Assembly (NCBI GenBank): GCA_964498725.1 | Contig: CAZCHS010000004.1 | Coordinates: 26,876-90,875 of the forward strand | Direction of reading: 5' to 3' | DNA from: an uncultured bacterium | GTDB taxonomy: Bacteria > Fidelibacterota > UBA2242 > JAFGTP01 | DNA: 64,000 nt | Shown here: positions 1 through 64,000 of the stretch, piece by piece | How the letters are laid out: each line of letters opens with the position of its first letter | How positions within the stretch are numbered: position 1 is the first letter of the stretch | The notes under the pieces: generated by a model | What the model was told of the DNA's origin: nothing | Seen by the model: the letters and a program-made list of their open reading frames with translations, nothing else | Database searches by the model: none | Made by a program: the position numbers and the translations under genes

Positions 1-355
1 ATTCCACCTGTACTTTTTTGCCTTTGCCCAATTCAGATTTGCCGAAGTTGTCCGGGTCTTTCAAAACCTCATTAATGACTGCTTGTAATGCTTTATCTGA
101 CAGGAAAAAATTAATAAAGCCCGGTTTCTTGATCTCGATTTTCCGTATAAATTCATTTTCTGCCGGAATTGCTTCCACAACTTGTTCCGCGATTTTCATC
201 GGATTATTGCGAAGTTTCTTTGTCAATGTCAGCGCGAGATTAGTGGCAAAATGACCGTGGTCGACCCGCTTTGTGCGTTCTACATGAATGTTATCATGTT
301 CAATTTCCATTGAATTCAGGGCCTGTTGTAACAACTCAGTAATCTTATTTAGCAT
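1..355 (-). CDS. argS: arginine--tRNA ligase, N-terminal part (gene runs off the left edge)
   Basis: Absent from the ORF track because the window edge truncates it. Reverse-strand translation from the ATG at 355-353 gives MLNKITELLQQALNSMEIEHDNIHVERTKRVDHGHFATNLALTLTKKLRNNPMKIAEQVVEAIP..IEIKKPGFINFFLSD..GKGKKVQVE. The HGxFATN, GPGFINF-like and KKVxVE(F) blocks match the classical ArgRS N-terminus. The + strand ORFs 18..254 and 288..500 are antisense or repeat artefacts. Confidence 0.85.
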   Translation of the reverse strand, partial: MLNKITELLQQALNSMEIEHDNIHVERTKRVDHGHFATNLALTLTKKLRNNPMKIAEQVVEAIPAENEFIRKIEIKKPGFINFFLSDKALQAVINEVLKDPDNFGKSELGKGKKVQVE

Positions 356-416
356 CTATTCCTCAATTTTTAGTGGGAATTTAAAATTTCTTCACATTTT
401 TTACAATGAAATAAAA

Positions 417-458
417 AGGTTGAGGTTGAGATTGAGGTTAAGGCTGAGGTTAAGATCA
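417..458. repeat. degenerate hexamer tandem repeat (AGGTTG-like, 7 units)
   Basis: Read directly: AGGTTG AGGTTG AGATTG AGGTTA AGGCTG AGGTTA AGATCA. It lies between the groES stop (515) and the argS start (355). It produces the RLRLRL artefact in ORF 288..500. Confidence 0.8.
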
Positions 459-514
459 GGAAAGCGGATACCCAATGCTCTCAAACTGACCGATCACTGA
501 TTACAGATCACCGA

Positions 515-793
515 TTATATAGCGTCGACATCCTCATATTTACCAAGAATCTCAGACTCCTGAATAAACAAGTATTCTTCGCCATCTTTCTCAAATTTAG
601 TTCCGGCAAATTCTTTGTAAATCACACGATCGCCAATTGATATTTGTTCTTTGGCGACGGCAGAAAGAGCCACCACTTCACCTTCATTGGGCTTTTCTTT
701 GGCAGTATCGGGAATAATGATGCCGCCGGTTGTCTGTTCTTCTTCTGTTGGAGCTTTAACTAACACATAATTATTGACAGGTTGAATTTTCAT
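515..793 (-). CDS. groES: co-chaperonin GroES (10 kDa chaperonin)
   Basis: 92 aa. MKIQPVNNYVLVK...TTGGIIIPDTAKEKPNEGEVVA is the typical GroES N-terminus and mobile loop. GAGGAG RBS upstream. No groEL follows. Confidence 0.9.
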   Translation of the reverse strand: MKIQPVNNYVLVKAPTEEEQTTGGIIIPDTAKEKPNEGEVVALSAVAKEQISIGDRVIYKEFAGTKFEKDGEEYLFIQESEILGKYEDVDAI

Positions 794-808
794 TGTTTTA
801 CTTCTCCT

Positions 809-1399
809 CTATTTTGTATTTATTTCAAGTAGTTCATTAATTCGCGCACGGTCAAATCCGACAATTATTTCACCGTCAATATCGGTTTGCGGGACACCGG
901 TTTGTCCGGTTCGTTGCTGCAGTTCCCGGGCCGCATTGGGGTCTGCCGCCACATCAACATCAGTAAAGGAAACTCGATTTTTCCTTAAATAGCTTTTCAG
1001 TTGATTACAATAAACACAAGTTGGCGTGGAATAAACAGTGACATTGGGTTGCGCCACCTCTTCCCCATGTTCATTTAAAATTGGCGCTTCCTGAAACAGC
1101 ATTTCGTAATAAGATTTCTTTTGTTTTCCATAAATCACATTATAACTGGCATTATTGCGAATCACCAACAGCGCCGGTACGGAATCAATATTATATTCCG
1201 GATGTATGGTTTTTACTTCACCGGCATTGACTGTGTAAATCGGAACGTCTTTGTAATCTTTCTGCAACCCTTTGAATATCTCCAATGCTTCGAGACTTTT
1301 TTGTGATTTGTCAGTGTAGAATAAAACCAGTTTCAATTTTTCATCACTTTTTAATTGTTTTATTGTTTTAACCGCTTTCATTGTTTCAAATTTCTCCAT
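809..1399 (-). CDS. thioredoxin-fold domain fused to a glutaredoxin-like (NrdH/YruB-type) domain
   Basis: C-terminal VTVYSTPTCVYCNQLKSYLRKNRVSFTDVDV...GVPQTDIDGEIIVGFD carries the CxxC glutaredoxin-like pattern. The N-terminal half looks thioredoxin-fold but has no CxxC. I chose the start at the internal MEKFETMKAV (ATG 1399); the longer ORF to 1498 has no RBS. Confidence 0.65.
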   Translation of the reverse strand: MEKFETMKAVKTIKQLKSDEKLKLVLFYTDKSQKSLEALEIFKGLQKDYKDVPIYTVNAGEVKTIHPEYNIDSVPALLVIRNNASYNVIYGKQKKSYYEMLFQEAPILNEHGEEVAQPNVTVYSTPTCVYCNQLKSYLRKNRVSFTDVDVAADPNAARELQQRTGQTGVPQTDIDGEIIVGFDRARINELLEINTK

Positions 1400-1513
1400 A
1401 TAAAATTTTTGATAATTGATCTTTTGGATGGTTGTTTGTGGTACAAGGTTACAAATTATTCTATATGGAAAAACAATTGCGGATTTATATAAAACCACAG
1501 AAATTTATTATAG

Positions 1514-1625
1514 CCTGAATTATTCATGAATTTTCAATTTTTTAAAGGAAAGCGAATAAAATTAACAAGTTATGGAAAAAAATAATTAAAAGAGGAATTG
1601 TAAAATTCATAGAATGATATTCAGG
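1514..1625. repeat. MITE-like 110-bp element, copy 1 (imperfect terminal inverted repeats CCTGAAT-ATTCATGAATTTT / AAAATTCAT-GATATTCAGG)
   Basis: Near-identical (roughly 90 percent by eye) to 56852..56961. The ends are inverted repeats. Intergenic. Confidence 0.75.
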
Positions 1626-1670
1626 CTAATCCCGATAGTTTCCACAGGAAACGGATCGGCGCGAAGCGGG
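1621..1670 (+). repeat. hairpin repeat family 2, short copy A (TCAGGCTAATCCCGATAGTTTCC-ACA-GGAAACGGATCGGCGCGAAGCGGG)
   Basis: Shares both stem halves with 2512..2639 (opposite orientation) and 30241..30346. Only the loop length differs. Confidence 0.75.
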
Positions 1671-1804
1671 AGGCTGTCCCAAAAGGTATAATCTGTCACT
1701 CTGAGCTTGTCGAAGAGTGACTTCGAAGTGACGCTTTCTCCTCTAAAACTGTCTACTTCGACAAGCTCAGCATGACAGTAGAGTTGGGCTTTTGGGACAG
1801 CCTC
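1670..1804. repeat. 135-bp nested palindrome / long hairpin
   Basis: The outer arms GAGGCTGTCCCAAAAG (1670-1685) and CTTTTGGGACAGCCTC (1789-1804) are perfect complements. The inner arms TGTCACTCTGAGCTTGTCGAAG (1694-1715) and CTTCGACAAGCTCAGCATGACA (1756-1777) are complementary with 2 mismatches. The core contains the palindrome ACTTCGAAGT. Confidence 0.8.
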
Positions 1805-1820
1805 AGGATAGAATCAAAGC

Positions 1821-2378
1821 CTATTCAACAGCAATTGACTTATCACTAACTGCAAATTTATTCCCACCCATGTGGTGAATCATTTGCAATCCATTACTAA
1901 AATCCCACTGATTATCTTTCCAGCAGTCTTCCCTGACCTCCGATCTCAAAATCTGTGCAATGAGCAATACTGAACTTCCCATATCCTCAACTTTCGATAC
2001 TCTGCATTCCAGTCTGGCAATCGCTTCTGCCAATAATGGCGCTTTGATTTTCCCGGCTTTTTGTCTTTCTAGGCCAACATAATCGAATTTGTCATCAATT
2101 TCAGAACCACTGACCTTGCCGGCTTTAATCACCTGTTTTGCAATTGAAATATCCGGTATATTAAACCCAAATTCACCGGTTTCATTGATAAATGAGTAAG
2201 AGTAATGTCCCTTTCCGGCCAAAATCGCCACCATCGGGGGTTCCTTGCGCAAGGGCATATTCCAGGCCACAGAAAATAAATTATCCTTTCTGCCATTCCC
2301 TACACTGATCACAGCGACACTTCCCGGTGTGATCAGACGGTGAGGATTTTCAATTTCAAGATATTGTTTTGAAGTCAT
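1821..2378 (-). CDS. flavin reductase-like (FMN-binding split-barrel) protein
   Basis: ITPGSVAVISVGNGRKDNLFSVAWNMPL..PPMVAILAGKGHYSYSFINETGEFGFNIP fits the flavin reductase domain pattern. The start is set at MTSKQYLE (ATG 2378), preceded by AAGGAG. Confidence 0.7.
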   Translation of the reverse strand: MTSKQYLEIENPHRLITPGSVAVISVGNGRKDNLFSVAWNMPLRKEPPMVAILAGKGHYSYSFINETGEFGFNIPDISIAKQVIKAGKVSGSEIDDKFDYVGLERQKAGKIKAPLLAEAIARLECRVSKVEDMGSSVLLIAQILRSEVREDCWKDNQWDFSNGLQMIHHMGGNKFAVSDKSIAVE

Positions 2379-2511
2379 TTTTTCTCCTTTTATAATAGAT
2401 GTGCTTACCAATTACAAGATAAGAGCCGGTGATGCAAACTCGCAAATTTTATTTTTTTACAGGCACTCTGATTCAATTTAATATTTAATGATGGTTTCTT
2501 TTAAACGGAAT

Positions 2512-2639
2512 AACTGCATTATTCATAAAAATATAAACAATATCCGCTTCGCGCCGATACGTTTCCTTTCATCAAACAGCCAAAAATGCTATTTGTCAGG
2601 AGTGAATGTTCCAGCGGAAACTATCGGGATTAATCTGAA
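2512..2639 (-). repeat. hairpin repeat family 2, copy B (reverse orientation, long loop)
   Basis: The reverse complement aligns end to end with 30241..30346: TTCAG-TTAATCCCGATAGTTTCC-CTGGAACAT...GGAAACGTATCGGCGCG-AGCGG...TATTTTTATGAATAATGCAG. Confidence 0.75.
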
Positions 2640-2726
2640 ATTGACTTGTTGCCCAAAATAATCAAGTTTTTCCTTTGACTTTAGAAATATTTTTGCTATT
2701 TATTAAGGTTTAAATATAGAATAGGC

Positions 2727-3179
2727 ATGAATCAAAACGTTGTGATATTACTTGCAGAAGACAATCCAGGACATGCGAAACTAACCAGAAAACACCTGAA
2801 ACGCGCCGGATTGAAAAACACCATTATTCACTTTAACAATGGCGAAGAACTGCTCAACTTTCTTGATAAAAACGGTGAATACCCGAATTCCCCGGAAATC
2901 GAACAGAGCTATTTTATTATAATGGATTTAAAAATGCCAATAATCGATGGGTTCAAAGCTCTTGAACTTTTGAAAAGCAATAACACTTATGCCGTCATTC
3001 CGGTAGTCATATATTCGACCAGTGATGACCCGCTTGAAATTTATAAATGTTATCAGAAAGGCTGCAATGGATATGTCGTTAAACCGGTACAATCCAAAGA
3101 TTTTGCCGATTTTTTAAAAAATTTAGTCAGTTATTTGAAAATTATTCAAATCCCTGTAATCAACAAAAACCTGGAATAA
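2727..3179 (+). CDS. stand-alone response regulator receiver (CheY-like)
   Basis: VVILLAEDNPGH...IIMDLKMPIIDGF...VVIYSTSDDP...GCNGYVVKPV shows the REC acidic pocket, phospho-Asp and conserved Lys pattern. No output domain. Confidence 0.85.
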   Translation: MNQNVVILLAEDNPGHAKLTRKHLKRAGLKNTIIHFNNGEELLNFLDKNGEYPNSPEIEQSYFIIMDLKMPIIDGFKALELLKSNNTYAVIPVVIYSTSDDPLEIYKCYQKGCNGYVVKPVQSKDFADFLKNLVSYLKIIQIPVINKNLE

Positions 3180-3183
3180 CAAA

Positions 3184-4212
3184 ATGATTACTTTACAAGA
3201 AAAATCCACCTTTAAAATCCTTATTGTTGAAGATGACTTTGGCCTCAACAAACTAATCAAACGGAAACTGGAGCGCCAGGGCTTGAACTGCCTGCAAGCA
3301 CATACCGGCCGGGAAGCCATTGAATACTTAATGAACAATGATGAAAAATATCTGGTATTAATGGATTATCTGCTCACTGATATGAATTCCATTGAAATGA
3401 TCCTAAGCCTGAAAGACAATGGCCTGGAATACCCTTTTATAGCAATGACCGGACGGGGCAGCGAAGATATTGCCGTTGAATTGATGAAATTGGGGGCCCG
3501 CGATTATCTCATTAAAAATGAGGAATTTCTCAACGTTTTACCCAATGTGGTAAAAAAAGTGCTGGAAAATATTATCAAAGATGAAAAATTACATGCTGCC
3601 GAGGAAAAAATACATTTTCTGGGTTCCATCACTCAGCAAACTACCGACGCCATTTTTGCCACCGACCTGGAATTCAACATAACTTACACCAACCGGGCCG
3701 CCAGCCAATTATACAAATATACGCAGGATGAATTTTTAGAAATGAATATTCAGGAAATCATTCCCGGCGAATTTCTAGTCCAAAATCGATATGAAATGAT
3801 CAAAAGCACCCGGTCGGAAGGTTACTGGGAACATGAAGAGGAACATCAGAAAAAAAATAAAATGGAATTTTTTGCCAATATCAAGGTTTCTCCGCTTTTT
3901 AGGGACGACCTTTTAATCGCTTTTATATTTATCATTCGCGATGTCACAGAACGTAAAGAACGCGAACAGGAACGGGAAAATTTAATCCGGGAGTTAACCG
4001 CTGCTTTGAACCGTATCAGAACTCTGGAAGGCCTGATACCAATCTGCGCCAGTTGCAAAAAAATCCGTTCTGATGAAGGATATTGGGAAGATGTGGAGGT
4101 TTATATTCGCAACCATTCCAAAGCTGATTTCACCCATGGCTTATGTCCCGATTGCACGAAGGAAATGTATCCTGATATCTATCAAAAATTGAAGGATAAA
4201 GGAAAACTGTAA
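3184..4212 (+). CDS. response regulator receiver + PAS domain + C-terminal 4-Cys module
   Basis: N-terminal REC (ILIVEDDFG..LVLMDYLLTDMNS..IAMTGRG..DYLIKN). PAS-like segment (ITQQTTDAIFATDLEFNITYTNRAASQLYKYTQDEF). Coiled coil, then LIPICASCKKIRSDEGYWEDVEVYIRNHSKADFTHGLCPDCTKEMY. Confidence 0.8.
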   Translation: MITLQEKSTFKILIVEDDFGLNKLIKRKLERQGLNCLQAHTGREAIEYLMNNDEKYLVLMDYLLTDMNSIEMILSLKDNGLEYPFIAMTGRGSEDIAVELMKLGARDYLIKNEEFLNVLPNVVKKVLENIIKDEKLHAAEEKIHFLGSITQQTTDAIFATDLEFNITYTNRAASQLYKYTQDEFLEMNIQEIIPGEFLVQNRYEMIKSTRSEGYWEHEEEHQKKNKMEFFANIKVSPLFRDDLLIAFIFIIRDVTERKEREQERENLIRELTAALNRIRTLEGLIPICASCKKIRSDEGYWEDVEVYIRNHSKADFTHGLCPDCTKEMYPDIYQKLKDKGKL

Positions 4213-4399
4213 TAATCTGCAGATCATAATTCATATTAAACCAAATTTTTTAACAAAATTTATTTTTCAATTGAATTTGTAACATATAATTTTCATAATT
4301 GTAATACAATCATTTTAATCTTTTGATTTTTTATTGAAATGCTTAATTTTCAGGTTAAAATAATTTTAACACTATGAATATATTTGAAAGGAGCACAAA

Positions 4400-5428
4400 A
4401 TGCCTGTTGTAAATTACAAACAATACAAAAGAATGTTAGACAGAGCTCAGGAAAATAATTTTGCCTATCCGGCAGTTAACGTCGCCAATATGGAAGGCGC
4501 CAACGCGGTGATCGAAGGATTCGCCAAAGCCAACAGTGACGGTATCGTGGAAATATCTCCCGGTGGCGGAAAACACGCATCCGGCCAGTTGAAAGATGAA
4601 GTACTGGGCACGATCTCAATCGCTGAACATATTCACAAAATCGCAGCCAAATACGATGTGAATATTGCCCTGCATACTGATCATTGCCCACCGGAAAAAG
4701 TTGACTCTTTTCTGATGCCCTTGATTGAAGAAACCAAAAAACGTCGCGCTGAAGGCAAGCCAAATTTATTCAACAGCCATATGTTTGACGGATGTGAACT
4801 CCCCCTGGAAGAAAACATGGATAAAGCCGAAGAAATTTTAAAAATCTGCGCTGAAAATGAAATTATTCTTGAAATCGAAGCCGGTGTTGTCGGTGGTGAA
4901 GAAGACGGCGTTAACAGAGAAAATGTTGATACATCCAAACTTTACACAACTCCCCAGGACATGGTTTATGTCCATGAAAGACTGAGTAAAATCGAAGGTG
5001 CGAAAATCATGTTCGCGGCAACTTTTGGTAATGTTCACGGCGTTTATAAACCCGGAAATGTTGTCCTGAAACCTTCCATCTTAAAAGAAGGCCAGCAGGT
5101 AGTCATGGACAAATATGGCAAAGATGCCAGATTTTGGTTAGTATTTCATGGCGGATCAGGTTCCAGCCTGGAAGAAATCCATGAAACCCTGGAATACGGT
5201 GTGATCAAAATGAATATTGATACTGATACACAGTATGCTTTTACCCGTCCCATCGTTGACCACTTTTTCAAAAACTATGATGGTATTTTGAAAGTTGACG
5301 GCGAAGTCGGCGTGAAAAAAGTTTATGATCCCCGTAAATACCTGGCCAAAGGACAGGCCGGAATGGCAGACCGAGTTGTGGAAGCCTGCAAAACACTGAA
5401 ATGTGCCGGTCAGTCGGTTAAATTGTAA
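4400..5428 (+). CDS. fba: class II fructose-1,6-bisphosphate aldolase
   Basis: FAYPAVNV near the N-terminus, LHTDHC metal-ligand block and FHGGSGS block. GGAG RBS. Confidence 0.9.
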   Translation: MPVVNYKQYKRMLDRAQENNFAYPAVNVANMEGANAVIEGFAKANSDGIVEISPGGGKHASGQLKDEVLGTISIAEHIHKIAAKYDVNIALHTDHCPPEKVDSFLMPLIEETKKRRAEGKPNLFNSHMFDGCELPLEENMDKAEEILKICAENEIILEIEAGVVGGEEDGVNRENVDTSKLYTTPQDMVYVHERLSKIEGAKIMFAATFGNVHGVYKPGNVVLKPSILKEGQQVVMDKYGKDARFWLVFHGGSGSSLEEIHETLEYGVIKMNIDTDTQYAFTRPIVDHFFKNYDGILKVDGEVGVKKVYDPRKYLAKGQAGMADRVVEACKTLKCAGQSVKL

Positions 5429-5452
5429 AAGTCAGGATAAATTAGTTATTAA

Positions 5453-5487
5453 ACTCACCTCTTGTTATATTTAGGGGTGAGTTTTTT
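5453..5487 (+). terminator. rho-independent terminator after fba
   Basis: ACTCACC ... GGTGAGT stem followed by TTTTT. Confidence 0.65.
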
Positions 5488-5506
5488 AGTATAACCAAGA
5501 GATACA

Positions 5507-6646
5507 ATGTACTTATATCAAAAAAAGAAACGCTATTTTGCCCAGGTGACCGGTGGACTGGAAGACCTGGCTATACAGGAAGTTAAAGAATTGGGCGGAT
5601 ACGGTTGCGAAACAGCTTATCGCGGTATTTATTTTTCCTGCGAAATGAAAAATTTATACAAAATCATTTACCGGTCACGGATATTAACCCGGGTACTGGC
5701 GCCATTGGTGCAATTCCGGGCCTTTGATGATAAACAATTATATGGCAATGCCAAAAGCATAAAGTGGAATGACATTTTTCCATTGCAAAAAAGTTTTAAA
5801 ATTTATGCTAATTCCTCCCATAGTAAACTCCGGCATTCAACCTATGCCGCACAGGTTTTAAAAGACGCTATTGCGGACCAGTTTCGTGAAAAGACCGGCC
5901 AGCGCCCCAGCGTGGACAAGGATAATCCCGATGTTGTTATTAATCTCTATATTCACAGTGATAAAGCCACCATCAGCCTTGACCTTTCCGGGGAATCGCT
6001 GCATAAGCGCAAATACCGGAAAACCAGCACAAAAGCTCCCATGCAGGAGACTTTGGCAGCAGCTATCATTCGCGCTTCACAATGGCAGGGAGAAACACCA
6101 CTTCATGATCCCATGTGCGGTTCCGGCACTCTACTCAGCGAAGCGCTAATGCATTATTGTCACGTGCCAGCAGCGTATTTCAAAGATAAATTTGGATTTT
6201 ACCATTTACCTGATTTTGATGAAAAGGACTGGCTGTTTGTTAAGCAATTAGCAGATGAGCAAATTCGGGAATTGCCGCAAGGCTTGATTGCCGGCAGTGA
6301 TATTGATGCCGACGCTATTAAAGCTGCCGGCGAAAACCTTTCCACTTTTGACGAAGGCGTCAAAGTTGGACTAAAAATCAGTTCCTTTGAGAATCTGCCC
6401 GTTATGAATAATTATACCATCATTACTAATCCGCCCTATGGTGTTCGAATGGGAAAGGAAAAAGAACTTCAGAAACTGTATACAAAATTTGGGGATTTCC
6501 TGAAAAATTCCTGTAAAAACAGTACGGCTTATGTTTATTGCGGCAATCGTGAACTTATCAAATATATCGGGCTGAGAACTTCTTTCAAAATGCCCATGAA
6601 AAATGGTGATCTGGACGGACGTTTGATCAAATTAGAAGTATATTAG
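5507..6646 (+). CDS. THUMP domain-containing class I SAM-dependent RNA methyltransferase (RlmL/UPF0020-like)
   Basis: DPMCGSGTLLSEA SAM-binding motif and NPPYG catalytic motif. N-terminal ferredoxin-like/THUMP-like region. Confidence 0.8.
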   Translation: MYLYQKKKRYFAQVTGGLEDLAIQEVKELGGYGCETAYRGIYFSCEMKNLYKIIYRSRILTRVLAPLVQFRAFDDKQLYGNAKSIKWNDIFPLQKSFKIYANSSHSKLRHSTYAAQVLKDAIADQFREKTGQRPSVDKDNPDVVINLYIHSDKATISLDLSGESLHKRKYRKTSTKAPMQETLAAAIIRASQWQGETPLHDPMCGSGTLLSEALMHYCHVPAAYFKDKFGFYHLPDFDEKDWLFVKQLADEQIRELPQGLIAGSDIDADAIKAAGENLSTFDEGVKVGLKISSFENLPVMNNYTIITNPPYGVRMGKEKELQKLYTKFGDFLKNSCKNSTAYVYCGNRELIKYIGLRTSFKMPMKNGDLDGRLIKLEVY

Positions 6647-6648
6647 GA

Positions 6649-7323
6649 GTGAGCAATATGATCGATCTGGCTCTGCATGAAAAATTTGTTTTGCTAACCA
6701 TCAATGACGAAAAAGGCACTATTGCCTATGGTTATTCCAAAAGTTATGGATTTGCCGGTATTTTACTGATGGAATTGTATAATAGAAATCTGGTAGAAAT
6801 TAAGGACAAGAAAATCTCATTCACGGACAAAACTACAGACTCTTCAATCTTAAATGATGCTCTAAAAATCCTGAAAGAGCGAAAAAAACCGCCTAAAATC
6901 AACCAGGCAATACATTTATTAAGCCAAAAGATGCATAAACATTTTGACCGGGTTATTGAACGATTGGTTGAGAAAGATATTTTAAAAATAGCGGATAAAA
7001 AAGTTCTCTGGCTGTTTAATGTCAAGTATTATCCCACCCAAAATCCGGAACCGGAAAATCTTGTCAAGAGCAAGATCAAAAGCATTGTCCTTTATGGCGA
7101 TCATCCTGACCCCGAAAGTCTCTGTTTGATCAGTTTGATCCACGTGCTGGACCTGTATAAAGAGGTCTTTAGCAAAGAGGAAAAAAAGAAGGCTAAAAAG
7201 AAAGTAAAAGAGATTGTCAAAGAACAAAAAATCGCCGGAGATATTCAAAATATTATTCAGCAGGAAATTATGATTGCGGTCAATGCAGGTGTCACTGCAG
7301 CAACCATTGCCACCACAAACTAA
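6649..7323 (+). CDS. GPP34/GOLPH3-like family protein
   Basis: LALHEKFVLLTINDEKGTI...FAGILLMELYNRNLVEI resembles the bacterial GPP34 N-terminal pattern. The start may be GTG 6649 or ATG 6658. Confidence 0.5.
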   Translation: MSNMIDLALHEKFVLLTINDEKGTIAYGYSKSYGFAGILLMELYNRNLVEIKDKKISFTDKTTDSSILNDALKILKERKKPPKINQAIHLLSQKMHKHFDRVIERLVEKDILKIADKKVLWLFNVKYYPTQNPEPENLVKSKIKSIVLYGDHPDPESLCLISLIHVLDLYKEVFSKEEKKKAKKKVKEIVKEQKIAGDIQNIIQQEIMIAVNAGVTAATIATTN

Positions 7324-7392
7324 TTATTCCTATGAAAAAGTATAATAATTCTTTAAGTTTAGAAGTAAAATTTTAATAAACAGGAGATGCAA

Positions 7393-8406
7393 ATGAAAAA
7401 ACAATTATTACTAATCCTTTTGATTTCAATTATGTTATTTACTTGTGGTCAAAAAGAAGAAAAATTTACATTTGAGCCAGGCACACAGGCTTATGAATTG
7501 GCCGATACTTTAGCAACTAAAATAGAACGCCTTGACCCAAAGAAAAATGATGTGTTGGTGAAGACGGAAGATTTTACTGTAACAGTAGGCGAAACACTGG
7601 AAGGTATTTTTCAGAATTTTGGTCCCAATGCAAACCAATTGGCCAGTATGCAACCGGATGTTATCAAAAACATCATTATGAGCAATGCTAATGCTCTTGC
7701 GGAAAAGAAAATACTGGAAAACAAAGCCAAAGAAATGGGATACACTGTTGATCAGGCGGAAATCGATTCGGTTATGCAATTGCAATATGATGCTGCCGGC
7801 GGAGAAGAATCTTTTAAACAGCGAATTGCTGAAAACAATATTGAATTATCTGTCGTCAGGGAATCAATTGAGAGCGGTATGCTGATCAGTGCCCTGATGG
7901 AAGATGAAATCAAAGAAGAAGATTTCGTCATTACAGAAGCTGAAATCAAAGCAAAATTTAATCCTGAATCCAGCCGACATGCGCAACATATTTTAATTGA
8001 TACACGGCAGGATACAACAGCGGAACAAAAAGCCGCTGCCAAAAAAGAAATTGAAGCTGTCCTGGCCAAAGCCAAAATGGGCGATGATTTCGGTGAACTG
8101 GCAATAGAATACTCCGATTGCCCCAGTTCGGAAAAAGGTGGCGACCTGGGAAAAATAACCCGTGGACAAATGGTTCCTGCTTTCGATGAAGCGGTATTTG
8201 ATATGGAAGTCGATGAAATCAGCGATGTTGTCGAAACCCAGTTTGGTTATCATATTATTAAATTGAATAAAATTGATACTAATAAGTATGAGGACCAGCG
8301 CGAACAACTTAAAAATCAAGTTATCGACGATAAGAAAAAAACTGCTTACGAAGAATATCTGAATGAAATTAAAGAAAAAGTAAATTATCAGGAATTAACC
8401 CTGTAG
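7393..8406 (+). CDS. parvulin-type peptidyl-prolyl isomerase lipoprotein (PrsA/SurA-like)
   Basis: Signal peptide with lipobox (MLFTCG). Parvulin block HAQHILI...CPSSEKGGDLG...MVPAFDEAVF...TQFGYHIIK. ATG 7393 is preferred because AGGAG abuts the upstream ATG 7387. Confidence 0.85.
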   Translation: MKKQLLLILLISIMLFTCGQKEEKFTFEPGTQAYELADTLATKIERLDPKKNDVLVKTEDFTVTVGETLEGIFQNFGPNANQLASMQPDVIKNIIMSNANALAEKKILENKAKEMGYTVDQAEIDSVMQLQYDAAGGEESFKQRIAENNIELSVVRESIESGMLISALMEDEIKEEDFVITEAEIKAKFNPESSRHAQHILIDTRQDTTAEQKAAAKKEIEAVLAKAKMGDDFGELAIEYSDCPSSEKGGDLGKITRGQMVPAFDEAVFDMEVDEISDVVETQFGYHIIKLNKIDTNKYEDQREQLKNQVIDDKKKTAYEEYLNEIKEKVNYQELTL

Positions 8407-8431
8407 TCTAAAATTCTTTAAATTTTTATTT

Positions 8432-8468
8432 AAAAGGCTGAAATTATTAATTTTTCAGCCTTTTATTA
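8432..8468 (+). terminator. rho-independent terminator
   Basis: AAAAGGCTGAAA ... TTTCAGCCTTTT stem plus a T-rich tail. Confidence 0.7.
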
Positions 8469-8482
8469 TTTAGGAGTAATAG

Positions 8483-9547
8483 ATGACAATAATCCAACCG
8501 ACTTTTCTTGTTGATCTAAAAAAATGCAATCAAAACATTCAAAAAATTCTCGCCATTGCTGAAAAATATCAGTTGGACTTTCGCCCTCACTTTAAAACGC
8601 ACCAATCATCGGTAATTGGCGAATTATTCAGAGAAGCCGGCATCACTAAGATCACTGTGTCATCAGTGGATATGGCAGTGTTTTTTATCTCCCGGGGTTG
8701 GCGGGACATTACAATTGCTTTTCCATTGAACATTCTGGAAATGAAGCGGATCAATGCCCTGGCACAAAATGCCTCGATCAATCTATTAGCCGACCACATC
8801 TCTCACCTTGAGGCGATTCAGTCACATTTACAGCATCAGGCCGGTGTATTCATTGAAATCGATACCGGCGATCACCGTACCGGGATTCAAGCGACAGACA
8901 AAGATAAAATCGCCGGGATGATCCAAAAAATCAATCGTACTGAATTCGCGAATTTCAAAGGGTTTCTGACTCACGCCGGCCATACATACCATGCAAAAAA
9001 TCAACAGGAAATCCTAAAGATTCACAATCACACTGTCCAGTATATGAATGATCTCAAGACCTTATTCAGCGGCCACAACCCCATTGCCTCCATTGGTAAT
9101 ACACCCTCCTGCAGTATTGCCAGTAATTTTACCAATATTGATGAAATACGGCCGGGAAATTTTGTCTATTATGATTTGACACAACACACTCTGGGCGCCT
9201 GCCGCGAGAGTGAAATCGCGGTTGTACTGGCTGCCCCGGTCGTCTCCAAAAAACCGGAAAAAAGTGAGATCATTGTTCATAGTGGCGGTGTCCATCTCTC
9301 TAAAGAATTCCTGAATTTCAATGGCCAATGTATTTACGGAAAAATAGTGCTTCTCAGAGAAAGAGGCTGGTCTGAATCATTGGATAATTGCTTTGTTACA
9401 AAATTATCACAAGAACACGGCACCATAAAGATCGATGAAAAATATTATAATCAATTAAATATTGGTGATGTGATTGGAATACTGCCGGTGCATTCCTGCA
9501 TGACAGCCAATTTAATGAAAGAGAATACAAAATATATTATAAGGTGA
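8483..9547 (+). CDS. alanine racemase-fold PLP enzyme, D-serine dehydratase/D-threonine aldolase-like (DSD1 family)
   Basis: The RPHFKTHQS block matches the RPHxKTH PLP-lysine motif of this family. Length and C-terminal beta domain are consistent. Confidence 0.65.
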   Translation: MTIIQPTFLVDLKKCNQNIQKILAIAEKYQLDFRPHFKTHQSSVIGELFREAGITKITVSSVDMAVFFISRGWRDITIAFPLNILEMKRINALAQNASINLLADHISHLEAIQSHLQHQAGVFIEIDTGDHRTGIQATDKDKIAGMIQKINRTEFANFKGFLTHAGHTYHAKNQQEILKIHNHTVQYMNDLKTLFSGHNPIASIGNTPSCSIASNFTNIDEIRPGNFVYYDLTQHTLGACRESEIAVVLAAPVVSKKPEKSEIIVHSGGVHLSKEFLNFNGQCIYGKIVLLRERGWSESLDNCFVTKLSQEHGTIKIDEKYYNQLNIGDVIGILPVHSCMTANLMKENTKYIIR

Positions 9548-10484
9548 TTTTAAGTCCCTCGTAGGCCAATGCAATCTCGAGATTACCGGCAGGATAATGG
9601 GTTGTGTTATAAACACGGACCTTTTGTAAATTTTCCTGTATTTCCAGGTCGGTTTTGTCGGGATCATGGTGGAATAGTACCAACTTTTTCACGCCGGCGG
9701 CATTTGCTAAGTCCACACCTTTTTCGCCGGTGCAATGCCCATAGTCTTTTTTCTCCGCAATTTCCTCCGCGCTAAATTGGGAATCAAAGATCAGGACATC
9801 ACCGTTTTTGCAAAAGGATTCCATCTCCGGAGTGACAGACTCAAAAAAGAGATCAGTCATGTAAATAACTGACTTATTCTCCTGGCTCAACTTGTAGGCA
9901 TAGGATTTTCCGGGATGATTTTGCAATAAATGGGTGATTTCACAATTATCAATTTTAAAAGTATCACGGGATAAATGGTAGAAGGATTTTTTGGCTTTTA
10001 ACAATTCAAATCCCACAGGAAAAAAGCGGTGGTCCTGCTGATATTCCAGGCGCAGTTTTAGCTTTTCCAAAGGACTATAAAATTTTAAATGGGATTTTTT
10101 ATTATGGGCGGGTTGAAAAAAGGGTAATCCGGAAATATGGTCCCAATGGGTATGGGAAAGAAAAATATGAAATTCATGGTTATATTTTTCCGGATGCCTT
10201 TCAATATATTTTCCCAGGGGCTTCATGCCACTGCCCATATCCATAATCAGGTTTTTATCTTCGGTGTTTATTTCAATACAGGAAGTATTTCCACCGATAG
10301 AGCCAAAATCCAATGGAGAAAGACCCTCCAGGAATTTCCGCAATTTATCATTGTCACTGAGTTTTTCATGAGATTTTTTTTGTGCCAGAAATATTAATTT
10401 CTCTTTGATTTGCTCTGTTGATATAGGTGTCGGAATAGAACCGCGAACACCCCAAAATTTTATTTCCATAAATTTCTTTGTCAA
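9537..10484 (-). CDS. MBL-fold metallo-hydrolase
   Basis: LSHTHWDHISGLPFF is an HxHxDH motif. Later H and D ligands are present (LFHHDPD). Confidence 0.8.
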   Translation of the reverse strand: MTKKFMEIKFWGVRGSIPTPISTEQIKEKLIFLAQKKSHEKLSDNDKLRKFLEGLSPLDFGSIGGNTSCIEINTEDKNLIMDMGSGMKPLGKYIERHPEKYNHEFHIFLSHTHWDHISGLPFFQPAHNKKSHLKFYSPLEKLKLRLEYQQDHRFFPVGFELLKAKKSFYHLSRDTFKIDNCEITHLLQNHPGKSYAYKLSQENKSVIYMTDLFFESVTPEMESFCKNGDVLIFDSQFSAEEIAEKKDYGHCTGEKGVDLANAAGVKKLVLFHHDPDKTDLEIQENLQKVRVYNTTHYPAGNLEIALAYEGLKITL

Positions 10485-10602
10485 TTGTTAATAAATTACC
10501 CTTAATAATAATAGAATATATAAAATTGAAGTTTGATTTGGAACACTTAATGAAAAATATATTTGATTTTAAGGATAATTGATTTAGTTTTGCTGAAAAA
10601 TT

Positions 10603-11550
10603 ATGAGGACAAACTTGATTGAAAAACTCTACCGGGAGGTTGATAACTTTCCTAAAAGAATCAGGCGAAAGGAAAAAAACCGGTTTTTGGATTATATCAC
10701 TGAGAAAATAACCAATCTGGGATATGAAATTAAACAAACCAAAGGCCGTTATATTTTTAAATCAGTTAATCTGGAAACAGAAAATGATGATGCAGACATT
10801 ATTCTTGGCGCTCATTATGATACGCCCACAATTCTACCATTTTTTTTCGAATATCTTTTTAAAATATTTGGCCATACACGACAATTCTTTATGATTTTCG
10901 GCCTATTCTTGCTGTATGCGGGGTTTAAATTTATTGCCAGTGAATTTCCCGACTACAACTGGCTTTTCACCACAATAAAATATTTATTCTGGCTGTCCTT
11001 TATTACCATATTGATTCCCAACCCGAACAACAGGAATGATAATACAAGTGGTGTTGTAACACTATTGGCTGTGGCAGAAAAACTATCCCATTATGAACAC
11101 TTAAAAAAAAGGGTCAAATTTGTTTTCTTTGATAACGAGGAACTGGGGCTGCTCGGTTCGTTTATGCAGGCCAAAAAATGGAAAAAGCAGCAGTTTCCGG
11201 CAAAGACCAAAAAATTTATCACAGTGGGCTGTGTCGGGCGCGGAGAAGTTCCGGTCATTATCTATCATAAAAAAGATACGCTTGCTAAAAATTTGCACGA
11301 AATATTTATCAAAAAATCCCAAAAGGCCCGAATCATCCGGCTGCCTTTTTATCCCCTTTCCGACAATTATATTTTGGGAAGTTCCGGCGCTGTCAATATA
11401 TCCTGGATGGATAAAACAGTGATTCCCGGCGGATATTATATCAGGAATATCCATTCTCCCAAAGACAAAGATGTTGATTATAATAAATTAGAAATAGTCA
11501 CCAATGTCCTGTTTGAATTATTCAAACAAGGGAACGGCCATGAAAAATAA
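10603..11550 (+). CDS. M28-family metallopeptidase with a hydrophobic insertion
   Basis: ILGAHYDT, NDNTSGVVTLLAVAEKL and FVFFDNEELGLLGS match M28 metal-ligand blocks. About 75 hydrophobic residues separate the first two blocks. Confidence 0.6.
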   Translation: MRTNLIEKLYREVDNFPKRIRRKEKNRFLDYITEKITNLGYEIKQTKGRYIFKSVNLETENDDADIILGAHYDTPTILPFFFEYLFKIFGHTRQFFMIFGLFLLYAGFKFIASEFPDYNWLFTTIKYLFWLSFITILIPNPNNRNDNTSGVVTLLAVAEKLSHYEHLKKRVKFVFFDNEELGLLGSFMQAKKWKKQQFPAKTKKFITVGCVGRGEVPVIIYHKKDTLAKNLHEIFIKKSQKARIIRLPFYPLSDNYILGSSGAVNISWMDKTVIPGGYYIRNIHSPKDKDVDYNKLEIVTNVLFELFKQGNGHEK

Positions 11551-12409
11551 CCCGTTAATAGGTTATTTCTACACCTTCCTGGCCTTCCTGATCTGGGGAC
11601 TTCTGCCGGTTTACTGGAAGCAATTAAGCCATGTTACGGCCCTTGAAATTCTTGTCAACCGAATTCTCTGGACCTTTGTTATATTATTTATTTTGGTATT
11701 GATCAAATATCGTCAGTATATATTGCAAATCATAAAAACAAATAAGGGTTTTAAATACCTATTGGTTTCCGCTGTTTTCCTTGGCACCAACTGGTATCTG
11801 TTCATTTACGCCATTAGTATCAATCGAATTCTGGATGCCAGCCTGGGGTATTACATAAATCCGCTGGTGAGCGTATTATTAGGCGTGATCTTTCTCAAAG
11901 AAAAACTCCCGAAGCCCCAGATTGTGGCGGTGATACTGGCAATGATCGGCGTGCTCTACCTGACCTTGAATTTCGGACGATTGCCACTCCTCTCTCTGAC
12001 ATTAGCCTTTTCGTTCGGTTCCTATGGTTTGATCCGGAAAAAGATCAATATCAAACCGATTCCGGCGGTCATGATAGAATCACTGCTCCTTTTTCCACTT
12101 TTCCTGCTTATCTTTATTCTTTCAATTGATTCATTTCAGGAGATAATGTTTTTCAATTCAAATCCTTATACTATATTTTTACTGATCGGTGCGGGTGTGG
12201 TGACATTGGTTCCACTGGTTTTTTACGGCCAGGGGGTCACGATGATTCCGCTGAAGAGTGTCGGCTTTATTCAATACATCACACCAACATTTATGCTGCT
12301 TATTGGTACCATTATTTATGGAGAGCCATTTACAACCGTGCATTTAATTAGTTTTGTTTTTATATGGGTAGCGTTGGGGATTTATACCTGGTCGGTGTTC
12401 CGAAGGTGA
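11540..12409 (+). CDS. rarD: RarD/EamA-family (DMT) transporter
   Basis: GYFYTFLAFLIWGLLPVYWKQL is a typical RarD N-terminus. About 10 predicted TM segments. The start is set at MKNNPLIG (ATG 11540), overlapping the previous stop. Confidence 0.75.
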   Translation: MKNNPLIGYFYTFLAFLIWGLLPVYWKQLSHVTALEILVNRILWTFVILFILVLIKYRQYILQIIKTNKGFKYLLVSAVFLGTNWYLFIYAISINRILDASLGYYINPLVSVLLGVIFLKEKLPKPQIVAVILAMIGVLYLTLNFGRLPLLSLTLAFSFGSYGLIRKKINIKPIPAVMIESLLLFPLFLLIFILSIDSFQEIMFFNSNPYTIFLLIGAGVVTLVPLVFYGQGVTMIPLKSVGFIQYITPTFMLLIGTIIYGEPFTTVHLISFVFIWVALGIYTWSVFRR

Positions 12410-12424
12410 TTATTATTCCAATCA

Positions 12425-12745
12425 TCACTTTAATAACCTGGATAATAACACATCTTCAAAACCTCTTCTGCTATCAATTACTGCCAGAATAAAAATAGCA
12501 TCTTGTTCAACTTTATAAATGATACGCCATTTAGTCACAATAATTTCACGATAGATAGTAATATGATAGCGCCTAAATTCGGGAACGATACGGCCCTGTT
12601 TTGGAAAATGAGTTAACTTTTCACAATTGTTTCTAATCTCAGTAAAAATATTCATTGCAGTTTCCATACTATCTTCAGCAATGAAATCAATAATCTCCTC
12701 CAAATCACAGGAAGCAACTTTTGTCCATTGAACTGAAAATTTCAT
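12425..12745 (-). CDS. type II toxin, RelE/ParE family
   Basis: 106 aa with a 4-nt overlap onto the upstream antitoxin. The Q..DLEEI..FI...S...A......I......L..FP..GR.VPE pattern is typical of ParE/RelE. Confidence 0.75.
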   Translation of the reverse strand: MKFSVQWTKVASCDLEEIIDFIAEDSMETAMNIFTEIRNNCEKLTHFPKQGRIVPEFRRYHITIYREIIVTKWRIIYKVEQDAIFILAVIDSRRGFEDVLLSRLLK

Positions 12746-13014
12746 TTTTCTAATTTTCCCTGAATCCGATTAAATACAACAGATTGTTCTTCATAATTTT
12801 TTGATTCAATATCCTTTTCACCCTGGGCAATAATTTTAAGCAATTTCAACGAATTATTGAGGTTATCATAACTCTCGGGGTCCATGATAACCGCTTTTGC
12901 TTCACCGTTCTGAGTAACATAAACAGGATTTTTGGACTCGTTCACCTGGGATAAAATTTCACTGGCATTGGCTTTCACATAGGAAATTGATCGAATATCT
13001 TTTTTTAATTGCAT
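12742..13014 (-). CDS. type II antitoxin, Phd/YefM family
   Basis: ISYVKANASEILSQVNESKNPVYVTQNGEAKAVIMDPESYDNL is the Phd/YefM N-terminal fold pattern. The start is set at MQLKKD, preceded by GGAGG. Confidence 0.8.
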   Translation of the reverse strand: MQLKKDIRSISYVKANASEILSQVNESKNPVYVTQNGEAKAVIMDPESYDNLNNSLKLLKIIAQGEKDIESKNYEEQSVVFNRIQGKLEK

Positions 13015-13133
13015 AAATACCTCCAATGACTGAATTTAGTATCTAATTTAGTTAATCACAAAAATTTTTTGGCTATTATATTTTAACTGACCTTTTTATG
13101 GAAGATTCTTCTATAAATTACTAGATTACAACC

Positions 13134-14753
13134 ATGAAAATATGCCTGATACAGCCACCCATCGATGATTTTTACACCACAGAAATCCGCAATATTCCTT
13201 TGGGTTTACTCTTAGTCGGCGCACAATTGAAAAACCACGAAGTATCATTGACAGACCTCAGAAAAGGTAAAATACGAGCCATAGCATTTCCAGAGGAATT
13301 TACGGAATTAAAAAAATATTACCGTCAGGATGATAAATCACCATTCGGACTCTATAAAAATTATTCCCGGTTTGGTTACAAAAAAGAGGAGTTTGACGAA
13401 ATCATTCCTGTAGATATTGATATTTTTGGGATCAGCGCGAATTTCACCACCTATTCCGATAATGTAATTGAAGTCATTGATTTTCTGCGCAATCAGCGTC
13501 CAAAGGCACAAATCATTGTCGGTGGTCATGCCTGCGCTGCAACACCGGGATATTTCATCCTATATGGCGCTGACTTTGAAATTTACGGCGAAGGCGAACT
13601 GACATTCCAGGATCTGATTGAGGCCATTTCCAAAAAACAAGCAAACCTCTCGCCTATTCCCAACCTGGTCTGGAAAAAGGATAAAAAGATAGTCATCAAT
13701 GAACAGAAATTTATAATCAATCTTGATGATCTGGCTTTTGCCGATTATAATATTCCCGGCACTCCTGTATATTCTTTTGGTCGAAAAAAACACGCCATGC
13801 TGATGATCAGCCGCGGTTGCCCTAATCAATGCAGTTTCTGCTCAATTCATCAAGTGATGGGATACCGATACCGTACGCGCAGTGTTGACAATGTTATTGC
13901 AGAAATTGATGAGAAAATTCAGCAGGGTTTTCGCTCCTTTGATTTTGAGGATGACCATTTTGGCGGTAGAAAAAAATGGCTCAATGAATTTCTCGACAGA
14001 ATTATCGAAAATTATTCAGAATATGATCTTACTTTTCAGGCAATGAACGGCATTACAGCCACAAATCTCGATGAAAATTTATTGGTCAAGATGAAACAGG
14101 CCGGCTTTTCATCCTTAAACCTGGCGCTGGTCAGTGAAAAGGAAATTGAACAAGACTACCTTAATCGACCTTTTAATACAGAAAAATTCACCGACCTGGT
14201 TTTTCTTGCTAAAAAACATGATTTTTTTGTTACCGCATATATTATTTTAGGACTGCCGGGGCACACCCTTGAACAAATGCTGAATTCGATATTGTTCCTG
14301 GGGGAACTGCCGGTTTTGATCGGGCCGTCTTTTTTCTACCTGGTGCCAAAAACCAGAATTTTTGATGATTGCCAAAAACAGAATAAAATTCCTGCAAATA
14401 TTAAGATGTTTCGATCTTCTTATATGCCCTATGAAACAGATAAATTTTCCCGATCAGACCTGATGACACTGTTTCGTATTACACGAATCATAAATTTCCG
14501 CAAGGAAACAAAAAATGTAAATTTTGTTCCTGACTACGAAATCTCCGGAGACATACTTACAGTTTCAACAAATATCGATAGTAATGGCAAGAGAATTCAA
14601 TTGGGAAATGCACTGTTGAAGCTGCTGCAAACTTCCGGGAAAGTATTTGGAATAAAAAAACTTCAAAAAAATCGTTATCAATTAAGAGAAGAGAATGTGA
14701 ATCAATCGTTGGTAGAATTATTTTTATCACGATTGAAAAAGGTACAGATTTGA
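13134..14753 (+). CDS. B12-binding domain-containing radical SAM enzyme (COG1032-like), substrate unknown
   Basis: N-terminal Rossmann-like B12-binding region (ICLIQPP...IIVGGHA). SRGCPNQCSFCS is the CxxxCxxC radical SAM cluster motif. Confidence 0.8.
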   Translation: MKICLIQPPIDDFYTTEIRNIPLGLLLVGAQLKNHEVSLTDLRKGKIRAIAFPEEFTELKKYYRQDDKSPFGLYKNYSRFGYKKEEFDEIIPVDIDIFGISANFTTYSDNVIEVIDFLRNQRPKAQIIVGGHACAATPGYFILYGADFEIYGEGELTFQDLIEAISKKQANLSPIPNLVWKKDKKIVINEQKFIINLDDLAFADYNIPGTPVYSFGRKKHAMLMISRGCPNQCSFCSIHQVMGYRYRTRSVDNVIAEIDEKIQQGFRSFDFEDDHFGGRKKWLNEFLDRIIENYSEYDLTFQAMNGITATNLDENLLVKMKQAGFSSLNLALVSEKEIEQDYLNRPFNTEKFTDLVFLAKKHDFFVTAYIILGLPGHTLEQMLNSILFLGELPVLIGPSFFYLVPKTRIFDDCQKQNKIPANIKMFRSSYMPYETDKFSRSDLMTLFRITRIINFRKETKNVNFVPDYEISGDILTVSTNIDSNGKRIQLGNALLKLLQTSGKVFGIKKLQKNRYQLREENVNQSLVELFLSRLKKVQI

Positions 14754-15008
14754 CTGTAATAGAGTAGGATAAAGTAGAACTTCCAAATGAATTTTCCATT
14801 CTTAGTCACTAAACAGGCGTTTGTAAACCAGCAGTTGTCTGTTTTAAAATTTACGATATAATCCTTGAATAGGATTTTTCTGATTAGCAATTCAATTTCT
14901 ATAGCAAGACTGAATTACATCCTGATTAAAAATCACCTTCTTCTTTTAATCTATTGATGATTTAATATTTTACCTTTAATTTAAAACAAAATTATTTGGA
15001 GAAATCAA

Positions 15009-15218
15009 ATGAAAAAATCCTTTACTTTAGAATATTGGCAAGATGATAAATGGTTTGTTGGCAAACTCAAAGAGATCCCAGGAGTATTTAGTCAGGGTGA
15101 AACACTGAATGAATTGTTTGAAAACATTCAGGATGCTTACAATATGATGGTGGAGAGTTCTGATTTAAGTATCGATCATCCTGATTCTAAAATTATTGAA
15201 TTGGGAATTGAAATTTGA
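15009..15218 (+). CDS. hicB: HicB-family antitoxin (UPF0150 fold, short form)
   Basis: FTLEYWQDDKWFVGKLKEIPGVFSQGETLNELFENIQDAYNMM is the classical HicB N-domain pattern. Confidence 0.75.
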   Translation: MKKSFTLEYWQDDKWFVGKLKEIPGVFSQGETLNELFENIQDAYNMMVESSDLSIDHPDSKIIELGIEI

Positions 15219-15394
15219 AAAGAACAATTCTTCTTAAATATCTGGTTAAAAATCACTGTATACTTAAAAGACATGGCAGCAAACATGATATCTATGTCAA
15301 TATCATTACAGGAAAACAAACACCAATCCCCAGACATTCAGAAATCAGCGAGTCACTTGCGAAATTGATCAAGAAGCAGTTGGGAGTTGATTAA
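15215..15394 (+). CDS. hicA: HicA-family mRNA interferase toxin (59 aa, TTG start, not in ORF track)
   Basis: Hand translation from TTG 15215 (4-nt overlap with the hicB stop) gives (M)KRTILLKYLVKNHCILKRHGSKHDIYVNIITGKQTPIPRHSEISESLAKLIKKQLGVD, stop at 15392-15394. It contains the HicA pattern G-SKH...PRH.EI....I.KQLG. Confidence 0.75.
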   Translation: MKRTILLKYLVKNHCILKRHGSKHDIYVNIITGKQTPIPRHSEISESLAKLIKKQLGVD

Positions 15395-15497
15395 AACCTT
15401 TTGCAAGATTTATTTACAACACATCGGATCAACAACTTACCAAATTGTTAAATATTCATTTCACAGTTAAAAAAATACAGACGTAATTGCTAAAAAG

Positions 15498-15523
15498 AAG
15501 AGGCTGCCTTACGACAGCCTCTT
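15498..15523 (-). terminator. hairpin terminator downstream of the PorV-like gene (may also serve hicA)
   Basis: AAGAGGCTG ... CAGCCTCTT stem. An A-run on the + side gives a T-run on the - strand. Confidence 0.55.
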
Positions 15524-15544
15524 TAGGTCAAGTAAGGGGCTACA

Positions 15545-16576
15545 CTAGAAACCGACACTAATGGAAAAGTATTGATTCGCATCAAACAATTCCATCGGTC
15601 TGAAAGCATAATCAAAATATACTTTAGTGCCCGCCATGGCCATATTGAGTCCCAAACCATAGCTTAAGTCAAACTGACCATCCTTGTCCCATTCCCAATC
15701 ATCAGGATAGAGATTCTGGATATAACCGGCTCTGAGAAGGAGAAGATTATTAATATTCACTTCCCCACCCAGATTTAATTTGTCCAGTTCCAGTGTATTT
15801 TTACTGTATTGACTAAAAACTGCGACAGATGCCGCATTACTTAATTTTCTGGTATAAGCCACACCCATATTCATACTGGTTGGCAATTCCGCCGAAGCCA
15901 TGTCCAGTTTTGTTTTGCGGGTTGTGGCATTGGGATTTGCAAAAGGTATATTGGAATCAAATTCAATTTCCGGCCCGTCGAATGTCATGTCGGTACCGAT
16001 ATTTTTCATAGTAATTCCAAAATCCAGACCAAAATTTGTCCGGTATTGCAAACCAAAATCAAATCCCATTGCGCTGGCCGACATGTTTCCAATGTTCTCA
16101 CTAATAATTTTAATATTGGAGCCAAAGGAGACTTTATTTGTCATTTTTTTGGAATAGGTTAATCCGGCAGTCAGGTAATCAGGACTAATTTCCTGTCCTG
16201 TACCTTCGGGGGAATTGATTGTCGTTACTTCTATTTTTCCAATATTGAGGGATTGTATACTGACACCGATTATTCCCAGCCGGCCCAGATTGACACCGGT
16301 GGTGATATAGGAGACTTTCATGTCAGCAAAATAATCCAGGTAACTGAAACTGGCCTCTGCCTGCTTTATATATGCCAAACCGGCCGGGTTCCAGTAAATT
16401 GCTTCTGTTCCATCTACCTTTGCAATATCAGCGCAACCCAGGGATACATTTCTGGCCCCCATTGGAATCAATAATTCAGGCGCGGCAGCGGTGCCCAAGC
16501 GGGTTCCGCTGGCAAAAACCACCTGTGTAAATAGTAGTAATAATAAACATATAATTTTAATATCGTTTCTTTTCAT
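15545..16576 (-). CDS. PorV/PorQ-family outer-membrane beta-barrel (T9SS cargo shuttle-like)
   Basis: Signal peptide (LLLLLFTQVVFASG). AAAPELLIPMGARNVSLGCADIAKVDGTEAIYWNPAGLA resembles the PorV/UPF0164 N-terminal motif. Alternating beta-strand pattern and C-terminal ...YFSISVGF. The start is set at MKRNDIK with GGAGG upstream. Confidence 0.6.
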   Translation of the reverse strand: MKRNDIKIICLLLLLFTQVVFASGTRLGTAAAPELLIPMGARNVSLGCADIAKVDGTEAIYWNPAGLAYIKQAEASFSYLDYFADMKVSYITTGVNLGRLGIIGVSIQSLNIGKIEVTTINSPEGTGQEISPDYLTAGLTYSKKMTNKVSFGSNIKIISENIGNMSASAMGFDFGLQYRTNFGLDFGITMKNIGTDMTFDGPEIEFDSNIPFANPNATTRKTKLDMASAELPTSMNMGVAYTRKLSNAASVAVFSQYSKNTLELDKLNLGGEVNINNLLLLRAGYIQNLYPDDWEWDKDGQFDLSYGLGLNMAMAGTKVYFDYAFRPMELFDANQYFSISVGF

Positions 16577-16617
16577 AATTTTTACCTCCATAATTAGGTT
16601 ATCAGAAAAACTGACCA

Positions 16618-19600
16618 TTAGTAGGTATCCAGACGTTCGTTTGGAGCAAAGATCGCGAGTTTGCCGATTTTTTCGCCAACTTTTGGAATATCCACATGAT
16701 AAACATAGATACCACTGGCGACTGGCAACCCATACTCATTGCTCAAATCCCACTGGGTCAGCGTGGTGGTGGGATCGTCTTTTTGGATTTTTTTGATCTG
16801 ATTTCCGGCCAGATCAAAAATTCTGATCGTACATTTTTCAGGCAGGTTCGTAAACTGTACCCAACGCTGGAAAATATTCATTTCACCGGAATGATAGCCG
16901 TAATATGGGTTTGGTACAACTTTGATATTGTTAATATCATCCTTTTTATGGTTGGTGGAATCAGTGGCGGCCTTCGGCGCTTCAAAGGTGTAATAATCAT
17001 TTTCACTATTTGGTTTAGCTGAATTCCATCGGACAACTGTTCCTGGCGCCGGCGGTTTACCCCAAATACCACCTGATCCCGGTGACCAGAGATCATAGTA
17101 CATTGAAAAAACAATCCTGCCAACAGAATGCCCGGAATCCCATAAAGACCCCCAGAAAATATTATTTAAAACATTATCGCCGCCATCGGCTGTGAGTTCT
17201 TCTTCATCATAGGGATAATTACAGATATAGAGACGTTCCCAACCGCTCAGAGCGCCGCCAACATAGGAACCTTCTCTTTCCTGGCTCCAGTACCAATCAT
17301 TGTCATCATCAATAATTCCGGCAATTACCTGTGTTTTTTCTCCGGATGGTGTAATTTTCCATACTCTGAAAGGCAAGCGGCCATTGGTTTTGTGGATTGT
17401 TTCAGCACCACCCAAAGTATCAGCTTCTTTCCAGCCATTGACGAACCAATCGCCATTAGCCGAACCTGCTTCACTGGCCCAGGCATTAAAAATCAACTGA
17501 CCTTCGGTTTCAGGATTTTCGACAAATTCAATAACAATATCATTCGGTGTGGTATTTCCACGCCAATCCCATTGTGTTAGTTGCGTTACCGGATCACCGA
17601 CAGCAGCACCATCGGCAGCAACAATAAATGCCGGCCTCCCCCCCTCATAATGGTCCGGAGCATTTAAACTGGAAATAAGATTGTCATCCATGACTTCATT
17701 CCAGTCACTCGGGCTGACCTGTACAAGTTCAACGATACTTGGGGGTGCGCCAGCCACTTTTACCATCAGACCATCGGTAATATTATAGGCCTCATCATTT
17801 CTTTGGTTGCGCTGATGACTTAACAAAGTATCATTTTCAGTCTGGTCATACAAGTACCATTCTGATTCATTGTTTTCATAAAAACCAACCTTATATTCAT
17901 GGCCGCTTAATTTTAACGGGTCCACAACGAGTGCTGTCATACTTCCCTGGCTTTCCGGTTTTGTTGTATCTTTTCTCATATGAACAACAGGAATAGTATC
18001 ACCAAAGGAGGCATAGGTTCTGATACCCAGACGGCTTTGCGGTGTTACCCTGACAATTGTGGGAGCACTTTCAAGTATTTTCGGCGCACCGTATTCACAA
18101 TAGCCTTCGGCAACCACTCCGAAATAATATTCTTTACCATTCACAAGCATGTTGCCGACATTTCCAACCGTTCCATTTGTGTTTTGTGTAATTCTGATCA
18201 TCCTGTTGCCGGTATAGGGAGATGCATCAGAAGCGTCATCCACCTGCCATTGGTCTATCAATACAGGATCAGCACCACTAGCATCGGAATACTGATATAC
18301 CGAATAGCCAAGAAAATTATAGGTGGAATCTAAAATAACTTTTTCCATATTATCCATAATTACAGTATCGCCATAGGCTTTGGCAACGATCGGGTCAGTT
18401 GAAGAATAAAAAGTTCCGTCTTCATTATATTCAGAGTTTCCGGTCCAGTTCAGAATAATTTCCTGGGATTTTTCACTGTATTCGATTTCCGGTGATTTCG
18501 GATTTTTCGCCAATTTAAAATTAACATCATAAGCCAGTTGTGCCAGACGGTCAACTTCTTTCAATTTCTGAACACTATTTAGATTATCAGTTCCACGAGC
18601 CATAATATATCCGGCAACAATCACTTGTACACCCGGTTCGCCAAAATCAGGAATGCCATTCATATTCAGGTCCCGATTTGGATTATTGGCTTCCCAGTAT
18701 GTCATGTCAAAGGGCCCGGTTGTCATAATAAACCGTCTGTCATCTTCATTGGAATCATTCCATCCGCTACCGGTTATGGGGTCACCACTAAACATAAAAT
18801 TGGCCGGTTCGGCATTCGGGTCAGTGCCAACGCCGCCCTCAGTGATTTTATTGCCGTCACGCCAGATAGCCCGCATATAATTATAGGCGTCCTGCCCGTT
18901 ATCGGGATTGCCGTTTGTGGGATCATCATTGTTATTATAATAAACAAAAGAAGTCATTTTTAACTTTTTCTTGTCATATAATACGGTTCCATCAGGAAGA
19001 ACAACTTCAGCGCCCTCTTCATCAACAATTGGCCCCTGAAAAAAATCAATTCCGGCAGCCGGTGGCGCAGAGCCATAATTCTGATCATCATTATCAGCAT
19101 TATAGCAGTATCCCAGTCCTAATAAGGTATCACAACCAACAAAATCATCAGTGGCATCACCAATGTCAGGATCGGTCCAGATTGTAAAATACGAATCCTT
19201 CCAATCAGTACCGCTCTTATTGGCAATCGTCCATTTGGTGAACATCATATCACCAAGCGCATCAGCCCGGTTGTAAGCCCAAACATATTGCCTGATTTCC
19301 GCATTTAATCTGTTGGTTTTAAACATTGTGTGATTAGCGAGGTCATTCCACACACAAAAGGCGGAAAAATCACCCAGCATCATCGGTTTTCCCTCTTCAT
19401 CAACGGGTGCTCCCTGTTCCACCGGCCAACTGGACCAATCCCCCACATTGGATGGCCTTAAAACATACCACCTGTAATCAGGATCATTGGGATTTGCCGG
19501 TTCATCAGGTGCGATAATTTCACCGGGTTGAAATTCTGTGGCATCATGAATCACACCAGCGATTCTTACTTCACCGTCAACACGGGCACCCAGCCACTGA

Positions 19601-19851
19601 CCGGCGCCAAACATAGGACTTAATCCGGAACCCTTTGGCCATTCCAGTCCCCAATTACTTGCCGGTACATCATGAAACCAGATGCCATTATTACGTAAAA
19701 ATCCATTTAGCCGGTTGGCGTCCATCCAGATGTCACTGGTCATGGCTGTTTTCGCCAAGGGGCCAATTTTTTTATTGTTATTTTTTTCTCCCATCAAAAA
19801 ACTTGATAACAGAAAAACCATTAATAAGGTATATACTATAATTTTTCTCAT
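16618..19851 (-). CDS. 1077-aa secreted protein of unknown function with T9SS-type C-terminal sorting domain
   Basis: Signal peptide without a lipobox. The C-terminal ~95 aa (KVVPNPYYGY...CTIRIFDLAGNQIKKI...WDLSNEYGLPVASGIYVYHVDIP..GKLAIF) fit the T9SS CTD / FlgD-Ig-like pattern. I recognise no catalytic motif in the body. GGAGG RBS. Confidence 0.6.
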   Translation of the reverse strand: MRKIIVYTLLMVFLLSSFLMGEKNNNKKIGPLAKTAMTSDIWMDANRLNGFLRNNGIWFHDVPASNWGLEWPKGSGLSPMFGAGQWLGARVDGEVRIAGVIHDATEFQPGEIIAPDEPANPNDPDYRWYVLRPSNVGDWSSWPVEQGAPVDEEGKPMMLGDFSAFCVWNDLANHTMFKTNRLNAEIRQYVWAYNRADALGDMMFTKWTIANKSGTDWKDSYFTIWTDPDIGDATDDFVGCDTLLGLGYCYNADNDDQNYGSAPPAAGIDFFQGPIVDEEGAEVVLPDGTVLYDKKKLKMTSFVYYNNNDDPTNGNPDNGQDAYNYMRAIWRDGNKITEGGVGTDPNAEPANFMFSGDPITGSGWNDSNEDDRRFIMTTGPFDMTYWEANNPNRDLNMNGIPDFGEPGVQVIVAGYIMARGTDNLNSVQKLKEVDRLAQLAYDVNFKLAKNPKSPEIEYSEKSQEIILNWTGNSEYNEDGTFYSSTDPIVAKAYGDTVIMDNMEKVILDSTYNFLGYSVYQYSDASGADPVLIDQWQVDDASDASPYTGNRMIRITQNTNGTVGNVGNMLVNGKEYYFGVVAEGYCEYGAPKILESAPTIVRVTPQSRLGIRTYASFGDTIPVVHMRKDTTKPESQGSMTALVVDPLKLSGHEYKVGFYENNESEWYLYDQTENDTLLSHQRNQRNDEAYNITDGLMVKVAGAPPSIVELVQVSPSDWNEVMDDNLISSLNAPDHYEGGRPAFIVAADGAAVGDPVTQLTQWDWRGNTTPNDIVIEFVENPETEGQLIFNAWASEAGSANGDWFVNGWKEADTLGGAETIHKTNGRLPFRVWKITPSGEKTQVIAGIIDDDNDWYWSQEREGSYVGGALSGWERLYICNYPYDEEELTADGGDNVLNNIFWGSLWDSGHSVGRIVFSMYYDLWSPGSGGIWGKPPAPGTVVRWNSAKPNSENDYYTFEAPKAATDSTNHKKDDINNIKVVPNPYYGYHSGEMNIFQRWVQFTNLPEKCTIRIFDLAGNQIKKIQKDDPTTTLTQWDLSNEYGLPVASGIYVYHVDIPKVGEKIGKLAIFAPNERLDTY

Positions 19852-19883
19852 AAATTTTCCTCCAATCCAAAATTGAACATTTA

Positions 19884-22800
19884 TTATAATTCCAGACGCA
19901 AGCCAAGTCGAATTTGTCTTGGAGTTGCATAATTACTGTAGTCCCATGCTCTCATTTTGTACTGTTTCTTTTCAACTTCTGTTAGATTATTCCAGTATAC
20001 TTTGCCGGGATTGGTGCCCAGATAGCCGGTACTATTGGGTGTTCCGGTTGTTATGTATACATTTTTCACATTTTCTTTATTCAGCAGGTTCAGAACTGTT
20101 ACATAGGCGGTCATTTTTACAGGTCCGACAGTAAACCGTTTATCAACCTTCAAATCCATTTGCTGCATCCATGGTGTTCTTTCCGCGCCCACAGCTGAAA
20201 GCGGTGTCTCGGAAATGCCTTCATTATCATTCCGGCCGCCAAAAGGCTGTGTATTTGCAATTTTGGCTAAGGTATAGGGATTACCTGAATTGAATGAGAA
20301 CATCATGTTAACACCGGCATTGTTCAGCAAATTAACCGGAGCATCATCAGGGCCATATCGATAATCCAAAACAATGCTACCGCGATGACGCTGTTCAAAG
20401 TCAAGGGGCATTGCAAATTTTGGAAAATTTCCATCTTTGGACCCATCCTGCCAGGCAATATCAAAATTAGAATCAGCATTGGAGCCGGTTCCTTTGGCAA
20501 TTTGAAATTCATAATTTGCATTGATGGACAGATTGTTAAATCTGCGCATGTTAAAAATCACATCAAAACCCTTGATCGTACCAAAATCGCCATTATCCGT
20601 AAAAGCAATTTCAGTCGCGTCAGTCAGATGTGGAAATACCAGGATCAGATCTTCGGTTTCCTTGAAGAAGGTGGTTAACTGCAAGGAAGCATTTTGTCCC
20701 AGCATTTGTTTAAACCCAATTTCATAGGAAGTTGTTTTTGGCGGTCTCAGATTAGGATTGTCAATGGTTGTAAAATAACCGCCACTGGAAACATAAGTGT
20801 TTAGATAAAAGGGACTCAAATACAAATCCCGTAATTGCGGTGCTTGATAGAATATACCATACTGTGTATGAAACACAGTACTTTCAGTGATCGGAAACGA
20901 AAAACCAAATCGCGGACTAATGTAATCATAAGCTTCGGAAGGTTCTGTATCTTCTTTATCAAACTGGCCGTTTCCGCCAAACATGCCACTACCTGGAATG
21001 TAGTTACCATCTTTATCAACTCGCTTGTCAATCTCTTTGAACATCCAGGCATTTGGATCAATCCTGTCATAACGAAAACCAACATTCACAATTATATTTT
21101 CATACTCGATCTTATCCTGAAGATAGCCGCTGATGATGATTGGATGATAAGGTTCCTGTTCATTAAAACCGGAAATTGGATTGCCGGCTTCATCACGAAC
21201 CACGTCATCAAGAAAACTTTTTCCGTCGCCTACTTCTTTGCCGTCAATATCATAGCCATAAAACCGAATATCTGTGGATTGATATTTTTCCAGTTCCGTA
21301 CCATATTCTCTGGCATAGCTTTCCGGTGCCAGGGCACGATACTCTCGTAATGTATGATACTTATATTCAAAACCGGTCTTAAAGGTATGATTTTCATTAT
21401 ACTGATGGGTTAAATCAAAATCAATTGCCCAATAGGTTGTTCTGTTTTTAAAATAATCATTAAAGGGCACACCAGGCGCAAAAAAGTCAGGCTCCAGTGT
21501 TCCATTGAAACGGGTCCCTTCAAAAGTATTTAACCCCCGGTAATATCTTTCATTGTAAAGTTCCTCTAATTCCGGATCACCAACATAGAAAATATTTTGT
21601 TCCGGATAGGGTTGTTCAGCCGCACTACCATATTTTGTCAGATCATCACCAAATTTCCTGTCATAATGTTTTCGCTCAGTATCAAAGTATTTTAATCGAA
21701 AATCATAAAATGTGGTGTTGGAAATTGTATGGGTCAAAGCTGTATTCAATGACAATGTATTGGATGACATTGTGGGAGCGTGGGCCTGATTGAAAAAATA
21801 CTGCCTGTGCATGGCGTCATCATTGAAAGGATCTGAAGAAAATTCACGCACTGTTTTGGCAAACCCGGTTTTCAGAGCCATGTTATCAGTGAATTGTAAT
21901 TTGAATTTTCCATTCCAGGCCCAGACATCATTAAAATTACCGGGAATTCTACCATTAAAATTAAATTTATGAGTACCCAGATCCAATGTATCGCGTTCAG
22001 TATAGGTGATCAACGATGTGTCCATCTGTCCCATCTCATCATTATAAGCAATGCGGATGCTGTCGAATTCATTGTCATAGGTAAACATCTGGTCATAAGT
22101 TCTGGATTCCAGTCGATAAGGGTTTTCAGCCCAGCCGTAAGATGGTGTCCAGTCGGCCTGATATTGTCTTGTACCACTGACAAAGAAAGTGTGGTTCTTA
22201 CCGGGGATAATGGGGCCACTCAAAGTCGCCACGTATTCATTGTGTCCATAAGAATAAGCGCCCAAAATTTTATCATCAGCGCTTAAAAATTCATCGGTGT
22301 CAAAGGACAGGGATGTCTTATACTCTTTAGTACCAACATTGGTTGTCAAGGCGACAATTCCGGACATGGCATCACCATACTCAGCATTGAAACCACCGGT
22401 CTGAACACTCATTTCTTCTATGGCTTCGTTGGGCAGGTAGAGCCGGACAGCACTGTTATAGGGGTCATTCACCAAAACACCGTCAATATATACAGCTGTT
22501 TCTGCTGCGCGGCCGCCACGAACATTCATATCATTGGAGTTAGCCGTTTTGACCACACCGGCTGTGGCGGCGGCAATTTCCTGCATGCCTCTGACAGGAA
22601 GATTTGAAATATCTTCTGCTGTTTTAATCACATTGGTGTTTGTTTCATCTTTCCTGATAATTTTTCTATGGGCAGTAACAAGAACTTCTTCCATATCCAA
22701 AGCGCTTTGTTCCATTTCCAGGTTAATTTCAGTTGTCAAGTCCAATGATACATGAAGATTTTTCATTACGATGGTTTTTTTACCCATATAGGATACTTTC

Positions 22801-23024
22801 AGAGTGTATTCTCCTACCGGCACATTCAGTATCGAATAGTAACCATCCGTGTTGGTCGCGGCACCTGTATTAATGCCATTCCCAGTTACAACAATATTTA
22901 CTCCCGGTAATGGTTCACCGGTTTCTTTATCTGTCACTATTCCTGCGATCTTACCGGTTGTACCGGCAAACAGTACAAAGGGTAGTAAAATGGTTAATAA
23001 CCATAAAATGACGTTTCTTGTCAT
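19884..23024 (-). CDS. TonB-dependent receptor, SusC-sized, with carboxypeptidase-regulatory-like N-terminal domain
   Basis: Signal peptide. GKIAGIVTDKETGEPLPGVNIVVTG..TDGYYSILNVPVGEYTLKVSYMG is a CarboxypepD_reg-like domain. A plug region follows (VLVTA...NVIKTAEDISNLPVRGMQEI), then a long beta-barrel-like body. AAGGAGG RBS. Confidence 0.8.
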   Translation of the reverse strand: MTRNVILWLLTILLPFVLFAGTTGKIAGIVTDKETGEPLPGVNIVVTGNGINTGAATNTDGYYSILNVPVGEYTLKVSYMGKKTIVMKNLHVSLDLTTEINLEMEQSALDMEEVLVTAHRKIIRKDETNTNVIKTAEDISNLPVRGMQEIAAATAGVVKTANSNDMNVRGGRAAETAVYIDGVLVNDPYNSAVRLYLPNEAIEEMSVQTGGFNAEYGDAMSGIVALTTNVGTKEYKTSLSFDTDEFLSADDKILGAYSYGHNEYVATLSGPIIPGKNHTFFVSGTRQYQADWTPSYGWAENPYRLESRTYDQMFTYDNEFDSIRIAYNDEMGQMDTSLITYTERDTLDLGTHKFNFNGRIPGNFNDVWAWNGKFKLQFTDNMALKTGFAKTVREFSSDPFNDDAMHRQYFFNQAHAPTMSSNTLSLNTALTHTISNTTFYDFRLKYFDTERKHYDRKFGDDLTKYGSAAEQPYPEQNIFYVGDPELEELYNERYYRGLNTFEGTRFNGTLEPDFFAPGVPFNDYFKNRTTYWAIDFDLTHQYNENHTFKTGFEYKYHTLREYRALAPESYAREYGTELEKYQSTDIRFYGYDIDGKEVGDGKSFLDDVVRDEAGNPISGFNEQEPYHPIIISGYLQDKIEYENIIVNVGFRYDRIDPNAWMFKEIDKRVDKDGNYIPGSGMFGGNGQFDKEDTEPSEAYDYISPRFGFSFPITESTVFHTQYGIFYQAPQLRDLYLSPFYLNTYVSSGGYFTTIDNPNLRPPKTTSYEIGFKQMLGQNASLQLTTFFKETEDLILVFPHLTDATEIAFTDNGDFGTIKGFDVIFNMRRFNNLSINANYEFQIAKGTGSNADSNFDIAWQDGSKDGNFPKFAMPLDFEQRHRGSIVLDYRYGPDDAPVNLLNNAGVNMMFSFNSGNPYTLAKIANTQPFGGRNDNEGISETPLSAVGAERTPWMQQMDLKVDKRFTVGPVKMTAYVTVLNLLNKENVKNVYITTGTPNSTGYLGTNPGKVYWNNLTEVEKKQYKMRAWDYSNYATPRQIRLGLRLEL

Positions 23025-23115
23025 AGTTCCTCCTTTTTTAAACCTATTTCATTATTTTTCGATTAATGACTAAGAGAAGTATGTATCCCCCTTCCACTAA
23101 TCCCAGGTCTACATT

Positions 23116-23131
23116 TTCAATACATGTACCA
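23116..23131 (-). promoter_or_regulatory. candidate sigma54 (-24/-12) promoter of the TonB-receptor operon
   Basis: The minus strand reads TGGTAC-ATGTA-TTGAA (consensus TGGCAC-N5-TTGCW), about 90 nt upstream of ATG 23024. The GG and TTG spacing is exact. The -12 C is replaced by A. Confidence 0.35.
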
Positions 23132-23434
23132 AAGGGAAAATATTCTTCATTTCACATTAAAATATCATAAAACAAATATCCCAAATTCATGAAAATAATG
23201 ATATTACCTCTTAATTTCTGATATTTAGGAAATACTAAAAAAAAGCCTTCAAATCGGATATTTAAGAAGTTTACTATATTTAGGATATAGCAACTCCGGT
23301 TTATTGGTAATATTATTTTTTTATCATTATCAGGTTTTTTCATTAATCTGTGAAAGAGATAATTGAAAAAGATGGTCAGCTGAATTTTGGAAACAAGTGT
23401 TATTGACTGAAAAAAGTCCATAATCCGGGGCACT

Positions 23435-23494
23435 AAAAAGAAAAAGGAAAGCTTTTATAATAGCTTTCCTTTTTCTAAGGATTAGTATGGTACC
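23435..23494 (-). ncRNA. candidate small RNA, copy 1 (conserved 5' GUACCAUACUAAUCCU + intrinsic terminator)
   Basis: An orphan terminator hairpin (GGAAAGCT/AGCTTTCC, 23446-23469) with a T-tract on the minus strand and no gene to terminate. It lies downstream of a sigma54-like box. A 28-nt block is conserved with copy 2 at 1 mismatch, while the terminator stems differ in sequence but both still pair. Ends are estimated, not mapped. Confidence 0.4.
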
Positions 23495-23504
23495 CTATTT
23501 TTAA

Positions 23505-23520
23505 GTCAATATAAATGCCA
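23505..23520 (-). promoter_or_regulatory. candidate sigma54 promoter of sRNA copy 1
   Basis: The minus strand reads TGGCAT-TTATA-TTGAC. The spacing to the conserved GTACC block fits a start about 12 nt downstream. Confidence 0.4.
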
Positions 23521-23612
23521 AACACTTCTAATAACATCAATTAATTCCTTTTTTCTGGTAAATAACTCGTCATGTTTTTATAATTACCGATACCTGGTGA
23601 ATATTCAGGAAT

Positions 23613-23628
23613 TGGTGTTGAAATTGTC
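23613..23628 (+). promoter_or_regulatory. weak sigma54-like box upstream of the lipoprotein gene
   Basis: TGGTGT-TGAAA-TTGTC on the + strand, about 40 nt before ATG 23670. Weaker match in the -24 half. Confidence 0.2.
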
Positions 23629-23669
23629 AAAAAAATTTAAAAAATAATATAATTTCAGGAGGAATATTT

Positions 23670-24239
23670 ATGAAAAATTTATTAAAAATATCATTTGTCC
23701 TTTCGTTGCTTTTTATGTTCAATTGCACCGGAACCATTAAGCCTCTGGGCTATTTTTCCCTCTACCCTTATTCAAATCCCGCTGCAAATCAAAATCATAC
23801 CACTTTAAATATACTTTTAGGCGATGATGTCAAAAATGATTTCTCAGTAAAATCAACCGGCATAAAAGAAATGCAGGTAAGGGATTTTCGTAAATCTGTG
23901 GAATCCAGTCTTATCAATACCTTTCAAGAAAACTATAAAAATATACGGGTGTGTGAAACAATATCTGGGCAGGGATTAACATTAACCGTCTACCGGATCA
24001 GACCTTTCTGGAAACTTGAAGATATATTCACCCCTTCAGAAACATTAAAGGAACGATATGTTGTCTCTGCCGGCTTTCAGATTGACGCCGCATTATTTCT
24101 TAATGGCAAAAAAATCAAAAGTGTTGTTGACACGATTTACAGTGATGAGAAAATGACAAATACTCACCAGGCCCATAATATTTTTAAAAATGGTTTTGAA
24201 AAAGTCTGTGAAACAATTAACCACCGTCTATTTATTTAA
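23670..24239 (+). CDS. hypothetical lipoprotein (189 aa)
   Basis: Signal peptide with lipobox (LLFMFNCTG). AGGAGG RBS. No recognisable domain. Confidence 0.6.
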   Translation: MKNLLKISFVLSLLFMFNCTGTIKPLGYFSLYPYSNPAANQNHTTLNILLGDDVKNDFSVKSTGIKEMQVRDFRKSVESSLINTFQENYKNIRVCETISGQGLTLTVYRIRPFWKLEDIFTPSETLKERYVVSAGFQIDAALFLNGKKIKSVVDTIYSDEKMTNTHQAHNIFKNGFEKVCETINHRLFI

Positions 24240-24280
24240 ATAGTTAAACTAATCCTGCAAAATTCATAACTAATCAGGTT

Positions 24281-24345
24281 AAAAAAAAGAAAAAGGAAGT
24301 CGCTGGCGCGGTCTTCCTTTTTCTCAGGATTAGTATGGTACGTGT
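24281..24345 (-). ncRNA. candidate small RNA, copy 2
   Basis: Same architecture as copy 1: sigma54-like box, GTACCATACTAATCCTGAGAAAAAGGAAG, a GC-rich hairpin (24295-24317) and a T-tract. It begins about 40 nt downstream of the stop of the sigma54 activator gene, on the same strand. Ends are estimated. Confidence 0.4.
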
Positions 24346-24355
24346 ATATTTTGTA

Positions 24356-24371
24356 TTCAATAAAAATGCCA
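24356..24371 (-). promoter_or_regulatory. candidate sigma54 promoter of sRNA copy 2
   Basis: The minus strand reads TGGCAT-TTTTA-TTGAA. Confidence 0.4.
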
Positions 24372-24411
24372 AAATTTCAGATTATGGCTGTTTTTAAATA
24401 ACTTCTTCTCT

Positions 24412-27400
24412 TTAATTGTTAATATTCAGTTTTTTCATTCGGCTAAACAAGGTTTTTGGATTAATTTTAAGAATTTCTGCCGCACCATTTTCTCCGCTAA
24501 CCTTTCCCTTGGTATATTCTAATATTTTTTCAATGTGACGCCTCTGAAGTTCCTCAAGAGTCAAGAGTGAATCCCCTGTATCGGATCGCCGCTCTTTTTT
24601 CAGGGATTCGAACCACTCCCCCAGTTCCAGAATATCCGCACTACTGACAATAATAGCGCGCTGAATAATATTTTCCAGTTCCCGAATATTCCCCGGCCAA
24701 CGATATTTCATCAGTTTATTGATTGTACTTTGTGGAATTTTTGAGATCGTTTTATTGAACTTTTCACAATACTTATTTACAAAATGTTTTACCAGTAAGG
24801 GGATATCTTCCATCCTTTCCCTGAGAGGCGGTAGATTGATCGGAAAAACATTGAGCCGATAAAATAAATCTTCACGAAACTGTCCGGTTTTCACTTCTTC
24901 TTCCAGGTTTCTGTTGGTCGCTGCGATAATCCGCGTGTTGGTTTGCAGGGTGATGGAATTGCCCAGCCGCTCAAACTCACCATTTTGCAGCACCCGCAAT
25001 AATTTTTGTTGAACTTTGATGGGCAGTTCACCGATTTCGTCAAGAAATATAGTGCCGCCATTAGCCAGTTCAAACCGGCCGATCTTCCGCTTGTTAGCAC
25101 CGGTAAACGCGCCTTTCTCATGTCCGAACAATTCCGATTCAATCAGATTGGGTGGCAGGGAAGCACAATCTACTTTTATAAAGCATTCTTTCCGTCTGGA
25201 ACTACTTTTATGGATCGCATGGGCAAGCAAATCCTTTCCGGTTCCGGATTCTCCTAAAATGAGTATAGTTGGATCAGCCCCGGAAGCAATTTCAATCTGC
25301 TGTAAAATATTTTGCATTTTATTGCTATTCGTGACAATTTCTTTATAATGAATATGATTATTTATTTCTATTTCATGTTTCAAAAAGGTATTTTCATTTT
25401 CTAATTTTATTTTCAGATTTTCCACTTCCAAAAGCGCATGATTTAAACGCTCATTGATCTCATTTTTTTCCTTGATTTGTTTTTGTAATACCAGTTTGCT
25501 CTTTCGAACTTTTCGTGTTCTGTATTGAATAATCAAATATATTGCGCCTGTCGACACCAGTATCAACAGTATTTTAAACCACAGGGTTTTCCAAAAAGGA
25601 TATCTGATTTGAAAATTGATCACTTTCTCCTGTTCATTCCAAACATGGTCAAAATTCGCGGCTTTTAAATGAAAGGTATAGTCCCCGGGTGCTAAATGTG
25701 AATAGGTCAGGTATTTGTAATTTTTGCAATAATTCCAATCCTCATCCACCCCCTCCAGGAAATAAGCCAATTGATTATTTTCCGGAGATACATAATGAAG
25801 ACCGCGAATATCAAAGGAAACAACATCCTGATCATATGAAAATTCAAGCGGGCTTTCAACAGACTGATCGACTATTTTATTAAATACATATAATCCTTTC
25901 ACCTGGGGTATGGCCGGCTTGGGATTTTTTCGAATATTTGAGGGATGAAAATAGGTAAAGCCATTCTTGGTTCCCATTAATATATAACCATTCCGCATCA
26001 GGAAACTGGCGCGCGGCAGAAACTGGCAATTTTGCAATCCGTCCTTGTTAAAATAATTATTGATCTGGCCATCATTGACAGACAACCGGGCAATGCCGTC
26101 GGGAGTGGATATCCACAGTTGACCTTTTCGGGTCGGAACAATAGCCAATATACAATTGTTTATCATGCCATTGGTTTCCAGATAATGACTAAAACGGCCA
26201 CTACTGTCCAGTTTATTCAACCCGCCATTTTCCGTGCCCACCCATATATGGCCATCAAAATCCTGCGTGACAAAATTAATTTTATCGTCACTGATTGAAT
26301 ATCTGTCATCGAAATCATTGCGGTAAGAGACAAATTCCGGTTCCATAGAATTGATCTCTGTACCCGGCAATAGGGAGAGCCCGTATTCCGCTGTACCGAT
26401 CAAAAGATCATTTTCTGTGGTAAAATGCAGCGACGTGATATGTTCGCCACTGATTGCCGACATGAAATTTTCATCGGGAAAGTAATGTAAAAAATTATCA
26501 TATTGTGAACGATAGCGATTTAACCCCTTTTGTGTGCCTACCCAAATATCCCCTTTATTCAAGGGATCACCTACAATTGACGTGATAAAATTGGAACTGA
26601 TACTTGAGAGTTCACGGGCAGAATATTGATAGTGTTTTACTCCCTGTTGCGGAGTTATCTTGTACAGTCCGTTGTTCGTGCCGCACCACAAATTATTTTC
26701 GCCGTCACGATACATGGCTGTGATCACCTGATAATTAAGTTCTTCTGTACCGGGCAGGCGGTAACTACTGTTATCAGAAAAATCATAGACGAATATTCCA
26801 TGATGGGTGCCGATCAGAATAGAATTTGAATTATGCCCGGCAAAGGAGAAAATAACATTGCTCATCAATCCTTTGTCAATTGTATGATGGGAAAAATTCC
26901 GGGCCGGGTAATATTTATAAAGCCCCTTCCCCTTCAGGCTGATCCACAAAACACCGCTGCGATCATAATAGAGTGCATGAATACCAGTGGAATTGTGGGT
27001 TTCAATATTGATTTCATAAGTATGAATTTTAATATTTTCTAAATTTTCCACCGGACTGATTTTGTATATTTTGTAGCCACTGCCTAACCACAGATTACCA
27101 AATTCATCCCTGACCATGGCATTTTTTTGGATATTGAATATTTTCTCTGAAAAATTTTCCTGATCTATTTTAATCAATTCTGTTTTTGCTTCATCGTACA
27201 AATAAAATCCGGCCTTTGTTGAGATTAAAAATAAGTTCTCTTTAACCGGAAAAATAAAATTCACATCAATGGTTTCCAGAAAATGCTCAAGTACCAGTAT
27301 TTTTTCGTTTACAGGAGAAAAATTAAGTTTATAAAATCCGTTATCACCGGTTGCTGCCAGCAGGGTATTATCGTCAATGATCTCTATATCGGTGATATGC

Positions 27401-27882
27401 TGTGAAATTCCGGCAGGAATAATAGCGGTACTGTCAGCATTTAAATTCCAGTAAAATAATCCATCGTCTGTCCCAAACCATATCTGGTAGTTGTCATGGT
27501 CAATCGCGGAAATATTTGCGCTGCCGGTGACGGCTTCCATGAAAAATGAAAATTTTCCGGAGCGAAGGTCAAGAGAGTTTAGGCCTCCAAACTTTGTTCC
27601 AACCAGAAGTACTGAACTATCGGTCTCACAGATATCGGTTATATGATCATCGGAAATACTGTTTTCATTATAGGGGTCAATTTTGTAACTATCATAATCC
27701 TGGCCGTCGTACTTGTACAGTCCGTCCGTGGTACCAAACCAGATATAACCTTGATTATCCTGGTGTATGACATTAATTGATTTATGAAAATCCAATGATA
27801 TTAAGCTAAGTTTATCTTCCTGTCCCAGGAGACAGGTTGACAGAAGCAGACTAATGATAAAAAAATTTATTTTATTTCTCAT
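24412..27882 (-). CDS. membrane-anchored sigma54-dependent transcriptional activator with periplasmic beta-propeller / Y_Y_Y sensor
   Basis: Signal/anchor segment, then about 700 aa of two-component-regulator-propeller-like repeats (recurrent ..W.GT..GL..). A Y_Y_Y-like domain (LAYFLEGVDEDWNY...LAPGDYTFHLKA) and a TM helix (LWFKILLILVSTGAIYLIIQY) follow. Then come a coiled coil and an AAA+ domain with Walker A GESGTGKD, GAFTGA and Walker B FLDEIGE. The C-terminus is a Fis-type HTH. The start is taken at MRNKINFF (ATG 27882); the ORF track's extended start is TTG. Confidence 0.85.
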   Translation of the reverse strand: MRNKINFFIISLLLSTCLLGQEDKLSLISLDFHKSINVIHQDNQGYIWFGTTDGLYKYDGQDYDSYKIDPYNENSISDDHITDICETDSSVLLVGTKFGGLNSLDLRSGKFSFFMEAVTGSANISAIDHDNYQIWFGTDDGLFYWNLNADSTAIIPAGISQHITDIEIIDDNTLLAATGDNGFYKLNFSPVNEKILVLEHFLETIDVNFIFPVKENLFLISTKAGFYLYDEAKTELIKIDQENFSEKIFNIQKNAMVRDEFGNLWLGSGYKIYKISPVENLENIKIHTYEINIETHNSTGIHALYYDRSGVLWISLKGKGLYKYYPARNFSHHTIDKGLMSNVIFSFAGHNSNSILIGTHHGIFVYDFSDNSSYRLPGTEELNYQVITAMYRDGENNLWCGTNNGLYKITPQQGVKHYQYSARELSSISSNFITSIVGDPLNKGDIWVGTQKGLNRYRSQYDNFLHYFPDENFMSAISGEHITSLHFTTENDLLIGTAEYGLSLLPGTEINSMEPEFVSYRNDFDDRYSISDDKINFVTQDFDGHIWVGTENGGLNKLDSSGRFSHYLETNGMINNCILAIVPTRKGQLWISTPDGIARLSVNDGQINNYFNKDGLQNCQFLPRASFLMRNGYILMGTKNGFTYFHPSNIRKNPKPAIPQVKGLYVFNKIVDQSVESPLEFSYDQDVVSFDIRGLHYVSPENNQLAYFLEGVDEDWNYCKNYKYLTYSHLAPGDYTFHLKAANFDHVWNEQEKVINFQIRYPFWKTLWFKILLILVSTGAIYLIIQYRTRKVRKSKLVLQKQIKEKNEINERLNHALLEVENLKIKLENENTFLKHEIEINNHIHYKEIVTNSNKMQNILQQIEIASGADPTILILGESGTGKDLLAHAIHKSSSRRKECFIKVDCASLPPNLIESELFGHEKGAFTGANKRKIGRFELANGGTIFLDEIGELPIKVQQKLLRVLQNGEFERLGNSITLQTNTRIIAATNRNLEEEVKTGQFREDLFYRLNVFPINLPPLRERMEDIPLLVKHFVNKYCEKFNKTISKIPQSTINKLMKYRWPGNIRELENIIQRAIIVSSADILELGEWFESLKKERRSDTGDSLLTLEELQRRHIEKILEYTKGKVSGENGAAEILKINPKTLFSRMKKLNINN

Positions 27883-28204
27883 CCCTTTTACCAAATTATA
27901 TTTTCGTTATCTAAGACCGGCGATTTTTAAAAATAGTTGTCGTAAAAATTAAATTTATTCAGCAAACCGGTATAATAAAATATTTAATAATTTTACTGAT
28001 ATTCAGGTAAAAGTAATGAAGCGGAACATGCAGGAATATAGTCGGAAAAGTCAGGAATATAATTCTTCATAGTCTACAGATTAGAATAATGGAGAACAAA
28101 AAATTTATAGAAGTAATAAACTAACTTTTTTTCTTATTATGAAACATTAATATTTTGTAATCGTATGAAAGTTGTTAATTAAAATTAAAAAAGGAGAAAT
28201 TTTC

Positions 28205-28732
28205 ATGTTAAAACATTTAGGCAGTGAACGGAGAATTGAATTGGTTTTAGTGGTGGCGCTTTTTTTTCTGTTACCACAAATTGCTTTAAGCCAGCAACCA
28301 AACCAAATGCCTAATCAAATGCAAGGGCAAGAGCAAGCTAAGTCCATTGAAGTATCTGACGAAGAAGTCACAACATTTGTTAAAGCCCAAAATAAACTTC
28401 TGGATGTTCAGGAAAAATCCACTGAAAAGATGATGACCACTATTGAAGATGAAGGTCTTGATGTGGAGGTATATAACAAAATCGCACGGCAGGCCCAAAG
28501 GGCTAATTCTGCAGAAGATATTAATGCCACTGAAACAGAGTTACAAAAATTCCAAAATGCCTCAACTAAAGTTTCGAAAATTCAGCAATCAATGCAGCAA
28601 GATCAGGAAGAAGTACTGAAAAAAATGGATATGTCACCAAAACGCTACCAGGAAATTGAGATGGCGGCAATGCAAGATATGAAATTACAGGAAAGAATTA
28701 TTAATAAAATGGATAAAGATAAAGAAAAATAA
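28205..28732 (+). CDS. secreted DUF4168-like protein
   Basis: Signal peptide. VSDEEVTTFVKAQNKLLDVQEKSTEKMMTTIEDEGLDVEVYNKI resembles the DUF4168 repeat. AAGGAG RBS before ATG 28205. Confidence 0.5.
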   Translation: MLKHLGSERRIELVLVVALFFLLPQIALSQQPNQMPNQMQGQEQAKSIEVSDEEVTTFVKAQNKLLDVQEKSTEKMMTTIEDEGLDVEVYNKIARQAQRANSAEDINATETELQKFQNASTKVSKIQQSMQQDQEEVLKKMDMSPKRYQEIEMAAMQDMKLQERIINKMDKDKEK

Positions 28733-28828
28733 TCCTAATCATTCATTGAATATCCGGGCTTTTTACGGATAGAATAACATTCAGGTTAAACCTTGTTATT
28801 CCGGTCTTAGCCAGGTAAATGTTTATTC

Positions 28829-28866
28829 AACAACGGTTCCGTAAATTCGGAACCGTTGTTATTTTT
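28829..28866 (+). terminator. rho-independent terminator
   Basis: A 13-bp perfect stem AACAACGGTTCCG / CGGAACCGTTGTT followed by ATTTTT. Confidence 0.75.
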
Positions 28867-28969
28867 AGTATTAAAAAAATTCTATGATATGAAAAATGTA
28901 TATCTGTTTGAAGCAGCCTTAATATTAAATGCAGGGGCTAACTCATGAATTCGCCCATCAACCAATGCC

Positions 28970-29497
28970 TTAGAAAATAAACAATCCAATCAGACCACAA
29001 GATAAAATCACAAAAATCGGATGTAATTTACCTTCAAATATTATCAGCACGGCCAGAGCGGCAACTGCCAGAAACAAATCTATCCGGTTTTCCAGGACTT
29101 CGGAACCGTAAGACCAGGTGGCATAAAAAATTAAGCTCAACACTCCCACTTGCAAACCTTCCCGAAACTTGATTATGTGTTCATTGGAACCGACCTTCTC
29201 AACAAGGGGAGCAATGATTATGAGAATCGTAATTGATGGAAGAACGACAGCAATTGTAGCTATTATAGCACCCAAAATACCGTTTATGCGTAATCCCACA
29301 AAAGTTGCGGCATTGACTGCAATTGGTCCCGGGGTCATTTGTGCAATTGCCAGAAGCGAGGCCATTTCTTTAAAAACCAGCCAGTTTTGCTGAGTCACTA
29401 TTTCATGCTGGATAAGAGGAATCGTCACCAATCCGCCGCCATAAGCGCCAATGCCAATTAATGTAAAACTTTTAAATATCTGTATTAATGTTCGCAA
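28970..29497 (-). CDS. chromate transporter family protein, half-size (short-chain ChrA)
   Basis: GGGLVTIPLIQHEIV..W....F....AIAQMTPGPIAVN is the ChrA domain pattern. Paired with the adjacent half-size paralog. Confidence 0.75.
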   Translation of the reverse strand: MRTLIQIFKSFTLIGIGAYGGGLVTIPLIQHEIVTQQNWLVFKEMASLLAIAQMTPGPIAVNAATFVGLRINGILGAIIATIAVVLPSITILIIIAPLVEKVGSNEHIIKFREGLQVGVLSLIFYATWSYGSEVLENRIDLFLAVAALAVLIIFEGKLHPIFVILSCGLIGLFIF

Positions 29498-29528
29498 TCT
29501 GTCTCCGTGGATTATTCAAAATATATAT

Positions 29529-30110
29529 TTATTCGGGGTGTTTACATAAAAAATATCCCAGCACCCCACTGCCAATTATGCTCCAAATAGGATGAAACTT
29601 CAACCCCAGAACAATTACAACTCCAACGATAAAGACAATTATATTTTGCCAATATCGCAAATGTTTTCTGCCAAAAACATATACGGTAAATGCCAGCTGG
29701 GCTGAAACTGCTACAGCGCAGCCGTGTAAAAAAGCTGCAACTCTAGGATAATTAAAGTAGGGCAAAGCAACAAAATATATCAATAAAATTATAAAAAAAG
29801 AGGGAAGCACAGTTCCCAGCATCGCCATCATTGCACCGGATTTTCCGCGTAAGCGTCTTCCCTGCAAATAAGCAAAATTCATGGCTATGGCTCCGGGAAC
29901 AAGAGTCGCCGTTGACATTTCCTTAATAAATTCCCTGTCACTGATCCATTTTCGCTTAAGTACCAATTCATGCCGCATAACAGTTGCCATGGCTAGGCCA
30001 CCACCTAAAGTAAACATACCGATTCTAAAATAAGTTAAAAAAATTAAACCGAATGGCACTGAATTTTTTCTATTATGTTTTTCTCCCTCACTATTGCTGT
30101 CATTTAACAT
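29529..30110 (-). CDS. chromate transporter family protein, half-size (short-chain ChrA)
   Basis: FRIGMFTLGGGLAMATVMRHELV..KWISDREF......TLVPGAIAMN is the ChrA domain pattern. Confidence 0.75.
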   Translation of the reverse strand: MLNDSNSEGEKHNRKNSVPFGLIFLTYFRIGMFTLGGGLAMATVMRHELVLKRKWISDREFIKEMSTATLVPGAIAMNFAYLQGRRLRGKSGAMMAMLGTVLPSFFIILLIYFVALPYFNYPRVAAFLHGCAVAVSAQLAFTVYVFGRKHLRYWQNIIVFIVGVVIVLGLKFHPIWSIIGSGVLGYFLCKHPE

Positions 30111-30240
30111 TGGATCGCTATTTTTTCCCTTTCCAAACTTTATATTTGATAATTAAAAACATGCAAAATTACTCAAAATAATTATAAAATGAAACCATAA
30201 TAAGAAATTGTCTTTTTTCTATCCAACAATTATTCATCCA

Positions 30241-30346
30241 TTCAGGTTAATCCCGATAGTTTCCACTGGAACATCCGGCCTCTGGCGGAAGGAAACGTAT
30301 CGGCGCGGAGCGGGCATTATTCATATTTTTATGAATAATGCAGGTT
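30241..30346 (+). repeat. hairpin repeat family 2, copy C
   Basis: TTCAGGTTAATCCCGATAGTTTCCACTGGAACAT...GGAAACGTATCGGCGCGGAGCGGG + CATTATTCATATTTTTATGAATAATGCAGG. It abuts the marC stop codon. ORF 30208..30408 is an artefact of this element. Confidence 0.75.
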
Positions 30347-30953
30347 ATAGACCCCACCAGTCTTTGATTCCGTTCATCAACATCTGTATTGCTACAGTGC
30401 CGAGGTAAAGAGAAGTCACTTTACCCATGACACTGACATACCGGTCAATGACACGGGCGTTTTTAGGCAGGACAATATCATGGATGATCTTCAGTAGAAT
30501 AAGCACACCAATGGTAAATGTGACAGCAATAATGATCGCCAGAGAGGCCTTTAAAACACCCAGGTTTTTACCCGCTAACACGCTGACATTCAATGAGCCG
30601 GGGCCAATCAAAATCGGCATGGCAATAGCGCCTACTTTATCCTGGGAATCACCTCTGAGGCTGGAAATAGCGGCATTTCCATTGAACATAAAATTGATAC
30701 TGATCAGTAAAAATACAATCCCTCCGAAAATCTGAAAGGATTCAAACTTGGCATGGATAAAACTCTGAAAAATTATTTCACCGGTAATGGCAAAAGCAAT
30801 GAACACTATACTACTGATCATACCGGCCATTCCGAGGATACCGGCAAACTCCTTCAGGGTAATGGTTTTAATGATTTCCACCAGGTAAATCACCAGTAAA
30901 AATGGATTTAAAAGCATTATCATTAAAATAATCATTTGAAAAAAACTATCCAT
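30345..30953 (-). CDS. MarC-family (UPF0056/NAAT) integral membrane protein
   Basis: Six hydrophobic segments. The IAMPILIGPGSL block is typical of MarC-family proteins. Confidence 0.7.
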   Translation of the reverse strand: MDSFFQMIILMIMLLNPFLLVIYLVEIIKTITLKEFAGILGMAGMISSIVFIAFAITGEIIFQSFIHAKFESFQIFGGIVFLLISINFMFNGNAAISSLRGDSQDKVGAIAMPILIGPGSLNVSVLAGKNLGVLKASLAIIIAVTFTIGVLILLKIIHDIVLPKNARVIDRYVSVMGKVTSLYLGTVAIQMLMNGIKDWWGL

Positions 30954-30965
30954 TATTACCTTTGT

Positions 30966-33674
30966 TTATTTTATTAATAACATCTTTTGAACTTTATACT
31001 TATCCGACTGCCGTAAATATATGAAATATATTCCGCTACTTGCAAATTCACCCCTATCGGTCAATCCGTCCCAGTGAAATATGTGCAATCCTTTTGTGTA
31101 ATTATCAAATTGAAATTCACGAACAGTCTGACCTCTGAGATTAATAATTTTCAGACTTGCTCTCTGATTGTTTTTCAGCCGGACCATCAATTTTGTATAA
31201 TTGCCGGATTTTACGAGAAATGGATTGGGAGCGGCTGAATATATTTTCAAATTTTCATCAGCTGAAGTTGTTAATTCTCCGGGATATTTAAAATCCAGGA
31301 TTTCTTCATAATTACCATTATCAAAAGACGCTGTGAATCTATTGGTATTGACCATTGTGGAATCTATCATCAAATCAACCTTAACGGTATCCTCATCCTG
31401 TACTATACCACTAATGGGTGTTATGGCTAAAAATGACGGTTGATTTTTAAACTCAAAATGCCCGCTGCCCTTACCGATATTAAAAACCCTGGCGGTGATA
31501 TGATTTTTTCTAAAATTATCCGATCCTAAAATAAAGGCTGTTTGCGGCCGGTCAGGATTCCTTTTTATCAATGCCGTAAAAATCGAATCCTCATTAGCAT
31601 TGGAAGTAAAATGAATATTGTCTTTGTACAAACCGGGAAGCAGTGCCGCGGTATCAGGACGAACTTCAATTTCCATCTTGCCGGCACTCAAAACACCCTC
31701 TGTAGGGGACAAATTCAAATAGTCAGGACCACTCGATACTTTCCACTTTAAGGCTTCAGTGCCAATATTTTCAACAACAATATTACGGATTGAATCTGAC
31801 TGAAATAAAAACAAACTGTCGGGCATTACAACCAATCCCGGCGGCGCAAAAATCTCCTGGGTAACCACAGCACGAATCAGCCAGTTGCCTTCCAGTTTTC
31901 CTTCGCTTTCAGAGAGTTGAAAACTATTCAAATTATAAAAAGCGCTTCCGCTGGATAGATAGGAATATCTAAATCCCTGATCGGTTTCCGAATAGCCGAT
32001 GCTGTAATTATCATCGGTTGCCGAACCAATGGAAACATAAAATGAATCCTTGTCAATTTCCAGTGGTTCCGGGAGATTAAACAATGTCCACTCCTGGTAA
32101 TTGGGCGTCACTTCATTGTAAGTTTTCAGCGGCGCCGCTGTCAAACGCTCATAAATTTTTACATTTACCGGCGTTGATGTGCCAGCATTAAATTTTACCG
32201 CCTTTAAATCGGATTTTTGATCCAGATAAAACTTTTCCGCCGCCACATTATTCTTGTCCAGGGAAATGTAATAATCCAACTGATCGTCATCATGACTTAA
32301 TTCTATCTCCTGCGTTCCGCCGACTCCAATGGCGGAATAGGAAAAATCCAATTGATTGGAATTATCCAATGTGGCTGTCCAGGCGACAATAAAACTGAGT
32401 TTGTCATAGGCTTCACCAAACTCCAGGTCTTCCAGCACAAAATTTCCCGAGCTGATATCGATTTCCTCAATTTCCGTGATATCCTTCTCTTTTATCATGA
32501 TCAGTTTAGACAGGGAATGCTGCTCAATATTTATTTCAAAATTGATGTTTTTGCCGCCATTGAACTGCAAGTATTGGGTGGCTTGCGGTTTGACTGTTGC
32601 CTGTATGATTTGTCCGTCAGTAAAATTGGAATGGAAATATTTCGATTGGACGCTGGGTATAGCCATACCATAATAACTATATCTTCCGTCACCAATCGTT
32701 TCATCATTAACTAAATTGGCAATGAACCATTCCTTTAAAATATCCTTAAAAGTGAGATCATATCCCAGGGCTTGAATACTTTGCTCATAACTAAGCGTAC
32801 TGTTGCTCTGATTGCGCAGTACATGTTGAATGGCTTCTTCACCAAACCGCTGGTAAATATAAAAAGTCCACAAGCCAACCTTTGAATAATCCAGCAGGGA
32901 ACCGTCAAACTCAGCCAACTTACGGTTGGTATCAACCAGATATCTGGAATAAGAATGCGCATCGTATCCTAATAATTTCGGCGCCAGTTCGGAAAAGCCC
33001 TCATTTAACCAGGTACTTTCATTTGGATCATAGTTGTAGTGAATCAAATGCTGTAATTCATGGGCAACAATTCCAAGCGTGTAGGGATCATCGGTTTTGG
33101 CAGGATTTGTATCAATATAAATGATATCACTGTAATTGCCCTTGCTTTTGCTTTGGTCGAGGGGATCAAAATATCCCGCGACATAGGTATCGGAACTGCC
33201 CTGTTCATAACCATCCCTGGCATCAACCAGCAGGACAAATAATTTATCATTGTTGTCCACATCGGGCACATCCCCAAAGATCGATGTCAGGTTATTGTAA
33301 ATGCCTTTATTGGGGTCTTTTGATCCGGTGGGTGTTTCATGCAGCATGGAGCGCACGATAGAAGTAACCGACTGATCGGTAATATTGCCGTTGTCATATT
33401 CATCGGTTTCGGCATAGATCACGATCATGCTGTCTTCATAAAGTTTGTAAAACTCAACACTTACCAATTCCACCGGTGAAGCATGCAGGTCTTCGCGAAG
33501 ATAAAAAGTGGTATCTCCCACCGTTGCGCTTTTGGCTAATGGCTGAATAACTCTGTCAATGTTTAACTGATGGGTTAATTGAAAAGGAGCCGGTCTTGGA
33601 ACCGGCTCTTTTTTTATCTGACTCAATAAATTTGAGGCTATAATCAGGTATAAAAATATTTGTAAAAATTTCAT
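30966..33674 (-). CDS. secreted putative zinc metalloprotease (HExxH) with T9SS type-A C-terminal sorting domain
   Basis: Signal peptide. GIVAHELQHLIHY is an HExxH motif in an M30-like HE(F/L)QH context (family assignment uncertain). The C-terminus APNPFLVKSGNYTKLMVRL...LKIINLRGQTVREF....GLHIFHWDG.....ASSGIYFIYL......VQKMLLIK is a good T9SS CTD pattern. Confidence 0.65.
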   Translation of the reverse strand: MKFLQIFLYLIIASNLLSQIKKEPVPRPAPFQLTHQLNIDRVIQPLAKSATVGDTTFYLREDLHASPVELVSVEFYKLYEDSMIVIYAETDEYDNGNITDQSVTSIVRSMLHETPTGSKDPNKGIYNNLTSIFGDVPDVDNNDKLFVLLVDARDGYEQGSSDTYVAGYFDPLDQSKSKGNYSDIIYIDTNPAKTDDPYTLGIVAHELQHLIHYNYDPNESTWLNEGFSELAPKLLGYDAHSYSRYLVDTNRKLAEFDGSLLDYSKVGLWTFYIYQRFGEEAIQHVLRNQSNSTLSYEQSIQALGYDLTFKDILKEWFIANLVNDETIGDGRYSYYGMAIPSVQSKYFHSNFTDGQIIQATVKPQATQYLQFNGGKNINFEINIEQHSLSKLIMIKEKDITEIEEIDISSGNFVLEDLEFGEAYDKLSFIVAWTATLDNSNQLDFSYSAIGVGGTQEIELSHDDDQLDYYISLDKNNVAAEKFYLDQKSDLKAVKFNAGTSTPVNVKIYERLTAAPLKTYNEVTPNYQEWTLFNLPEPLEIDKDSFYVSIGSATDDNYSIGYSETDQGFRYSYLSSGSAFYNLNSFQLSESEGKLEGNWLIRAVVTQEIFAPPGLVVMPDSLFLFQSDSIRNIVVENIGTEALKWKVSSGPDYLNLSPTEGVLSAGKMEIEVRPDTAALLPGLYKDNIHFTSNANEDSIFTALIKRNPDRPQTAFILGSDNFRKNHITARVFNIGKGSGHFEFKNQPSFLAITPISGIVQDEDTVKVDLMIDSTMVNTNRFTASFDNGNYEEILDFKYPGELTTSADENLKIYSAAPNPFLVKSGNYTKLMVRLKNNQRASLKIINLRGQTVREFQFDNYTKGLHIFHWDGLTDRGEFASSGIYFIYLRQSDKYKVQKMLLIK

Positions 33675-33676
33675 TG

Positions 33677-34702
33677 TTATCTTTCCGGCAAAGAGTGTCT
33701 TTCCTTTACGGGATTTCGTGTCATAAGATCAAGAAGCGCTTTCCTGGGGTCTTTGTTTTTAAAGAGCACGGTATAAATTTGTTCCGAAATCGGCATTAAA
33801 ACATTGTGCTTTTTCATCATCTGATGAACAGTGTGAGCGGTATGGACACCTTCGGCAATCATGGACATTCCATCCAGTACTTCCTGCAATTTGCGTCCTT
33901 TGCCGATTTCTTCTCCCACATACCTGTTTCGACTGTGTTTACTGCTGCAGGTTACAATTAAATCGCCAACTCCGGATAATCCGGCAAAGGTTTCCTCCCG
34001 GGCCCCCAGTTCCATGCCCATTCGCGTAATTTCCATTAAACCACGGGTAATGAGCGCCGCTTTGGTATTATCGCCCAGTCCCATACCATCACAAATGCCG
34101 GATGCAATGGCAATGACATTTTTTATAGAGCCGCCGATTTCCACCCCAATAATATCACTATGAGAATATACTCGAAAATATTTGTTCATGAACAGGTTCT
34201 GAACATAATCAGCGGTTTCCGGATTTTCCGAAGCAGCTACGATGGCTGTCGGCACTTCCCGGGAAACTTCCTCGGCATGACTGGGCCCGTAAAGGGCGAC
34301 GATCTTATCTTTCGGATGATTCAGGACATCATGGATCACCTCACTCATTCTCAGTAAGGTATTTTCTTCTATCCCTTTGGTCAGGTTAACAAATACAACA
34401 CTCTGATTCACCTTTCCCTTCAATTTTAACAATAAATCCCTGACCGTATGCGATGGGACAACCAGACAAATTACCGTTGCGCCGGCAACGACTTCTTCAA
34501 GATCATGGGAAATAAGAATTTTTTCAGGTATGGGAATTCCCGGCAAAAGCGGATTCTTCCCGGTTTTATTCATCATATCTACATTTTCCTGATAATATTC
34601 CCATAGGCGCACCTGGTGTCCGATTTTGTTCAGATGAATGGCAATTGTGGTTCCCCAGCTTCCGGCGCCGAGTACGGCAATCTGTTCTTTTTTCCTGAAC
34701 AT
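33677..34702 (-). CDS. gpsA: NAD(P)H-dependent glycerol-3-phosphate dehydrogenase
   Basis: IAVLGAGSWGTTIA dinucleotide fold. The GLGDNTKAALITRG and SRNRYVGEEIGKG blocks are typical of GpsA. Confidence 0.9.
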   Translation of the reverse strand: MFRKKEQIAVLGAGSWGTTIAIHLNKIGHQVRLWEYYQENVDMMNKTGKNPLLPGIPIPEKILISHDLEEVVAGATVICLVVPSHTVRDLLLKLKGKVNQSVVFVNLTKGIEENTLLRMSEVIHDVLNHPKDKIVALYGPSHAEEVSREVPTAIVAASENPETADYVQNLFMNKYFRVYSHSDIIGVEIGGSIKNVIAIASGICDGMGLGDNTKAALITRGLMEITRMGMELGAREETFAGLSGVGDLIVTCSSKHSRNRYVGEEIGKGRKLQEVLDGMSMIAEGVHTAHTVHQMMKKHNVLMPISEQIYTVLFKNKDPRKALLDLMTRNPVKERHSLPER

Positions 34703-34704
34703 AC

Positions 34705-35697
34705 TTAAACAATCTCTCCAATAATTGCGGGTTCCTCGCCGGCGGCAGTTAACTTTTTCATGAAATCATCAACCTTGGCAGCGTCAACGACCAAAATCAA
34801 TCCAATGCCCAGGTTAAAAACACGGCCCATTTCATTATCAGATATTTTGCCCAGTTTTTGAATATATTTGAAGACCGGCAGCCATTCCCAGGCTTTCCAA
34901 TCCACGTATAAACTCATATTTTCTGGTACCACCCGTTTGGTGTTTCCAATGATACCGCCGCCGGTTACATGGCTAATGGCATGCAGCGCCGGGTCTTTTA
35001 AGAAGGGTTCAACCGGTTTGAGGTAAGAGCGATGAACCTGGAGCAGAGCGTCGGCTAATGTGGCGCCAATCTCTTCCACGAAATCATTGACATCATGCTT
35101 TTCAAACAAAACCGACCGGGCCAGAGAATAACCATTGGTATGCAGGCCGGAAGACTTTAGTCCGATCAGGACATCACTTTTCCGGACACGGTCAACAAGA
35201 ATATCCTGTTTATCAACAATACCGGTAATGGTGCCGACCAAATCATAATCATCAGTCTGATAAATGCCTGGCATCTCTGCGGTTTCGCCGCCGATCAGAG
35301 AACAATTATTCTCACGGCAGGCTTTTGTCAAACCGGCCACAATATCGTGAAATACCTCCTGATCAAGTTTGCCGGTACCGACATAATCAAGAAAATACAA
35401 GGGTTTTGCTCCGGTTGTCAGAATATCGTTGACACAGTGATTGACCAGACATTGGCCGACAGTATCATGCCGGTTTGCTTTATTGGCGACAATCAGTTTT
35501 GTACCCACACCGTCAGCACTGGAAACCAGTACCGGATTTTTATAATCTTTAAAATCAAATTCAAATAAGCCGCCGAAGCCGCCGATATTGGTCAACACGT
35601 TTTTCGAAAAGGTACCTTTCACCATTGACTTGATATTTTTAATCGCTTGTTCACCGGCATCAATATCAACACCGGCTTTTTTGTAGGATGATTCCAT
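34705..35697 (-). CDS. purM: phosphoribosylformylglycinamidine cyclo-ligase (AIR synthetase)
   Basis: SYKKAGVDIDAGE N-terminus. DGVGTKL and GGETAEMPG blocks. Confidence 0.9.
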   Translation of the reverse strand: MESSYKKAGVDIDAGEQAIKNIKSMVKGTFSKNVLTNIGGFGGLFEFDFKDYKNPVLVSSADGVGTKLIVANKANRHDTVGQCLVNHCVNDILTTGAKPLYFLDYVGTGKLDQEVFHDIVAGLTKACRENNCSLIGGETAEMPGIYQTDDYDLVGTITGIVDKQDILVDRVRKSDVLIGLKSSGLHTNGYSLARSVLFEKHDVNDFVEEIGATLADALLQVHRSYLKPVEPFLKDPALHAISHVTGGGIIGNTKRVVPENMSLYVDWKAWEWLPVFKYIQKLGKISDNEMGRVFNLGIGLILVVDAAKVDDFMKKLTAAGEEPAIIGEIV

Positions 35698-35703
35698 ATT
35701 TCT

Positions 35704-37518
35704 TTACTTTACTCCACCATAAATTTCATTAATTTCATTCTCATAATCTTTCATGATAACATTACGTTTGATCTTCAATGATGGCGTCAATTCTCCTTTT
35801 TCAATGGAAAACTCTTCCGGCAACAAACTGTATTTGCGGACTTTTTCAAATTGCGCAAATCCATCCAGTGACTCCAACACAACAGTATCATAGATCTTTT
35901 TGACTTCCGGAAGTTTAAGCAATTCTGCTGTGGAATTCCACTGTAAACCTTGTTTTTTTGCCCATTCTTCCAGTGTTGGTAGCGACGGCACGATCAGGGC
36001 GGAAATATATTTGCGTTTATCCCCAAGAATAATGGCCTGCTCTATCCATTTGGATGCCACTAAAATATTTTCCATCGGTTGCGGCGCAACATTTTTTCCA
36101 CCGGCAGTTACAATAATATTGCGTTTACGGTCTGTGATCTTGATATATCCGTCTTCATCAATTTCTCCAATGTCGCCGGTATGAAACCATCCGTCACGAT
36201 CGAATAACTCCCGGGTGGCGGCTTCTTCTTTATAATATCCTTTCATAATGTTGTCACCACGGATGATAATCTCTCCGTCATGGGCAATATCAACCTCGAC
36301 ACCGTCAATAGGCGGGCCAACGGTTCCAATTTTGTTTCTTTCAAGCCGATTAACCGAAATTACAGGAGAAGTCTCTGTCAGGCCATAGCCTTCCAGAATG
36401 GTGACACCAATCGCATTGAAAAATTCACCGATTTCAGCCGGTAATGGCGCTCCGCCGGAAACAAAATAGCGCAGCTTCCCTCCCACCTGTTGTTTAATTT
36501 TGGAATAGACAAGTTTATCGGCATTGGCGCGTTGCATATTTAATAACGGGCCGATCTTTTTGCCTTTGGCAGCTTTACGGACACATTTTTTCCCCACATT
36601 AACAGCCCACCAGAAAACCTTTTTCTTCATAAAGGATTCGTTGGATATGGAGGACAAAATTTTCCCGTATATTTTTTCATACAATCGTGGCACAGAGACC
36701 ATTAAGGTGGGTTTTACCTCTCTGATATTATCGGCTACTTTTAACAAATTTTCCGCATAAAAAATCTTGGCCCCGTAAAAAGTGGGCAAAAAATGACCGG
36801 CAGTTCGCTCAAAACTATGACTTAAGGGCAAAAAGGATAAAAAAGAATCCCTCTCTGATAAATCCAGGGCTTTGACCGACGCGACCACATTGCTGCAAAT
36901 ATTTTTGTGGGTCAGCATCACCCCTTTAGGCTCACCGGTGGTACCGCTGGTGTAAATCAATGTTGCGACATCGTCGGGCTTAATTTTCATATATTCATCT
37001 TCGAATTTGGTTGGGTTTTCCTTTTCAAATTCTTTTCCTTTTTTCAATAATTCATCCAGGGTAATGAATTTCGGATGATCAATGTCACTGTTATCCAGCA
37101 TGATCACCTTTTTTACAATATGCAGGTGATCGATTATTGACAGAACCTTATCGGCTAATTTCCGTGTGCCGCATACCAAATATTTAGATTCCGAATGCAT
37201 GGTAATCCATTTCATTTGCTTGGGAGTCAGCGTCGGATAGATAGTTGATAAAATACCGCGGCTAAAAATAGTTCCGTAATCAAAAAGCGCCCACCAGATA
37301 CTGTTATCAGCAATAATACCAACGTGGTCACCCTGCTCAAATCCTAGGGAATACAATCCATTACTAATATTTTTTACATAATTCCAGGCATCATTAAAAC
37401 TGATATGAACCCATTTCTTGTTACTTTTATATCCGTAGATATCTTTATCAGCATATTTGTCAACGGCATTTTTAAACATTCCTGTGATCGTATTAAAATT
37501 GAATTCACTCATTTTCAC
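35704..37518 (-). CDS. long-chain fatty acid--CoA ligase (AMP-forming, FadD-like)
   Basis: YTSGTTGEPKGVMLTHKN AMP-binding motif. GYGLTETS and GWFHTGDIG blocks. Confidence 0.85.
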   Translation of the reverse strand: MKMSEFNFNTITGMFKNAVDKYADKDIYGYKSNKKWVHISFNDAWNYVKNISNGLYSLGFEQGDHVGIIADNSIWWALFDYGTIFSRGILSTIYPTLTPKQMKWITMHSESKYLVCGTRKLADKVLSIIDHLHIVKKVIMLDNSDIDHPKFITLDELLKKGKEFEKENPTKFEDEYMKIKPDDVATLIYTSGTTGEPKGVMLTHKNICSNVVASVKALDLSERDSFLSFLPLSHSFERTAGHFLPTFYGAKIFYAENLLKVADNIREVKPTLMVSVPRLYEKIYGKILSSISNESFMKKKVFWWAVNVGKKCVRKAAKGKKIGPLLNMQRANADKLVYSKIKQQVGGKLRYFVSGGAPLPAEIGEFFNAIGVTILEGYGLTETSPVISVNRLERNKIGTVGPPIDGVEVDIAHDGEIIIRGDNIMKGYYKEEAATRELFDRDGWFHTGDIGEIDEDGYIKITDRKRNIIVTAGGKNVAPQPMENILVASKWIEQAIILGDKRKYISALIVPSLPTLEEWAKKQGLQWNSTAELLKLPEVKKIYDTVVLESLDGFAQFEKVRKYSLLPEEFSIEKGELTPSLKIKRNVIMKDYENEINEIYGGVK

Positions 37519-37590
37519 CCCTTTTAAAAATATTTATTTTTCATTTGATTTTTATTCCAGATTATTTAATTTACCGGCGTTCTTTTTAAG

Positions 37591-37674
37591 GCCGAAGTGG
37601 TGGAATTGGTAGACGCAACGGATTCAAAATCCGTCGAGCTTATGCTTGTGGGGGTTCGACTCCCCCCTTCGGCA
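37591..37674 (+). tRNA. tRNA-Leu (anticodon CAA), type II with long variable arm, CCA not encoded
   Basis: Folded by hand. Acceptor GCCGAAG/CTTCGGC. Anticodon stem ACGGA/TCCGT with loop TTCAAAA. T-arm GGGGG-TTCGACT-CCCCC. Long variable arm. Discriminator A followed by CTA. Confidence 0.85.
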
Positions 37675-37690
37675 CTACCCAATAAAAAAA

Positions 37691-37724
37691 GCCTTGTAAA
37701 TACTGGATTTGCAAGGCTTTTTTT
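37691..37724 (+). terminator. terminator after tRNA-Leu
   Basis: GCCTTGTAAAT / ATTTGCAAGGC stem followed by TTTTTTT. Confidence 0.7.
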
Positions 37725-38003
37725 GTAAAAATTAGTTCGAACTGAAAGATCGTTATCATTGGTATTGAGTTTTATATTTTGATATGAATTATTCATAAGC
37801 TCTAATTTAACGGTCAAACCCTGATTTGAAAACAATTTTTTGCTTGACACGTTTTAATAATAACGGATAAGTTAACAAATATTTAATATTTCAATGTCCG
37901 GATTTTTTATCTCCGGCAATAATATCTTTAAAAATATTGAAAAAATTATAGATTGTAAAATCAGTATTAACAGCAACCAGGCATTAAAATAACAAAAGAT
38001 TTT

Positions 38004-39359
38004 TTAATGATTATCTATCCTTTTTATCATCCGTTGTGCTTTATCCCATTCCTCATCTGCAGTGGGATATAATTTTTTTACTTTTTGCAATTCCGATATG
38101 GCCTTTTCATTCCTTCCCATTTCTTTATAACAACATCCAACCCGGTATTGTGAATAAGCTTCCTTGTTTCCGTCACCCAGACCGAATACGCGATTGTACA
38201 GTTTGATTGCTTGTGAATACTCTTTATTCACATATAAAATCTCTGCTTCCCACCATTGCGCGTTATCAGCCAATGCATGCTTTGGATACTTTTCATAAAT
38301 GGTCTTAAAAATTGTTTTAGCCTCATTGAATTTTTTGTCATAAAAATAATTCAGGCCGCTTTTATATGACTGCTCGACAGTTTTTGGCGACAGTGACAAA
38401 TCTTTGTCCTTTTTCTTCAAGGCATACAGCAATGACATTCCTCTGGGGATATCCGCCAGTGTTAAGGATACCCGGCGATTTAACTGGTTTTTCAGTTTAT
38501 TGTCTTGTGGCGCCAGAAAATCTCCCACCCCCATATTCATAATGAAAATTCTTGTGGCCATTTTTTTCTGTTCATCAGCAGGAACAAGGTCCAGCAACAG
38601 TTGGCCGACAGTTTCACACCGTTTCCTGGAAATTTGAGTGTTGATTTCAGGAGACCCGGTAGGATCGGTATAGCCCCGTAAATTCAGATAAATTTTATCA
38701 TTCTGTTGTAAGGCTTTGATCGCTTTTGCCAGGGTTATCACATAATTTTTATTGAAGTTTTTGCTTGGCGTTTTATATTGCCCCAAATCAAAATATATAT
38801 CATCAAAATACATGTTCAATTCCTGATAATCATTCCGAAATTGCTCATCTCCCTTTGCAACAGTATCTTGAGAAGATTTTCCCTGGGTAATATGTATTTT
38901 CTGCTGACATTGAACAGGGGATTTATCCGGATCATACATGATTTCCGCCTTAATGATTTTGTTTCCGGTCCCAATATTTTTTTTCACATAATCAGCACTA
39001 TATTTGATTGTATATACTTTATCTGATTTGGACCCTTTTTTAACTGTTTTCCAATTCCCTGTATTATCCTGCCAGGAAATTGAAATATCAGCTGTTCCCT
39101 CGCCAATAATTACCAGCAACAGTTCATTTTTGGACTTTAGTTTAAAAGTATCAGCAGGCACAAGAGAAAATTTAAACTCAGGAATATCGGATTTCTGAGA
39201 AATTTTTTCAGCAGCGTTGGTCTGAACAGCTTTTTTTGACTCAGGTTGCTGCTTACGTTGATCTTCAATGACCTTTTCAGGCGGGTCTTCTTTCACAACC
39301 TGTTTGCTACTGCTGCAACCTATTAAAAATACAATGAATAGAATAAAATATTTCTTCAT
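38004..39359 (-). CDS. lipoprotein with OmpA-like peptidoglycan-binding region and C-terminal TPR (YbgF-like) repeats
   Basis: Lipobox (FLIGCSS). LRGYTDPTGSPEINTQISRKRCETV is an OmpA_C-like block. The C-terminal FNEAKTIFKTIYEKYPKHALADNAQWW...YSQAIKLY...AYSQYRVGCCY resemble TPR repeats. Confidence 0.6.
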   Translation of the reverse strand: MKKYFILFIVFLIGCSSSKQVVKEDPPEKVIEDQRKQQPESKKAVQTNAAEKISQKSDIPEFKFSLVPADTFKLKSKNELLLVIIGEGTADISISWQDNTGNWKTVKKGSKSDKVYTIKYSADYVKKNIGTGNKIIKAEIMYDPDKSPVQCQQKIHITQGKSSQDTVAKGDEQFRNDYQELNMYFDDIYFDLGQYKTPSKNFNKNYVITLAKAIKALQQNDKIYLNLRGYTDPTGSPEINTQISRKRCETVGQLLLDLVPADEQKKMATRIFIMNMGVGDFLAPQDNKLKNQLNRRVSLTLADIPRGMSLLYALKKKDKDLSLSPKTVEQSYKSGLNYFYDKKFNEAKTIFKTIYEKYPKHALADNAQWWEAEILYVNKEYSQAIKLYNRVFGLGDGNKEAYSQYRVGCCYKEMGRNEKAISELQKVKKLYPTADEEWDKAQRMIKRIDNH

Positions 39360-39429
39360 ATCTACCTCAATTATCCAATTTCCCCAATTACTGATAATAT
39401 TATAGATTTATTCGAAATTTCAAAAGCAT

Positions 39430-39465
39430 AAAAAAAAATCATCCGAAAAACGGATGATTTTTTCA
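39430..39465. terminator. bidirectional hairpin terminator
   Basis: ATCATCCG / CGGATGAT stem flanked by an A-run and a T-run. Confidence 0.65.
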
Positions 39466-39491
39466 AATTTATTATTGATTATTGATCTGAA

Positions 39492-40004
39492 TTAATCTTC
39501 TTCCTGAGGTTTATCCATTTTGGATTCCTCAAGTTTTTCCACCTGGTCTTCAATATTATTAAGGTTTCTGTTCAATCTGCGCAGAATCTGTTTCAGATCG
39601 AGAATTTCATTGTTTGTTTCTCTTCTGACACTGGAAAGTTTGTCTGAAGTCTCCTGCAGTTGAGTTTTTAGTCCGGTTAATTCCTCATTTGTACTGGACT
39701 TGAATTCTTCAAGAGAAAAATTTACATCATCAATTTTTGTGGCCAATTCCTGTTTGGTGTTATCAAGCTTTCTATTTAAATCTGCCACTGAATTTTGGAA
39801 TTCCTGGATGTGTTTTCCACGGCCGGTAAATTTTAATTCAAGATCGTGAAGCGCATGGTCAAAAGATTCAACCTGAATGGATTGTAATGAATCCTGGCTA
39901 TTCAGCACAGTCATACGTTCGTTCACAGTACCAAATTTGTATGCAAAAAATATTGATACTCCGATCAAAATAACAATTGCAATAGTTTTAATTACTTCTT
40001 TCAT
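39492..40004 (-). CDS. membrane-anchored coiled-coil protein, unknown function
   Basis: One N-terminal TM segment, then heptad-rich sequence. No recognised domain. Confidence 0.5.
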   Translation of the reverse strand: MKEVIKTIAIVILIGVSIFFAYKFGTVNERMTVLNSQDSLQSIQVESFDHALHDLELKFTGRGKHIQEFQNSVADLNRKLDNTKQELATKIDDVNFSLEEFKSSTNEELTGLKTQLQETSDKLSSVRRETNNEILDLKQILRRLNRNLNNIEDQVEKLEESKMDKPQEED

Positions 40005-40198
40005 TTAATAGCTCCCATTATTTTTTATTTAAACTCTTCCGGATGTGACTGTATCGGCCGACATCCCCTCCTTTTTTCTTTTTATGCTAAATTTTCAAAA
40101 TCAAATAACGATATAGAATTTACAAATCTATAATTAATTTTCAATACTTTTCTTTAAAAAAATAGATATTGACCAACCCAAAATCCATTATTCAATTA

Positions 40199-41197
40199 TC
40201 AAAGCTTGATATTAATTTTTTGTCCGCATTTACAACGCGGTTGTTTTAAATTATTTTTCACGACAGTGAAGATCTGCCTCTCAATCAATAACTCACCGCA
40301 ATTGGGACAATAAGTATTATCATACTTTGTTGTCATTACATTGCCCTCATATACATAAAGAAATCCTTTGTCAAGAGCAATCTGTCGAATATTATCCAGG
40401 GCTTGTTTTGACGTTCTGGGTACATTCAGCATTTTATAAGCCGGATGAAATGCCGAAAAATGAAGAGGAACTTCCGGACCAACATGATCGTAGAGCCAGT
40501 CCAGCAGATCAGTTACATTATTCTCTGAGTCATTGTATCCGGATACAATTAAATTTGTGATTTCCAGAAAAACATCCATTTTTGCCAGCTCCTGAATGGT
40601 TCGCAATACCGGTTCCATCTCAGCGTGACAAATATCTGAATAAAAATTTCCGCTACTACTCTTGAGATCAATGTTAGCAGCGTCAATTAAAGAATATATT
40701 TCCCGTAAGGGTTCAGGGTTTATATAACCATTGGAAACTATTACAGTTTTCAGGTCTTGCGCTCTTGCAATTTCTGCGATATCGATTATATATTCGCCAA
40801 AAACCGTTGGCTCATTATAGGTAAAGGCTATTGATTCACATTCATTATTAACAGCCAGGTCTACCACCTCGGCAGGAGCCAGATATTCACGGTCTTTTCG
40901 AACATAATTTTGCCGGGCAATCTGATAGTTCTGACAAAACTGGCATTCCAGATTGCACCCAATGGTACCGATAGAAAAAACCCTGGAACCGGGATAAAAA
41001 TGAAATAATGGTTTTTTTTCGATGGGATCGATATTGAGGGCGCTGGGATAGCCGTACACAAGAGTGTGTAATTTACCCTTCTTATTCTGGCGCGTTTGAC
41101 AAAATCCCTTTTTATCTTCTGCAATGATACAATTTCTCGGACACAATTGACATTGAACGCGATTATCTTCTTGTGCCTGCCACCATTTTGCTAACAT
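40199..41197 (-). CDS. AmmeMemoRadiSam system radical SAM enzyme
   Basis: CQLCPRNCIIAEDKKGFCQTRQN..GKLHTLVYG....NIDPIEKKPLFHFYPGS..FSIGTIGCNLECQFCQN is the N-terminal pattern and CxxxCxxC cluster typical of this family. Confidence 0.8.
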   Translation of the reverse strand: MLAKWWQAQEDNRVQCQLCPRNCIIAEDKKGFCQTRQNKKGKLHTLVYGYPSALNIDPIEKKPLFHFYPGSRVFSIGTIGCNLECQFCQNYQIARQNYVRKDREYLAPAEVVDLAVNNECESIAFTYNEPTVFGEYIIDIAEIARAQDLKTVIVSNGYINPEPLREIYSLIDAANIDLKSSSGNFYSDICHAEMEPVLRTIQELAKMDVFLEITNLIVSGYNDSENNVTDLLDWLYDHVGPEVPLHFSAFHPAYKMLNVPRTSKQALDNIRQIALDKGFLYVYEGNVMTTKYDNTYCPNCGELLIERQIFTVVKNNLKQPRCKCGQKINIKL

Positions 41198-41298
41198 AGT
41201 TTTTTTATCCTATTAAAAGGTTAAAGTAAAACAGCATTAGAAAACTACAAATATGCGATCCGATTGTCAATAGGGTTTTATTATTAGGCGAAAAAAAT

Positions 41299-41324
41299 AG
41301 GGTGAGAATTGAAATTCCCACCCT
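41299..41324 (-). terminator. hairpin terminator downstream of the LysM gene
   Basis: AGGGTG..CACCCT stem preceded on the + strand by an A-run. Confidence 0.5.
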
Positions 41325-41348
41325 GATATGATGACTGATTACAATCTA

Positions 41349-41906
41349 TTAGTTGTAGAGTTTTGTTCTTAATTTTAAGACGGTACCGGGAGTAATATTA
41401 TCCAGATCAGATCCTAATTTTGTTGCGTTATCCCGTAAAATAACAATCCATGCATAATTGTTGTCGTATTTTTTACCGGCAATTGACCAGAGTGTTTCAT
41501 TTGTTTTCACGGTGTAATCATAGTATTCGTACTTCAAAGGATTGGCGTTTTCCTTCTCCTTTTTTAACAAAAATTCATGATAAGGGAAAATAAGATTTGG
41601 ATTGTTACCGATCTTTTTCTTATTCCACTTATAAATCAGTTTCCATTTGGATTTGTCGCCATATTCGTTTTTGGCGATTTTTGACAACCAATCATTGGGT
41701 TTGACCATGTAAAAGATTTCAATGGTGTCTTCTTCCGTAACTGCAGTAAGAGCATCTTCTACTTTTTCTTCCTTCTGTTCCACTGGTTCCTTTTTTTCAA
41801 CCTGTTGTTCTTTCTGCACGGGTTCTTCTTTGACAGCTTCCTTTGCACAAGATACAAAAAGAATCACTGAAATACTCATTACCAACAATATGCGAAATCT
41901 GTTCAT
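41349..41906 (-). CDS. lipoprotein with two LysM-like domains
   Basis: Lipobox (LFVSCAK). YMVKPNDWLSKIAKNEYGD and YTVKTNETLWSIAGKKYDN resemble LysM repeats. Confidence 0.65.
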   Translation of the reverse strand: MNRFRILLVMSISVILFVSCAKEAVKEEPVQKEQQVEKKEPVEQKEEKVEDALTAVTEEDTIEIFYMVKPNDWLSKIAKNEYGDKSKWKLIYKWNKKKIGNNPNLIFPYHEFLLKKEKENANPLKYEYYDYTVKTNETLWSIAGKKYDNNYAWIVILRDNATKLGSDLDNITPGTVLKLRTKLYN

Positions 41907-42140
41907 TTTTTACTCCTCTGTGTTAATTTCCTTTTATCTTTAATCTTACTAAAAATTGCAAAAAAAATCAAAATAGTCAAGCTTAAATATTATTATTTGT
42001 TATCAGACTTAATTTCTTAGTAATTTTTTAATTTTATTCATTGAAAATTTTTTAAAAATTATTAATTAATTTATTATAAATTATAGGCTAATTAAAAATT
42101 ATTTTATTCAATTTTCAAAAAGAGTTAAATTTCCAAAATT

Positions 42141-43043
42141 TTACATAAAAAATACAGCAACTCCTAAGATTGCCACAATTGCTCCGAAAATTTCTTTCCA
42201 ATGAATTTTTTCATGCTTAAATGTAATCGCAAACAAGGTAATTACCAAAGGAGAAAGTGCAATTAATGTAGAAGCTATCCCGACTTTGGCGTTTTGTACG
42301 GCCAGCAGACTTAGGGAAATCCCCAAAAAAGGGCCCATAAAAGATCCGGCGGCTATGTTGGAAATTGCTTGCCTGTCTTTAAAGGCGATAAAAATTCTCC
42401 GCCAATTATTCCGGAATATAAAGATAATCGTAAAACCGAAAACTCCGGCCAGCAACCGGATTTGTGTGGCTGCGAAAGCATTGTAATCCTGTACACCAAA
42501 TTTACTGAGAATTAATCCCGATGCCTGCCCAATCGTACCGCCTAATGCCAGTAAAACACCCAAAACCGGGTGACTGAAGCGCACCTGCCGGCGTTCAGTG
42601 TCTCTTTCCAGAATAACTATTGAAATTCCGGTTATGGAAATCATCATGCCACCGATCTCCAGCATCGTCATGCTTTCATGCAGAAAAATCCAACTAAGAA
42701 TCGCGGAAACCGGTGGAACCAGCGACATTATCAACATTGAAATGCGGGCTCCCAGTACGACAAAAGCTTCAAACAATAACAGATCGCCCAGGACAACGCC
42801 AATTATTCCCGATAAAAAAAGCCAAAACCAAATGTGCCCGCTGGCATCAAAAGGGAGTATCATGCCCCTTGTTATCAACGTAAAAATACTAAGAAAAAAC
42901 AACCCCAAAAAAAGCCTTAAATAATTAACCGCCAGCGAGCCGACCTTTTTGCCGGCATTTTCAAAAAAAATCGCATTGAAGGCCCAGCAAAAGGCTGTGG
43001 CAAGTGCGGCTAATTCCCCTAAATAATTATTGATAAAATCCAT
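42141..43043 (-). CDS. EamA-family (DMT) transporter
   Basis: Ten hydrophobic segments arranged as two EamA-like halves. Confidence 0.7.
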   Translation of the reverse strand: MDFINNYLGELAALATAFCWAFNAIFFENAGKKVGSLAVNYLRLFLGLFFLSIFTLITRGMILPFDASGHIWFWLFLSGIIGVVLGDLLLFEAFVVLGARISMLIMSLVPPVSAILSWIFLHESMTMLEIGGMMISITGISIVILERDTERRQVRFSHPVLGVLLALGGTIGQASGLILSKFGVQDYNAFAATQIRLLAGVFGFTIIFIFRNNWRRIFIAFKDRQAISNIAAGSFMGPFLGISLSLLAVQNAKVGIASTLIALSPLVITLFAITFKHEKIHWKEIFGAIVAILGVAVFFM

Positions 43044-43061
43044 AATTTTCCTGTTTTAAAG

Positions 43062-43841
43062 TTATAAATTTCTGATTTCTTCGGGCAATATTCCGAGCAT
43101 CGACTTGTCAAAGATAAATTTATGATTATTGATCGTGATTGAGGAAACGGGCGTCACACCATTCATAGAATTTGTAATAAAACAGCTGTCAAATCCCGAA
43201 ACATCTTCAATATTAATAAAATCCTCAATAACCGTTGTCTGCTTGTGTATAATGAGTGCCTTTCTGACAATACCGGGTAAAATTGGCAACCGCTGATCCG
43301 GTGTATAAATTTTCCCATCTTTTATAAAGTGAATATTTGAGGTTGTGAGTTCCAGCAGATGACCGGCGCGGTCATAAAATAAATAATCATCAAAAAGAGA
43401 GTCATCAAGCAACCCTTTGTTATAGATATTTTCAAAATAATTCATGGTTTTAAACCGGTACAATGGATTATCACCACGATTCGTTTGTTTTGCCAACAAG
43501 TCCGGAGCGTTTTTTCTGATAGTGAGTTTTTGTGGCATGATGAGATATTTCATTTGATCATCAGTGTCCAGATAGATCATAATTTTTATGCGGGATTCTT
43601 GTAACTGATTTACTTCCATTAACTTTCTTAAAACTTTCGGAATGTCACATTTTTTTATCTGAAATTTAAAATAAGAGGCTGATTTATTCAGCCTTTCCAG
43701 ATGTTCCTTCAGGAAATGGAATTTATTCTCACTGTATTTCATTGTGGTAAAGAAGCCCATGCCATACTGAAAACCGGGAGCGCTAATCGGAATATATACT
43801 TTTTCCTGCTCAATGTATTTGTTATCATGATACACTATCAT
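43062..43841 (-). CDS. pabC: aminodeoxychorismate lyase (class IV aminotransferase fold)
   Basis: Fold-type IV pattern including the RFKTMNYFENI lysine block. 4-nt overlap with pabB. Confidence 0.65.
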   Translation of the reverse strand: MIVYHDNKYIEQEKVYIPISAPGFQYGMGFFTTMKYSENKFHFLKEHLERLNKSASYFKFQIKKCDIPKVLRKLMEVNQLQESRIKIMIYLDTDDQMKYLIMPQKLTIRKNAPDLLAKQTNRGDNPLYRFKTMNYFENIYNKGLLDDSLFDDYLFYDRAGHLLELTTSNIHFIKDGKIYTPDQRLPILPGIVRKALIIHKQTTVIEDFINIEDVSGFDSCFITNSMNGVTPVSSITINNHKFIFDKSMLGILPEEIRNL

Positions 43842-45181
43842 TTATGACCCTCCAAAAGCGCCAGAATATTATTGATTTTAGTTTTCATTTCCAAATATTC
43901 TTCCTCTGGTTTTGAATCTATCGTAACCGCACCGCCGGAATTTAAAAATATTTCATCGTCCTTAATGATGGCAGTTCTGATTATAATACTTGAATTTAAA
44001 AATGCCCGGTTCATAATCAGTATCGATCCGGTATACAAATTTCGAGAGTAAGTTTCCAATTCATCAATTATCTCCATTGTCCGTATTTTGGGGCAACCGG
44101 TGATCGAACCACCGGGAAATGTCGCTTTAATCAGATCAATATAGTCAGAATCCCCACGAAGTCGTGATTCAACACAACCCACTAAATGGTAGACATTTTC
44201 AAACTTTTCCAATTTTTTAGGGTTTTTGACGAATACTGATCCAATCTCAGAGACTTTTCCCAGATCATTACGCAGCAGGTCAATAATCATAAATAATTCC
44301 GCCTGGTCTTTTGCCGAAGCAAGTAATCGATGGATTTTCTCCTGATCCTGAACCGCATTGCTCCCTCTTTTAATTGTACCTTTGATCGGGCGGGTTTCAA
44401 TTGTTTTTCCCTTTGCCCGCAGAAACATTTCAGGAGATATGGATAATATTTTTAAATCCGGCAAATTCAAAAAACAACTAAAGGGGGCTGGATTAGCCGC
44501 ATACATACGCTTGAAAAGGGCAAAGGCATTTCCAATAAACCGTCCATTGATTTGCTGGGTAAAATTGACTTCATATACATCCCCCTGCCTGATATAATCC
44601 TGTATTTTTTCAACTTTGTGAATATATTTTTCACGGGTCAGTCCATTTTTTATCTGGCTGACTGAATAGTCCTGACAATCCGACACATCAGCATTAAAAG
44701 AATGCTCTCTTTCATATTCGATATCAATCCGCCAGGCTTGTTTTGAATAATTATCAAAAACATAATAACATCTGTAGGCTAAAAACTGGAAAAGTGGTGC
44801 CTGGTAAGAATCAACTGTGGTTTTCGGCAGCCTTTCAATTTCCCGGCACATTTCATAAGAAAAATACCCGACCAAGCCAATTATATTGGCCGGAAAAGGT
44901 AACTTGTGAAAAGCTGTATTGTTTAAAAAGCCCTTCAGCCAATCCCAAACATTAAATATTTTTCCGGTTTCTGTATTCACATGGAGCAAATTATCTCTGT
45001 AAGAGACAATTAAATTAGGGTCTATCGCCATGAAGGAAAATTCTGAATTAGTTTTGTCTCCGGTGCCAGTTAATAATGCACTGCCGGGTTTTGACGCGTG
45101 CTTTTCAAAAAGGATTTCAGGTTGGCTGAAATCTATTTTACCAATGTTGTAACTTTTTATGTTTAAAAATTTTTCATACAT
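43838..45181 (-). CDS. pabB: aminodeoxychorismate synthase component I
   Basis: Chorismate-binding signature FPGGSITGCPKIRTMEIIDELE. LYTGSI block. Confidence 0.8.
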   Translation of the reverse strand: MYEKFLNIKSYNIGKIDFSQPEILFEKHASKPGSALLTGTGDKTNSEFSFMAIDPNLIVSYRDNLLHVNTETGKIFNVWDWLKGFLNNTAFHKLPFPANIIGLVGYFSYEMCREIERLPKTTVDSYQAPLFQFLAYRCYYVFDNYSKQAWRIDIEYEREHSFNADVSDCQDYSVSQIKNGLTREKYIHKVEKIQDYIRQGDVYEVNFTQQINGRFIGNAFALFKRMYAANPAPFSCFLNLPDLKILSISPEMFLRAKGKTIETRPIKGTIKRGSNAVQDQEKIHRLLASAKDQAELFMIIDLLRNDLGKVSEIGSVFVKNPKKLEKFENVYHLVGCVESRLRGDSDYIDLIKATFPGGSITGCPKIRTMEIIDELETYSRNLYTGSILIMNRAFLNSSIIIRTAIIKDDEIFLNSGGAVTIDSKPEEEYLEMKTKINNILALLEGHK

Positions 45182-45743
45182 AATTGAGAAATTCCCTGAT
45201 AAGAAGGTCCCCTTGCTGTGTCAGAAAAGATTCCGGATGAAATTGCAATCCAAACACCGGATAATCACGATGAGAAACGGACATGACTATTCCCTCTTCT
45301 GTCTTGCTATCGATAATCAGACAGGGCGGAATATCGGCAACAATCAAAGAATGATACCGGGCAGCATAAAATTCCTTTGCAACTTGTTTAAACAGGCCGG
45401 TTTGCTGGTGTATAATTTTTGCGCTTTTTCCATGTACCGGTAAGGGACTTCTTTTTGTGGTACCGCCAAATACTTCATTGATACATTGCATTCCCAGGCA
45501 AATTCCCAACAAGGGTAATTTATCATAAAAAGACTCAACAATCTTTTTTGAGATGCCTGCATCGCGAGGACTTTTGGGGCCGGGTGACAATATAACGCCG
45601 GAATATTCCCGCATCTGAATGTCATCTATGGATATCGCATCATTTCGGCATACCTCGACAATTCCATTAAATAACTTTTGCGTTTGCTGGTAGAGATTGT
45701 AGGTGAAAGAATCATAGTTATCAATTAGTAAAATTTTTTTCAT
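45174..45743 (-). CDS. pabA: aminodeoxychorismate/anthranilate synthase component II (glutamine amidotransferase)
   Basis: LLGICLGMQ catalytic Cys and FGLQFHPES His/Glu blocks. Overlaps pabB. Confidence 0.85.
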   Translation of the reverse strand: MKKILLIDNYDSFTYNLYQQTQKLFNGIVEVCRNDAISIDDIQMREYSGVILSPGPKSPRDAGISKKIVESFYDKLPLLGICLGMQCINEVFGGTTKRSPLPVHGKSAKIIHQQTGLFKQVAKEFYAARYHSLIVADIPPCLIIDSKTEEGIVMSVSHRDYPVFGLQFHPESFLTQQGDLLIREFLNYV

Positions 45744-45881
45744 ACGACCCTATTAAAATTGGACAAAATTAAGGAAAACTCAGAGTTATAAAAATCAAAA
45801 AAAACATTTTCATTGTTTGTAAAGGTCTCTGATTTTAGATTCTCATATTATGAGAGAATTTATTTATGAAAATAGACGCTT

Positions 45882-47531
45882 ATGAAAAAAGCAATTATAC
45901 AATTATTGAAAATACTAGCCACATTTTTTCTTTTTCCCCGGTTATTTTTAGAAATATGCGGAAAAATCGCTCCTTATTTACCATCAGTTTTCGAAATATC
46001 CGGCTTTTTTATTCCCCTATTTTATATTCTGTTAATTGGAATTTTAGTCTTTTTCATTAAGAACTATCTGCTTTACTTTTATGTTGCTGAGAATTTTCCC
46101 TTTCCCCTGGTCAGACCGAAGCGAATTGTTTTAGAAGGCGCATTTTTAAACATGCGACACCCCTTGATCTATTCCTATGCATTATTTTTATTGTTTTTAG
46201 GATGGATCAATAATTATTTTCTGGCAAGCGCAATATTATTTGTTCTATTTTTAATTAGTTCTCTCCTATTCTTTTATTTATTCAATATCAAGGATTTACG
46301 AAAACAATTTTCTAAGATTTATGTTACTAAATTTTTAATCATTCCACTATTGCCCCGAATTCGCAAAGTTGACCCTAAATCACCCAAATTCGGTCGTCTT
46401 CTGGCGCAATTATCAGTCCGTTTTTTAATCTGGCACTGGTGTCCCACATCTTATAAAGGCACCGAAAACATTCCCGATTATGGCGGCGCGTTGTTCATTG
46501 CCAATCACATGTCCTATCCGGACCCCTTTTTTATTTCCGGCGGAATCCATCGAAACATTCGCTTTCTCACCACCGCGGAAGTTTTCAAAAAAAGAATAAA
46601 CCGGTTCTTCTTTTACATCATGGGGTCAGTTCCTATCAAACGATTCACCAAAGATCCCACCGGTATCAGAAAATTTTTAAAACTGATCCAGCAGGGATAT
46701 GCTGTTGGTTATTTTCCGGAAGGCAAACGAAGTTGGACTGGAGAGCCTTCTTCATTTCCAAAAGGCGTTTACCGATTACTAAGAAAAATACATGTTCCTA
46801 TCATACCGGTTTCAACATCCGGATTTTACGCGCTTTGGCCGCGCTGGGGTGATCACATGCGGCGGGCCATCCTTCAGGTAAGATTTCATCCGCCCCTGGC
46901 TATATTCCCTGATGAGACAGAGGAGCAATTCAGACAACGATTGACAGCGATTTTATATCAGGACGAATTTAAATATCCGGATCAATTGCTGTCAGTGAAG
47001 CATTTAAATAAAAGTATCAGTACGCTGTTATGGCGCTGTCCGGTTTGCGGAAAAATGGATGCCATCCAGGAAAGGGGTCACCGGGAATTTATTTGCCAGA
47101 ATTGCCATTCCAAAGGATCAATTACTCTTAACCACAAAGTAAAATTGTACAATTCCCAAACGAACACCTCAGAAATCTATCGATTTGCCACTCTTTATCA
47201 GCAAGTTATTGATTTTCCCATTACAAGCGACACTTTTAAAAGTCAGAAGAGTGTTCTATATATCGGAAATTTCCCTCATATAAAAAAGGTGGATTCGGGA
47301 ACATTACACCTTAATAACCGTACATTTATATACCATGGAAGCAAAAAAAGAATATACCAACTCTCAGCAATCATCCAATTGCATACCGAAGGTAACCGCA
47401 TACTGCATTTTATTACTAACCGGGAACAGGTTCAGATCAAATTTCAAAATGAAAGTCCGCTCAAGTGGGAACAGATTTACAATACAGTATTAGCCAGATC
47501 AGAAAGAAAGAAATTCGACAAATATCCTTGA
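45882..47531 (+). CDS. fusion of an ICMT/PEMT-like membrane domain, a PlsC-type lysophospholipid acyltransferase and a Cys4 C-terminal region
   Basis: N-terminal TM region with LNMRHPLIYSYALFLLFLGW (RHPxY-type motif). The acyltransferase HX4D motif is NHMSYPD, with the FPEGKRS block. The C-terminus carries CPVCGK...CQNCHS. Confidence 0.65.
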   Translation: MKKAIIQLLKILATFFLFPRLFLEICGKIAPYLPSVFEISGFFIPLFYILLIGILVFFIKNYLLYFYVAENFPFPLVRPKRIVLEGAFLNMRHPLIYSYALFLLFLGWINNYFLASAILFVLFLISSLLFFYLFNIKDLRKQFSKIYVTKFLIIPLLPRIRKVDPKSPKFGRLLAQLSVRFLIWHWCPTSYKGTENIPDYGGALFIANHMSYPDPFFISGGIHRNIRFLTTAEVFKKRINRFFFYIMGSVPIKRFTKDPTGIRKFLKLIQQGYAVGYFPEGKRSWTGEPSSFPKGVYRLLRKIHVPIIPVSTSGFYALWPRWGDHMRRAILQVRFHPPLAIFPDETEEQFRQRLTAILYQDEFKYPDQLLSVKHLNKSISTLLWRCPVCGKMDAIQERGHREFICQNCHSKGSITLNHKVKLYNSQTNTSEIYRFATLYQQVIDFPITSDTFKSQKSVLYIGNFPHIKKVDSGTLHLNNRTFIYHGSKKRIYQLSAIIQLHTEGNRILHFITNREQVQIKFQNESPLKWEQIYNTVLARSERKKFDKYP

Positions 47532-47584
47532 TAAAAGTGAAAACAAATGTTAGATTTAAATAAATAATAACAAACGGAGGTCAT

Positions 47585-48826
47585 ATGAAACAAATAAAAA
47601 TATTACTCGCACTCGTTTTGGCGATCACTTTAACCTCTTGCTATACAATGATTTCCTCACCGGAAGCAAAACGAGAAACCGTTTATATCGAAGAAGAACA
47701 ATATCCTGAAACCGGGTATAGTGATTACCAGTTTGGAACGGTCATCAATAATTACAATTATTTTCATGATGTTCCATGGTATAGCCCTCGCTACAACAAT
47801 TACACATGGGGACACCATAGCTATTCCAGATGGCCGCGCTTGATAAGTCCATACTACTTTGGCTACAATGACTATTATCCTTATTACTATGATAATTACT
47901 ACAGCTCCGGCTATCCATATTACGACAGTTTTTTCGGATATGGCGGCTATGACTATTATTATAGTGGCTTTGGGTATCATGGTTATTACGGTGGATATTA
48001 CAATAATTCATGGCGCTACAGCAATTACGCCTGGGGCGGTGGTGGATATTACAAATCTGATAATCCCGGCAGTGAAGAAGCCAGAAACATCGGACAAATT
48101 GATGGCCGTAAAACCCGCAAAACCAACCAGCAAGAAGTCCGGGACGACAATAATGATTTCCCGACAGTAAATATCGGCAACAGTGGTTTAAGCACAGGTT
48201 CAGGAATGACTTCAATTGGCGGTAATGCTCTTGTAAAAACAGAAGATGATAACGATAAAAAAACGACCCGTGTAAAACAAAGATATCCTGACAAAAATTC
48301 ATTTAATAGCAAACCCAACTCAGGATTCAGTGGAAATTCTCTGAACAACGATGTCTTTACTGATGATAATGACAATACAAATACCACAAACACAACAAAT
48401 ATTCGCAGAACAATCCCAAATTCATTAAATACTAATTCTACCAGTACACGGGCTACAAACAGCACTTGGCGAAATACCACAACCAATACCAGAACAAATT
48501 CACAAAAAGTATCCAGAAAACCCAAAACAACAAATAACGCGCTCACTAGACCCAATAATACATCCGGTAAACGGTCAAGTTCCTACAGCAGTCCTTCATA
48601 CCGTTCATCATCCAAAAGCAGTACTTACAAAAGACCAAGCCGCTCCAGTAGTTCCAGCAGTTCTCGTTCCCGCAGTACTTCGATCAGATCCCGGAGTTCA
48701 AGCAGTTCACGTTCATCAAGTTCTTCCATTCGATCACGGAGTTCCAGCAGTTCAAGCCGGTCTTCCAGTAGTTCATCAAGCCGTTCGCGTTCCAGCAGCA
48801 GTTCCAGCAGTAAAAAAAGGAAATAA
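47585..48826 (+). CDS. low-complexity lipoprotein: Tyr/Gly/Asn-rich core and Ser/Arg-rich tail
   Basis: GGAGG RBS. Lipobox (LTLTSCY). Residues ~60-160 are extremely Y/G rich (YYDNYYSSGYPYYDSFFGYGGYDYYYSGFGYHGYYGGYY). The last ~80 aa are almost entirely S and R. The frame choice rests on RBS, signal peptide and coupling to the next gene, because several frames are open here. Confidence 0.55.
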   Translation: MKQIKILLALVLAITLTSCYTMISSPEAKRETVYIEEEQYPETGYSDYQFGTVINNYNYFHDVPWYSPRYNNYTWGHHSYSRWPRLISPYYFGYNDYYPYYYDNYYSSGYPYYDSFFGYGGYDYYYSGFGYHGYYGGYYNNSWRYSNYAWGGGGYYKSDNPGSEEARNIGQIDGRKTRKTNQQEVRDDNNDFPTVNIGNSGLSTGSGMTSIGGNALVKTEDDNDKKTTRVKQRYPDKNSFNSKPNSGFSGNSLNNDVFTDDNDNTNTTNTTNIRRTIPNSLNTNSTSTRATNSTWRNTTTNTRTNSQKVSRKPKTTNNALTRPNNTSGKRSSSYSSPSYRSSSKSSTYKRPSRSSSSSSSRSRSTSIRSRSSSSSRSSSSSIRSRSSSSSSRSSSSSSSRSRSSSSSSSKKRK

Positions 48827-48829
48827 TCC

Positions 48830-50164
48830 ATGACCAGAAAAATATTATTTTCAATACTTTTCGCCGCAACTTTTGTATTTGCACAAAACTATCAGGATTG
48901 TATTGATCCACTCTGGTATTTCCAAAATATCGGCAGCACTAACAGTGCCCTTAGCAATAATACAACAACTGTTTCCTCGGAAATGACAGGCCTGGCCTCT
49001 AATCCGGCGACCCTGGCCCTGCATAAAAATCCTTTAGTTGGTTTGTCGCTAAGGAATAAAAACATGTCGAACGATTCGAAGTTTGCCAACACTAACGATC
49101 TGATCAGCAGCAACTTCAATGACAGCCAGTTGACAAATACAAAACTTAACGGGGTTAGTGCAATATATCCGTTTCCGGTCTACCAGGGTAGTATGGTGCT
49201 GGCATTTTCCTATGCCAATACCGCCAACTATTATGATCAGGCCGATGCCACCGGTGATTTCACCTATGACAACGCGCCTTTTTCTGTAGATAACACCTAT
49301 AATAAAACCGGGATAATGAATGCCTACCGCCTGGGATTGGCTGTTGAATTTAAAAAGAACCTTTTTATCGGTACGTCACTTAATTTTTATGACGGCAAAC
49401 AGGTTCAGGAGTACAACTATATTGACCGGGATATCAGTGATAATTTTCTTTACAGCACGATTAACAAACAAGTTGAAGTAAAGCCGGAATATTCCGGGTT
49501 GAATTTCAATCTTGGCCTACTCTATGTCAGTGGCAAAATGAAATTTGGACTGAATCTGGCAACACCTTTCAGTCTTAGCGTTAAAGAAAATTATGATAAT
49601 TCCGAAACCTGGACCTATGATGACGGTGAAAAGGATTCCTATTCCGATGGTGACTATATTAAATATAAAATAAAAACACCTACCGCCCTATCTACAGGTT
49701 TTGAATATAATTTTGGCAATATTACCTTGTTATTCGATGCAAAAATGCAGGACTGGCATAATATGAGCTTTCATTCTGACCTGAAGGATCATCACTATGA
49801 CGCCGACGGAAATCTGACCGGGACCAGCAGCACTGATGACAGAATTGACAGTGAGATCAGAAATAATTTAAAAACAACATTTGATTATGGCGTTGGTTTA
49901 TCAACCTTTATTTTTGATAGTTTCCAATTAATCGTTGGCCACCGGGTAATTTCCCGTCCTTATTATGATCTGCCTAATGACGAAAAGAATGTTCATCTTA
50001 CCGGAATCGGTATCAATACCAAACTCATGAATAACATGACTATTGGTCTCAGTTACCAATTTGAATTTGGTAAAAACACTCTTGAGCGGGAATATTTTGA
50101 ATACCCGATTTACAGAAAATATTACACACAGAATCTTAATATTACCACTTCTTTGATTTTTTAA
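48830..50164 (+). CDS. outer-membrane beta-barrel protein (PorV/FadL-like)
   Basis: Signal peptide (FAATFVFAQ). GLASNPATLA motif. Alternating strand pattern. C-terminal ...ITTSLIF. The start is 3 nt after the previous stop. Confidence 0.5.
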   Translation: MTRKILFSILFAATFVFAQNYQDCIDPLWYFQNIGSTNSALSNNTTTVSSEMTGLASNPATLALHKNPLVGLSLRNKNMSNDSKFANTNDLISSNFNDSQLTNTKLNGVSAIYPFPVYQGSMVLAFSYANTANYYDQADATGDFTYDNAPFSVDNTYNKTGIMNAYRLGLAVEFKKNLFIGTSLNFYDGKQVQEYNYIDRDISDNFLYSTINKQVEVKPEYSGLNFNLGLLYVSGKMKFGLNLATPFSLSVKENYDNSETWTYDDGEKDSYSDGDYIKYKIKTPTALSTGFEYNFGNITLLFDAKMQDWHNMSFHSDLKDHHYDADGNLTGTSSTDDRIDSEIRNNLKTTFDYGVGLSTFIFDSFQLIVGHRVISRPYYDLPNDEKNVHLTGIGINTKLMNNMTIGLSYQFEFGKNTLEREYFEYPIYRKYYTQNLNITTSLIF

Positions 50165-50185
50165 TTAAAATGTGATTTTATTATC

Positions 50186-50217
50186 AAGGCTGGCGATTAA
50201 TTGTCAGCCTTTTTTTT
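50186..50217 (+). terminator. rho-independent terminator
   Basis: AAGGCTG / CAGCCTT stem followed by TTTTTTT. Confidence 0.7.
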
Positions 50218-50286
50218 ATTTTCCTTTGACATCAAGTAGATAAAGTATTAATATAATTTATTAACAAATCATTATTATGGTGACGC

Positions 50287-51588
50287 ATGAAGTATTTTAA
50301 ATACCTGGTAATTATTCTCCTGATTTATCTGAATAGCGGAATAGCCGGTGAAATCCATGTGCTAAAGATCGATGGCGTAATCAATCCCGTAGCCGAATCC
50401 TATTTGCATCACAACATTTCTAAAGTCACTGAATCGCCACAGAATATTGAATGCATAATCATTCAATTGGACACACCCGGCGGCCTTATGTCATCAATGC
50501 GTAAAATCATCAAGACCATGATGAGTTCTGATATACCGATAGTTGTCTATATCTCCCCTTCCGGTGCCAGAGCGGGCTCAGCCGGTGTCTTTATTACTTA
50601 TGCTGCCAGTGTTGCAGCTATGGCGCCGGGGACCAATATGGGGGCGGCACATCCTGTCAATATTGGCGGTAGCTTTAATTTTCAAAAAAAAGACACGACC
50701 GACTCCGGTGTATTAAAAGAAAAGGTCACCAATGATGCGGTGGCATTTGTAAAATCCCTGGCAAAACAACATAATCGAAATATTGAATGGGCTGAAAAAT
50801 CCGTAAGGGGCAGCGCATCCATCACAGAAACAGAAGCCCTAGAAAATAATGTTATCGAAATCATTGCTGAGGATTTAAATGACTTAATCAGCCAGTTAGA
50901 CGGATATGAGCTTAATGGTACTTCTCTAAAAACATCTGATCAAATAATTGTCATAAAGGAATATGGCCTGCACCAGCGAATTCTGGATGTAATCAGCGAT
51001 CCCAATGTCGCCTATATTCTGATGATTCTCGGATTCTGGGGAATTGTATTTGAAATTCGCAATCCCGGTGCTATTTTCCCGGGCGCTGTTGGTACGGTTT
51101 GCCTGATCCTGGCATTTTTTGCCTTTCAGATATTACCAATCAATTATACCGGAATCATTTTAATTTTTCTTGCGCTGGTCTTTTTTATTCTGGAAGTTTA
51201 TATAACGAGTTTTGGCTTATTAAGTATTGGAGGAATCATACTCATGGTATTAGGCTCAATGATGTTAATTGATGTTTCACAGGCGCCTCAGGAAATTTTT
51301 GCAGTATCTCTCAAGGTGATCATTCCGATTGTATTATTCACGGCCGCCTTTTTTATCTTTGCTTTTTCAATGGCGCTGAAAACCCTGCGTACCAAAACCA
51401 CCACCGGCAAGGAAGGAATGGTAGGAAAGGTGGGAACCACAATCTCCGAAGTGACAGAGAACTCCGGGCAGGTTATGGTCCATGGTGAAGTCTGGCGCGC
51501 TGTGTCTTCGGAAATAATCCCTCCTGGACAGGAAATTATTGTCGATAAAATAGAAAGTATGAAATTAATTGTATCAAAAAAAGTATAG
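50287..51588 (+). CDS. NfeD-family membrane-bound ClpP-class serine protease
   Basis: IQLDTPGGL and SAGVFITYAA blocks, central TM region and C-terminal OB-like (GQVMVHGEVWRAV). Confidence 0.8.
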   Translation: MKYFKYLVIILLIYLNSGIAGEIHVLKIDGVINPVAESYLHHNISKVTESPQNIECIIIQLDTPGGLMSSMRKIIKTMMSSDIPIVVYISPSGARAGSAGVFITYAASVAAMAPGTNMGAAHPVNIGGSFNFQKKDTTDSGVLKEKVTNDAVAFVKSLAKQHNRNIEWAEKSVRGSASITETEALENNVIEIIAEDLNDLISQLDGYELNGTSLKTSDQIIVIKEYGLHQRILDVISDPNVAYILMILGFWGIVFEIRNPGAIFPGAVGTVCLILAFFAFQILPINYTGIILIFLALVFFILEVYITSFGLLSIGGIILMVLGSMMLIDVSQAPQEIFAVSLKVIIPIVLFTAAFFIFAFSMALKTLRTKTTTGKEGMVGKVGTTISEVTENSGQVMVHGEVWRAVSSEIIPPGQEIIVDKIESMKLIVSKKV

Positions 51589-51597
51589 GGAGGAAAT

Positions 51598-52374
51598 ATG
51601 CAAATTCCAATTATTGCAATAGCAGTCATTATACTGTATTTAATCTTAAATGCAGTGAAAATTTTGAAGGAATATGAACGGGGTGTTATTTTTCGTTTGG
51701 GCCGGTTAGCCGGGACAAAAGGGCCTGGCCTGATCCTGATCATTCCGTTTATTGATAAAATGATACGCGTTCCGTTGCGCACTATGGTTCATGATGTACC
51801 GCCACAGGATATCATTACCAAAGATAATGTGTCGGTAAAAGTCAATGCCGTGGTCTATTTCCGGGTAATTGATCCCGCAAAATCGATCATTGAAGTGGAA
51901 GATTTCTACTCGGCAACATCGCAGTTATCCCAAACAACACTGCGGTCAATTCTCGGAGAATCGGAACTGGATGAACTACTCTCACAGCGTGAACAGATCA
52001 ATTCCCAACTGCAGGATATTCTGGATAAACATACTGATCCATGGGGCATAAAAGTCGCCCAGGTAGAGATCAAACATGTGGACCTGCCCACTATAATGCA
52101 ACGGGCCATGGCCCGCCAGGCGGAAGCGGAACGTGACCGCCGCGCCAAGATCATTAATGCCGAAGGTGAATTCCAGGCTTCGCAGAAATTATCCGAAGCT
52201 GCAATGGTGATACAGGATACACCGGTAGCGCTGCAACTCCGCTATTTGCAGACTTTAAGTGAAGTGGCTGTGGAAAACAATTCCACTATGCTCTTTCCGA
52301 TTCCTATCGACATTCTGGAACCTTTCACTAAATCCTATCTGGAATTAAAAGCCAGAAAAGCTGAGGAAAAATAA
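51598..52374 (+). CDS. SPFH/band-7 (stomatin-like) protein
   Basis: [22 protein letters not shown] is the classical SPFH N-terminus. Forms the usual NfeD-SPFH pair. Confidence 0.85.
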
Positions 52375-52386
52375 TTTTTCCTGTAA

Positions 52387-54453
<2,067 letters not shown>

Positions 54454-54455
54454 CA

Positions 54456-54836
54456 ATGAATAAAAACGAAAGCAGGCTGGCCAATATCGGTTGTTTATCG
54501 GTTATTGTCCTTGTTATCATTATCTTTTTATTGATCCCCAAAACCGATGATATGTCACAACACACATTCGAGATTGTCAGTCGTTATGAACCGGCGCAGC
54601 ACTCCAATATCTATTGTGTGTACACGGATTGCGAAACGCCTCAAATCATTGAAAACCATGCACTCAAACTGGATGCTGAAAAGAACGGTTCGATTATCAT
54701 TCTCTACTACAATAAGAAAAACAAGGTTCCGGACATCAGTGAATCCGGGTTCGTAGTAAACTCTGACGATCGAAAAAATGCTATCGCCATTTACAAACGC
54801 TACGGTTCGCAACCGGCAAAATTCACCACCAAATAG
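54456..54836 (+). CDS. hypothetical membrane-anchored protein (126 aa)
   Basis: One N-terminal TM segment. Starts 3 nt after the ligA stop. No recognised domain. Confidence 0.45.
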   Translation: MNKNESRLANIGCLSVIVLVIIIFLLIPKTDDMSQHTFEIVSRYEPAQHSNIYCVYTDCETPQIIENHALKLDAEKNGSIIILYYNKKNKVPDISESGFVVNSDDRKNAIAIYKRYGSQPAKFTTK

Positions 54837-54967
54837 ACCACACTTTTTCGGTTTTTCTCTTCAATAAATAATTAAATAAAGGTTTGACTGCATTTATTTA
54901 ATTGTTTATATTTAGCAAACTTAAATTACGTGTAATTGTTTTTATATTAAGGAGGATTAACAGAATT

Positions 54968-56788
54968 ATGGGCGTAATGCAAAAACTTAGAGAAAAAACA
55001 CATATTATCCTATGGGGAGTTCTGATACTATTCGTACTGAGTATGACAATCGGTGGACTGGTCGGTGGTGCAAATGTTTTGGATATTTTCTCAAACGACA
55101 GAAAAAATATGAACATTACTGGTAAAATAAATGATACAGAAATAGAAATAAGACAATTTTCTGATGCTTTACAAAACCAGCTGCAGACAATCAGAGAACA
55201 GGGCCGTGAGATCGATTCACAGACAAGGGACATGGTTTCCGACCGCGTTTGGAATTCCTTTGTCAATGAAATTCTGATTGATGAAAAAGCAGATGAATAC
55301 GGATTTACAGCCACTGATGAAGAGGTTTATGAATCTTTGGTCAATAATCCGCCGCAAATGTTTCAACAGCATCCCTCTTTCCAGACAGACGGACAATTTG
55401 ATATTCAAAAATATCACCAGGCGCTGCAAGATCCCCAGATTAATTGGCTGCCTTTTGAAAATCAGGTTCGTGCACAATTGCCTCTTACTAAAATGGTTAC
55501 TTATGTGCAATCTTTACCAACTGTTTCCCAATGGGAAATTCGGAATGAATACATTCGCAATAATGTTAAATTCTCGCTGGAAACCCTGAGTATGGCAATA
55601 ACAACAGTCAGTAGAGAAGAAGTTGAAGTAAGTGATCAGGAAATTGAAAAACGGTATAAGGAAAATAAAGAAGATTTCCTGCAGAAAGAAACCAGGGAAG
55701 TCAAATATGTCACTTTTGATATTAAACCTTCCCAAAAAGATTCTATGTCAGCGAAAAACTTTGCCGAAGATTTAATTGACAGAATTGAAAGTGGTGAGTC
55801 TTTTAAAACAGTTGCGACTGAGTACACCGAAGACCCCAGTGGCCAGGAAAATGGCGGTGATCTGGGCTGGTTTGGTGAAGGCCGCATGGCCAAACCTTTT
55901 TCCGACGCGGCATTCAATGCTGATGAAGGAGAAATTGTTGGCCCAGTACTGACAAATTTTGGTTATCATATCATAAAGGTTGAAGATTTCCGGGAAAAAG
56001 AGGGCAAAAAAGAAGTTAAAGCCCGTCATATTTTACTGAAAATTGAAACCGGTCCGGAAACACAGAATGAGATCAATTCAACAGCCAATTTGTTTGCCTA
56101 TGATGCCAATGAATTTGGGTTTGAAGCCGCTGCTGACAGCTATGATGTGGAAATCCAAACTTTCGATAAACTGGCGAAAGACACCCGCTATCTGCCGGGA
56201 CTGGGATTTTTACCGGCTGCTTCCCGGTTTGCATTTTCCGATGTACCGGTGGGTGAAATTTCCAAATTGTATTCAACTGAAGATTCTTTCGTGATCTTTA
56301 AATTGGCCGGCATCAAGGAAGAATATTACAAAGAACTGGAAGATGTAAAAAGTTCGATCAAAGATGAAATCGTCCAGGAAAAACGCAAAGAAAAACTAAG
56401 TAGCTTCGCCAATGATGTTTACGCTGAAATTCAGTCGGGTAAAACCCTGGAAACCATCAAAGAAGCGGAACCGAAATATAATTACGCAAAAATCGATACA
56501 GCTGTCCTGACCAAACCCCTGAAAAACCTGGGTACCAATGACAAGTTGACCGGTGCGGTTATGGCATTGGAAACCAATGAAGTTTCCAAACCGATTTTCA
56601 TCAACGAAAAATATGTCATTGTCAAGTTGCTTGACAAAACAGCGATTAATGAAGAAAAATTCGCTGCCGCCAGGGAAGACCTTAGAAAACAACTGCTGGA
56701 TCGTAAGAAATCAACTTACTACAACAATTGGGTACAGGCCCTGCGGGACAACGCTAAAATCGTTGATAACCGCGCGAATATTTTCTAA
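54968..56788 (+). CDS. ppiD: periplasmic chaperone / parvulin PPIase, PpiD-like
   Basis: The N-terminal anchor MGVMQKLREKTHIILWGVLILFVLSM is a typical PpiD start. Parvulin block ARHILLKI...GGDLGWFGEGRMAKPFSDAAF...TNFGYHIIKV. AAGGAGG RBS before ATG 54968. Confidence 0.8.
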   Translation: MGVMQKLREKTHIILWGVLILFVLSMTIGGLVGGANVLDIFSNDRKNMNITGKINDTEIEIRQFSDALQNQLQTIREQGREIDSQTRDMVSDRVWNSFVNEILIDEKADEYGFTATDEEVYESLVNNPPQMFQQHPSFQTDGQFDIQKYHQALQDPQINWLPFENQVRAQLPLTKMVTYVQSLPTVSQWEIRNEYIRNNVKFSLETLSMAITTVSREEVEVSDQEIEKRYKENKEDFLQKETREVKYVTFDIKPSQKDSMSAKNFAEDLIDRIESGESFKTVATEYTEDPSGQENGGDLGWFGEGRMAKPFSDAAFNADEGEIVGPVLTNFGYHIIKVEDFREKEGKKEVKARHILLKIETGPETQNEINSTANLFAYDANEFGFEAAADSYDVEIQTFDKLAKDTRYLPGLGFLPAASRFAFSDVPVGEISKLYSTEDSFVIFKLAGIKEEYYKELEDVKSSIKDEIVQEKRKEKLSSFANDVYAEIQSGKTLETIKEAEPKYNYAKIDTAVLTKPLKNLGTNDKLTGAVMALETNEVSKPIFINEKYVIVKLLDKTAINEEKFAAAREDLRKQLLDRKKSTYYNNWVQALRDNAKIVDNRANIF

Positions 56789-56812
56789 ATACCAAAATAT
56801 TTATCAAAATAT

Positions 56813-56849
56813 AAACCTCCAAAGTTCAAAAAACTTCGGAGGTTTTTTT
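56813..56849 (+). terminator. rho-independent terminator
   Basis: AAACCTCCAAAGTT / AACTTCGGAGGTTT stem (1 mismatch) followed by TTTTT. Confidence 0.7.
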
Positions 56850-56851
56850 AA

Positions 56852-56961
56852 CCTGAATTATTCATGAATTTTCAATTTTTTAAAGGAAAGCGAATAAAAT
56901 TAACAGGTTACGAAAAATTAATAAAAAGATGAATTGGAAAATTCATAGAATGATATTCAGG
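56852..56961. repeat. MITE-like 110-bp element, copy 2
   Basis: Aligns over its full length with 1514..1625 and has the same terminal inverted repeats. Confidence 0.75.
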
Positions 56962-57008
56962 TTAAAAAATCCTTTCTAATCTCCCACAGAATTCCCTAAT
57001 TTTTACAA

Positions 57009-58100
57009 ATGACCACAATAAAACCCCATAGCAACCGCAAGATCATTCACATCGACATGGATGCTTTTTACGCCTCTGTAGAGCAGCGGGACTTTCCGGA
57101 ATACAAAGGGAAACCTTTGGTTGTGGGTTCACCAAGCAAACGTGGTGTAATTGCGGCTGCCAGCTATGAAGCGAGAGAATACGGCATTCATTCAGCCATG
57201 CCTTCTGCTGTAGCAATTAACAAGTGCCCGGAACTGATCTTTGCCCGGGGCAGATTTCATATCTATAAGGAGATCTCTACACAAATCCGCAAAATTTTCA
57301 AGGAATACACTGATCTGATAGAACCGCTTTCCCTGGATGAAGCTTTTCTGGATGTTACGGAAAACAAAAAAAACATGCGCTCCGCCACTCACATTGCTCA
57401 GGAAATCCGCGACAAAATCAAAACCCGCACCGGTTTAACAGCTTCTGCTGGTATCTCAATCAATAAATTTCTCGCCAAAATCGCTTCCGACATCAATAAA
57501 CCCAACGGCATGAAAGTGATCAAACCCGATGAAGTGGAAAATTTCATCAACCAATTACCGGTAAAGAAATTCTTCGGAGTCGGCAAGGTAACCGCTGCTA
57601 AAATGAACCGGCTCGGTATATATACAGGCGCTGATCTGAAACAAAAAACCATGCCCGAGTTAATCGAGTATTTTGGTAAAACCGGTATTTATTACTACTA
57701 TATTGTACGGGGGATTGATAACCGGCCCGTTGAGCCGTCACGAATTCGTAAGTCAATTGGCGCCGAGGAAACCTTTTATGATGACATTGTAAAAGACGAT
57801 CTGTTGCTCTCCCATATCGAAAATATAGCCGAGGATGTCTGGAACCGTATGCAGCGCGCCAATGTCTGCGGCAAAACCCTCACTTTGAAAGTTAAATATT
57901 ATGATTTCATGATCAACACTCACAGCACTACACGGCCTACCTCCATTGATAATGAGGAGGATCTGCTGGTATTGGCGCAAAAACTGCTGGAGGTGCGGCG
58001 CTTTCCAGATAAGCCTATTCGCCTGTTGGGGCTTTCAGTCTCTAATTTAGACAATGCTGCAGGACCGAAGGTCTACGAACAACTCTGCCTGGATTTGTAA
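57009..58100 (+). CDS. dinB: DNA polymerase IV (Y-family)
   Basis: IIHIDMDAFYASVEQRD, SLDEAFLDVT and a little-finger region. Confidence 0.9.
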   Translation: MTTIKPHSNRKIIHIDMDAFYASVEQRDFPEYKGKPLVVGSPSKRGVIAAASYEAREYGIHSAMPSAVAINKCPELIFARGRFHIYKEISTQIRKIFKEYTDLIEPLSLDEAFLDVTENKKNMRSATHIAQEIRDKIKTRTGLTASAGISINKFLAKIASDINKPNGMKVIKPDEVENFINQLPVKKFFGVGKVTAAKMNRLGIYTGADLKQKTMPELIEYFGKTGIYYYYIVRGIDNRPVEPSRIRKSIGAEETFYDDIVKDDLLLSHIENIAEDVWNRMQRANVCGKTLTLKVKYYDFMINTHSTTRPTSIDNEEDLLVLAQKLLEVRRFPDKPIRLLGLSVSNLDNAAGPKVYEQLCLDL

Positions 58101-58195
58101 AAGAATTTTTCCGGATTGTTTTTGATTTTGACTGATGAGGGAAAACAGTTTTGTCTTGATTTGGGGGCAAGAAGGTTGCAAATCTTTATTTCATA

Positions 58196-58229
58196 GGATA
58201 TAGCAAGCGACAATTGCCGCTTGCTATCC
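58196..58229. terminator. hairpin between convergent dinB and the DUF4954-like gene
   Basis: GGATATAGCAAGCG / CGCTTGCTATCC stem with one bulge. Confidence 0.55.
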
Positions 58230-58242
58230 TCTATATCATCAT

Positions 58243-60213
58243 TCAACTAAAAAAGGCTTTTAGCCGGTCGGCTTTTTCCTCGGTTTTCTGATTGTCTTCC
58301 AGTAGACTCCTGACAAAGGAATTAGATGCTTTGGTGCCGCGAACAGCCTCGAAATCTTTCCGGCGAACATCAGCATCACCGTCAATACCATAGCCTTTCA
58401 TGCTGTTGACATCAAATTCCTTATCAGCGTCCCGCAGGATCATATTATTGAGTTTGATCTTGTCCTTTTTCCAACTGGCGACAAGCGTCAGGAAATCCTC
58501 TGGTATAATATCAGAAGACTTTTTACCCAACTGCTTTTCTATGAGGTCAACTGTCCATTGCCATGCCAGTTCATCATATTTATTATGAATTTCTGCTAAT
58601 TCTTCAATAACCTTTTCAGGAGTATTAAAATTATCAGTTTTAATATCTTCTATCAGATTTTCAATATGGTGAAGAGGTGCAATCAGCCCCAGCATATCCA
58701 CCCATTTTTCATGAACAGACATTTTATTTTTAAGGCCCTTTTCCATAAAATCTTCCATTTTCACAATAGTATGTCGCTTGATAAAACGAATGATCTGTTC
58801 TCCGATAAAAATATTGATCGGAATTTTGTAATACTTTTTCGCCGTCCGCATGAGAAGACGTTTGACTTTTATTCCGTCGAGATTGATAAATTCTATCTTT
58901 TTACTGGCGTTATCATAGAGCTCCGTCAGTTTATCCTGAGCGCGAAGGACTTTGGAAATAACAAAGGGAGAAAAGAGATCGAAATTGATCAGGTCCCGTT
59001 TTTTGGCACAGGTTCGTTTATCCCGTTTAGGCCATTTCTCACTGTCCCGCAGGGTTCCCACTGTGATCAGGTTCATGGCCGGCGTCAGCACAGATTCACC
59101 CTCCTGTTCTTCCACATAGGAAAAGGGAAAATCACTGACATCGAAATGACTATAATGCTTACCCATGACAGCAGAAAAAGGCCCTACCCGGCTGGGCCAC
59201 AACAGATAGGAAAAAGAACCGGTTTTGCAGCCGCGCTCCAGTATTCCCTGGTGTAAGGGTCCCAGCTTATACATGTGATTACTCTGATTCGTACCGCTGC
59301 CGGCATTGTAAAAAGAAAACAGTCCGGCGATGAGCAATGATGATTTGTGATGCGTCACAGTGTAGGGGCCGGCAAAAAGCGCACAGGCTTCCCCGTGAAA
59401 GCATTCACTATTGGCGAAAAAGGCGGAATTCTCAGCGGAATATTGTTTGCCGATAGTCACTCCCTGTCCCAGGAAACAATCTTCAATCTGGGCATCATTT
59501 TCAACTTTACTGCCTTCCTGCATGATGAAATTCTTCAGCAGTCGCGCGTTTGTTACTTCGGAATGGCTATCCAGGGAACTCATGATCGTGCCATTGACAA
59601 TCATATCGGTTGCTAATATTTTAGCAAAAGGGCCAACCATCACATTTTCCATACGTTTCACCTGCTGGATACAGGCTTGTTTGCCCACTCTGCCCCATTC
59701 AGTTTTCCGGGATATAACATATTTCTTAATCATTGCTTTTAATTTGCTGATCAGCTCCTGATCATGTTGATAATTCACCAGCATATACGCCATCTGAGCG
59801 TTGAGTTCCTCAAAAATCGGCAGTTCTCTCCCACCTCCTTCATTGAGCACTTCAATTTCCACACCATTACCAAAACTATTCCGCCCGGTCACATGCAGGC
59901 TGCCCACATTTTCAATAACCGCCGCGTTTTCAATGTGGTAATTACTGATGTCAGCCACGCGATTAATATAAACATTATCCTCTATTATACAATTATGCAG
60001 GCTGGTATATTTAATGCCGCAATCCTTCATAACACCATTAACAGAAACATCATGATCAAATACACCCAGTTTTATGTCGCCATAAAACTCGACATTGTAT
60101 AATTTGTGGGGATTGAATCCCTCCTTCACTTCAATACGGGACCAATTCCGTGTCCAGCAATTGTTATTTTGAAGGATTTGGATTTCCTCGTCGGTTAATT
60201 TTCTGTAACACAT
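58243..60213 (-). CDS. DUF4954-like protein (~650 aa, beta-helix-like repeats)
   Basis: The N-terminus YRKLTDEEIQILQNNNCWTRNWSRIEV, the length and the hexapeptide-like segments (NCIIEDNVYINRVADISNYHIENAAVIENVG) match my recollection of the Bacteroides-type DUF4954 family. Not verified by search. Confidence 0.5.
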   Translation of the reverse strand: MCYRKLTDEEIQILQNNNCWTRNWSRIEVKEGFNPHKLYNVEFYGDIKLGVFDHDVSVNGVMKDCGIKYTSLHNCIIEDNVYINRVADISNYHIENAAVIENVGSLHVTGRNSFGNGVEIEVLNEGGGRELPIFEELNAQMAYMLVNYQHDQELISKLKAMIKKYVISRKTEWGRVGKQACIQQVKRMENVMVGPFAKILATDMIVNGTIMSSLDSHSEVTNARLLKNFIMQEGSKVENDAQIEDCFLGQGVTIGKQYSAENSAFFANSECFHGEACALFAGPYTVTHHKSSLLIAGLFSFYNAGSGTNQSNHMYKLGPLHQGILERGCKTGSFSYLLWPSRVGPFSAVMGKHYSHFDVSDFPFSYVEEQEGESVLTPAMNLITVGTLRDSEKWPKRDKRTCAKKRDLINFDLFSPFVISKVLRAQDKLTELYDNASKKIEFINLDGIKVKRLLMRTAKKYYKIPINIFIGEQIIRFIKRHTIVKMEDFMEKGLKNKMSVHEKWVDMLGLIAPLHHIENLIEDIKTDNFNTPEKVIEELAEIHNKYDELAWQWTVDLIEKQLGKKSSDIIPEDFLTLVASWKKDKIKLNNMILRDADKEFDVNSMKGYGIDGDADVRRKDFEAVRGTKASNSFVRSLLEDNQKTEEKADRLKAFFS

Positions 60214-60243
60214 ATTCGACCTCTCATCTCACCTTATTGTGAT

Positions 60244-60328
60244 ACACCTTGCGAATGGTCGAAAGACCTTCGCAATGGTGTTGGTTTCTAATTAGTATAG
60301 CGAAGGTCTACGAACCATTCGCAAGGTG
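60244..60328. repeat. 29-bp inverted repeat pair between nagB and the DUF4954-like gene
   Basis: ACACCTTGCGAATGGTCGAAAGACCTTCGC (60244-60273) versus GCGAAGGTCTACGAACCATTCGCAAGGTGT (60300-60328). Each arm is itself a small hairpin. Confidence 0.75.
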
Positions 60329-60337
60329 TTCAAATTA

Positions 60338-61147
60338 TTACAGTTCCGGTACATCATTTAGTGAATCTTTTTCAATATCCTTAAAATATTTGACCGTGCC
60401 GACTTTCAATTCCATAGTGGCTTCCTCATCGCAGACAATAATGCCATTGGGATGCAATTGCAAGGCGGAAACCGTCCACATGTGGTTGACGCCCTCTTCC
60501 ACGACTTTTTGCAGGGCCCGGGCTTTCTTATAGCCATTGATCAAAATAAGGACTTCATCAGAATCCATCACTGTGCCTACACCGACGGTCAGAGCGGTCT
60601 TCGGAACTTTGTTCAGGTCATTATCAAAAAAGCGGGAATTAGCAAGAATAGTATCATAGGTCAGAGTTTTGATACGGGTTGTTGACGAGAGTGATGAGCC
60701 CGGTTCATTAAAAGCAATATGCCCGTCCGGTCCAATACCACCGAGAAACAGATCAATACCGCCGTAGCTATCGATTTTATCTTCGTAGGCTTCACATTCG
60801 GATTCCAGATCTTCGGCATTCCCGTCCAGAATATTGATATTTTCTTTGGGAATATCGATATGGTCGAACAGATTGGTTTTCATAAAATAATGGTAACTTT
60901 CCGGATGGTCTTCCGGAATTTTGACATATTCGTCCATATTAAAAGTCACAACATTTTTAAAGGAAACCTTACCGGCTTTATGCAACTTTATAATCTCTAT
61001 GTATGTTCCGATAGGTGTTGAACCGGTGGGCAAACCCAAAACAAAGGGTTCCTCCTTTGTCGACTCGGCTTCATTGATTCTTTTTACAACATGATACGCC
61101 ACCCATTTACTCATTTTTTTATAATCATCGTGAATTAATATACGCAT
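60338..61147 (-). CDS. nagB: glucosamine-6-phosphate deaminase
   Basis: Collinear high similarity to the E. coli NagB sequence as I recall it ([69 protein letters not shown]). Confidence 0.9.
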
Positions 61148-61165
61148 TTTTATTCTCCTGTTTGC

Positions 61166-63295
61166 TTATAACATTATATTGGCATCAGCCACAAAACAGC
61201 CTTTGCCTTTTTTTAATACAATCAATGGATTGATATCCAGTTCTTTAATTTGCGGACAATCCACAGCCAATTGCCCCAGTCGAATCAATGTATTCTGAAG
61301 GGCATCCATATCAGCCGGTTCAATACCACGGGCGCCATGCAGGATGTGTGAGGATTTGGTTTCCTCGATCATTTCTGTAGCAGCCTCTTTGTCCACCGGT
61401 GCCACCCGGAAACTGACATCTTTGAAAACCTCCACAAAAATACCCCCCAACCCATACATAATAAAGGGGCCAAAAGCCGGGTCCCGTTTAACACCCAGGA
61501 TCACTTCCTGTCCTTTGGGTATCATTTCTTCCACCAGAACACCGTCAATTTTAGCTTTGGGTTTGGCTTTGGGAACATGGATCATAATGCTTTTGTAAGC
61601 CTCTTTTGCTTCTTTGGCATTTTTCACGTCAATGACTACACCTTTTATGTCAAATTTATGTGTAATGTCCTCGGACATTACCTTCAGGACTACCGGATAG
61701 CCGATTTCTTTGGCAGCTTTGCCGGCTTCTTCTGCAGAATTTACCAACTGACGTTTTGGCACCGGAATTTTATAGGTTTCCAGCACCTTATCGGCTTCAT
61801 TTTCCGGCAGGATTTTGCGTCCTTTTTTCAATGCTTCATTGAGAATCTTCTGCGCTGCTTCCTTATCCACATCTTCATATAATTCGGACCGGTCAATCTC
61901 ATTGAGTTTGTGGGTTTCAAAATTATAAGCGGTGGCAAAGGATTTACACATGGATTCCGGTAATTGGTAATGAGGAATCTTGTTGCGCTGCAGAATATCC
62001 ACACCGGGCGCGACATCCGCTTCCCCCATGAAAGAGGCATAAAGCGGCTTATCATACTGCTCAGCCACATTGACGATTTCCTTGGCAATGGTTTCGATAT
62101 CAGTCATGGATTGCGGGGTCAGGATCACAAAAGCGCCATCCACATTAACATCCTTCAAAGCCTGGGACAGGGCAATTTTATAGCGGTCCGCACGGGCGTC
62201 CCCGATAACATCTACAGGATTTTTAATATTAGCTGTTTTCGGCAGATTCTTCTTAAAAACCGCTGTCGTTTGATCGGAAAATTTCGCCAGTTCCAACCCT
62301 TCATGAATCGCCGCATCAGTGGTCAATACACCGGGACCGCCGGCATTGGTAATAATGGCAACGTGATTGCTTTTAGGCATGGGCTGATAAGCCATGGCAA
62401 TGGCTTTATTAAACATCTCCTCAATATTCTGACAGCGAATGATGCCGGCCTGCTTCAGAGCGGCGTCTGTAACCTGATCGGAACCGGCCAAAGAACCGGT
62501 ATGGGAAGCAGCCGCCGAAGCGCCTTCATCGGTGCGTCCGGACTTGATCGCCAGAATCGGCTTGCCGGTATCATTAATGATCTCACGGGCTGTATCCATG
62601 AGTTCCCGGCCTTTGCTGATCTCCTCCAGGTACATGAGAATGACTTTGGTTTTTGGGTCATCCTTCAAATATTTCAATAGATCAATTTCATCAATATCAG
62701 CCTTGTTTCCAAAACTGATGAATTTTGAAAAACCGATATGCTTGGCCTGGGCGTAATCCAGAACTGCAGTACAAAGCGCGCCGCTCTGGGACAAAAACCC
62801 GATACTGCCGGCTTCAGGCATTTTCCGCGCGAAAGATGCATTGAGCATGGACTTCGGATCTGTATTGATTACTCCCAAACAATTGGGCCCGATAAAATTA
62901 ATATCATATTTCTCAGCAATCTCAAGAATTTGTTGTTCCCGTTCGACTCCCTTTCCGCCCACTTCACGGTATCCGGCAGAAATAATGATCACGGATTTCA
63001 CGCCCTTCTTACCACATTGCTCCAGTGCCATGTGACCGACGGAACTTGGAAAAACGATAATTGCCAGATCAATGGGATCTTCGATATCAACGATATATTT
63101 GTAGCATTTGGCTCCCGCGATGAATTTTTCACGGGGACTCACCGGGTAGACAATTCCCTGAAAATCCGCTTTGAGTATATTATGAATGATGTCATGAGGA
63201 ACGGTGCCGGGAACCTTATTGGCACCAACAACTGCTATAGATTGTGGATAAAATATTTTATCCATATGCTCCATTAGATTATTTTTTGGTGACAT
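61166..63295 (-). CDS. ADP-forming acetyl/acyl-CoA synthetase family protein (CoA-binding + succinyl-CoA-synthetase-like + ATP-grasp)
   Basis: SIAVVGANKVPGTV CoA-binding start, GPNCLGV, SQSGAL, and the phosphohistidine-loop-like SHTGSLAG. C-terminal ATP-grasp region. Confidence 0.8.
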   Translation of the reverse strand: MSPKNNLMEHMDKIFYPQSIAVVGANKVPGTVPHDIIHNILKADFQGIVYPVSPREKFIAGAKCYKYIVDIEDPIDLAIIVFPSSVGHMALEQCGKKGVKSVIIISAGYREVGGKGVEREQQILEIAEKYDINFIGPNCLGVINTDPKSMLNASFARKMPEAGSIGFLSQSGALCTAVLDYAQAKHIGFSKFISFGNKADIDEIDLLKYLKDDPKTKVILMYLEEISKGRELMDTAREIINDTGKPILAIKSGRTDEGASAAASHTGSLAGSDQVTDAALKQAGIIRCQNIEEMFNKAIAMAYQPMPKSNHVAIITNAGGPGVLTTDAAIHEGLELAKFSDQTTAVFKKNLPKTANIKNPVDVIGDARADRYKIALSQALKDVNVDGAFVILTPQSMTDIETIAKEIVNVAEQYDKPLYASFMGEADVAPGVDILQRNKIPHYQLPESMCKSFATAYNFETHKLNEIDRSELYEDVDKEAAQKILNEALKKGRKILPENEADKVLETYKIPVPKRQLVNSAEEAGKAAKEIGYPVVLKVMSEDITHKFDIKGVVIDVKNAKEAKEAYKSIMIHVPKAKPKAKIDGVLVEEMIPKGQEVILGVKRDPAFGPFIMYGLGGIFVEVFKDVSFRVAPVDKEAATEMIEETKSSHILHGARGIEPADMDALQNTLIRLGQLAVDCPQIKELDINPLIVLKKGKGCFVADANIML

Positions 63296-63311
63296 TGGCT
63301 AACCTTTCATT

Positions 63312-63551
63312 TTACAAGTAACTGGAAATGAATTCGACGGCATCGGAAACACTCTGGATCTCCAGGGCCTTGTCTTCATCCATTTCGATGTCAAATTCTT
63401 CCTCAAACCCGGCTACAAGTTCCAGGCTTTGGGCGGAATCTGCTCCCAGGTCAAAAATGAAATTGGCGTCATCACTGATCTCTTCTTTGTCGATTTTTAA
63501 TACATTGGAAATGACCTTTTTAACTCTTTCTTTGACTTTGTCATTAGACAT
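63312..63551 (-). CDS. acyl carrier protein-like (79 aa)
   Basis: FDLGADSAQSLELVAGFEEEFDIEM contains a DS phosphopantetheine-attachment-type motif followed by helix II. GGAGG RBS before ATG 63551. Confidence 0.7.
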   Translation of the reverse strand: MSNDKVKERVKKVISNVLKIDKEEISDDANFIFDLGADSAQSLELVAGFEEEFDIEMDEDKALEIQSVSDAVEFISSYL

Positions 63552-63791
63552 AAGCTGAACCTCCTCATTTAGTATATATTTAAACGTGCACACATATATA
63601 GTAAAATTAATTCAATATAAAAGCAAGAATTAAAAAATTAATTTAACAACATTTTTAAGATAGTGATATTAATTTCACTATTCTCCGTCTATAAAAAAGA
63701 TGTTTTGTTAAATTTTAGATAGGTAAGTTTACTAACTAATTTTAAATTATTTAAATTTAAGGGTTTGGAATTTTTAGATATTTAATGTGAA

Positions 63792-63951
63792 AATCCTCCA
63801 AGGTTTGAAAAAACCTTCGAGGATTAGTGTTGTTTGCCAGATTTAAACCTTGGCGTTGCTTCGGAATTCGAAGGTTGTTGGATTGGTTTGGTGCTTGTAG
63901 AGCGAATGTCCGATTCGCTTATCAAATATTCAGGTCGATCCTGAATATTTG
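63792..63951. repeat. cluster of four consecutive hairpins upstream of the ACP operon
   Basis: AATCCTCCAAGGTTT/AAACCTTCGAGGATT (63792-63825). CTTCGGAATTCGAAG palindrome. AGCGAAT/ATTCGCT (63901-63919). CAAATATTCAGG/CCTGAATATTTG (63923-63951), the last reusing the MITE terminal repeat sequence. Confidence 0.7.
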
Positions 63952-64000
63952 ATTTCTTTCGTAGCCAGAACTAAAAATTAGTGCCATTTCCCACCGATTC

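Follow-up and report, generated by a model that had tools for sequence, protein, structure and literature searches.

A conserved gene trio in FCB bacteria that may link a TonB-dependent receptor to a T9SS-type surface protein and a PorV-like barrel

We found that genes for a TonB-dependent receptor (TBDR), a 1077-amino-acid protein with a T9SS-like C-terminal domain (CTD) and a PorV/PorQ-family outer-membrane barrel occur together in at least eight phylum-level FCB lineages. Their order on one strand is intact in 48 of the 53 related loci with enough sequence on either flank, which is beyond chance and supports the view that this trio is one conserved module. Profile comparisons support placing the 1077-amino-acid protein in a large family that has no name. 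We propose that the trio forms a surface-exposed TonB-dependent uptake complex, in which the large protein would be a ligand-capturing or ligand-processing subunit exported by the T9SS and retained by the PorV-like barrel. In our judgment, the chance that this proposal is correct is about even.

Results

The trio forms an apparent operon and is widely conserved

The analysis began with a stretch of 64,000 nucleotides (GCA_964498725.1, CAZCHS010000004.1:26876-90875), hereafter the window, from an uncultured member of the Fidelibacterota. The trio and a nearby gene for a sigma-54-type activator were confirmed at the following positions, all four genes on the minus strand:

24412..27882, minus strand: one-component membrane sigma-54 activator (from Pfam, NCBIfam and the translation)
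19884..23024, minus strand: TBDR, 1046 amino acids, with a signal peptide, a CarboxypepD_reg N-terminal extension, a TonB-box-like EEVLVTA, a plug and a 22-strand-type barrel
16618..19851, minus strand: large protein, 1077 amino acids, with an N-terminal signal peptide read directly from the sequence
15545..16576, minus strand: PorV/PorQ-family 14-strand-type outer-membrane barrel, 343 amino acids from MKRND (from NF033709 and a PDB match)
15498..15523, minus strand: intrinsic terminator closing the operon, whose 11-bp stem contains 6 G-C pairs and precedes a T-run

The gene order is thus TBDR, large protein, barrel, with intergenic gaps of exactly 32 and 41 nucleotides. At each gap, a GGAGG Shine-Dalgarno sequence lies 5′ of the ATG, and a terminator scan found no intrinsic terminator inside either gap. 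The terminator at 15523-15498 is strong and lies 22 nucleotides past the last stop codon of the trio, while a sigma-54-type promoter (see below) lies 5′ of the first gene. These signals agree with the apparent operon that had been proposed from the window in a sequence-only reading. Within the 64-kb window, we found neither rpoN nor T9SS core genes (sprA/sov, porKLMN), and no CAZyme families among the scanned ORFs.

In related loci with room, a TBDR gene is directly upstream of the large-protein gene in 54 of 61 cases and a PorV gene is directly downstream in 60 of 68. Gaps within the intact trios mostly measure 20-150 nucleotides. Apart from Fidelibacterota, the hosts include Calditrichia, KSB1, Ignavibacteria, Rhodothermales, Zixiibacteriota and Eiseniibacteriota. 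In the cultured Melioribacter roseus (Ignavibacteria), the trio corresponds to MROS_0284-0286, with MROS_0285 as the large protein. Among named matches, the trio was not seen in any model Bacteroidota genus. Several paralogous trios can occur in one MAG (e.g., L008/L015/L027 and L009/L010), and one locus (L001) has an ExbB-ExbD-TonB cluster 4 kb upstream of the trio. The adjacency across FCB genomes that the earlier reading proposed to check therefore holds for the three operon genes, but an activator beside the trio is not general. That reading also knew of no characterized system with this composition, and the literature that we searched indeed yielded no description of the trio, of MROS_0284-0286 or of the GWxTD protein mentioned next.

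The neighbors of the trio are heterogeneous, and the regulators near it vary by lineage. Recurrent neighbors are a LytS-type kinase (9 cases), DUF4397 (8), a GWxTD protein, which directly follows the trio in 11 surveyed loci and in M. roseus, and tig-clpP, located upstream in five loci. None of the recurrent neighbors in 48 loci is a CAZyme, and the trio shows no consistent linkage to any CAZyme, peptidase or inner-membrane transporter. In M. roseus, a thioredoxin gene is upstream, and genes for GWxTD, a lipid A acyltransferase, a heptosyltransferase, an M23 peptidase and ATP synthase are downstream.

The large protein has a conserved N-terminal domain and a family-specific CTD

Most of the large protein could be divided into the following regions:

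18487..19740, minus strand: residues 38-455, conserved N-terminal beta-supersandwich domain (AF2, Foldseek)
17707..18486, minus strand: residues 456-715, two conserved beta-sandwich (Ig/FN3-like) domains (full AF2 model)
17017..17706, minus strand: residues 716-945, hypervariable segment (identity, pLDDT)
16621..16926, minus strand: residues 976-1077, family-specific T9SS-like C-terminal beta-sandwich, the CTD (AF2, PorZ/PorU matches)

The protein matches no Pfam family at E ≤ 0.01, its family matches no named NCBIfam family, and its profile has zero matches to PDB sequences. Only the C-terminus has matches, to the CTD regions of PorZ (NF052228, E 6e-7) and PorU (E 1.5e-4). The generic Por_Secre_tail model scores below its cut-off (E 0.033, 14.9 bits versus 27), and at E ≤ 1 the 33 family members show weak CTD-type matches only. 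Homologs are nonetheless named "T9SS type A sorting domain-containing" by NCBI. An earlier description of this protein as having a signal peptide, a T9SS sorting domain and no recognized domain is thus accurate as to the signal peptide and the missing Pfam family, and needs qualification as to the CTD, which resembles those of PorZ and PorU and falls below the cut-off for Por_Secre_tail.

The AF2 model of all 1077 residues ends in a C-terminal beta-sandwich, and its top Foldseek match is PorZ (5m11). Because matches to the full model were only multi-Ig or CTD-driven (TM ≤ 0.17), we modeled the N-domain alone (pLDDT 88.9, pTM 0.91). Foldseek matched it weakly to N-domains from GH116, GH94, GH63, GH92 and GH65 (TM 0.35, E about 1e-4), so the predicted fold is weakly like the galactose-mutarotase-like supersandwich of glycosidases. 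No catalytic domain was matched in Pfam, PDB or Foldseek. These structure comparisons gave no confident match to an unrelated, well-known family.

Mean pairwise identity differs markedly along the protein. It is highest in the CTD (65%), followed by the N-domain (56%, across phyla), the Ig/FN3-like domains (42-43%) and the hypervariable segment (25%), which has low pLDDT and measures 197-276 amino acids in homologs. Invariant residues of the N-domain include Asp, Asn, His, Arg, Glu and Gln, and comprise an acidic cluster, DPDxGDxxDDxVGxD (D227-x-D229-x-G-x3-D235-D236-x4-D241). The N-domain profile matches 8,272 cluster representatives.

The family CTD correlates with a PorV-like barrel

The barrel scores 163.9 bits against NF033709 (cut-off 90) and resembles F. 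johnsoniae PorV (PDB 6h3i_F, E 1e-8). Its scores are below the equivalog cut-offs of PorV, PorQ and PorV2. It is thus above the family cut-off and below these three, which supports its identification as a dedicated paralog, as the sequence-only reading had suggested.

A PorV neighbor is present at 58 of 61 loci whose large protein has the family CTD and at 0 of 4 without it (Fisher p 5e-5, about 2 independent events). Three of the CTD-less homologs (L055, L076 and L079) have a dockerin only, and the fourth, L034, has a MAG-mate (P0114) that carries a dockerin and a generic Por_Secre_tail. The dockerin is found instead of the family CTD in exactly those homologs that lack PorV and TBDR neighbors, and generic-CTD variants without any TBDR also exist. 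Given that dockerin variants exist, the N-domain may well be a free-standing extracellular functional unit. Uncleaved CTDs held by cognate PorV-like barrels have been described (PMC10202324).

The receptor is not of the SusC family

The TBDR matches generic TBDR domains only, namely CarbopepD_reg_2 (E 6e-21), Plug (E 2e-10) and the TonB_dep_Rec barrel (E 2e-22) in Pfam. It has zero matches to PDB sequences. In the NCBIfam scan of its 1046 residues, TIGR04056 (SusC/RagA family) was not matched at E ≤ 0.01, and we therefore rejected an assignment to SusC. The receptor does have the size of a SusC protein and the carboxypeptidase-regulatory-like N-domain attributed to it earlier. Its CarboxypepD_reg extension, plug and barrel form the domain set of the Oar subclass, whose architecture is described in PMC6434023.

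A sigma-54-type activator, promoter and candidate small RNAs in the window's lineage

An NCBI protein encoded in a Fidelibacterota MAG matches the activator at 100% identity. The activator has, in order, a signal/TM segment, periplasmic Reg_prop beta-propellers with Y_Y_Y, one TM helix, a coiled-coil linker, an AAA+ domain (Sigma54_activat, E 3e-70, with GAFTGA read in the translation) and HTH_8. The sequence-only reading had recognized this protein correctly, as a sigma-54 activator with a propeller and Y_Y_Y sensor upstream on the same strand. The region between its gene and the TBDR gene contains several further elements:

24281..24371, minus strand: small-RNA-like unit A (promoter, seed, terminator hairpin and U-run)
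23435..23520, minus strand: small-RNA-like unit B, a duplicate of A with 81% identity (promoter, seed, terminator scan)
23253..23268, minus strand: degenerate copy of the UAS-like palindrome TTCTGAAATATCAGAA, 3 mismatches, with perfect copies at equivalent positions in L004 and L203
23216..23231, minus strand: UAS-like palindrome TTCCTAAATATCAGAA, 2 mismatches, 100 nucleotides upstream of the -24 element of the TBDR promoter
23117..23131, minus strand: sigma-54-type -24/-12 promoter of the trio, TGGTACATGTATTGA (motif scan)
23088..23105, minus strand: conserved 5′-leader island of the TBDR gene, [AG]GGATTAGTGNAAGGGGG, conserved in the window, L003 and L004

Exact matches to TGGYAYN5TTGM number three in the 64 kb, all of them on the coding strand between the activator and TBDR genes; two head the small-RNA-like units. 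The third, the trio promoter, is 93 nucleotides upstream of the TBDR ATG and is retained in L003 (at -107) and L004 (at -110). Its -12 element is TTGA, whereas the canonical one is TTGC.

The palindrome TTCTGAAATATCAGAA lies 100-154 nucleotides upstream of -24 elements, and this spacing is conserved in the window, L004 and L203. In L004, a 77% relative, the palindrome-to-promoter distance is likewise 101 nucleotides (6616 to 6717), and the palindrome has 12 matches versus 0.49 expected. We therefore regard it as a putative, enhancer-like upstream activator sequence (UAS). L004 also has a SusC/SusD-like pair, encoded by separate genes upstream of the trio, that shares the trio's promoter/UAS island; this arrangement fits a nutrient-uptake regulon.

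A sigma-54-like motif precedes the TBDR gene in only about 7 of 54 trio loci. Thus, the sigma-54 wiring that had been proposed for the locus appears to hold in the window's Fidelibacterota lineage, to which it looks specific, and does not extend across trio loci. The suggested link between sensor and trio failed as a feature of the module, since the 60% activator ortholog in L203 has no adjoining trio (although the small-RNA unit is kept) and propeller/Y_Y_Y histidine kinases lie upstream of the trio in just 2 further loci, about the number expected by chance. For the latter reason, we rejected the propeller sensor as a conserved partner of the trio. More distant propeller-sigma54 activators adjoin genes for HSP20, thioredoxin and DJ-1, which are preceded by canonical sigma-54 promoters.

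Units A and B are small-RNA-like, and we consider them candidate small RNAs. Unit A has a -24/-12-like promoter, TGGCATTTTTATTGA, at 24371-24357 and an invariant seed, GTACCATACTAATCCT, at 24341-24326, and folds with an MFE of -20.4 kcal/mol (z -6.5). In unit B, the promoter, TGGCATTTATATTGA, is at 23520-23506, the seed at 23493-23478 and the terminator stem at 23476-23439 (MFE -22.7, z -4.9). Five distinct copies of the unit occur in three genomes (the window, L004 and L203), in which the promoter and a 15-nucleotide seed are invariant while loop and spacer vary. The units therefore have the sequence features of trans-acting small RNAs: their own promoter, a conserved unpaired seed, an intrinsic terminator and conservation in relatives.

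By complementarity, the seed could pair, as an antisense sequence, with the region around the start of trio receptor genes in other genomes. It is also partly complementary to the leader island in the window, but the duplex there (-14.5 kcal/mol) is within background, so this pairing is at most suggestive. Stronger sites predicted in the window, at 49183 and 63879, do not coincide with gene starts. A metagenome scan with the 15-nucleotide seed gave at least 120 stretches, all of them chance matches outside a promoter/terminator context, and the matches listed included no new copies of the small RNA and no perfect targets. Rfam searches of the intergenic region gave nothing near gathering scores.

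Discussion

Comparison with known systems

The trio shares properties with SusC/SusD polysaccharide utilization loci (PULs). In both, a TBDR of roughly 1000 amino acids with a CarboxypepD_reg extension is encoded next to a surface-exposed partner, and such sets have multiplied into paralogs; in L004, the trio even lies together with a true SusC/SusD-like pair. In the window's lineage, a periplasmic propeller/Y_Y_Y sensor is nearby, as in PULs with an HTCS, although the output of this regulator is a sigma-54 AAA+ domain rather than HK-RR-AraC. Unlike in PULs, the receptor is not of the SusC family, an additional PorV-family barrel is encoded, CAZymes are absent and the partner is a 1077-amino-acid T9SS-type protein rather than a SusD lipoprotein; Pfam found no SusD_RagB match in the gene downstream of the TBDR gene. 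The PUL-like layout seen by the sequence-only reading is consequently overstated, and the window locus is not a canonical PUL, as it has no SusC-family receptor, no SusD and no CAZyme. That a T9SS-sorted protein replaces SusD can be said only by analogy.

With PorZ-PorQ, PorU-PorV and type-B CTD cargo with PorP/SprF, the trio shares a presumably retained CTD and an encoded cognate barrel. However, its cargo has neither the propellers of PorZ nor the peptidase domain of PorU, its barrel scores below the equivalog cut-offs, and the pair is in an operon with a TBDR and has many copies per genome. The TbpB-TbpA-Slam system follows the same three-part logic, in which a TonB receptor works with a co-receptor that its own outer-membrane barrel places on the surface; the genes are often adjacent (PMC8406197). 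The protein families are nevertheless unrelated (Slam is DUF560/T11SS, the trio barrel is PorV/FadL-type), the large protein has no lipobox, and Slam systems occur in Proteobacteria, whereas the trio occurs in FCB phyla.

Concerning regulation, Vibrio has the LuxO-sigma54-Qrr circuit, and OmrA/OmrB are duplicated enterobacterial small RNAs that repress TonB receptors. The units in the window resemble these systems in that an enhancer-binding protein gene lies beside duplicated RNAs of ~65 nucleotides, each with its -24/-12 promoter and terminator and with a conserved seed that stays unpaired; this seed is complementary to the SD/AUG of mRNAs for TonB receptors. They differ in having no sequence or Rfam relationship to them, in phylum and in the membrane one-component propeller sensor, and they are predicted from sequence only.

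Proposed function and alternatives

According to our proposal, the 1077-amino-acid protein would pass first through Sec and subsequently through the T9SS. Its unusually conserved CTD would not be cleaved and would stay bound to its own PorV/PorQ paralog, thereby holding the large protein at the surface, much as PorZ stays on PorQ and PorU on PorV. Positioned beside or over the receptor, the large protein would capture or process a ligand, with the supersandwich and Ig-like stalk as the constant part and the hypervariable segment conferring specificity. The large protein would pass an oligomer, for which a glycan is the likeliest candidate and a peptide a less likely one, to the TBDR for TonB-powered import. 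In the window's Fidelibacterota lineage, the operon would be transcribed from the sigma-54-type promoter, probably activated by the neighboring transmembrane enhancer-binding protein with its propeller/Y_Y_Y sensor via the TTCTGAAATATCAGAA-like upstream site. This protein may also drive the two small RNAs, which would target trio-type receptor mRNAs at their start regions or in their leaders. The proposal draws on the synteny, the strong conservation of the CTD and its tie to PorV, the published cognate barrels, the fold of the N-domain and the Ton cluster near the L001 trio. The several paralogous trios per MAG, together with the hypervariable segment, resemble substrate-specific transporter families. 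Against uptake stand the heterogeneous neighborhoods, the position of the M. roseus trio among housekeeping and LPS genes, the weakness of the fold match and its restriction to a non-catalytic domain type, the score of the CTD under the Pfam cut-off and the TTGA of the -12 element.

In a variant of the uptake proposal, the large protein would itself belong to a new enzyme family, e.g., as a Ca-dependent cleaver of glycans or other polymers that works at the receptor like SusG instead of serving as a passive binder or lid. The identity of the N-domain across phyla, its invariant polar residues with the D227-D241 cluster, and the dockerin-bearing variants favor this idea; dockerins are typical of extracellular degradative enzymes. 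Given that no catalytic domain was matched and that the supersandwich is normally accessory in glycosidases, we think the variant unlikely. It is improbable, in our view, that the trio is instead an export and display unit, in which an Oar-type barrel translocates the large protein outwards, the PorV-like barrel anchors the CTD and the cargo's job (adhesin, enzyme or surface layer) is unrelated to import. The strict linkage of the three genes, the atypical CTD and the occurrence in Zixiibacteriota and Eiseniibacteriota, where a full T9SS is only presumed, would suit such a unit, as would a receptor with Oar-subclass domains instead of SusC. Oar of Myxococcus is a precedent for outward transport, in that an Oar-type transporter is experimentally required for protein secretion (PMC6434023). 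However, its cargo PopC lacks both a CTD and a PorV-like partner, and the genes are organized differently. Moreover, PorV-family proteins are known as T9SS partners only, NCBI names the homologs as T9SS proteins, and the dockerin and generic-CTD variants that lack any TBDR argue that export is independent of the trio receptor. A stronger form of this idea, an autonomous TonB-powered export and display machine that uses T9SS parts without the SprA translocon across FCB phyla, strikes us as rather improbable; if true, it would be a secretion route independent of SprA that borrows T9SS parts.

The gene neighborhoods bear on a different alternative, namely a constitutive envelope or housekeeping module (outer-membrane biogenesis, LPS-linked functions or surface architecture) whose sigma-54 wiring is secondary and tied to envelope stress. 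Such a module could explain the M. roseus context, tig-clpP, the GWxTD gene after the trio and the HSP20, thioredoxin and DJ-1 genes that flank distant propeller-sigma54 activators, and the BAM of Bacteroidota keeps a surface protein on a FadL/PorV-like barrel (PMC12578637). By contrast, the multiple paralogous trios per genome, each with a hypervariable segment, the lineage-dependent regulators, the dockerin variants, the island shared with a SusC/SusD pair in L004 and the absence of the trio from model Bacteroidota genera among named matches all speak against it, and we consider the envelope explanation rather improbable, too. The uptake complex is the explanation that we prefer.

Conclusions

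TonB-dependent uptake in relatives of Bacteroidota is understood almost wholly through SusC/SusD. The trio may represent a second, widely conserved way to give a TonB receptor a surface partner, one whose delivery relies on a T9SS-type domain and which its own PorV paralog apparently holds in place. The conserved domain of this partner has thousands of members and corresponds to no Pfam or NCBIfam family. The lineages concerned (Fidelibacterota/SAR406, Ignavibacteria, Calditrichia, KSB1 and Zixiibacteriota) are abundant, yet poorly studied. In addition, the activator, UAS and small RNAs make up a candidate sigma-54 regulon with small RNAs aimed at TonB receptor mRNAs outside Proteobacteria. 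If the uptake model is true, it would extend the idea of a cognate PorV-like barrel from the T9SS attachment complex to nutrient acquisition, and would define a new domain family, while MROS_0284-0286 of Melioribacter roseus would offer a cultured entry point.

Gene organization of the locus

The TonB-dependent receptor (TBDR), large-protein and barrel genes, hereafter the trio, are arranged with a putative regulator as follows:

24412-27882, minus strand: activator, with propeller repeats, Y_Y_Y, one transmembrane helix, an AAA+ domain with GAFTGA, and HTH_8
19884-23024, minus strand: TBDR, 1046 aa (ORF list, sequence read)
16618-19851, minus strand: large protein, 1077 aa (ORF list, sequence read)
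15545-16576, minus strand: PorV/PorQ-family barrel, 343 aa from MKRND, with GGAGG 8 nt 5′ of the start
15523-15498, minus strand: strong terminator (terminator scan)

The gaps within the trio are exactly 32 and 41 nt, and the terminator scan found nothing in either, in agreement with the apparent operon proposed in the sequence-only reading. The predicted sigma-54 activator with a propeller and Y_Y_Y sensor was also found some 1.4 kb upstream. It is 100% identical to a protein from a metagenome-assembled genome (MAG) of Fidelibacterota, an FCB-group phylum formerly called Marinimicrobia or SAR406, according to the title of PMC11652737. Family scans of the ORFs detected neither rpoN nor T9SS core genes within the 64-kb window.

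The receptor has CarboxypepD_reg, Plug and TonB barrel domains, and an NCBIfam scan gave no match to TIGR04056 (SusC), so the SusC role given to it in the PUL-like layout of the earlier reading is not supported. Nor is this a canonical polysaccharide utilization locus: family scans found no CAZyme or SusD there. The third protein is indeed a PorV/PorQ-family barrel (163.9 bits versus a cut-off of 90); it lies under the cut-offs for PorV, PorQ and PorV2, and is homologous to the PorV of PDB 6h3i.

Some neighboring genes have features of their own. At 30966-33674 (minus strand) lies a 902-aa protein with a weak match to MXAN_6640-type HExxH metalloproteases, whose orthologue in L203, a related locus in which the trio is absent beside the activator, has FlgD_ig/CHU_C-type (T9SS-like) tail matches. 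The gene order from 30966 to 41197 is kept upstream of the L203 activator orthologue; the sole genes absent from L203 are those for MarC, a chromate transporter and DUF4168 (28172-30953).

A conserved three-gene module

A database search yielded 478 scored homologues of the large protein, all either unnamed or annotated as “T9SS type A sorting domain-containing”. A genome scan located 78 distinct loci, from Neomarinimicrobiota, Calditrichia, KSB1, Ignavibacteria/Melioribacteraceae, Rhodothermales, other Bacteroidota bins, Zixiibacteriota, Eiseniibacteriota and GN15. When these were compared with the window proteins by tblastn, the order TBDR, large protein, PorV was found on one strand at 48 of the 53 loci that extend far enough in both directions, so the synteny that the sequence-only reading wanted checked across FCB genomes is kept for these three genes. 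The TBDR is upstream at 54 of 61 loci with room there, and PorV is downstream at 60 of 68. Gaps are mostly 20-150 nt. In several MAGs the trio is present two or three times, some loci have an extra large-protein copy, and the cultured Melioribacter roseus has a trio whose large protein is MROS_0285. The trio is thus a real, widespread module.

In Ignavibacteria/Bacteroidota-type loci (L040, L041, L045, L064, L070, L073, L080, L081 and L202), a DUF4397 protein lies directly upstream of the trio and a GWxTD-domain protein directly downstream. Both flank the trio on its own strand, and it may belong to a five-gene module there.

The large protein

The claim that the 1077-aa protein lacks a recognized domain stands: no Pfam family was found on it, and no Pfam or NCBIfam model covers its N-domain. 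As for the predicted T9SS sorting domain, residues 968-1066 weakly match PorZ and PorU at their C-terminal ends. A full-length AF2 model (pLDDT 80.5) is confident at 40-715 and in the C-terminal sandwich, and poor at 720-940. Foldseek searches of this model against the PDB gave nothing convincing, the best match being PorZ at a very low TM-score.

Modeled alone, the N-domain (38-455; pLDDT 88.9, pTM 0.91) has a fold like that of the beta-supersandwich N-domains in GH116, GH94, GH63, GH92 and GH65, with only weak similarity (TM ~0.35, E ~1e-4, probability up to 1.0). There is no catalytic domain. No confident match to an unrelated family therefore emerged from these structural comparisons. With a profile of the N-domain, 8,272 cluster representatives (50% identity) were retrieved at a threshold of E ≤ 1e-3; at E ≤ 1e-30 the number was 3,651. 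Mean pairwise identity is 56% in the N-domain, 42-43% in two Ig-like domains and 25% in segment 716-945, whose length among homologues is 197-276 aa. It is highest, at 65%, in the C-terminal domain (CTD).

The CTD co-occurs with the barrel. A PorV neighbor is present for 58 of the 61 homologues with the family CTD, while none of the four homologues without it has a PorV or TBDR neighbor (Fisher p 5e-5, resting on about two independent events). Three of the four have instead a terminal dockerin type I domain scoring above the Pfam cut-off:

L055, 21-2984: dockerin homologue
L076, 9878-12928: dockerin homologue
L079, 9992-12949: dockerin homologue

The fourth is in L034, and the same-MAG protein P0114 has a dockerin and a generic Por_Secre_tail. 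Among the homologues with a dockerin in place of the family CTD, which also include protein P0098, some have a generic T9SS tail as well and others do not. To judge from these dockerin variants, the first 950 residues resemble a self-standing extracellular module to which different anchors can be fitted. According to a T9SS review (PMC10202324), PorU and PorZ retain their CTDs and remain attached to PorV and PorQ; the review also suggests that cognate PorV-like barrels shield CTDs from cleavage. Given this precedent and the co-occurrence of CTD and PorV, the large protein and its PorV paralogue look like a new cognate cargo-barrel pair.

Putative sigma-54-type promoters and small-RNA-like units

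A search of both strands of the 64 kb for TGGYAYN5TTGM gave three exact matches (1.56 expected), all of them minus-strand and within the 1.4 kb that separates activator and TBDR. One lies 93 nt 5′ of the TBDR ATG and is kept in L003 and L004, two relatives with the trio. The others begin duplicated small-RNA-like units. In L004 and L203, a 16-bp palindrome, TTCTGAAATATCAGAA, precedes the sigma-54-type promoters of the small-RNA-like units by ~153 nt. It also precedes the TBDR promoter by ~100 nt in L004 and in the window, the window copy having two mismatches. L004 has 12 matches (0.49 expected), and there a fourth promoter-like site with the palindrome precedes a SusC/SusD-like pair between the two small RNAs. 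The palindrome is a candidate enhancer site for the activator. The elements are:

Window, 23216-23231 and 23253-23268: palindrome
L004, 960-975, 1659-1674 and 6553-6631: palindrome
L203, 14277-14292: palindrome
Window, 24281-24371 and 23435-23520, minus strand: small-RNA-like units
L004, 1110-1205 and 6175-6272: small-RNA-like units
L203, 14431-14530: small-RNA-like unit

The two window units, of ~65 nt, are 81% identical. Each comprises a promoter, a ~25-nt spacer, a 15-nt seed (GTACCATACTAATCC) that does not vary, and a strong terminator hairpin and U-run; no Rfam family was found for them. The unit occurs twice in L004 (a 77% identity relative) and once in L203, beside a 60% activator orthologue without an adjoining trio. 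The conserved pair is therefore the activator and the small RNA. On the opposite strand between the window units (23670-24239, plus), a 189-aa ORF encodes a signal peptide and, near position 20, a Cys that could make the product a lipoprotein; no family match was obtained, and the ORF is kept only in a 96% relative. The SusC/SusD-like pair occupies this space in L004.

In five other Fidelibacterota-type loci (L008, L009, L017, L026 and L031), the SD-AUG region of the trio TBDR is complementary to the seed (-20 to -26 kcal/mol). Across loci, mean duplex energies are -10.7 at TBDR starts, -7.8 at large-protein starts and -7.2 at PorV starts. The seed is also part-antisense to the 5′ end of the TBDR leader in the window, where a conserved island lies; this duplex, at only -14.5 kcal/mol, is not an outlier. 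From this complementarity, it is possible that the small RNAs target TBDR start regions (seed GUACCAUACUAAUCC; putative target start region AGGAUUAGUAUGGUAC).

Apart from the antisense of the small-RNA genes themselves, the strongest complementary sites in the window are at 49183-49202 and 63879-63899 (plus strand; -25 and -23 kcal/mol). The former is inside an ORF with no family (48830-50164), and the latter is near the window end, off any recognizable gene start. In L004, a site complementary to the seed, CAGGATTGGGTATGGTATCTG (160-215; -26 kcal/mol), lies directly past the activator stop, ~30 nt 5′ of a 250-aa ORF without a family match; L203 has a 257-aa ORF likewise placed after its activator.

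Sigma-54 control of the trio, as proposed earlier, thus finds support in this lineage, where the three matches lie beside the activator, but not as a feature of the module: a sigma-54-like motif precedes the TBDR in about 7 of 54 trio loci (none on the reverse strand). The link to the sensor also fails to generalize. Upstream regulators vary by lineage and include tandem LytS-type kinases (five loci), a LuxR-type response regulator paired with a propeller/Y_Y_Y histidine kinase (L023 and L036) and an NtrC-type regulator (L048). We rejected the propeller sensor as a general partner, as two further ones among 93 neighboring genes is about chance level.

More distant propeller/Y_Y_Y-sigma-54 activators (L204 at 8869 and 13832, L205 at 7998) are flanked by canonical TGGCAC-N5-TTGC promoters. 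As these promoters head HSP20, thioredoxin and DJ-1/PfpI genes, there are hints that this rare fusion of sensor and output can serve stress regulons.

Possible functions of the trio

The receptor's domain architecture is like that of the Oar subclass, one member of which exports a protein (PMC6434023). The trio might accordingly export and display the large protein, driven by the TBDR; we consider this improbable, and a housekeeping role in the envelope marginally more so, even though the M. roseus trio sits among LPS and housekeeping genes. We see roughly even chances that the trio is instead a TonB-dependent uptake complex. The large protein might also be an enzyme, which we regard as unlikely and as a variant of the uptake interpretation rather than a competitor.

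No published account of the trio was found in the searchable literature, consistent with the earlier view that the system has no characterized precedent. Its parts are all of known kinds; what is new is how they are combined, and the family to which the large protein belongs. In the proposed uptake complex, the T9SS would deliver a surface subunit that its dedicated PorV paralogue would then hold beside the TonB-dependent receptor, and in this lineage sigma-54 and a small RNA would control the complex.

Follow-up and report, generated by a model that had tools for sequence, protein, structure and literature searches.

Paralogous candidate sigma-54-dependent small RNAs beside a membrane-anchored activator gene and a TonB-dependent receptor operon in Fidelibacterota

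Why should the gene of a sigma-54 activator be followed by a promoter that leads directly into a terminator, and why should the same short arrangement be repeated before a nearby operon for outer-membrane uptake? The question is raised by two units on the minus strand of the window (the whole 64,000-nucleotide stretch of DNA analysed), which an earlier note had taken for candidate sigma-54-dependent small RNAs. Both copies were located where that note had placed them, at 24371-24281 and 23520-23435. We call the unit after the activator gene sRNA-A (copy 2) and the unit before the TonB-dependent receptor operon sRNA-B (copy 1). Read from sequence comparison, the two paralogs are probably base-pairing sRNAs that depend on the activator and sigma-54 and that act on a nutrient-uptake locus through feedback and feed-forward.

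Each unit consists of a TGGCAT-N5-TTGA box, a variable spacer of 12-15 nt, a 15-nt block (GTACCATACTAATCC) that is the same in both, and a strong intrinsic terminator. The sigma-54-type promoter of sRNA-A (TTGGCATTTTTATTGA, 24357..24372, minus strand) has GG and TTG at the canonical -24/-12 spacing and would give a transcript of ~65 nt (24281..24345, minus strand) whose start near 24345 is placed from the -12 position; its predicted seed GUACCAUACUAAUCC occupies 24341-24327 and its terminator hairpin 24325-24288, with the U-tract running to 24281. For sRNA-B, a promoter of the same type (TTGGCATTTATATTGA, 23506..23521, minus strand) and a terminator scan predict a transcript of ~60 nt (23435..23494, minus strand) with a probable start near 23494, a seed at 23493-23479, a 15-bp terminator hairpin at 23476-23439 and a U-tract to 23435. 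The covariance model R1 scores sRNA-A at 79 bits and sRNA-B at 78.5 bits.

By sequence and folding, the seed GUACCAUACUAAUCC begins 2-5 nt from the predicted RNA start in a single-stranded 5' end that is followed by the intrinsic terminator alone. The two hairpins fold at -21.8 and -20.4 kcal/mol (z = -5.5 and -6.3), and these strong folds bear out the earlier statement that the terminator stems pair; the stem length given there was too short, as the A-tract AGAAAAAGGAA pairs with the U-rich CCTTTTTCT to make stems of 13-15 bp. This pairing makes the hairpins almost symmetric, and they also fold when read from the plus strand. On reading the predicted RNA we found no start codon with a Shine-Dalgarno-like motif before it, and no sigma-70-type promoter match precedes either unit on the minus strand. 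As had been reported, the copy-1 hairpin does not coincide with the end of a gene on either strand. The copy-2 hairpin faces a convergent gene downstream and could also end both the convergent ORF189 and the activator gene; because there is no terminator between the activator stop at 24412 and the unit, sRNA-A may in addition be the 3' end of the activator mRNA. With its own predicted promoter, no ORF and an intrinsic terminator backed by both folding and the terminator scan, each unit is a predicted stand-alone transcription unit.

The adjoining gene (24412..27882, minus strand) encodes a sigma-54 activator, as had been proposed, and one that is membrane-anchored: the protein has a signal peptide, Reg_prop beta-propellers, a Y_Y_Y domain, one TM helix, an AAA+ domain with the GAFTGA motif and an HTH_8 domain. 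It matches P0001 (1156 aa, Fidelibacterota) at 100% identity, and the copy-2 box begins 40 nt past its stop codon, just as the earlier note had it. The presumed regulated operon (15545..23024, minus strand) contains three genes, for a TonB-dependent receptor (19884-23024), a 1077-aa protein with no Pfam domain (16618-19851) and a PorV/FadL-like outer-membrane protein (15545-16618), all on the minus strand. Orthologs of sRNA-B precede the same three genes in the related loci L015 and L016. The conserved sigma-54 promoter of the receptor operon and an associated palindrome lie 300-450 nt after sRNA-B. A 93-aa ORF at 23152-23433 was rejected as a gene, having no Pfam match, being absent from other lineages and showing 77% identity to L001 vs 92-99% for the neighbouring proteins. 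A Pfam scan of 19 window proteins found no rpoN.

Could this arrangement be fortuitous? The 28-nt block GTACCATACTAATCCNAGAAAAAGGAA to which the earlier note had drawn attention has just two occurrences, 23466-23493 and 24314-24341, each on the minus strand, and was found in 0 of 100 shuffles. The promoter boxes had also been described as confined to this interval, and TGGCA-N6-TTGM indeed occurs three times in 64 kb, with only these two intergenic. There is in addition a third sigma-54-like box, TGGTACATGTATTGA, at 23131-23117, before the TonB-dependent receptor gene. The box count by itself is not significant (3 found vs 1.9 expected). The observation stands above chance because it is conserved in other genomes, not because of the number of boxes.

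We found the unit in loci L001, L003/4/5, L006 (= L015), L007/8, L016/17/18 (= L010) and L022. It occupies syntenic positions in five further lineages, where the activators are 53-60% identical or are present on short contigs only, and its 15-base 5' end is identical in six lineages. The -24 box, the -12 box and 15 of 15 seed bases are invariant, whereas the spacer is free in both sequence and length (12-15 nt); in an alignment of eight sequences (A2) the columns TTGGCATT and ATTG do not vary. The seed is unpaired in the consensus fold, and the hairpin is 92.6% paired over the eight sequences, with three pairs changed on both sides and, in L022, one A and one U gone together from opposite arms. 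Between the window and L001, which are 92% identical, there are 42 differences over 1.4 kb and none of them falls in any box or seed; the sole difference within a unit is one U less in the U-tract of copy 2. Both paralogs are found in three lineages, and the sequence comparison indicates that both are old.

The covariance search that the earlier note had recommended, run with R1 over ~218 kb (the window and the related loci), returned no additional or diverged copies, and the unit is therefore not a dispersed repeat. A 22.8-bit match in L012 was rejected as a copy, being essentially the terminator with no sigma-54 box. No unit is present near distant activator homologs of 35-38% identity (L011-L014), where sigma-54 boxes are found directly 3' of the activator homolog and before thioredoxin or receptor genes, and in L019-L021 the receptor ortholog has neither this promoter nor an sRNA nearby. 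A metagenome scan with ACCATACTAATCC-N1-5-GAAAAAGG identified two contigs only, wider sampling being obtained through protein look-ups; a scan of a genome collection with the activator protein gave two loci, one near-identical and the other an unrelated Ignavibacteriaceae AAA+ match. Loss of the block in relatives, or its inclusion in a longer mobile repeat, had been named as grounds for giving up the RNA reading. Neither is the case, as the unit is syntenic in every related locus that reaches far enough and is not part of such a repeat. The promoter-seed-terminator pattern of conservation among relatives thus supports the units as candidate sigma-54-dependent sRNAs.

The sigma-54 consensus is TGGCAC-N5-TTGC, with GG at -24, GC at -12 and 10 nt between. 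In all eight sequences the GG-N10-(T)TG spacing is canonical, GG and TTG are invariant, and A or T stands in place of the -12 C. This TTGA/TTGG type of -12 element also occurs at the receptor and SusC promoters, and TTGA is likewise found after the distant activator homologs. The third sigma-54-type promoter in the window (23117..23131, minus strand), before the receptor operon, is kept in L001, L015 and L016/L010, and a variant, TGGTA[CT]-N5-TTGG, precedes an unrelated SusC/SusD pair in L015 and L016.

A palindrome, TCTGAAATATCAGA (TCTGA-N4-TCAGA), appears at fixed distances upstream of these promoters: at -146 before sRNA-A in L003, L015 and L022, and at -92 to -94 before the receptor promoter in three lineages, L015 and L016 among them. 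Every match in the relatives (up to 2 mismatches, searched strand) lies 92-146 nt upstream of a promoter of this set, and there are none in 82 kb of unrelated loci. The window has a clear copy, with 2 mismatches, at the receptor promoter only, and at best degenerate sites at the sRNA promoters. The candidate activator-binding sites there (23216..23268, minus strand) are TTCCTAAATATCAGAA at 23231-23216 and TTCTTAAATATCCGAT at 23268-23253, whose centres lie ~93 and ~130 nt before the receptor promoter.

What might such RNAs pair with? The exact complement of the seed, AGGAUUAGUAUGG, looks like a ribosome-binding site, with AGGA followed by five bases and AUG. In the relatives a gene for a 257-aa protein directly follows the activator gene, 20-25 nt past the activator stop, and its ribosome-binding site pairs with the 15-mer at a calculated -15.3 to -18.2 kcal/mol in four lineages, ranking 1 and 3 among 473 start sites with a Shine-Dalgarno-like motif (median -5.7). 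AGGATT.GGTATGGT is invariant at this gene and the bases upstream of it are variable. This ribosome-binding site, with complementarity in four lineages, is the best predicted sRNA target. The gene is missing from the window; its product has no Pfam match, a weak AlphaFold model (pLDDT 65) and weak fold matches to the amidohydrolase-2 TIM barrel (TM ~0.45).

A second candidate site is the receptor mRNA, which has a predicted 5'UTR at 23025..23105 (minus strand) with the box GGGAUUAGUGG (23104-23094) at its probable 5' end. In four lineages this start of the mRNA, GGGAUUAGUG, complements the 5' end of the sRNA, and box and seed pair at -14.5, -17.8 and -20.5 kcal/mol, values that rank among the best 2.3%, 1.4% and 0.5%, respectively, of windows in the locus concerned. 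Such pairing is only moderately unusual, and the box can also be explained by the UTR's own 5'-terminal hairpin (23102-23061), in which GGGAUUAGUGG pairs with CAUUAAUC. The SusC-type UTR lacks support as a target: a G-to-A change in its box breaks the sRNA pairing, and the remaining -11 kcal/mol is not significant. The same change betters the internal hairpin. Compensatory change between sRNA and target is not observable because the seed is invariant. The best duplexes in random 64-kb sequence reach -18 to -24 kcal/mol, and the energies alone therefore prove nothing. A target scan of the whole window gave as its best non-self site 49183-49200, within a coding region, at -24.3 kcal/mol vs -23.7 for the best of 14 shuffles, and this site was discarded. 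Folding full-length sRNA-UTR duplexes produced meaningless long structures, and the analysis was limited to the single-stranded seed.

The mechanism that we propose would run as follows. The membrane-anchored activator would sense a periplasmic signal through its propeller/Y_Y_Y domain, bind TCTGA-N4-TCAGA palindromes ~90-150 nt upstream of its own target promoters, and open the sigma-54 promoters of sRNA-A, sRNA-B and the TonB-dependent receptor operon, and in the relatives also that of the SusC/SusD pair. The 5' end of each sRNA would serve as the seed. In the relatives the sRNA is predicted to block translation of the 257-aa gene after the activator gene, giving feedback; in all lineages the opening 10-13 nt of the co-activated receptor mRNA are a predicted pairing site, where the sRNA could open the 5'-terminal hairpin, which would give feed-forward.

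The units could instead be real sRNAs that bind a protein as a sponge or decoy, or that are driven by the housekeeping sigma factor. We consider this unlikely. A protein site would likewise account for the absolute invariance of 15 nt, and the UTR hairpins have seed-like 3' arms (CAUUAAUC, CAUACUAAG), such that one protein could bind both; yet complementarity to the neighbour's ribosome-binding site is kept in four lineages. The combination of a 5' single-stranded block and a terminator is also that of the base-pairing sRNAs RybB and OmrA/B. It is found in FopS as well (PMC11697453). The missing -12 C favours the housekeeping factor, and the housekeeping promoters of Fidelibacterota are, to our knowledge, uncharacterised. 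Against this, conservation at the promoter picks out precisely TTGGCAT and TTG, spaced as for sigma-54; a sigma-54 activator is encoded alongside, and a conserved palindrome lies upstream.

A DNA operator is a somewhat weaker candidate, and an improbable one: a repressor or the activator would bind GGATTAGT-type sites in the 15-mer where transcription starts, the hairpins would be ordinary terminators working in both directions, and any short RNA would be a by-product. GGATTAGT is indeed found at about +1 to +15 of all three window promoters, with opposite orientations at the sRNA genes and at the receptor promoter, and 8 times in the window vs 1.9 expected, and the hairpins fold on both strands. 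The other four GGATTAGT matches, however, are within genes or distant from these promoters, and the receptor box retains just 8-9 of the 15 invariant bases where a common protein site should match over its full length. The strongest match to the 15-mer, at the ribosome-binding site of the 257-aa gene, is not at a promoter, and where a promoter runs immediately into a terminator and there is nothing between them to express, it is difficult to see anything but an RNA gene.

We give the same low probability to a regulated leader, in which transcripts from the TGGCAT promoters stop at the hairpin and read through when a factor binds the 5' block. That sRNA-B is always upstream of the receptor operon and in the same direction fits an attenuator, as does L003, where a CsgG/PEGA-like gene begins 85 nt past sRNA-A with no promoter recognised in between; partial reverse copies of the seed also occur just past both terminators in the window. 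These post-terminator seed complements are not retained in other lineages, however, nor was any alternative antiterminator structure found. A conserved sigma-54 promoter and a palindrome belong to the receptor operon itself, and sRNA-A in the window meets a convergent gene, so that there is nothing to read into. A functionless chance or selfish duplication of a promoter-terminator fragment, suggested by the two copies only in the window and a box count not above chance, is very improbable, being contradicted by the fact that lineages with proteins 53-60% identical keep the unit in synteny and under position-specific constraint.

Oceans, sediments and digesters all harbour abundant Fidelibacterota (SAR406/Marinimicrobia). 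Our literature search returned nothing on sRNAs or post-transcriptional regulation in the phylum, and nothing on propeller-sensor sigma-54 activators that control TonB-dependent receptors. The phylum description names one cultured strain. The units appear to represent a new family of regulatory sRNAs. We suggest only tentatively that the locus is a self-contained sigma-54 module for outer-membrane uptake with the first riboregulators described in Fidelibacterota. If so, one transmembrane protein would combine an HTCS-like periplasmic sensor with a sigma-54 AAA+ activator and would simultaneously induce TonB-dependent and SusC/D-like operons and twin sRNAs, which in turn would feed back on the gene after the activator and feed forward on the 5'-terminal hairpins of the induced mRNAs. 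Such control of polysaccharide-utilisation-type loci would differ from what Bacteroidota achieve through HTCS, SusR and ECF-sigma. The principle is not new, as sigma-54-dependent sRNAs and sRNA control of TonB-dependent/SusC transporters are already known; the locus would extend 5'-seed sRNA policing of outer-membrane transporters beyond Proteobacteria and Bacteroidota, with a sigma-54 promoter type that is non-consensus at -12. It also offers a compact and testable hypothesis whose parts are all specified: a sensor-activator with its DNA site, four promoters, a pair of sRNAs and two target sites.

How do the units compare with known systems? The earlier note had likened them to Qrr RNAs beside LuxO, a likeness that is strengthened on one point, since the relatives' seed complements the ribosome-binding site of the gene after the activator, and that does not extend to family membership. 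The units are not members of the Qrr family: Rfam, run on the whole window at gathering score, found only a tRNA and no Qrr, and at E up to 10 on 22900-24500 gave chance matches far below threshold, with Qrr (RF00378) absent. In Vibrio quorum sensing Qrr represses luxO mRNA. Qrr1-5 resemble the units as multicopy sRNAs with sigma-54 promoters and an NtrC-family activator, one copy being beside the activator gene, and in feedback on the activator's own gene cluster, which is predicted here. The TGGCAT-N5-TTGA box 40 nt past the stop of a Sigma54_activat/HTH_8 protein bears on mechanism, not on Qrr membership. Qrr transcription is reported to depend on LuxO and sigma-54. The RNAs described here have one hairpin in ~60 nt, whereas Qrr RNAs have several stem-loops in ~100 nt; the activator is a transmembrane one-protein sensor, whereas LuxO is a phosphorylated response regulator; and the hosts and presumed regulons also differ, Fidelibacterota and outer-membrane uptake vs Gammaproteobacteria and quorum sensing.

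In GlmY/GlrR, CrcZ/CbrB and NrsZ/NtrC an activator with upstream sites and a -24/-12 promoter drives a non-coding RNA, the same transcriptional logic as in the units, although GlmY and CrcZ are protein decoys, are much longer and have no homology to the units in Rfam. Enterobacterial sRNAs of the OmrA/OmrB, RybB and MicA type are likewise paralogous RNAs built of a conserved 5' seed and a terminator; an envelope-sensing regulator induces them, and their targets are the mRNAs of outer-membrane proteins and TonB-dependent receptors, as is predicted for the units. They differ in having OmpR or sigma-E promoters and in being Hfq-dependent, and have no sequence in common with the units; we know of no RNA chaperone in Fidelibacterota. 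Closest by biology are FopS and GibS of Bacteroides thetaiotaomicron, from the same FCB superphylum, although no Rfam match (release 15, FopS included if present there) places the units in that family. FopS acts as a repressor of the SusC-like transporters encoded at the 5' ends of polysaccharide-utilisation operons, its genes have housekeeping sigma(ABfr) promoters, and it binds near the susC start codon (PMC11697453). The units described here have instead a sigma-54-type promoter with conserved TTGGCAT and ATTG, and their predicted receptor site lies at the very start of the mRNA, ~80 nt upstream of the start codon.

The two units that the earlier note placed on the minus strand are present at 24371 to 24281 (copy 2, here sRNA-A) and 23520 to 23435 (copy 1, sRNA-B), and the window has exactly two copies of the 28-nt block GTACCATACTAATCCNAGAAAAAGGAA, which none of 100 shuffles contained. 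As that note also had it, sRNA-A adjoins a sigma-54 activator gene, which ends 40 nt upstream. The claimed scarcity of the promoter box stands in part: TGGCA-N6-TTGM was found three times in 64 kb where 1.9 are expected, so that the count by itself is not significant, but the sole two intergenic matches are the two units. No sigma-70-type promoter match was found upstream of either unit on the minus strand, and we consider it improbable, if less so than the other alternatives, that the RNAs act as a protein sponge or are driven by a promoter not of the sigma-54 type. The unit-terminal hairpins fold with -21.8 and -20.4 kcal/mol (z = -5.5 and -6.3), and copy 1 was also detected by a terminator scan. 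Strong pairing is thus borne out in both copies, with stems longer than had been described: base-pairing of the A-tract to the U-rich 3’ arm extends them to 13-15 bp, which makes the hairpins nearly symmetric and foldable on both strands.

The product of the activator gene (24412-27882, minus strand) begins with a signal peptide, followed by Reg_prop beta-propellers, a Y_Y_Y domain, a single transmembrane helix (about residues 775-795), a GAFTGA-bearing sigma-54 AAA+ domain and HTH_8, and is a membrane-anchored one-protein sigma-54 activator. Its sensor part resembles the sensor of Bacteroides hybrid two-component systems (HTCS), and by its domain order the protein joins an HTCS-like periplasmic sensor straight to the part that activates sigma-54. 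An identical protein carries a Fidelibacterota MAG annotation. The architecture was seen in about 15 proteins in the homolog list, several of them from Marinimicrobia, and the literature searched yielded no paper on it.

Copy 1 is followed by genes for a TonB-dependent receptor that has a CarboxypepD_reg domain (19884-23024, minus strand), a 1077-aa protein without any Pfam domain and a PorV/FadL-like protein. Over its first 37 residues (22914-23024, minus strand) the receptor is identical between the window and the related loci L010/L016, whereas the whole proteins are 58% identical; signal-peptide or 5’-coding constraint, or recombination, are possible reasons. Between the two copies, a plus-strand ORF (ORF189, 23670-24239) encodes a lipoprotein-like product of 189 aa that has a signal peptide with cysteine and no Pfam match. 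This ORF is confined to the window and its close relative L001, and sits where other relatives have a 257-aa gene and a SusC/SusD pair, indicating that the locus was remodelled between the two sRNA genes. A 93-aa ORF at 23152-23433 was rejected as a gene.

A third sigma-54-type promoter, TGGTACATGTATTGA, precedes the receptor gene (23131-23117, minus strand) and is kept in L001 and in two more distant loci, L015 and L016, both of which also have a variant of it before the non-orthologous SusC/SusD pair. The TTGA -12 element is found as well after TGG[CT]AC-N5 boxes directly 3’ of distant activator homologs, so the non-consensus -12 base appears typical of the group. In three lineages a candidate activator-binding site with palindromic half-sites, TCTGAAATATCAGA, is placed at -146 relative to the sRNA-A promoter, and in two lineages it is found at -92/-94 relative to the receptor promoter; other near-matches are at -128 to -146, and 82 kb of unrelated loci have none. 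The window has a counterpart, TTCCTAAATATCAGAA, at the equivalent place before its receptor promoter (about -93). It is unlikely that the units are leaders or attenuators, since sRNA-A is followed by a convergent gene and the receptor operon, before which sRNA-B lies, has its own promoter and palindrome. In L011, a 38%-identical activator homolog is followed at 8778-8880 (plus strand) by a TGGCACAGTCCTTGA box and then about 70 nt with a hairpin, ATTGGGAGT...ACTCCCAAT, unrelated in sequence, with a second box next, before a thioredoxin-receptor operon; an analogous, non-homologous sRNA may be encoded here.

The seed, an invariant 15-mer, begins at +2 to +5 of the transcript by its predicted start and is unpaired in the consensus fold, and its complement AGGAUUAGUAUGG looks like a Shine-Dalgarno sequence, spacer and AUG. 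The 15-mer alone was scanned against 473 start sites with a Shine-Dalgarno-like motif from eleven sources (median -5.7, 1% quantile -13.1 kcal/mol). The best site was that of the 257-aa gene 3’ of the activator in L015 (-17.6 kcal/mol); its L003 ortholog ranked third (-15.3), and the same start site in two more lineages gave -15.3 and -18.2 kcal/mol. At this gene four lineages share AGGATT.GGTATGGT without change, whereas they differ in the preceding bases. The ribosome-binding site is the classical place for translational repression, and pairing of the seed there would close a feedback loop on the activator’s gene cluster. The 257-aa family is a narrow one, encoded directly after the activator gene in four clusters (L015 1357-2130, L003 9500-10273, L022 115-888 and L023 97-879) and is absent from the window and L008. 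It has no domain in Pfam; its AlphaFold model is weak (pLDDT 65), with weak Foldseek matches to amidohydrolase-2 TIM barrels. Positions 1-45 of L023 are Illumina TruSeq adapter (GTGACTGGAGTTCAGACGTGTGCTCTTCCGATCT), an assembly artefact in the public record.

The predicted receptor mRNA starts 12 nt from the -12 position with (A/G)GGAUUAGUG, a box that forms the 5’ arm of a 5’-terminal hairpin in all five UTRs examined. The seed resembles the 3’ arm, and sRNA binding should therefore open this hairpin. Pairing of seed and box reaches -14.5 (window), -17.8 (L015) and -20.5 kcal/mol (L016), within the top 2.3%, 1.4% and 0.5% of own-locus windows. Energies of -18 to -24 kcal/mol are also reached in random 64-kb sequence, so the case for targets rests on adjacency, start-site restriction and conservation, not on energy alone. 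The SusC-type UTR as a target was not supported by seed pairing. That the 15-mer is instead a DNA operator is unlikely, because the receptor box has just 8-9 of its 15 invariant bases in common with it and its best complement lies at a ribosome-binding site and not at a promoter.

Other seed-like sites were seen. Reverse seed copies lie 3’ of the terminators of copy 2 (CTGATTAGT and AGGATTAGT, 24248-24275, minus strand) and copy 1 (GGATTATGG, 23419-23427, minus strand), so that on the plus strand the ORF189 3’UTR bears seed-like ACTAATCC motifs preceding the shared hairpin; L001 has a change in one of them, and other lineages lack them. The window’s best non-self site, CCAGGGUAGUAUGGUGCU (49183-49200, plus strand), in the coding region of a 444-aa protein without a Pfam domain, can base-pair along nearly all of the seed at -24.3 kcal/mol, barely beyond the best of 14 shuffles (-23.7). 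Seed-complementary GAGGATTAGTGTTG and TGGATTGGTTTGGTGC are intergenic at the window edge (63818-63895, plus strand), a stretch in which no sigma-54 box was seen; they lie upstream of a gene on the opposite strand that we take to encode an acyl carrier protein. Receptor-gene start regions in lineages with no nearby sRNA are among the best matches: L019/L020/L021 5986-6007 (AAGGAGGAAUAGUAUGGCAC, -16.0 kcal/mol) and L011 9585-9605 (GGAGGAUUGUAUGGG, -13.7). The seed complement may simply be a strong ribosome-binding site of a generic kind, the alternative being that related sRNAs are at work in those lineages.

Activator orthologs were found at 92, 60, 57 and 53% identity, all with the upstream synteny, and every ortholog locus extending far enough has a unit 3’ of the activator; short contigs add two other lineages (L010 = L016-L018, and L022). 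In an alignment of eight unit sequences the -24/-12 columns TTGGCATT and ATTG, at canonical spacing, are invariant, as are all 15 bases of the seed GTACCATACTAATCC, while the spacer between the -12 element and the seed varies in sequence and is 12-15 nt long. Over the eight distinct sequences the terminator is 92.6% paired, and at three pairs both partners have changed. The inner stem goes from CGC/GCG to UGC/GCA; in L022 one A and one U, one per arm, were lost jointly. The window and L001 differ at 42 positions over 1.4 kb, three of them in the two spacers and none in any box or seed, the sole difference inside a unit being one U fewer in the copy 2 U-tract. The arrangement of sRNA-A after the activator and sRNA-B before the receptor operon recurs in the window, L015 and the L003/L016 lineage, so both paralogs are judged older than the split of these lineages. 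In the roughly 218 kb searched, a covariance model of the units matches these alone (61-80 bits), and neither unit has an Rfam match. The units are kept in relatives with no dispersed-repeat copies, the opposite of the comparative outcome that the earlier note named as refuting; together these data rule out chance and a dispersed repeat and contradict a selfish one.

Comparative genomics thus supports the sigma-54 sRNA reading of the earlier note and extends it to a predicted regulon, a candidate binding site and candidate targets. That the RNAs are expressed, depend on sigma-54 and act on these targets is what we infer. We found no description in the literature of Fidelibacterota sRNAs, or of this activator type controlling receptors. 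The locus offers a clean module that lends itself to testing, in a phylum that has hardly been studied; it is not a new principle, and on this evidence the units make up a new family of sRNAs whose kind is known. In mode of working the closest system is Qrr/LuxO, with sigma-54, an adjacent activator, multiple copies and feedback, the last here predicted. Bacteroides FopS sRNAs, which act as repressors of susC mRNAs, combine a 5’ seed with a terminator (PMC11697453). The lack of any model match, the different architecture and the different promoter type of FopS place the units in none of the Qrr, FopS and OmrA/B families; in biology, FopS and OmrA/B are the closest.

Follow-up and report, generated by a model that had tools for sequence, protein, structure and literature searches.

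Domain order of the predicted protein

The window, a 64,000-nt stretch from a fragmented metagenome-assembled genome (176 contigs), carries on its reverse (-) strand a single intact open reading frame (24412..27882) for a 1156-aa protein, putatively a membrane-anchored sigma-54 enhancer-binding protein (EBP). The start codon is an ATG at 27882, with an in-frame TTG further upstream at 27894. All features below lie on this (-) strand. The sequence-only reading had proposed a sensor of propeller repeats plus Y_Y_Y of the type found in hybrid two-component systems (HTCSs), a single transmembrane (TM) helix, a coiled coil, a sigma-54-interacting AAA+ domain with GAFTGA, and a Fis-type HTH, with no kinase or receiver. 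Profile searches, hydropathy and structure prediction together gave the order sensor, TM helix, coiled coil, AAA+, lid and HTH, in agreement with it, and the individual assignments were borne out as follows.

Residues 1–21 (MRNKINFFIISLLLSTCLLGQ; 27820..27882) form a putative signal peptide or signal anchor, judging from hydropathy and an AlphaFold2 helix at 2–18. The predicted periplasmic part consists of a double beta-propeller of Reg_prop repeats (residues 22–690; 25813..27819; Pfam, four stretches, 3.9e-27) and a Y_Y_Y beta-sandwich (residues 697–759; 25606..25794; Pfam, 2.7e-15). AlphaFold2 gives confident beta structure for 22–760, and the HTCS likeness recurs in a phmmer search of the PDB (4A2L, 1.4e-57) and in Foldseek, where the periplasmic domain of BT4663 ranks first for the predicted sensor (4A2M_A, E 2e-51, TM 0.84); with sensors of this kind Bacteroides detects polysaccharides. 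The Y_Y_Y domain ends in a juxtamembrane motif, YPFWKTLWF, common to HTCS and histidine kinase (HK) sensors. It is followed by the sole TM helix (residues 766–786; 25525..25587), the single strong hydrophobic segment (KD19 2.23) besides a second, N-terminal one at 1–21, and then by a positive cluster, RTRKVRKSK. Unbroken from the TM helix runs a putative coiled-coil signalling helix (residues 787–845; 25348..25524), called from periodicity and from the AlphaFold2 model, in which 767–840 is one continuous helix.

The Sigma54_activat AAA+ domain (PF00158; residues 849–1015; 24838..25338) matches at 3e-70 and 235.7 bits over positions 1–167 of 168, against a curated cut-off of 20.2 bits. A motif scan places Walker A (GESGTGK) at 877, GAFTGA at 924 (nt 25096-25113) and Walker B (DEIG) at 948. 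The AAA+ lid (AAA_lid_14; residues 1021–1101; 24580..24822) and a Fis-type HTH (HTH_8; residues 1108–1152; 24427..24561; 22.8 bits, cut-off 22) complete the protein, whose C-terminus is identical among P0003, P0004 and P0005. AlphaFold2 confidence is low in the AAA+ part (pLDDT 35–55), and the model was left out of reasoning about ring geometry. The arginine-finger, Walker and GAFTGA residues are all unvaried across 51 homologues (G924, F926, T927, A929, K883, D948, E949, R1003 and R1067 being invariant), which suggests that activator function is retained. Pfam searches of the 1156-aa protein gave no match to HisKA, HATPase_c or Response_reg (the kinase core was sought to E 0.1) or to the AraC-type HTH (HTH_18), and no N-terminal receiver with a phospho-accepting Asp. 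By domain, motif and HTH criteria, the protein is an EBP, with a predicted TM segment and an HTH in one polypeptide and without a phosphorelay. It is the sole membrane EBP among 14 EBPs in its genome. The same genome also encodes an HTCS with HK, REC and AraC parts, a hybrid HK, and a Y_Y_Y-HK adjoining an NtrC-type EBP, kinase wirings of the same sensor that accord with the earlier statement that such a sensor normally feeds a histidine kinase.

Putative promoters, palindromes and neighbouring genes

A 1.3-kb stretch contains three putative -24/-12 boxes, all on the same strand as the gene, compared with a genome-wide density of 0.03 per kb. The box TGGCATTTTTATTGA (24357..24371), 41 nt past the gene's stop, heads sRNA-like unit 1; TGGCATTTATATTGA (23506..23520) heads sRNA-like unit 2; and TGGTACATGTATTGA (23117..23131) lies upstream of a TonB-dependent receptor gene (19884-23024). 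This receptor belongs to a presumed three-gene target operon (15545..23024), together with a 1077-aa protein of no known function (16618-19851) and a PorV/FadL-like barrel (15545-16618). The promoter calls rest on motif enrichment and conservation: genome-wide, intergenic DNA carries the -24/-12 motif at about 7-fold enrichment, often beside EBP genes. In place of the canonical TTGC, the -12 element reads TTGA or TTGT, of which TTGA is the variant typical of this genome. The genome also encodes rpoN (Sigma54_DBD match at C71, 3.7e-53).

Two UAS-like palindromes, TTCCTAAATATCAGAA and TTCTTAAATATCCGAT (23216..23268), stand 85–137 bp upstream of the TonB-receptor promoter and are presumed to be binding sites of the EBP. 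Across the family, tandem palindromes of the CTGATATTTCAG type precede -24/-12 boxes beside the EBP gene by 80–150 bp: besides the window, L094, L096, L103 and L104 show them, and variant forms occur in L102 and L105–L107; conserved tandem palindromes upstream of such boxes are present in at least seven loci. The palindrome was first spotted by eye and then tested statistically: locus L094 has 12 matches where 0.61 are expected, and none of 200 shuffles scored as high. An unbiased enumeration of 10-mers for shared upstream motifs was dominated by A/T-rich words.

These features suggest that the EBP drives the TonB-receptor operon, its presumed target, and that the two sRNA-like units are probably targets as well. 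No palindrome occurs within 250 bp upstream of sRNA unit 1, and Rfam returned no known RNA family in 22900–24500. A TonB-dependent receptor also lies downstream of the EBP gene in four of five within-phylum relatives. Past the EBP's promoter, the first gene in most family members encodes a small thioredoxin-fold protein, mostly without CxxC.

Proposed signalling between sensor and AAA+ domain

The stretch between membrane and AAA+ domain is more constrained than the proteins that contain it. Of 51 homologues, which share merely 30–60% identity, 47 keep W764 and G877 (TM to Walker A) 111 aa apart, and across all 51 the linker at 790–842 has a hydrophobic period of 3.45–3.5 and is nearly free of proline and glycine (P+G 0.56%). 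Conservation of both linker length and heptad register suggests more than a mere tether and, at the level of sequence, the fixed length favours conformational signalling over proteolytic release.

We consider it reasonably likely that the protein is a one-component, inner-membrane-anchored EBP in which a shift passing through sensor, TM helix and coiled coil frees an AAA+ ring that stays tethered; how it is activated, and that it is active in the membrane, we infer from the features above. The protein would form a parallel dimer, as in HTCS and histidine-kinase sensors, and a periplasmic ligand, probably an oligosaccharide or some other molecule derived from the envelope, would shift the pair of TM helices and coiled coils. 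Signalling by a ligand-induced change within the dimer has been reported for HTCSs (PMC11253607). Before the shift, the coiled coil may keep the two AAA+ domains ring-incompetent, resembling the NtrC1/DctD linker; NtrC1 (1NY5, 117–379) aligns with residues 821–1089, which cover the AAA+ domain and the helix before it (2e-76). Once freed by the shift, the AAA+ domains of about three neighbouring dimers could form a still-anchored ATPase ring which, held on CTGATATTTCAG-type sites by its HTH domains, would remodel the sigma-54 holoenzyme at adjoining promoters. With the presumed targets adjoining the gene of their regulator, co-translational insertion could hold the enhancer DNA at the membrane, but such adjacency, common between regulator genes and their targets, speaks only weakly for this transertion idea.

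The earlier reading had raised the possibility of proteolytic release among the mechanistic questions posed by a membrane-tethered EBP. In such a scheme, the membrane form would be inactive and a ligand would trigger site-1/site-2 cleavage near the TM helix, freeing a fragment that hexamerises in the cytoplasm. This would remove the geometric problem, EBPs being otherwise known only as soluble ring-formers, and there are membrane-bound transcription factors under proteolytic control, as with TcpP/YaeL (among the references in PMC10269533). We regard release as unlikely. A helical linker of near-constant length and conserved heptad register would be superfluous for a mere tether, and the TM helix has no conserved helix breakers (proline occurs within it in just 2 of 51 homologues). 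Kinases whose signalling involves no cleavage have a homologous juxtamembrane PPFWxTxWF motif and TM helix. Finally, the coiled-coil and AAA+ module is also found behind 7TMR-DISM, SBP-TM and short-TM sensors, and its occurrence behind 7-TM receptors makes release by a single cut improbable. In a tree of AAA+ domains, the family groups with other coiled-coil EBPs, with support too weak to tell a single sensor swap from repeated ones.

More doubtful still is a protein that is membrane-bound but ungated by its periplasmic domain, being constitutive, controlled by a cytoplasmic partner, or acting as a sink or repressor, with the sensor serving localisation or dimerisation. The thioredoxin-fold protein encoded just past the EBP promoter could be a feedback partner in such a scheme. 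Against it, the sensor of about 740 residues is kept full length in all homologues while diverging fast, as receptors do: sensor identity within the family is merely 25–47%, against 50–78% for the output, a contrast that fits diversifying ligand specificity. The rigid linker likewise argues for coupling, and the invariant catalytic and GAFTGA residues argue for an activator rather than a sink. An artefact in which a frameshift (a refuting condition named by the sequence-only reading), mis-assembly or chimera had fused a kinase-sensor fragment to an EBP gene can draw on the fragmentation of the source genome, but is refuted by full-length collinear homologues. These fall into about 95 clusters (90% identity), independent of one another and drawn from many samples, and include a 92%-identical copy that is flanked by the same genes in a genome of the same genus.

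The preferred reading, an anchored EBP under conformational control, leaves one part of the earlier puzzle standing. Tethering itself has precedents among DNA-binding regulators, in HTCSs and in the transmembrane transcription regulators covered by Demey et al. 2023 (PMC10269533); the genuinely new problem is the assembly of an AAA+ ring at the membrane.

Distribution and comparison with known systems

A survey of how widely the Reg_prop/Y_Y_Y plus Sigma54_activat architecture is spread, as the sequence-only reading had recommended, found it to be rare: it occurs in 6 of 301 genomes of the phylum, and the roughly 95 clusters all come from uncultured FCB-group lineages. Full-length collinear homologues in other genomes are 57–60% identical. 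Two queries were run against 301 genomes of the class to which an Ignavibacteriaceae MAG belongs, and neither found the full sensor-output junction; with nine candidates scored per genome, this absence carries little weight. In a scan of contigs with a junction-only profile, six of the 80 loci listed are true EBP fusions, and most of the other matches listed join a Y_Y_Y sensor to a kinase or a PP2C-like output. A profile from the full-length alignment picked up AAA+ patterns alone, and so ordinary EBPs, and was set aside for the survey.

Our literature search found no paper describing a Reg_prop/Y_Y_Y-TM-coiled-coil-Sigma54_activat architecture, passing mention in EBP reviews being possible. 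Throughout the literature searched, sigma-54 activators are treated as soluble cytoplasmic rings, and no membrane-bound one is mentioned in the available parts of several sigma-54 regulon surveys and of the largest census of transmembrane regulators. We tentatively suggest that the protein founds a membrane-integral class of EBPs that fires while anchored, uses a coiled-coil register switch, accepts interchangeable sensors (propeller/Y_Y_Y, 7TMR-DISM, SBP or short loops) and is limited to cis targets through co-translational insertion, with sRNAs and an uptake operon as its output in this lineage. The HTCS sensor module would then be a portable front end for non-kinase outputs, and a structural question is posed: how could a ring on six N-terminal helical tethers turn its GAFTGA face to RNA polymerase and, at the membrane, engage both the polymerase and looped DNA? 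Sigma-54 promoters stay silent unless their activator is present, and the architecture may offer a compact, kinase-free sensor design with zero background, re-targetable by swapping sensor domains at the fixed-length helix. For uncultured Fidelibacterota, Ignavibacteria, Calditrichota and KSB1, it may also open a first way into how nutrients or the envelope are sensed.

Several known systems share parts of this design. In LuxO–Qrr and GlrR–GlmY, a sigma-54 EBP drives neighbouring small RNA genes, as may happen here with the putative sRNA-like units, which have no Rfam match; LuxO and GlrR are soluble response regulators, unlike the membrane-anchored EBP. The best full-module matches are FhlA-like and PAS/GAF-type Bacteroidota EBPs, with 57–61% AAA+ identity, a common helix ('...LKNRLQAENIYLQDEIK..HNF') and membership of the same AAA+ clade. 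The NCBIfam FhlA model aligns to 786–1155 and scores 368 bits against an equivalog cut-off of 830, and the sensors of FhlA-like EBPs are cytoplasmic. NCBIfam matches of the NtrC, ZraR and AtoC type cover the AAA+ domain and HTH alone and fall below cut-offs.

Transmembrane transcription regulators such as ToxR, TcpP and CadC are likewise one-component and bound to the inner membrane while acting on DNA, but they use OmpR-type, AraC-type and other DNA-binding domains and have no ATPase. Demey et al. 2023 (PMC10269533) count Y_Y_Y and Reg_prop among the most frequent sensor domains of their census, and the term 'Sigma54' does not occur in its domain tables as far as these were available. NtrC1/NtrC4/DctD-type EBPs (1NY5, 4L4U) have the AAA+ and lid domains in common with the present protein (E about 1e-76 to 1e-78), as well as a helical linker before the AAA+ domain that is able to hold a dimer off. 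Their linker, however, comes from a cytoplasmic receiver, whereas here it continues the TM helix and works without phosphorylation.

The closest parallel on the sensor side is with the Bacteroides HTCSs (BT4663, 4A2L/4A2M; BT3049; BT4673), which share the double propeller, the Y_Y_Y domain, the juxtamembrane PPFW motif and the single TM helix. In both, one polypeptide senses outside and binds DNA inside while anchored in the membrane (as predicted here), and both adjoin TonB-dependent receptor loci. The EBP differs in lacking HisKA, HATPase, receiver and AraC HTH: where an HTCS is a phosphorylation-controlled activator of the sigma-70 type, the protein described here would be an ATP-driven sigma-54 activator that needs a ring rather than a dimer.

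Domain order, topology and occurrence

The regulator gene (window 24412-27882, minus strand) is a single unbroken ORF of 1156 codons with its ATG at 27882 and an in-frame TTG four codons 5' of it. The sequence-only reading had proposed a periplasmic propeller and Y_Y_Y sensor joined by one transmembrane (TM) helix and a coiled coil to a sigma-54 AAA+ domain with GAFTGA and a Fis-type helix-turn-helix (HTH), and Pfam recovered this order: Reg_prop repeats (3.9e-27), Y_Y_Y (residues 697-759; 2.7e-15), full-length Sigma54_activat (849-1015; 3e-70), AAA_lid_14 (1021-1101) and a C-terminal HTH_8 (1108-1152). As that reading also held, there is no kinase or receiver, and no AraC domain either, in Pfam searches at E up to 0.1. 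The GESGTGK, GAFTGA and DEIG motifs are present, and the catalytic and sigma-54-contact residues are intact. NCBIfam matches are confined to the C-terminal third, each under its equivalog cut-off, with FhlA on top (residues 786-1155), and a sequence search matched the AAA+ part to NtrC1 (1NY5, 2e-76).

[quoted passage not shown] Besides a hydrophobic leader at the N-terminus, a single segment is strongly hydrophobic (766-786, KD 2.23), and RTRKVRKSK comes directly after it. AlphaFold2, run on a 51-sequence alignment, modelled 22-760 as confident beta structure and 767-840 as one helix, in keeping with a single TM crossing.

How widespread this architecture is was a question the sequence-only reading had raised. 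Among 5.8 billion proteins, about 95 clusters at 90% identity carry Reg_prop, Y_Y_Y, Sigma54_activat and HTH_8 in that order, with members of 1150-1300 aa; a longer variant (~1485 aa) has PAS and GAF inserted behind the TM helix. Named source organisms are Marinimicrobia, Ignavibacteria, Calditrichaceae and Woeseiaceae, the closest named relative being a 'Candidatus Marinimicrobia' (Fidelibacterota in current taxonomy). When the junction (Y_Y_Y end, TM helix, coiled coil and AAA+ start; residues 690-930) was scored alone against 1.84 billion 50%-identity representatives, only 73 matches reached E up to 1e-30, about 19 of them uninterrupted from Y_Y_Y to AAA+. Within the phylum, the full junction occurs in 6 of 301 genomes, all from one order. 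A junction-directed scan of species-representative genomes added, among the matches listed, members only in MAGs of Ignavibacteriales, Calditrichota, KSB1 and unclassified bacteria, with no cultured isolate among them. The genome itself encodes 14 true enhancer-binding proteins (EBPs), and the regulator alone has a TM segment.

A conserved linker behind interchangeable sensors

Of 51 homologues, some diverged to 30% identity, 47 place the Walker A Gly 111 residues from the juxtamembrane Trp (PPFW motif); one has 112 and three, the window's protein among them, have 113. Averaged over the family, hydrophobicity along residues 790-842 has its strongest period at 3.45-3.5 residues; this heptad-like periodicity, together with the single modelled helix, bears out the coiled coil. 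Pro and Gly make up 0.56% of the same residues across the family, and Pro falls within the TM helix in only 2 of the 51. The PPFWxTxWF motif and TM helix are common to the regulator and its own genome's kinases, and also occur in Y_Y_Y sensors fused to other outputs. The helix preceding AAA+ (…LKNRLQAENIYLQDEIK..HNF..II) occurs likewise in FhlA-like and PAS/GAF EBPs, and its alignment runs into the linker of NtrC1. A linker of this type keeps the AAA+ domains of NtrC1 and DctD in an inactive dimer. Judged from these comparisons, the transmembrane junction is built for signalling. The main rival explanation is ligand-triggered proteolytic release, but the conservation of the linker speaks against it: a rigid, register-conserved helix from membrane to ATPase suits a conformational relay, and a tether awaiting proteolysis needs none. 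Relatives with seven-TM sensors also speak against release.

These relatives emerged from the junction search. Its matches include EBPs that carry this coiled coil and AAA+ behind 7TMR-DISM receptors with seven helices, a double SBP_bac_3 domain joined to a TM helix, very short ectodomains on one or two TM helices, or GAF or TPR modules in the cytoplasm. In a quick tree of AAA+ domains, EBPs bearing these sensors form one clade with the propeller family and a single PAS-type EBP from the same genome, apart from receiver-type EBPs (SH-aLRT 80), with branching inside the clade left unsettled. The regulator belongs to a wider, apparently undescribed class of EBPs. Eight public proteins (P0115, P0158, P0161, P0160, P0147, P0149, P0169 and P0188) are membrane-integral sigma-54 activators sharing the coiled coil and AAA+, with 7TMR-DISM, double SBP_bac_3 plus TM helix or very short ectodomain sensors.

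The genome also contains three conventional wirings of the propeller/Y_Y_Y sensor: a full HTCS (HK, REC and AraC), a hybrid kinase with Hpt, and a Y_Y_Y-GAF-PAS kinase whose gene immediately precedes and overlaps that of a receiver-type sigma-54 EBP (in list order, contigs C26 4376-8536, C132 5480-8482 and C16 34800-40413). In three loci from Chloroflexota and other MAGs (L131, L143 and L150), the output fused to Y_Y_Y-TM sensors with the same junction (PPFWxTWWF) is PP2C/SpoIIE-like phosphatase, which adds to the evidence for a portable front end made of sensor and TM helix.

Promoters, palindromes and neighbouring genes

Downstream of the regulator, on its strand and no more than 1.3 kb away, are three -24/-12-like boxes (TGGCAT/TGGTAC-N5-TTGA). 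Those at 24357-24371 (-) and 23506-23520 (-) head sRNA-like units 1 and 2, the latter being a short repeated unit with a terminator hairpin at its end; the third, at 23117-23131 (-), precedes by 93 nt the ATG of a TonB-dependent receptor, which is followed by a 1077-aa protein without assigned function and a PorV/FadL-like barrel. The whole genome, in which rpoN was found, has 108 such boxes, 45 of them in the ~9.5% of sequence without long ORFs (about 7-fold intergenic enrichment), often adjoining EBP genes. The -12 element is almost always TTGA or TTGT, and canonical TTGC occurs in 4 of the 45 intergenic boxes.

The receptor's box is preceded, at 85-137 bp, by two palindromes related to TTCTGAAATATCAGAA. 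In L094, a same-genus locus with a 57%-identical homologue, the exact palindrome precedes both the receptor box (by 86-164 bp) and an sRNA box (by 150 bp); its 12 matches there (0.61 expected) were reached by none of 200 shuffles. The core CTGATATTTCAG, usually in two copies spaced 18 bp, recurs ~80-135 bp upstream of a -24/-12 box in L096, L103 and L104 (homologues at 31-38% identity), and related-type palindromes (CCAATATATTGG) take this position in L102 and in L105-L107. In these distant loci, the palindromes usually begin within 5-75 bp of the regulator's stop codon. This arrangement of palindrome and box has the form of a classic enhancer layout, and its conservation argues strongly, on comparative grounds, for a functional HTH whose targets are the adjacent promoters.

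A TonB receptor is downstream of the regulator in four of five relatives within the phylum; in the fifth, the regulator faces a GH2-like protein. The receptors of the window (19884-23024) and L094 (15913-19002) are 82% identical, and the regulators only 57% (47% over the sensor); the sensor diverges much faster than the transporter it presumably controls.

In all six distant members, the first gene downstream encodes a small thioredoxin-fold protein, mostly without CxxC, often followed by an OMP barrel and a beta-lactamase-family protein and once by a TonB receptor; L096 has both the thioredoxin-like gene and a TonB receptor. These genes (L102 10822-11163, L103 10795-11148, L104 11578-11925, L105 9847-10188, L106 9859-10212, L107 9815-10183 and L096 10290-10613) encode ~110-120 aa; sequences lacking CxxC include EWSGDAH and DWSGSSI. 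A thioredoxin-fold gene is the first behind the sigma-54 box adjoining EBPs of this AAA+ clade, as at C52 15664-15951 beside a cytoplasmic PAS-type EBP of the same genome, and is absent next to the window's regulator. Its product may be a conserved feedback partner of these EBPs. A minor rival to ligand-driven relay is that the activator is constitutive or partner-controlled, with this neighbour as candidate partner.

The paralogous short units (23434-23520 and 24280-24371, minus strand) each consist of a sigma-54 box, a conserved GTACCATACTAATCC block and a terminator hairpin, without a match in Rfam. The receptor's leader carries a sequence, GGATTAGT (23094-23105), complementary to the units' ACTAATCC block, and both the pair of units and the complementarity recur in the same-genus loci L093 and L094. 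Between the units, a 189-aa ORF on the opposite strand (23670-24239, +) has no Pfam match; it is 99% conserved in L093 and absent from L094. In L096 (38%-identical homologue), a dissimilar unit follows the regulator's stop at 9816-9910, with a sigma-54 box, a hairpin AATTGGGAGT...ACTCCCAATT and a T-rich tail, so a small RNA adjoining the regulator gene may be a recurring feature with non-homologous sequence.

Proposed mechanism and relation to known systems

Sequence comparison establishes the architecture, topology signals, intact catalytic and sigma-54 residues, fixed helical linker and conserved enhancer-promoter layout. An artefact is excluded, since full-length collinear homologues (92% identical in a same-genus genome with identical neighbours; 57-60% and 30-43% elsewhere) rule out a chimera and also the frameshift whose possibility the sequence-only reading had flagged. 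In the conformational relay we favour, the sensor would be a dimer like that of HTCS, for which a ligand-induced conformational change inside the dimer is reported (PMC11253607), and ligand would act likewise here. By analogy with the NtrC1 and DctD linkers, the coiled coil would gate assembly of the AAA+ ring, which might form from neighbouring dimers in the membrane plane, and the regulator would act in cis, aided by co-translational insertion.

The architecture is undescribed in the searched portions of sigma-54 regulon surveys (PMC3162934, PMC12316311, PMC4641369) and of a census of about 50,000 transmembrane regulators (PMC10269533). That census gives Y_Y_Y in 7.7% of entries and HTH_8 in 72, and 'Sigma54' appears nowhere in those of its domain tables that were searched. 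In databases, the regulator's kind is uncharacterised under generic names such as 'sigma 54-interacting transcriptional regulator' and 'NtrC family response regulator/ligand-binding sensor domain-containing protein'. The regulator combines known kinds, having at the sequence level every defining feature of a bacterial EBP and of a transmembrane transcription regulator. On the outer side of the membrane it resembles an HTCS, but it lacks the kinase, receiver and AraC domains that would make it one; on the inner side, it probably works like NtrC1 and FhlA-type EBPs.
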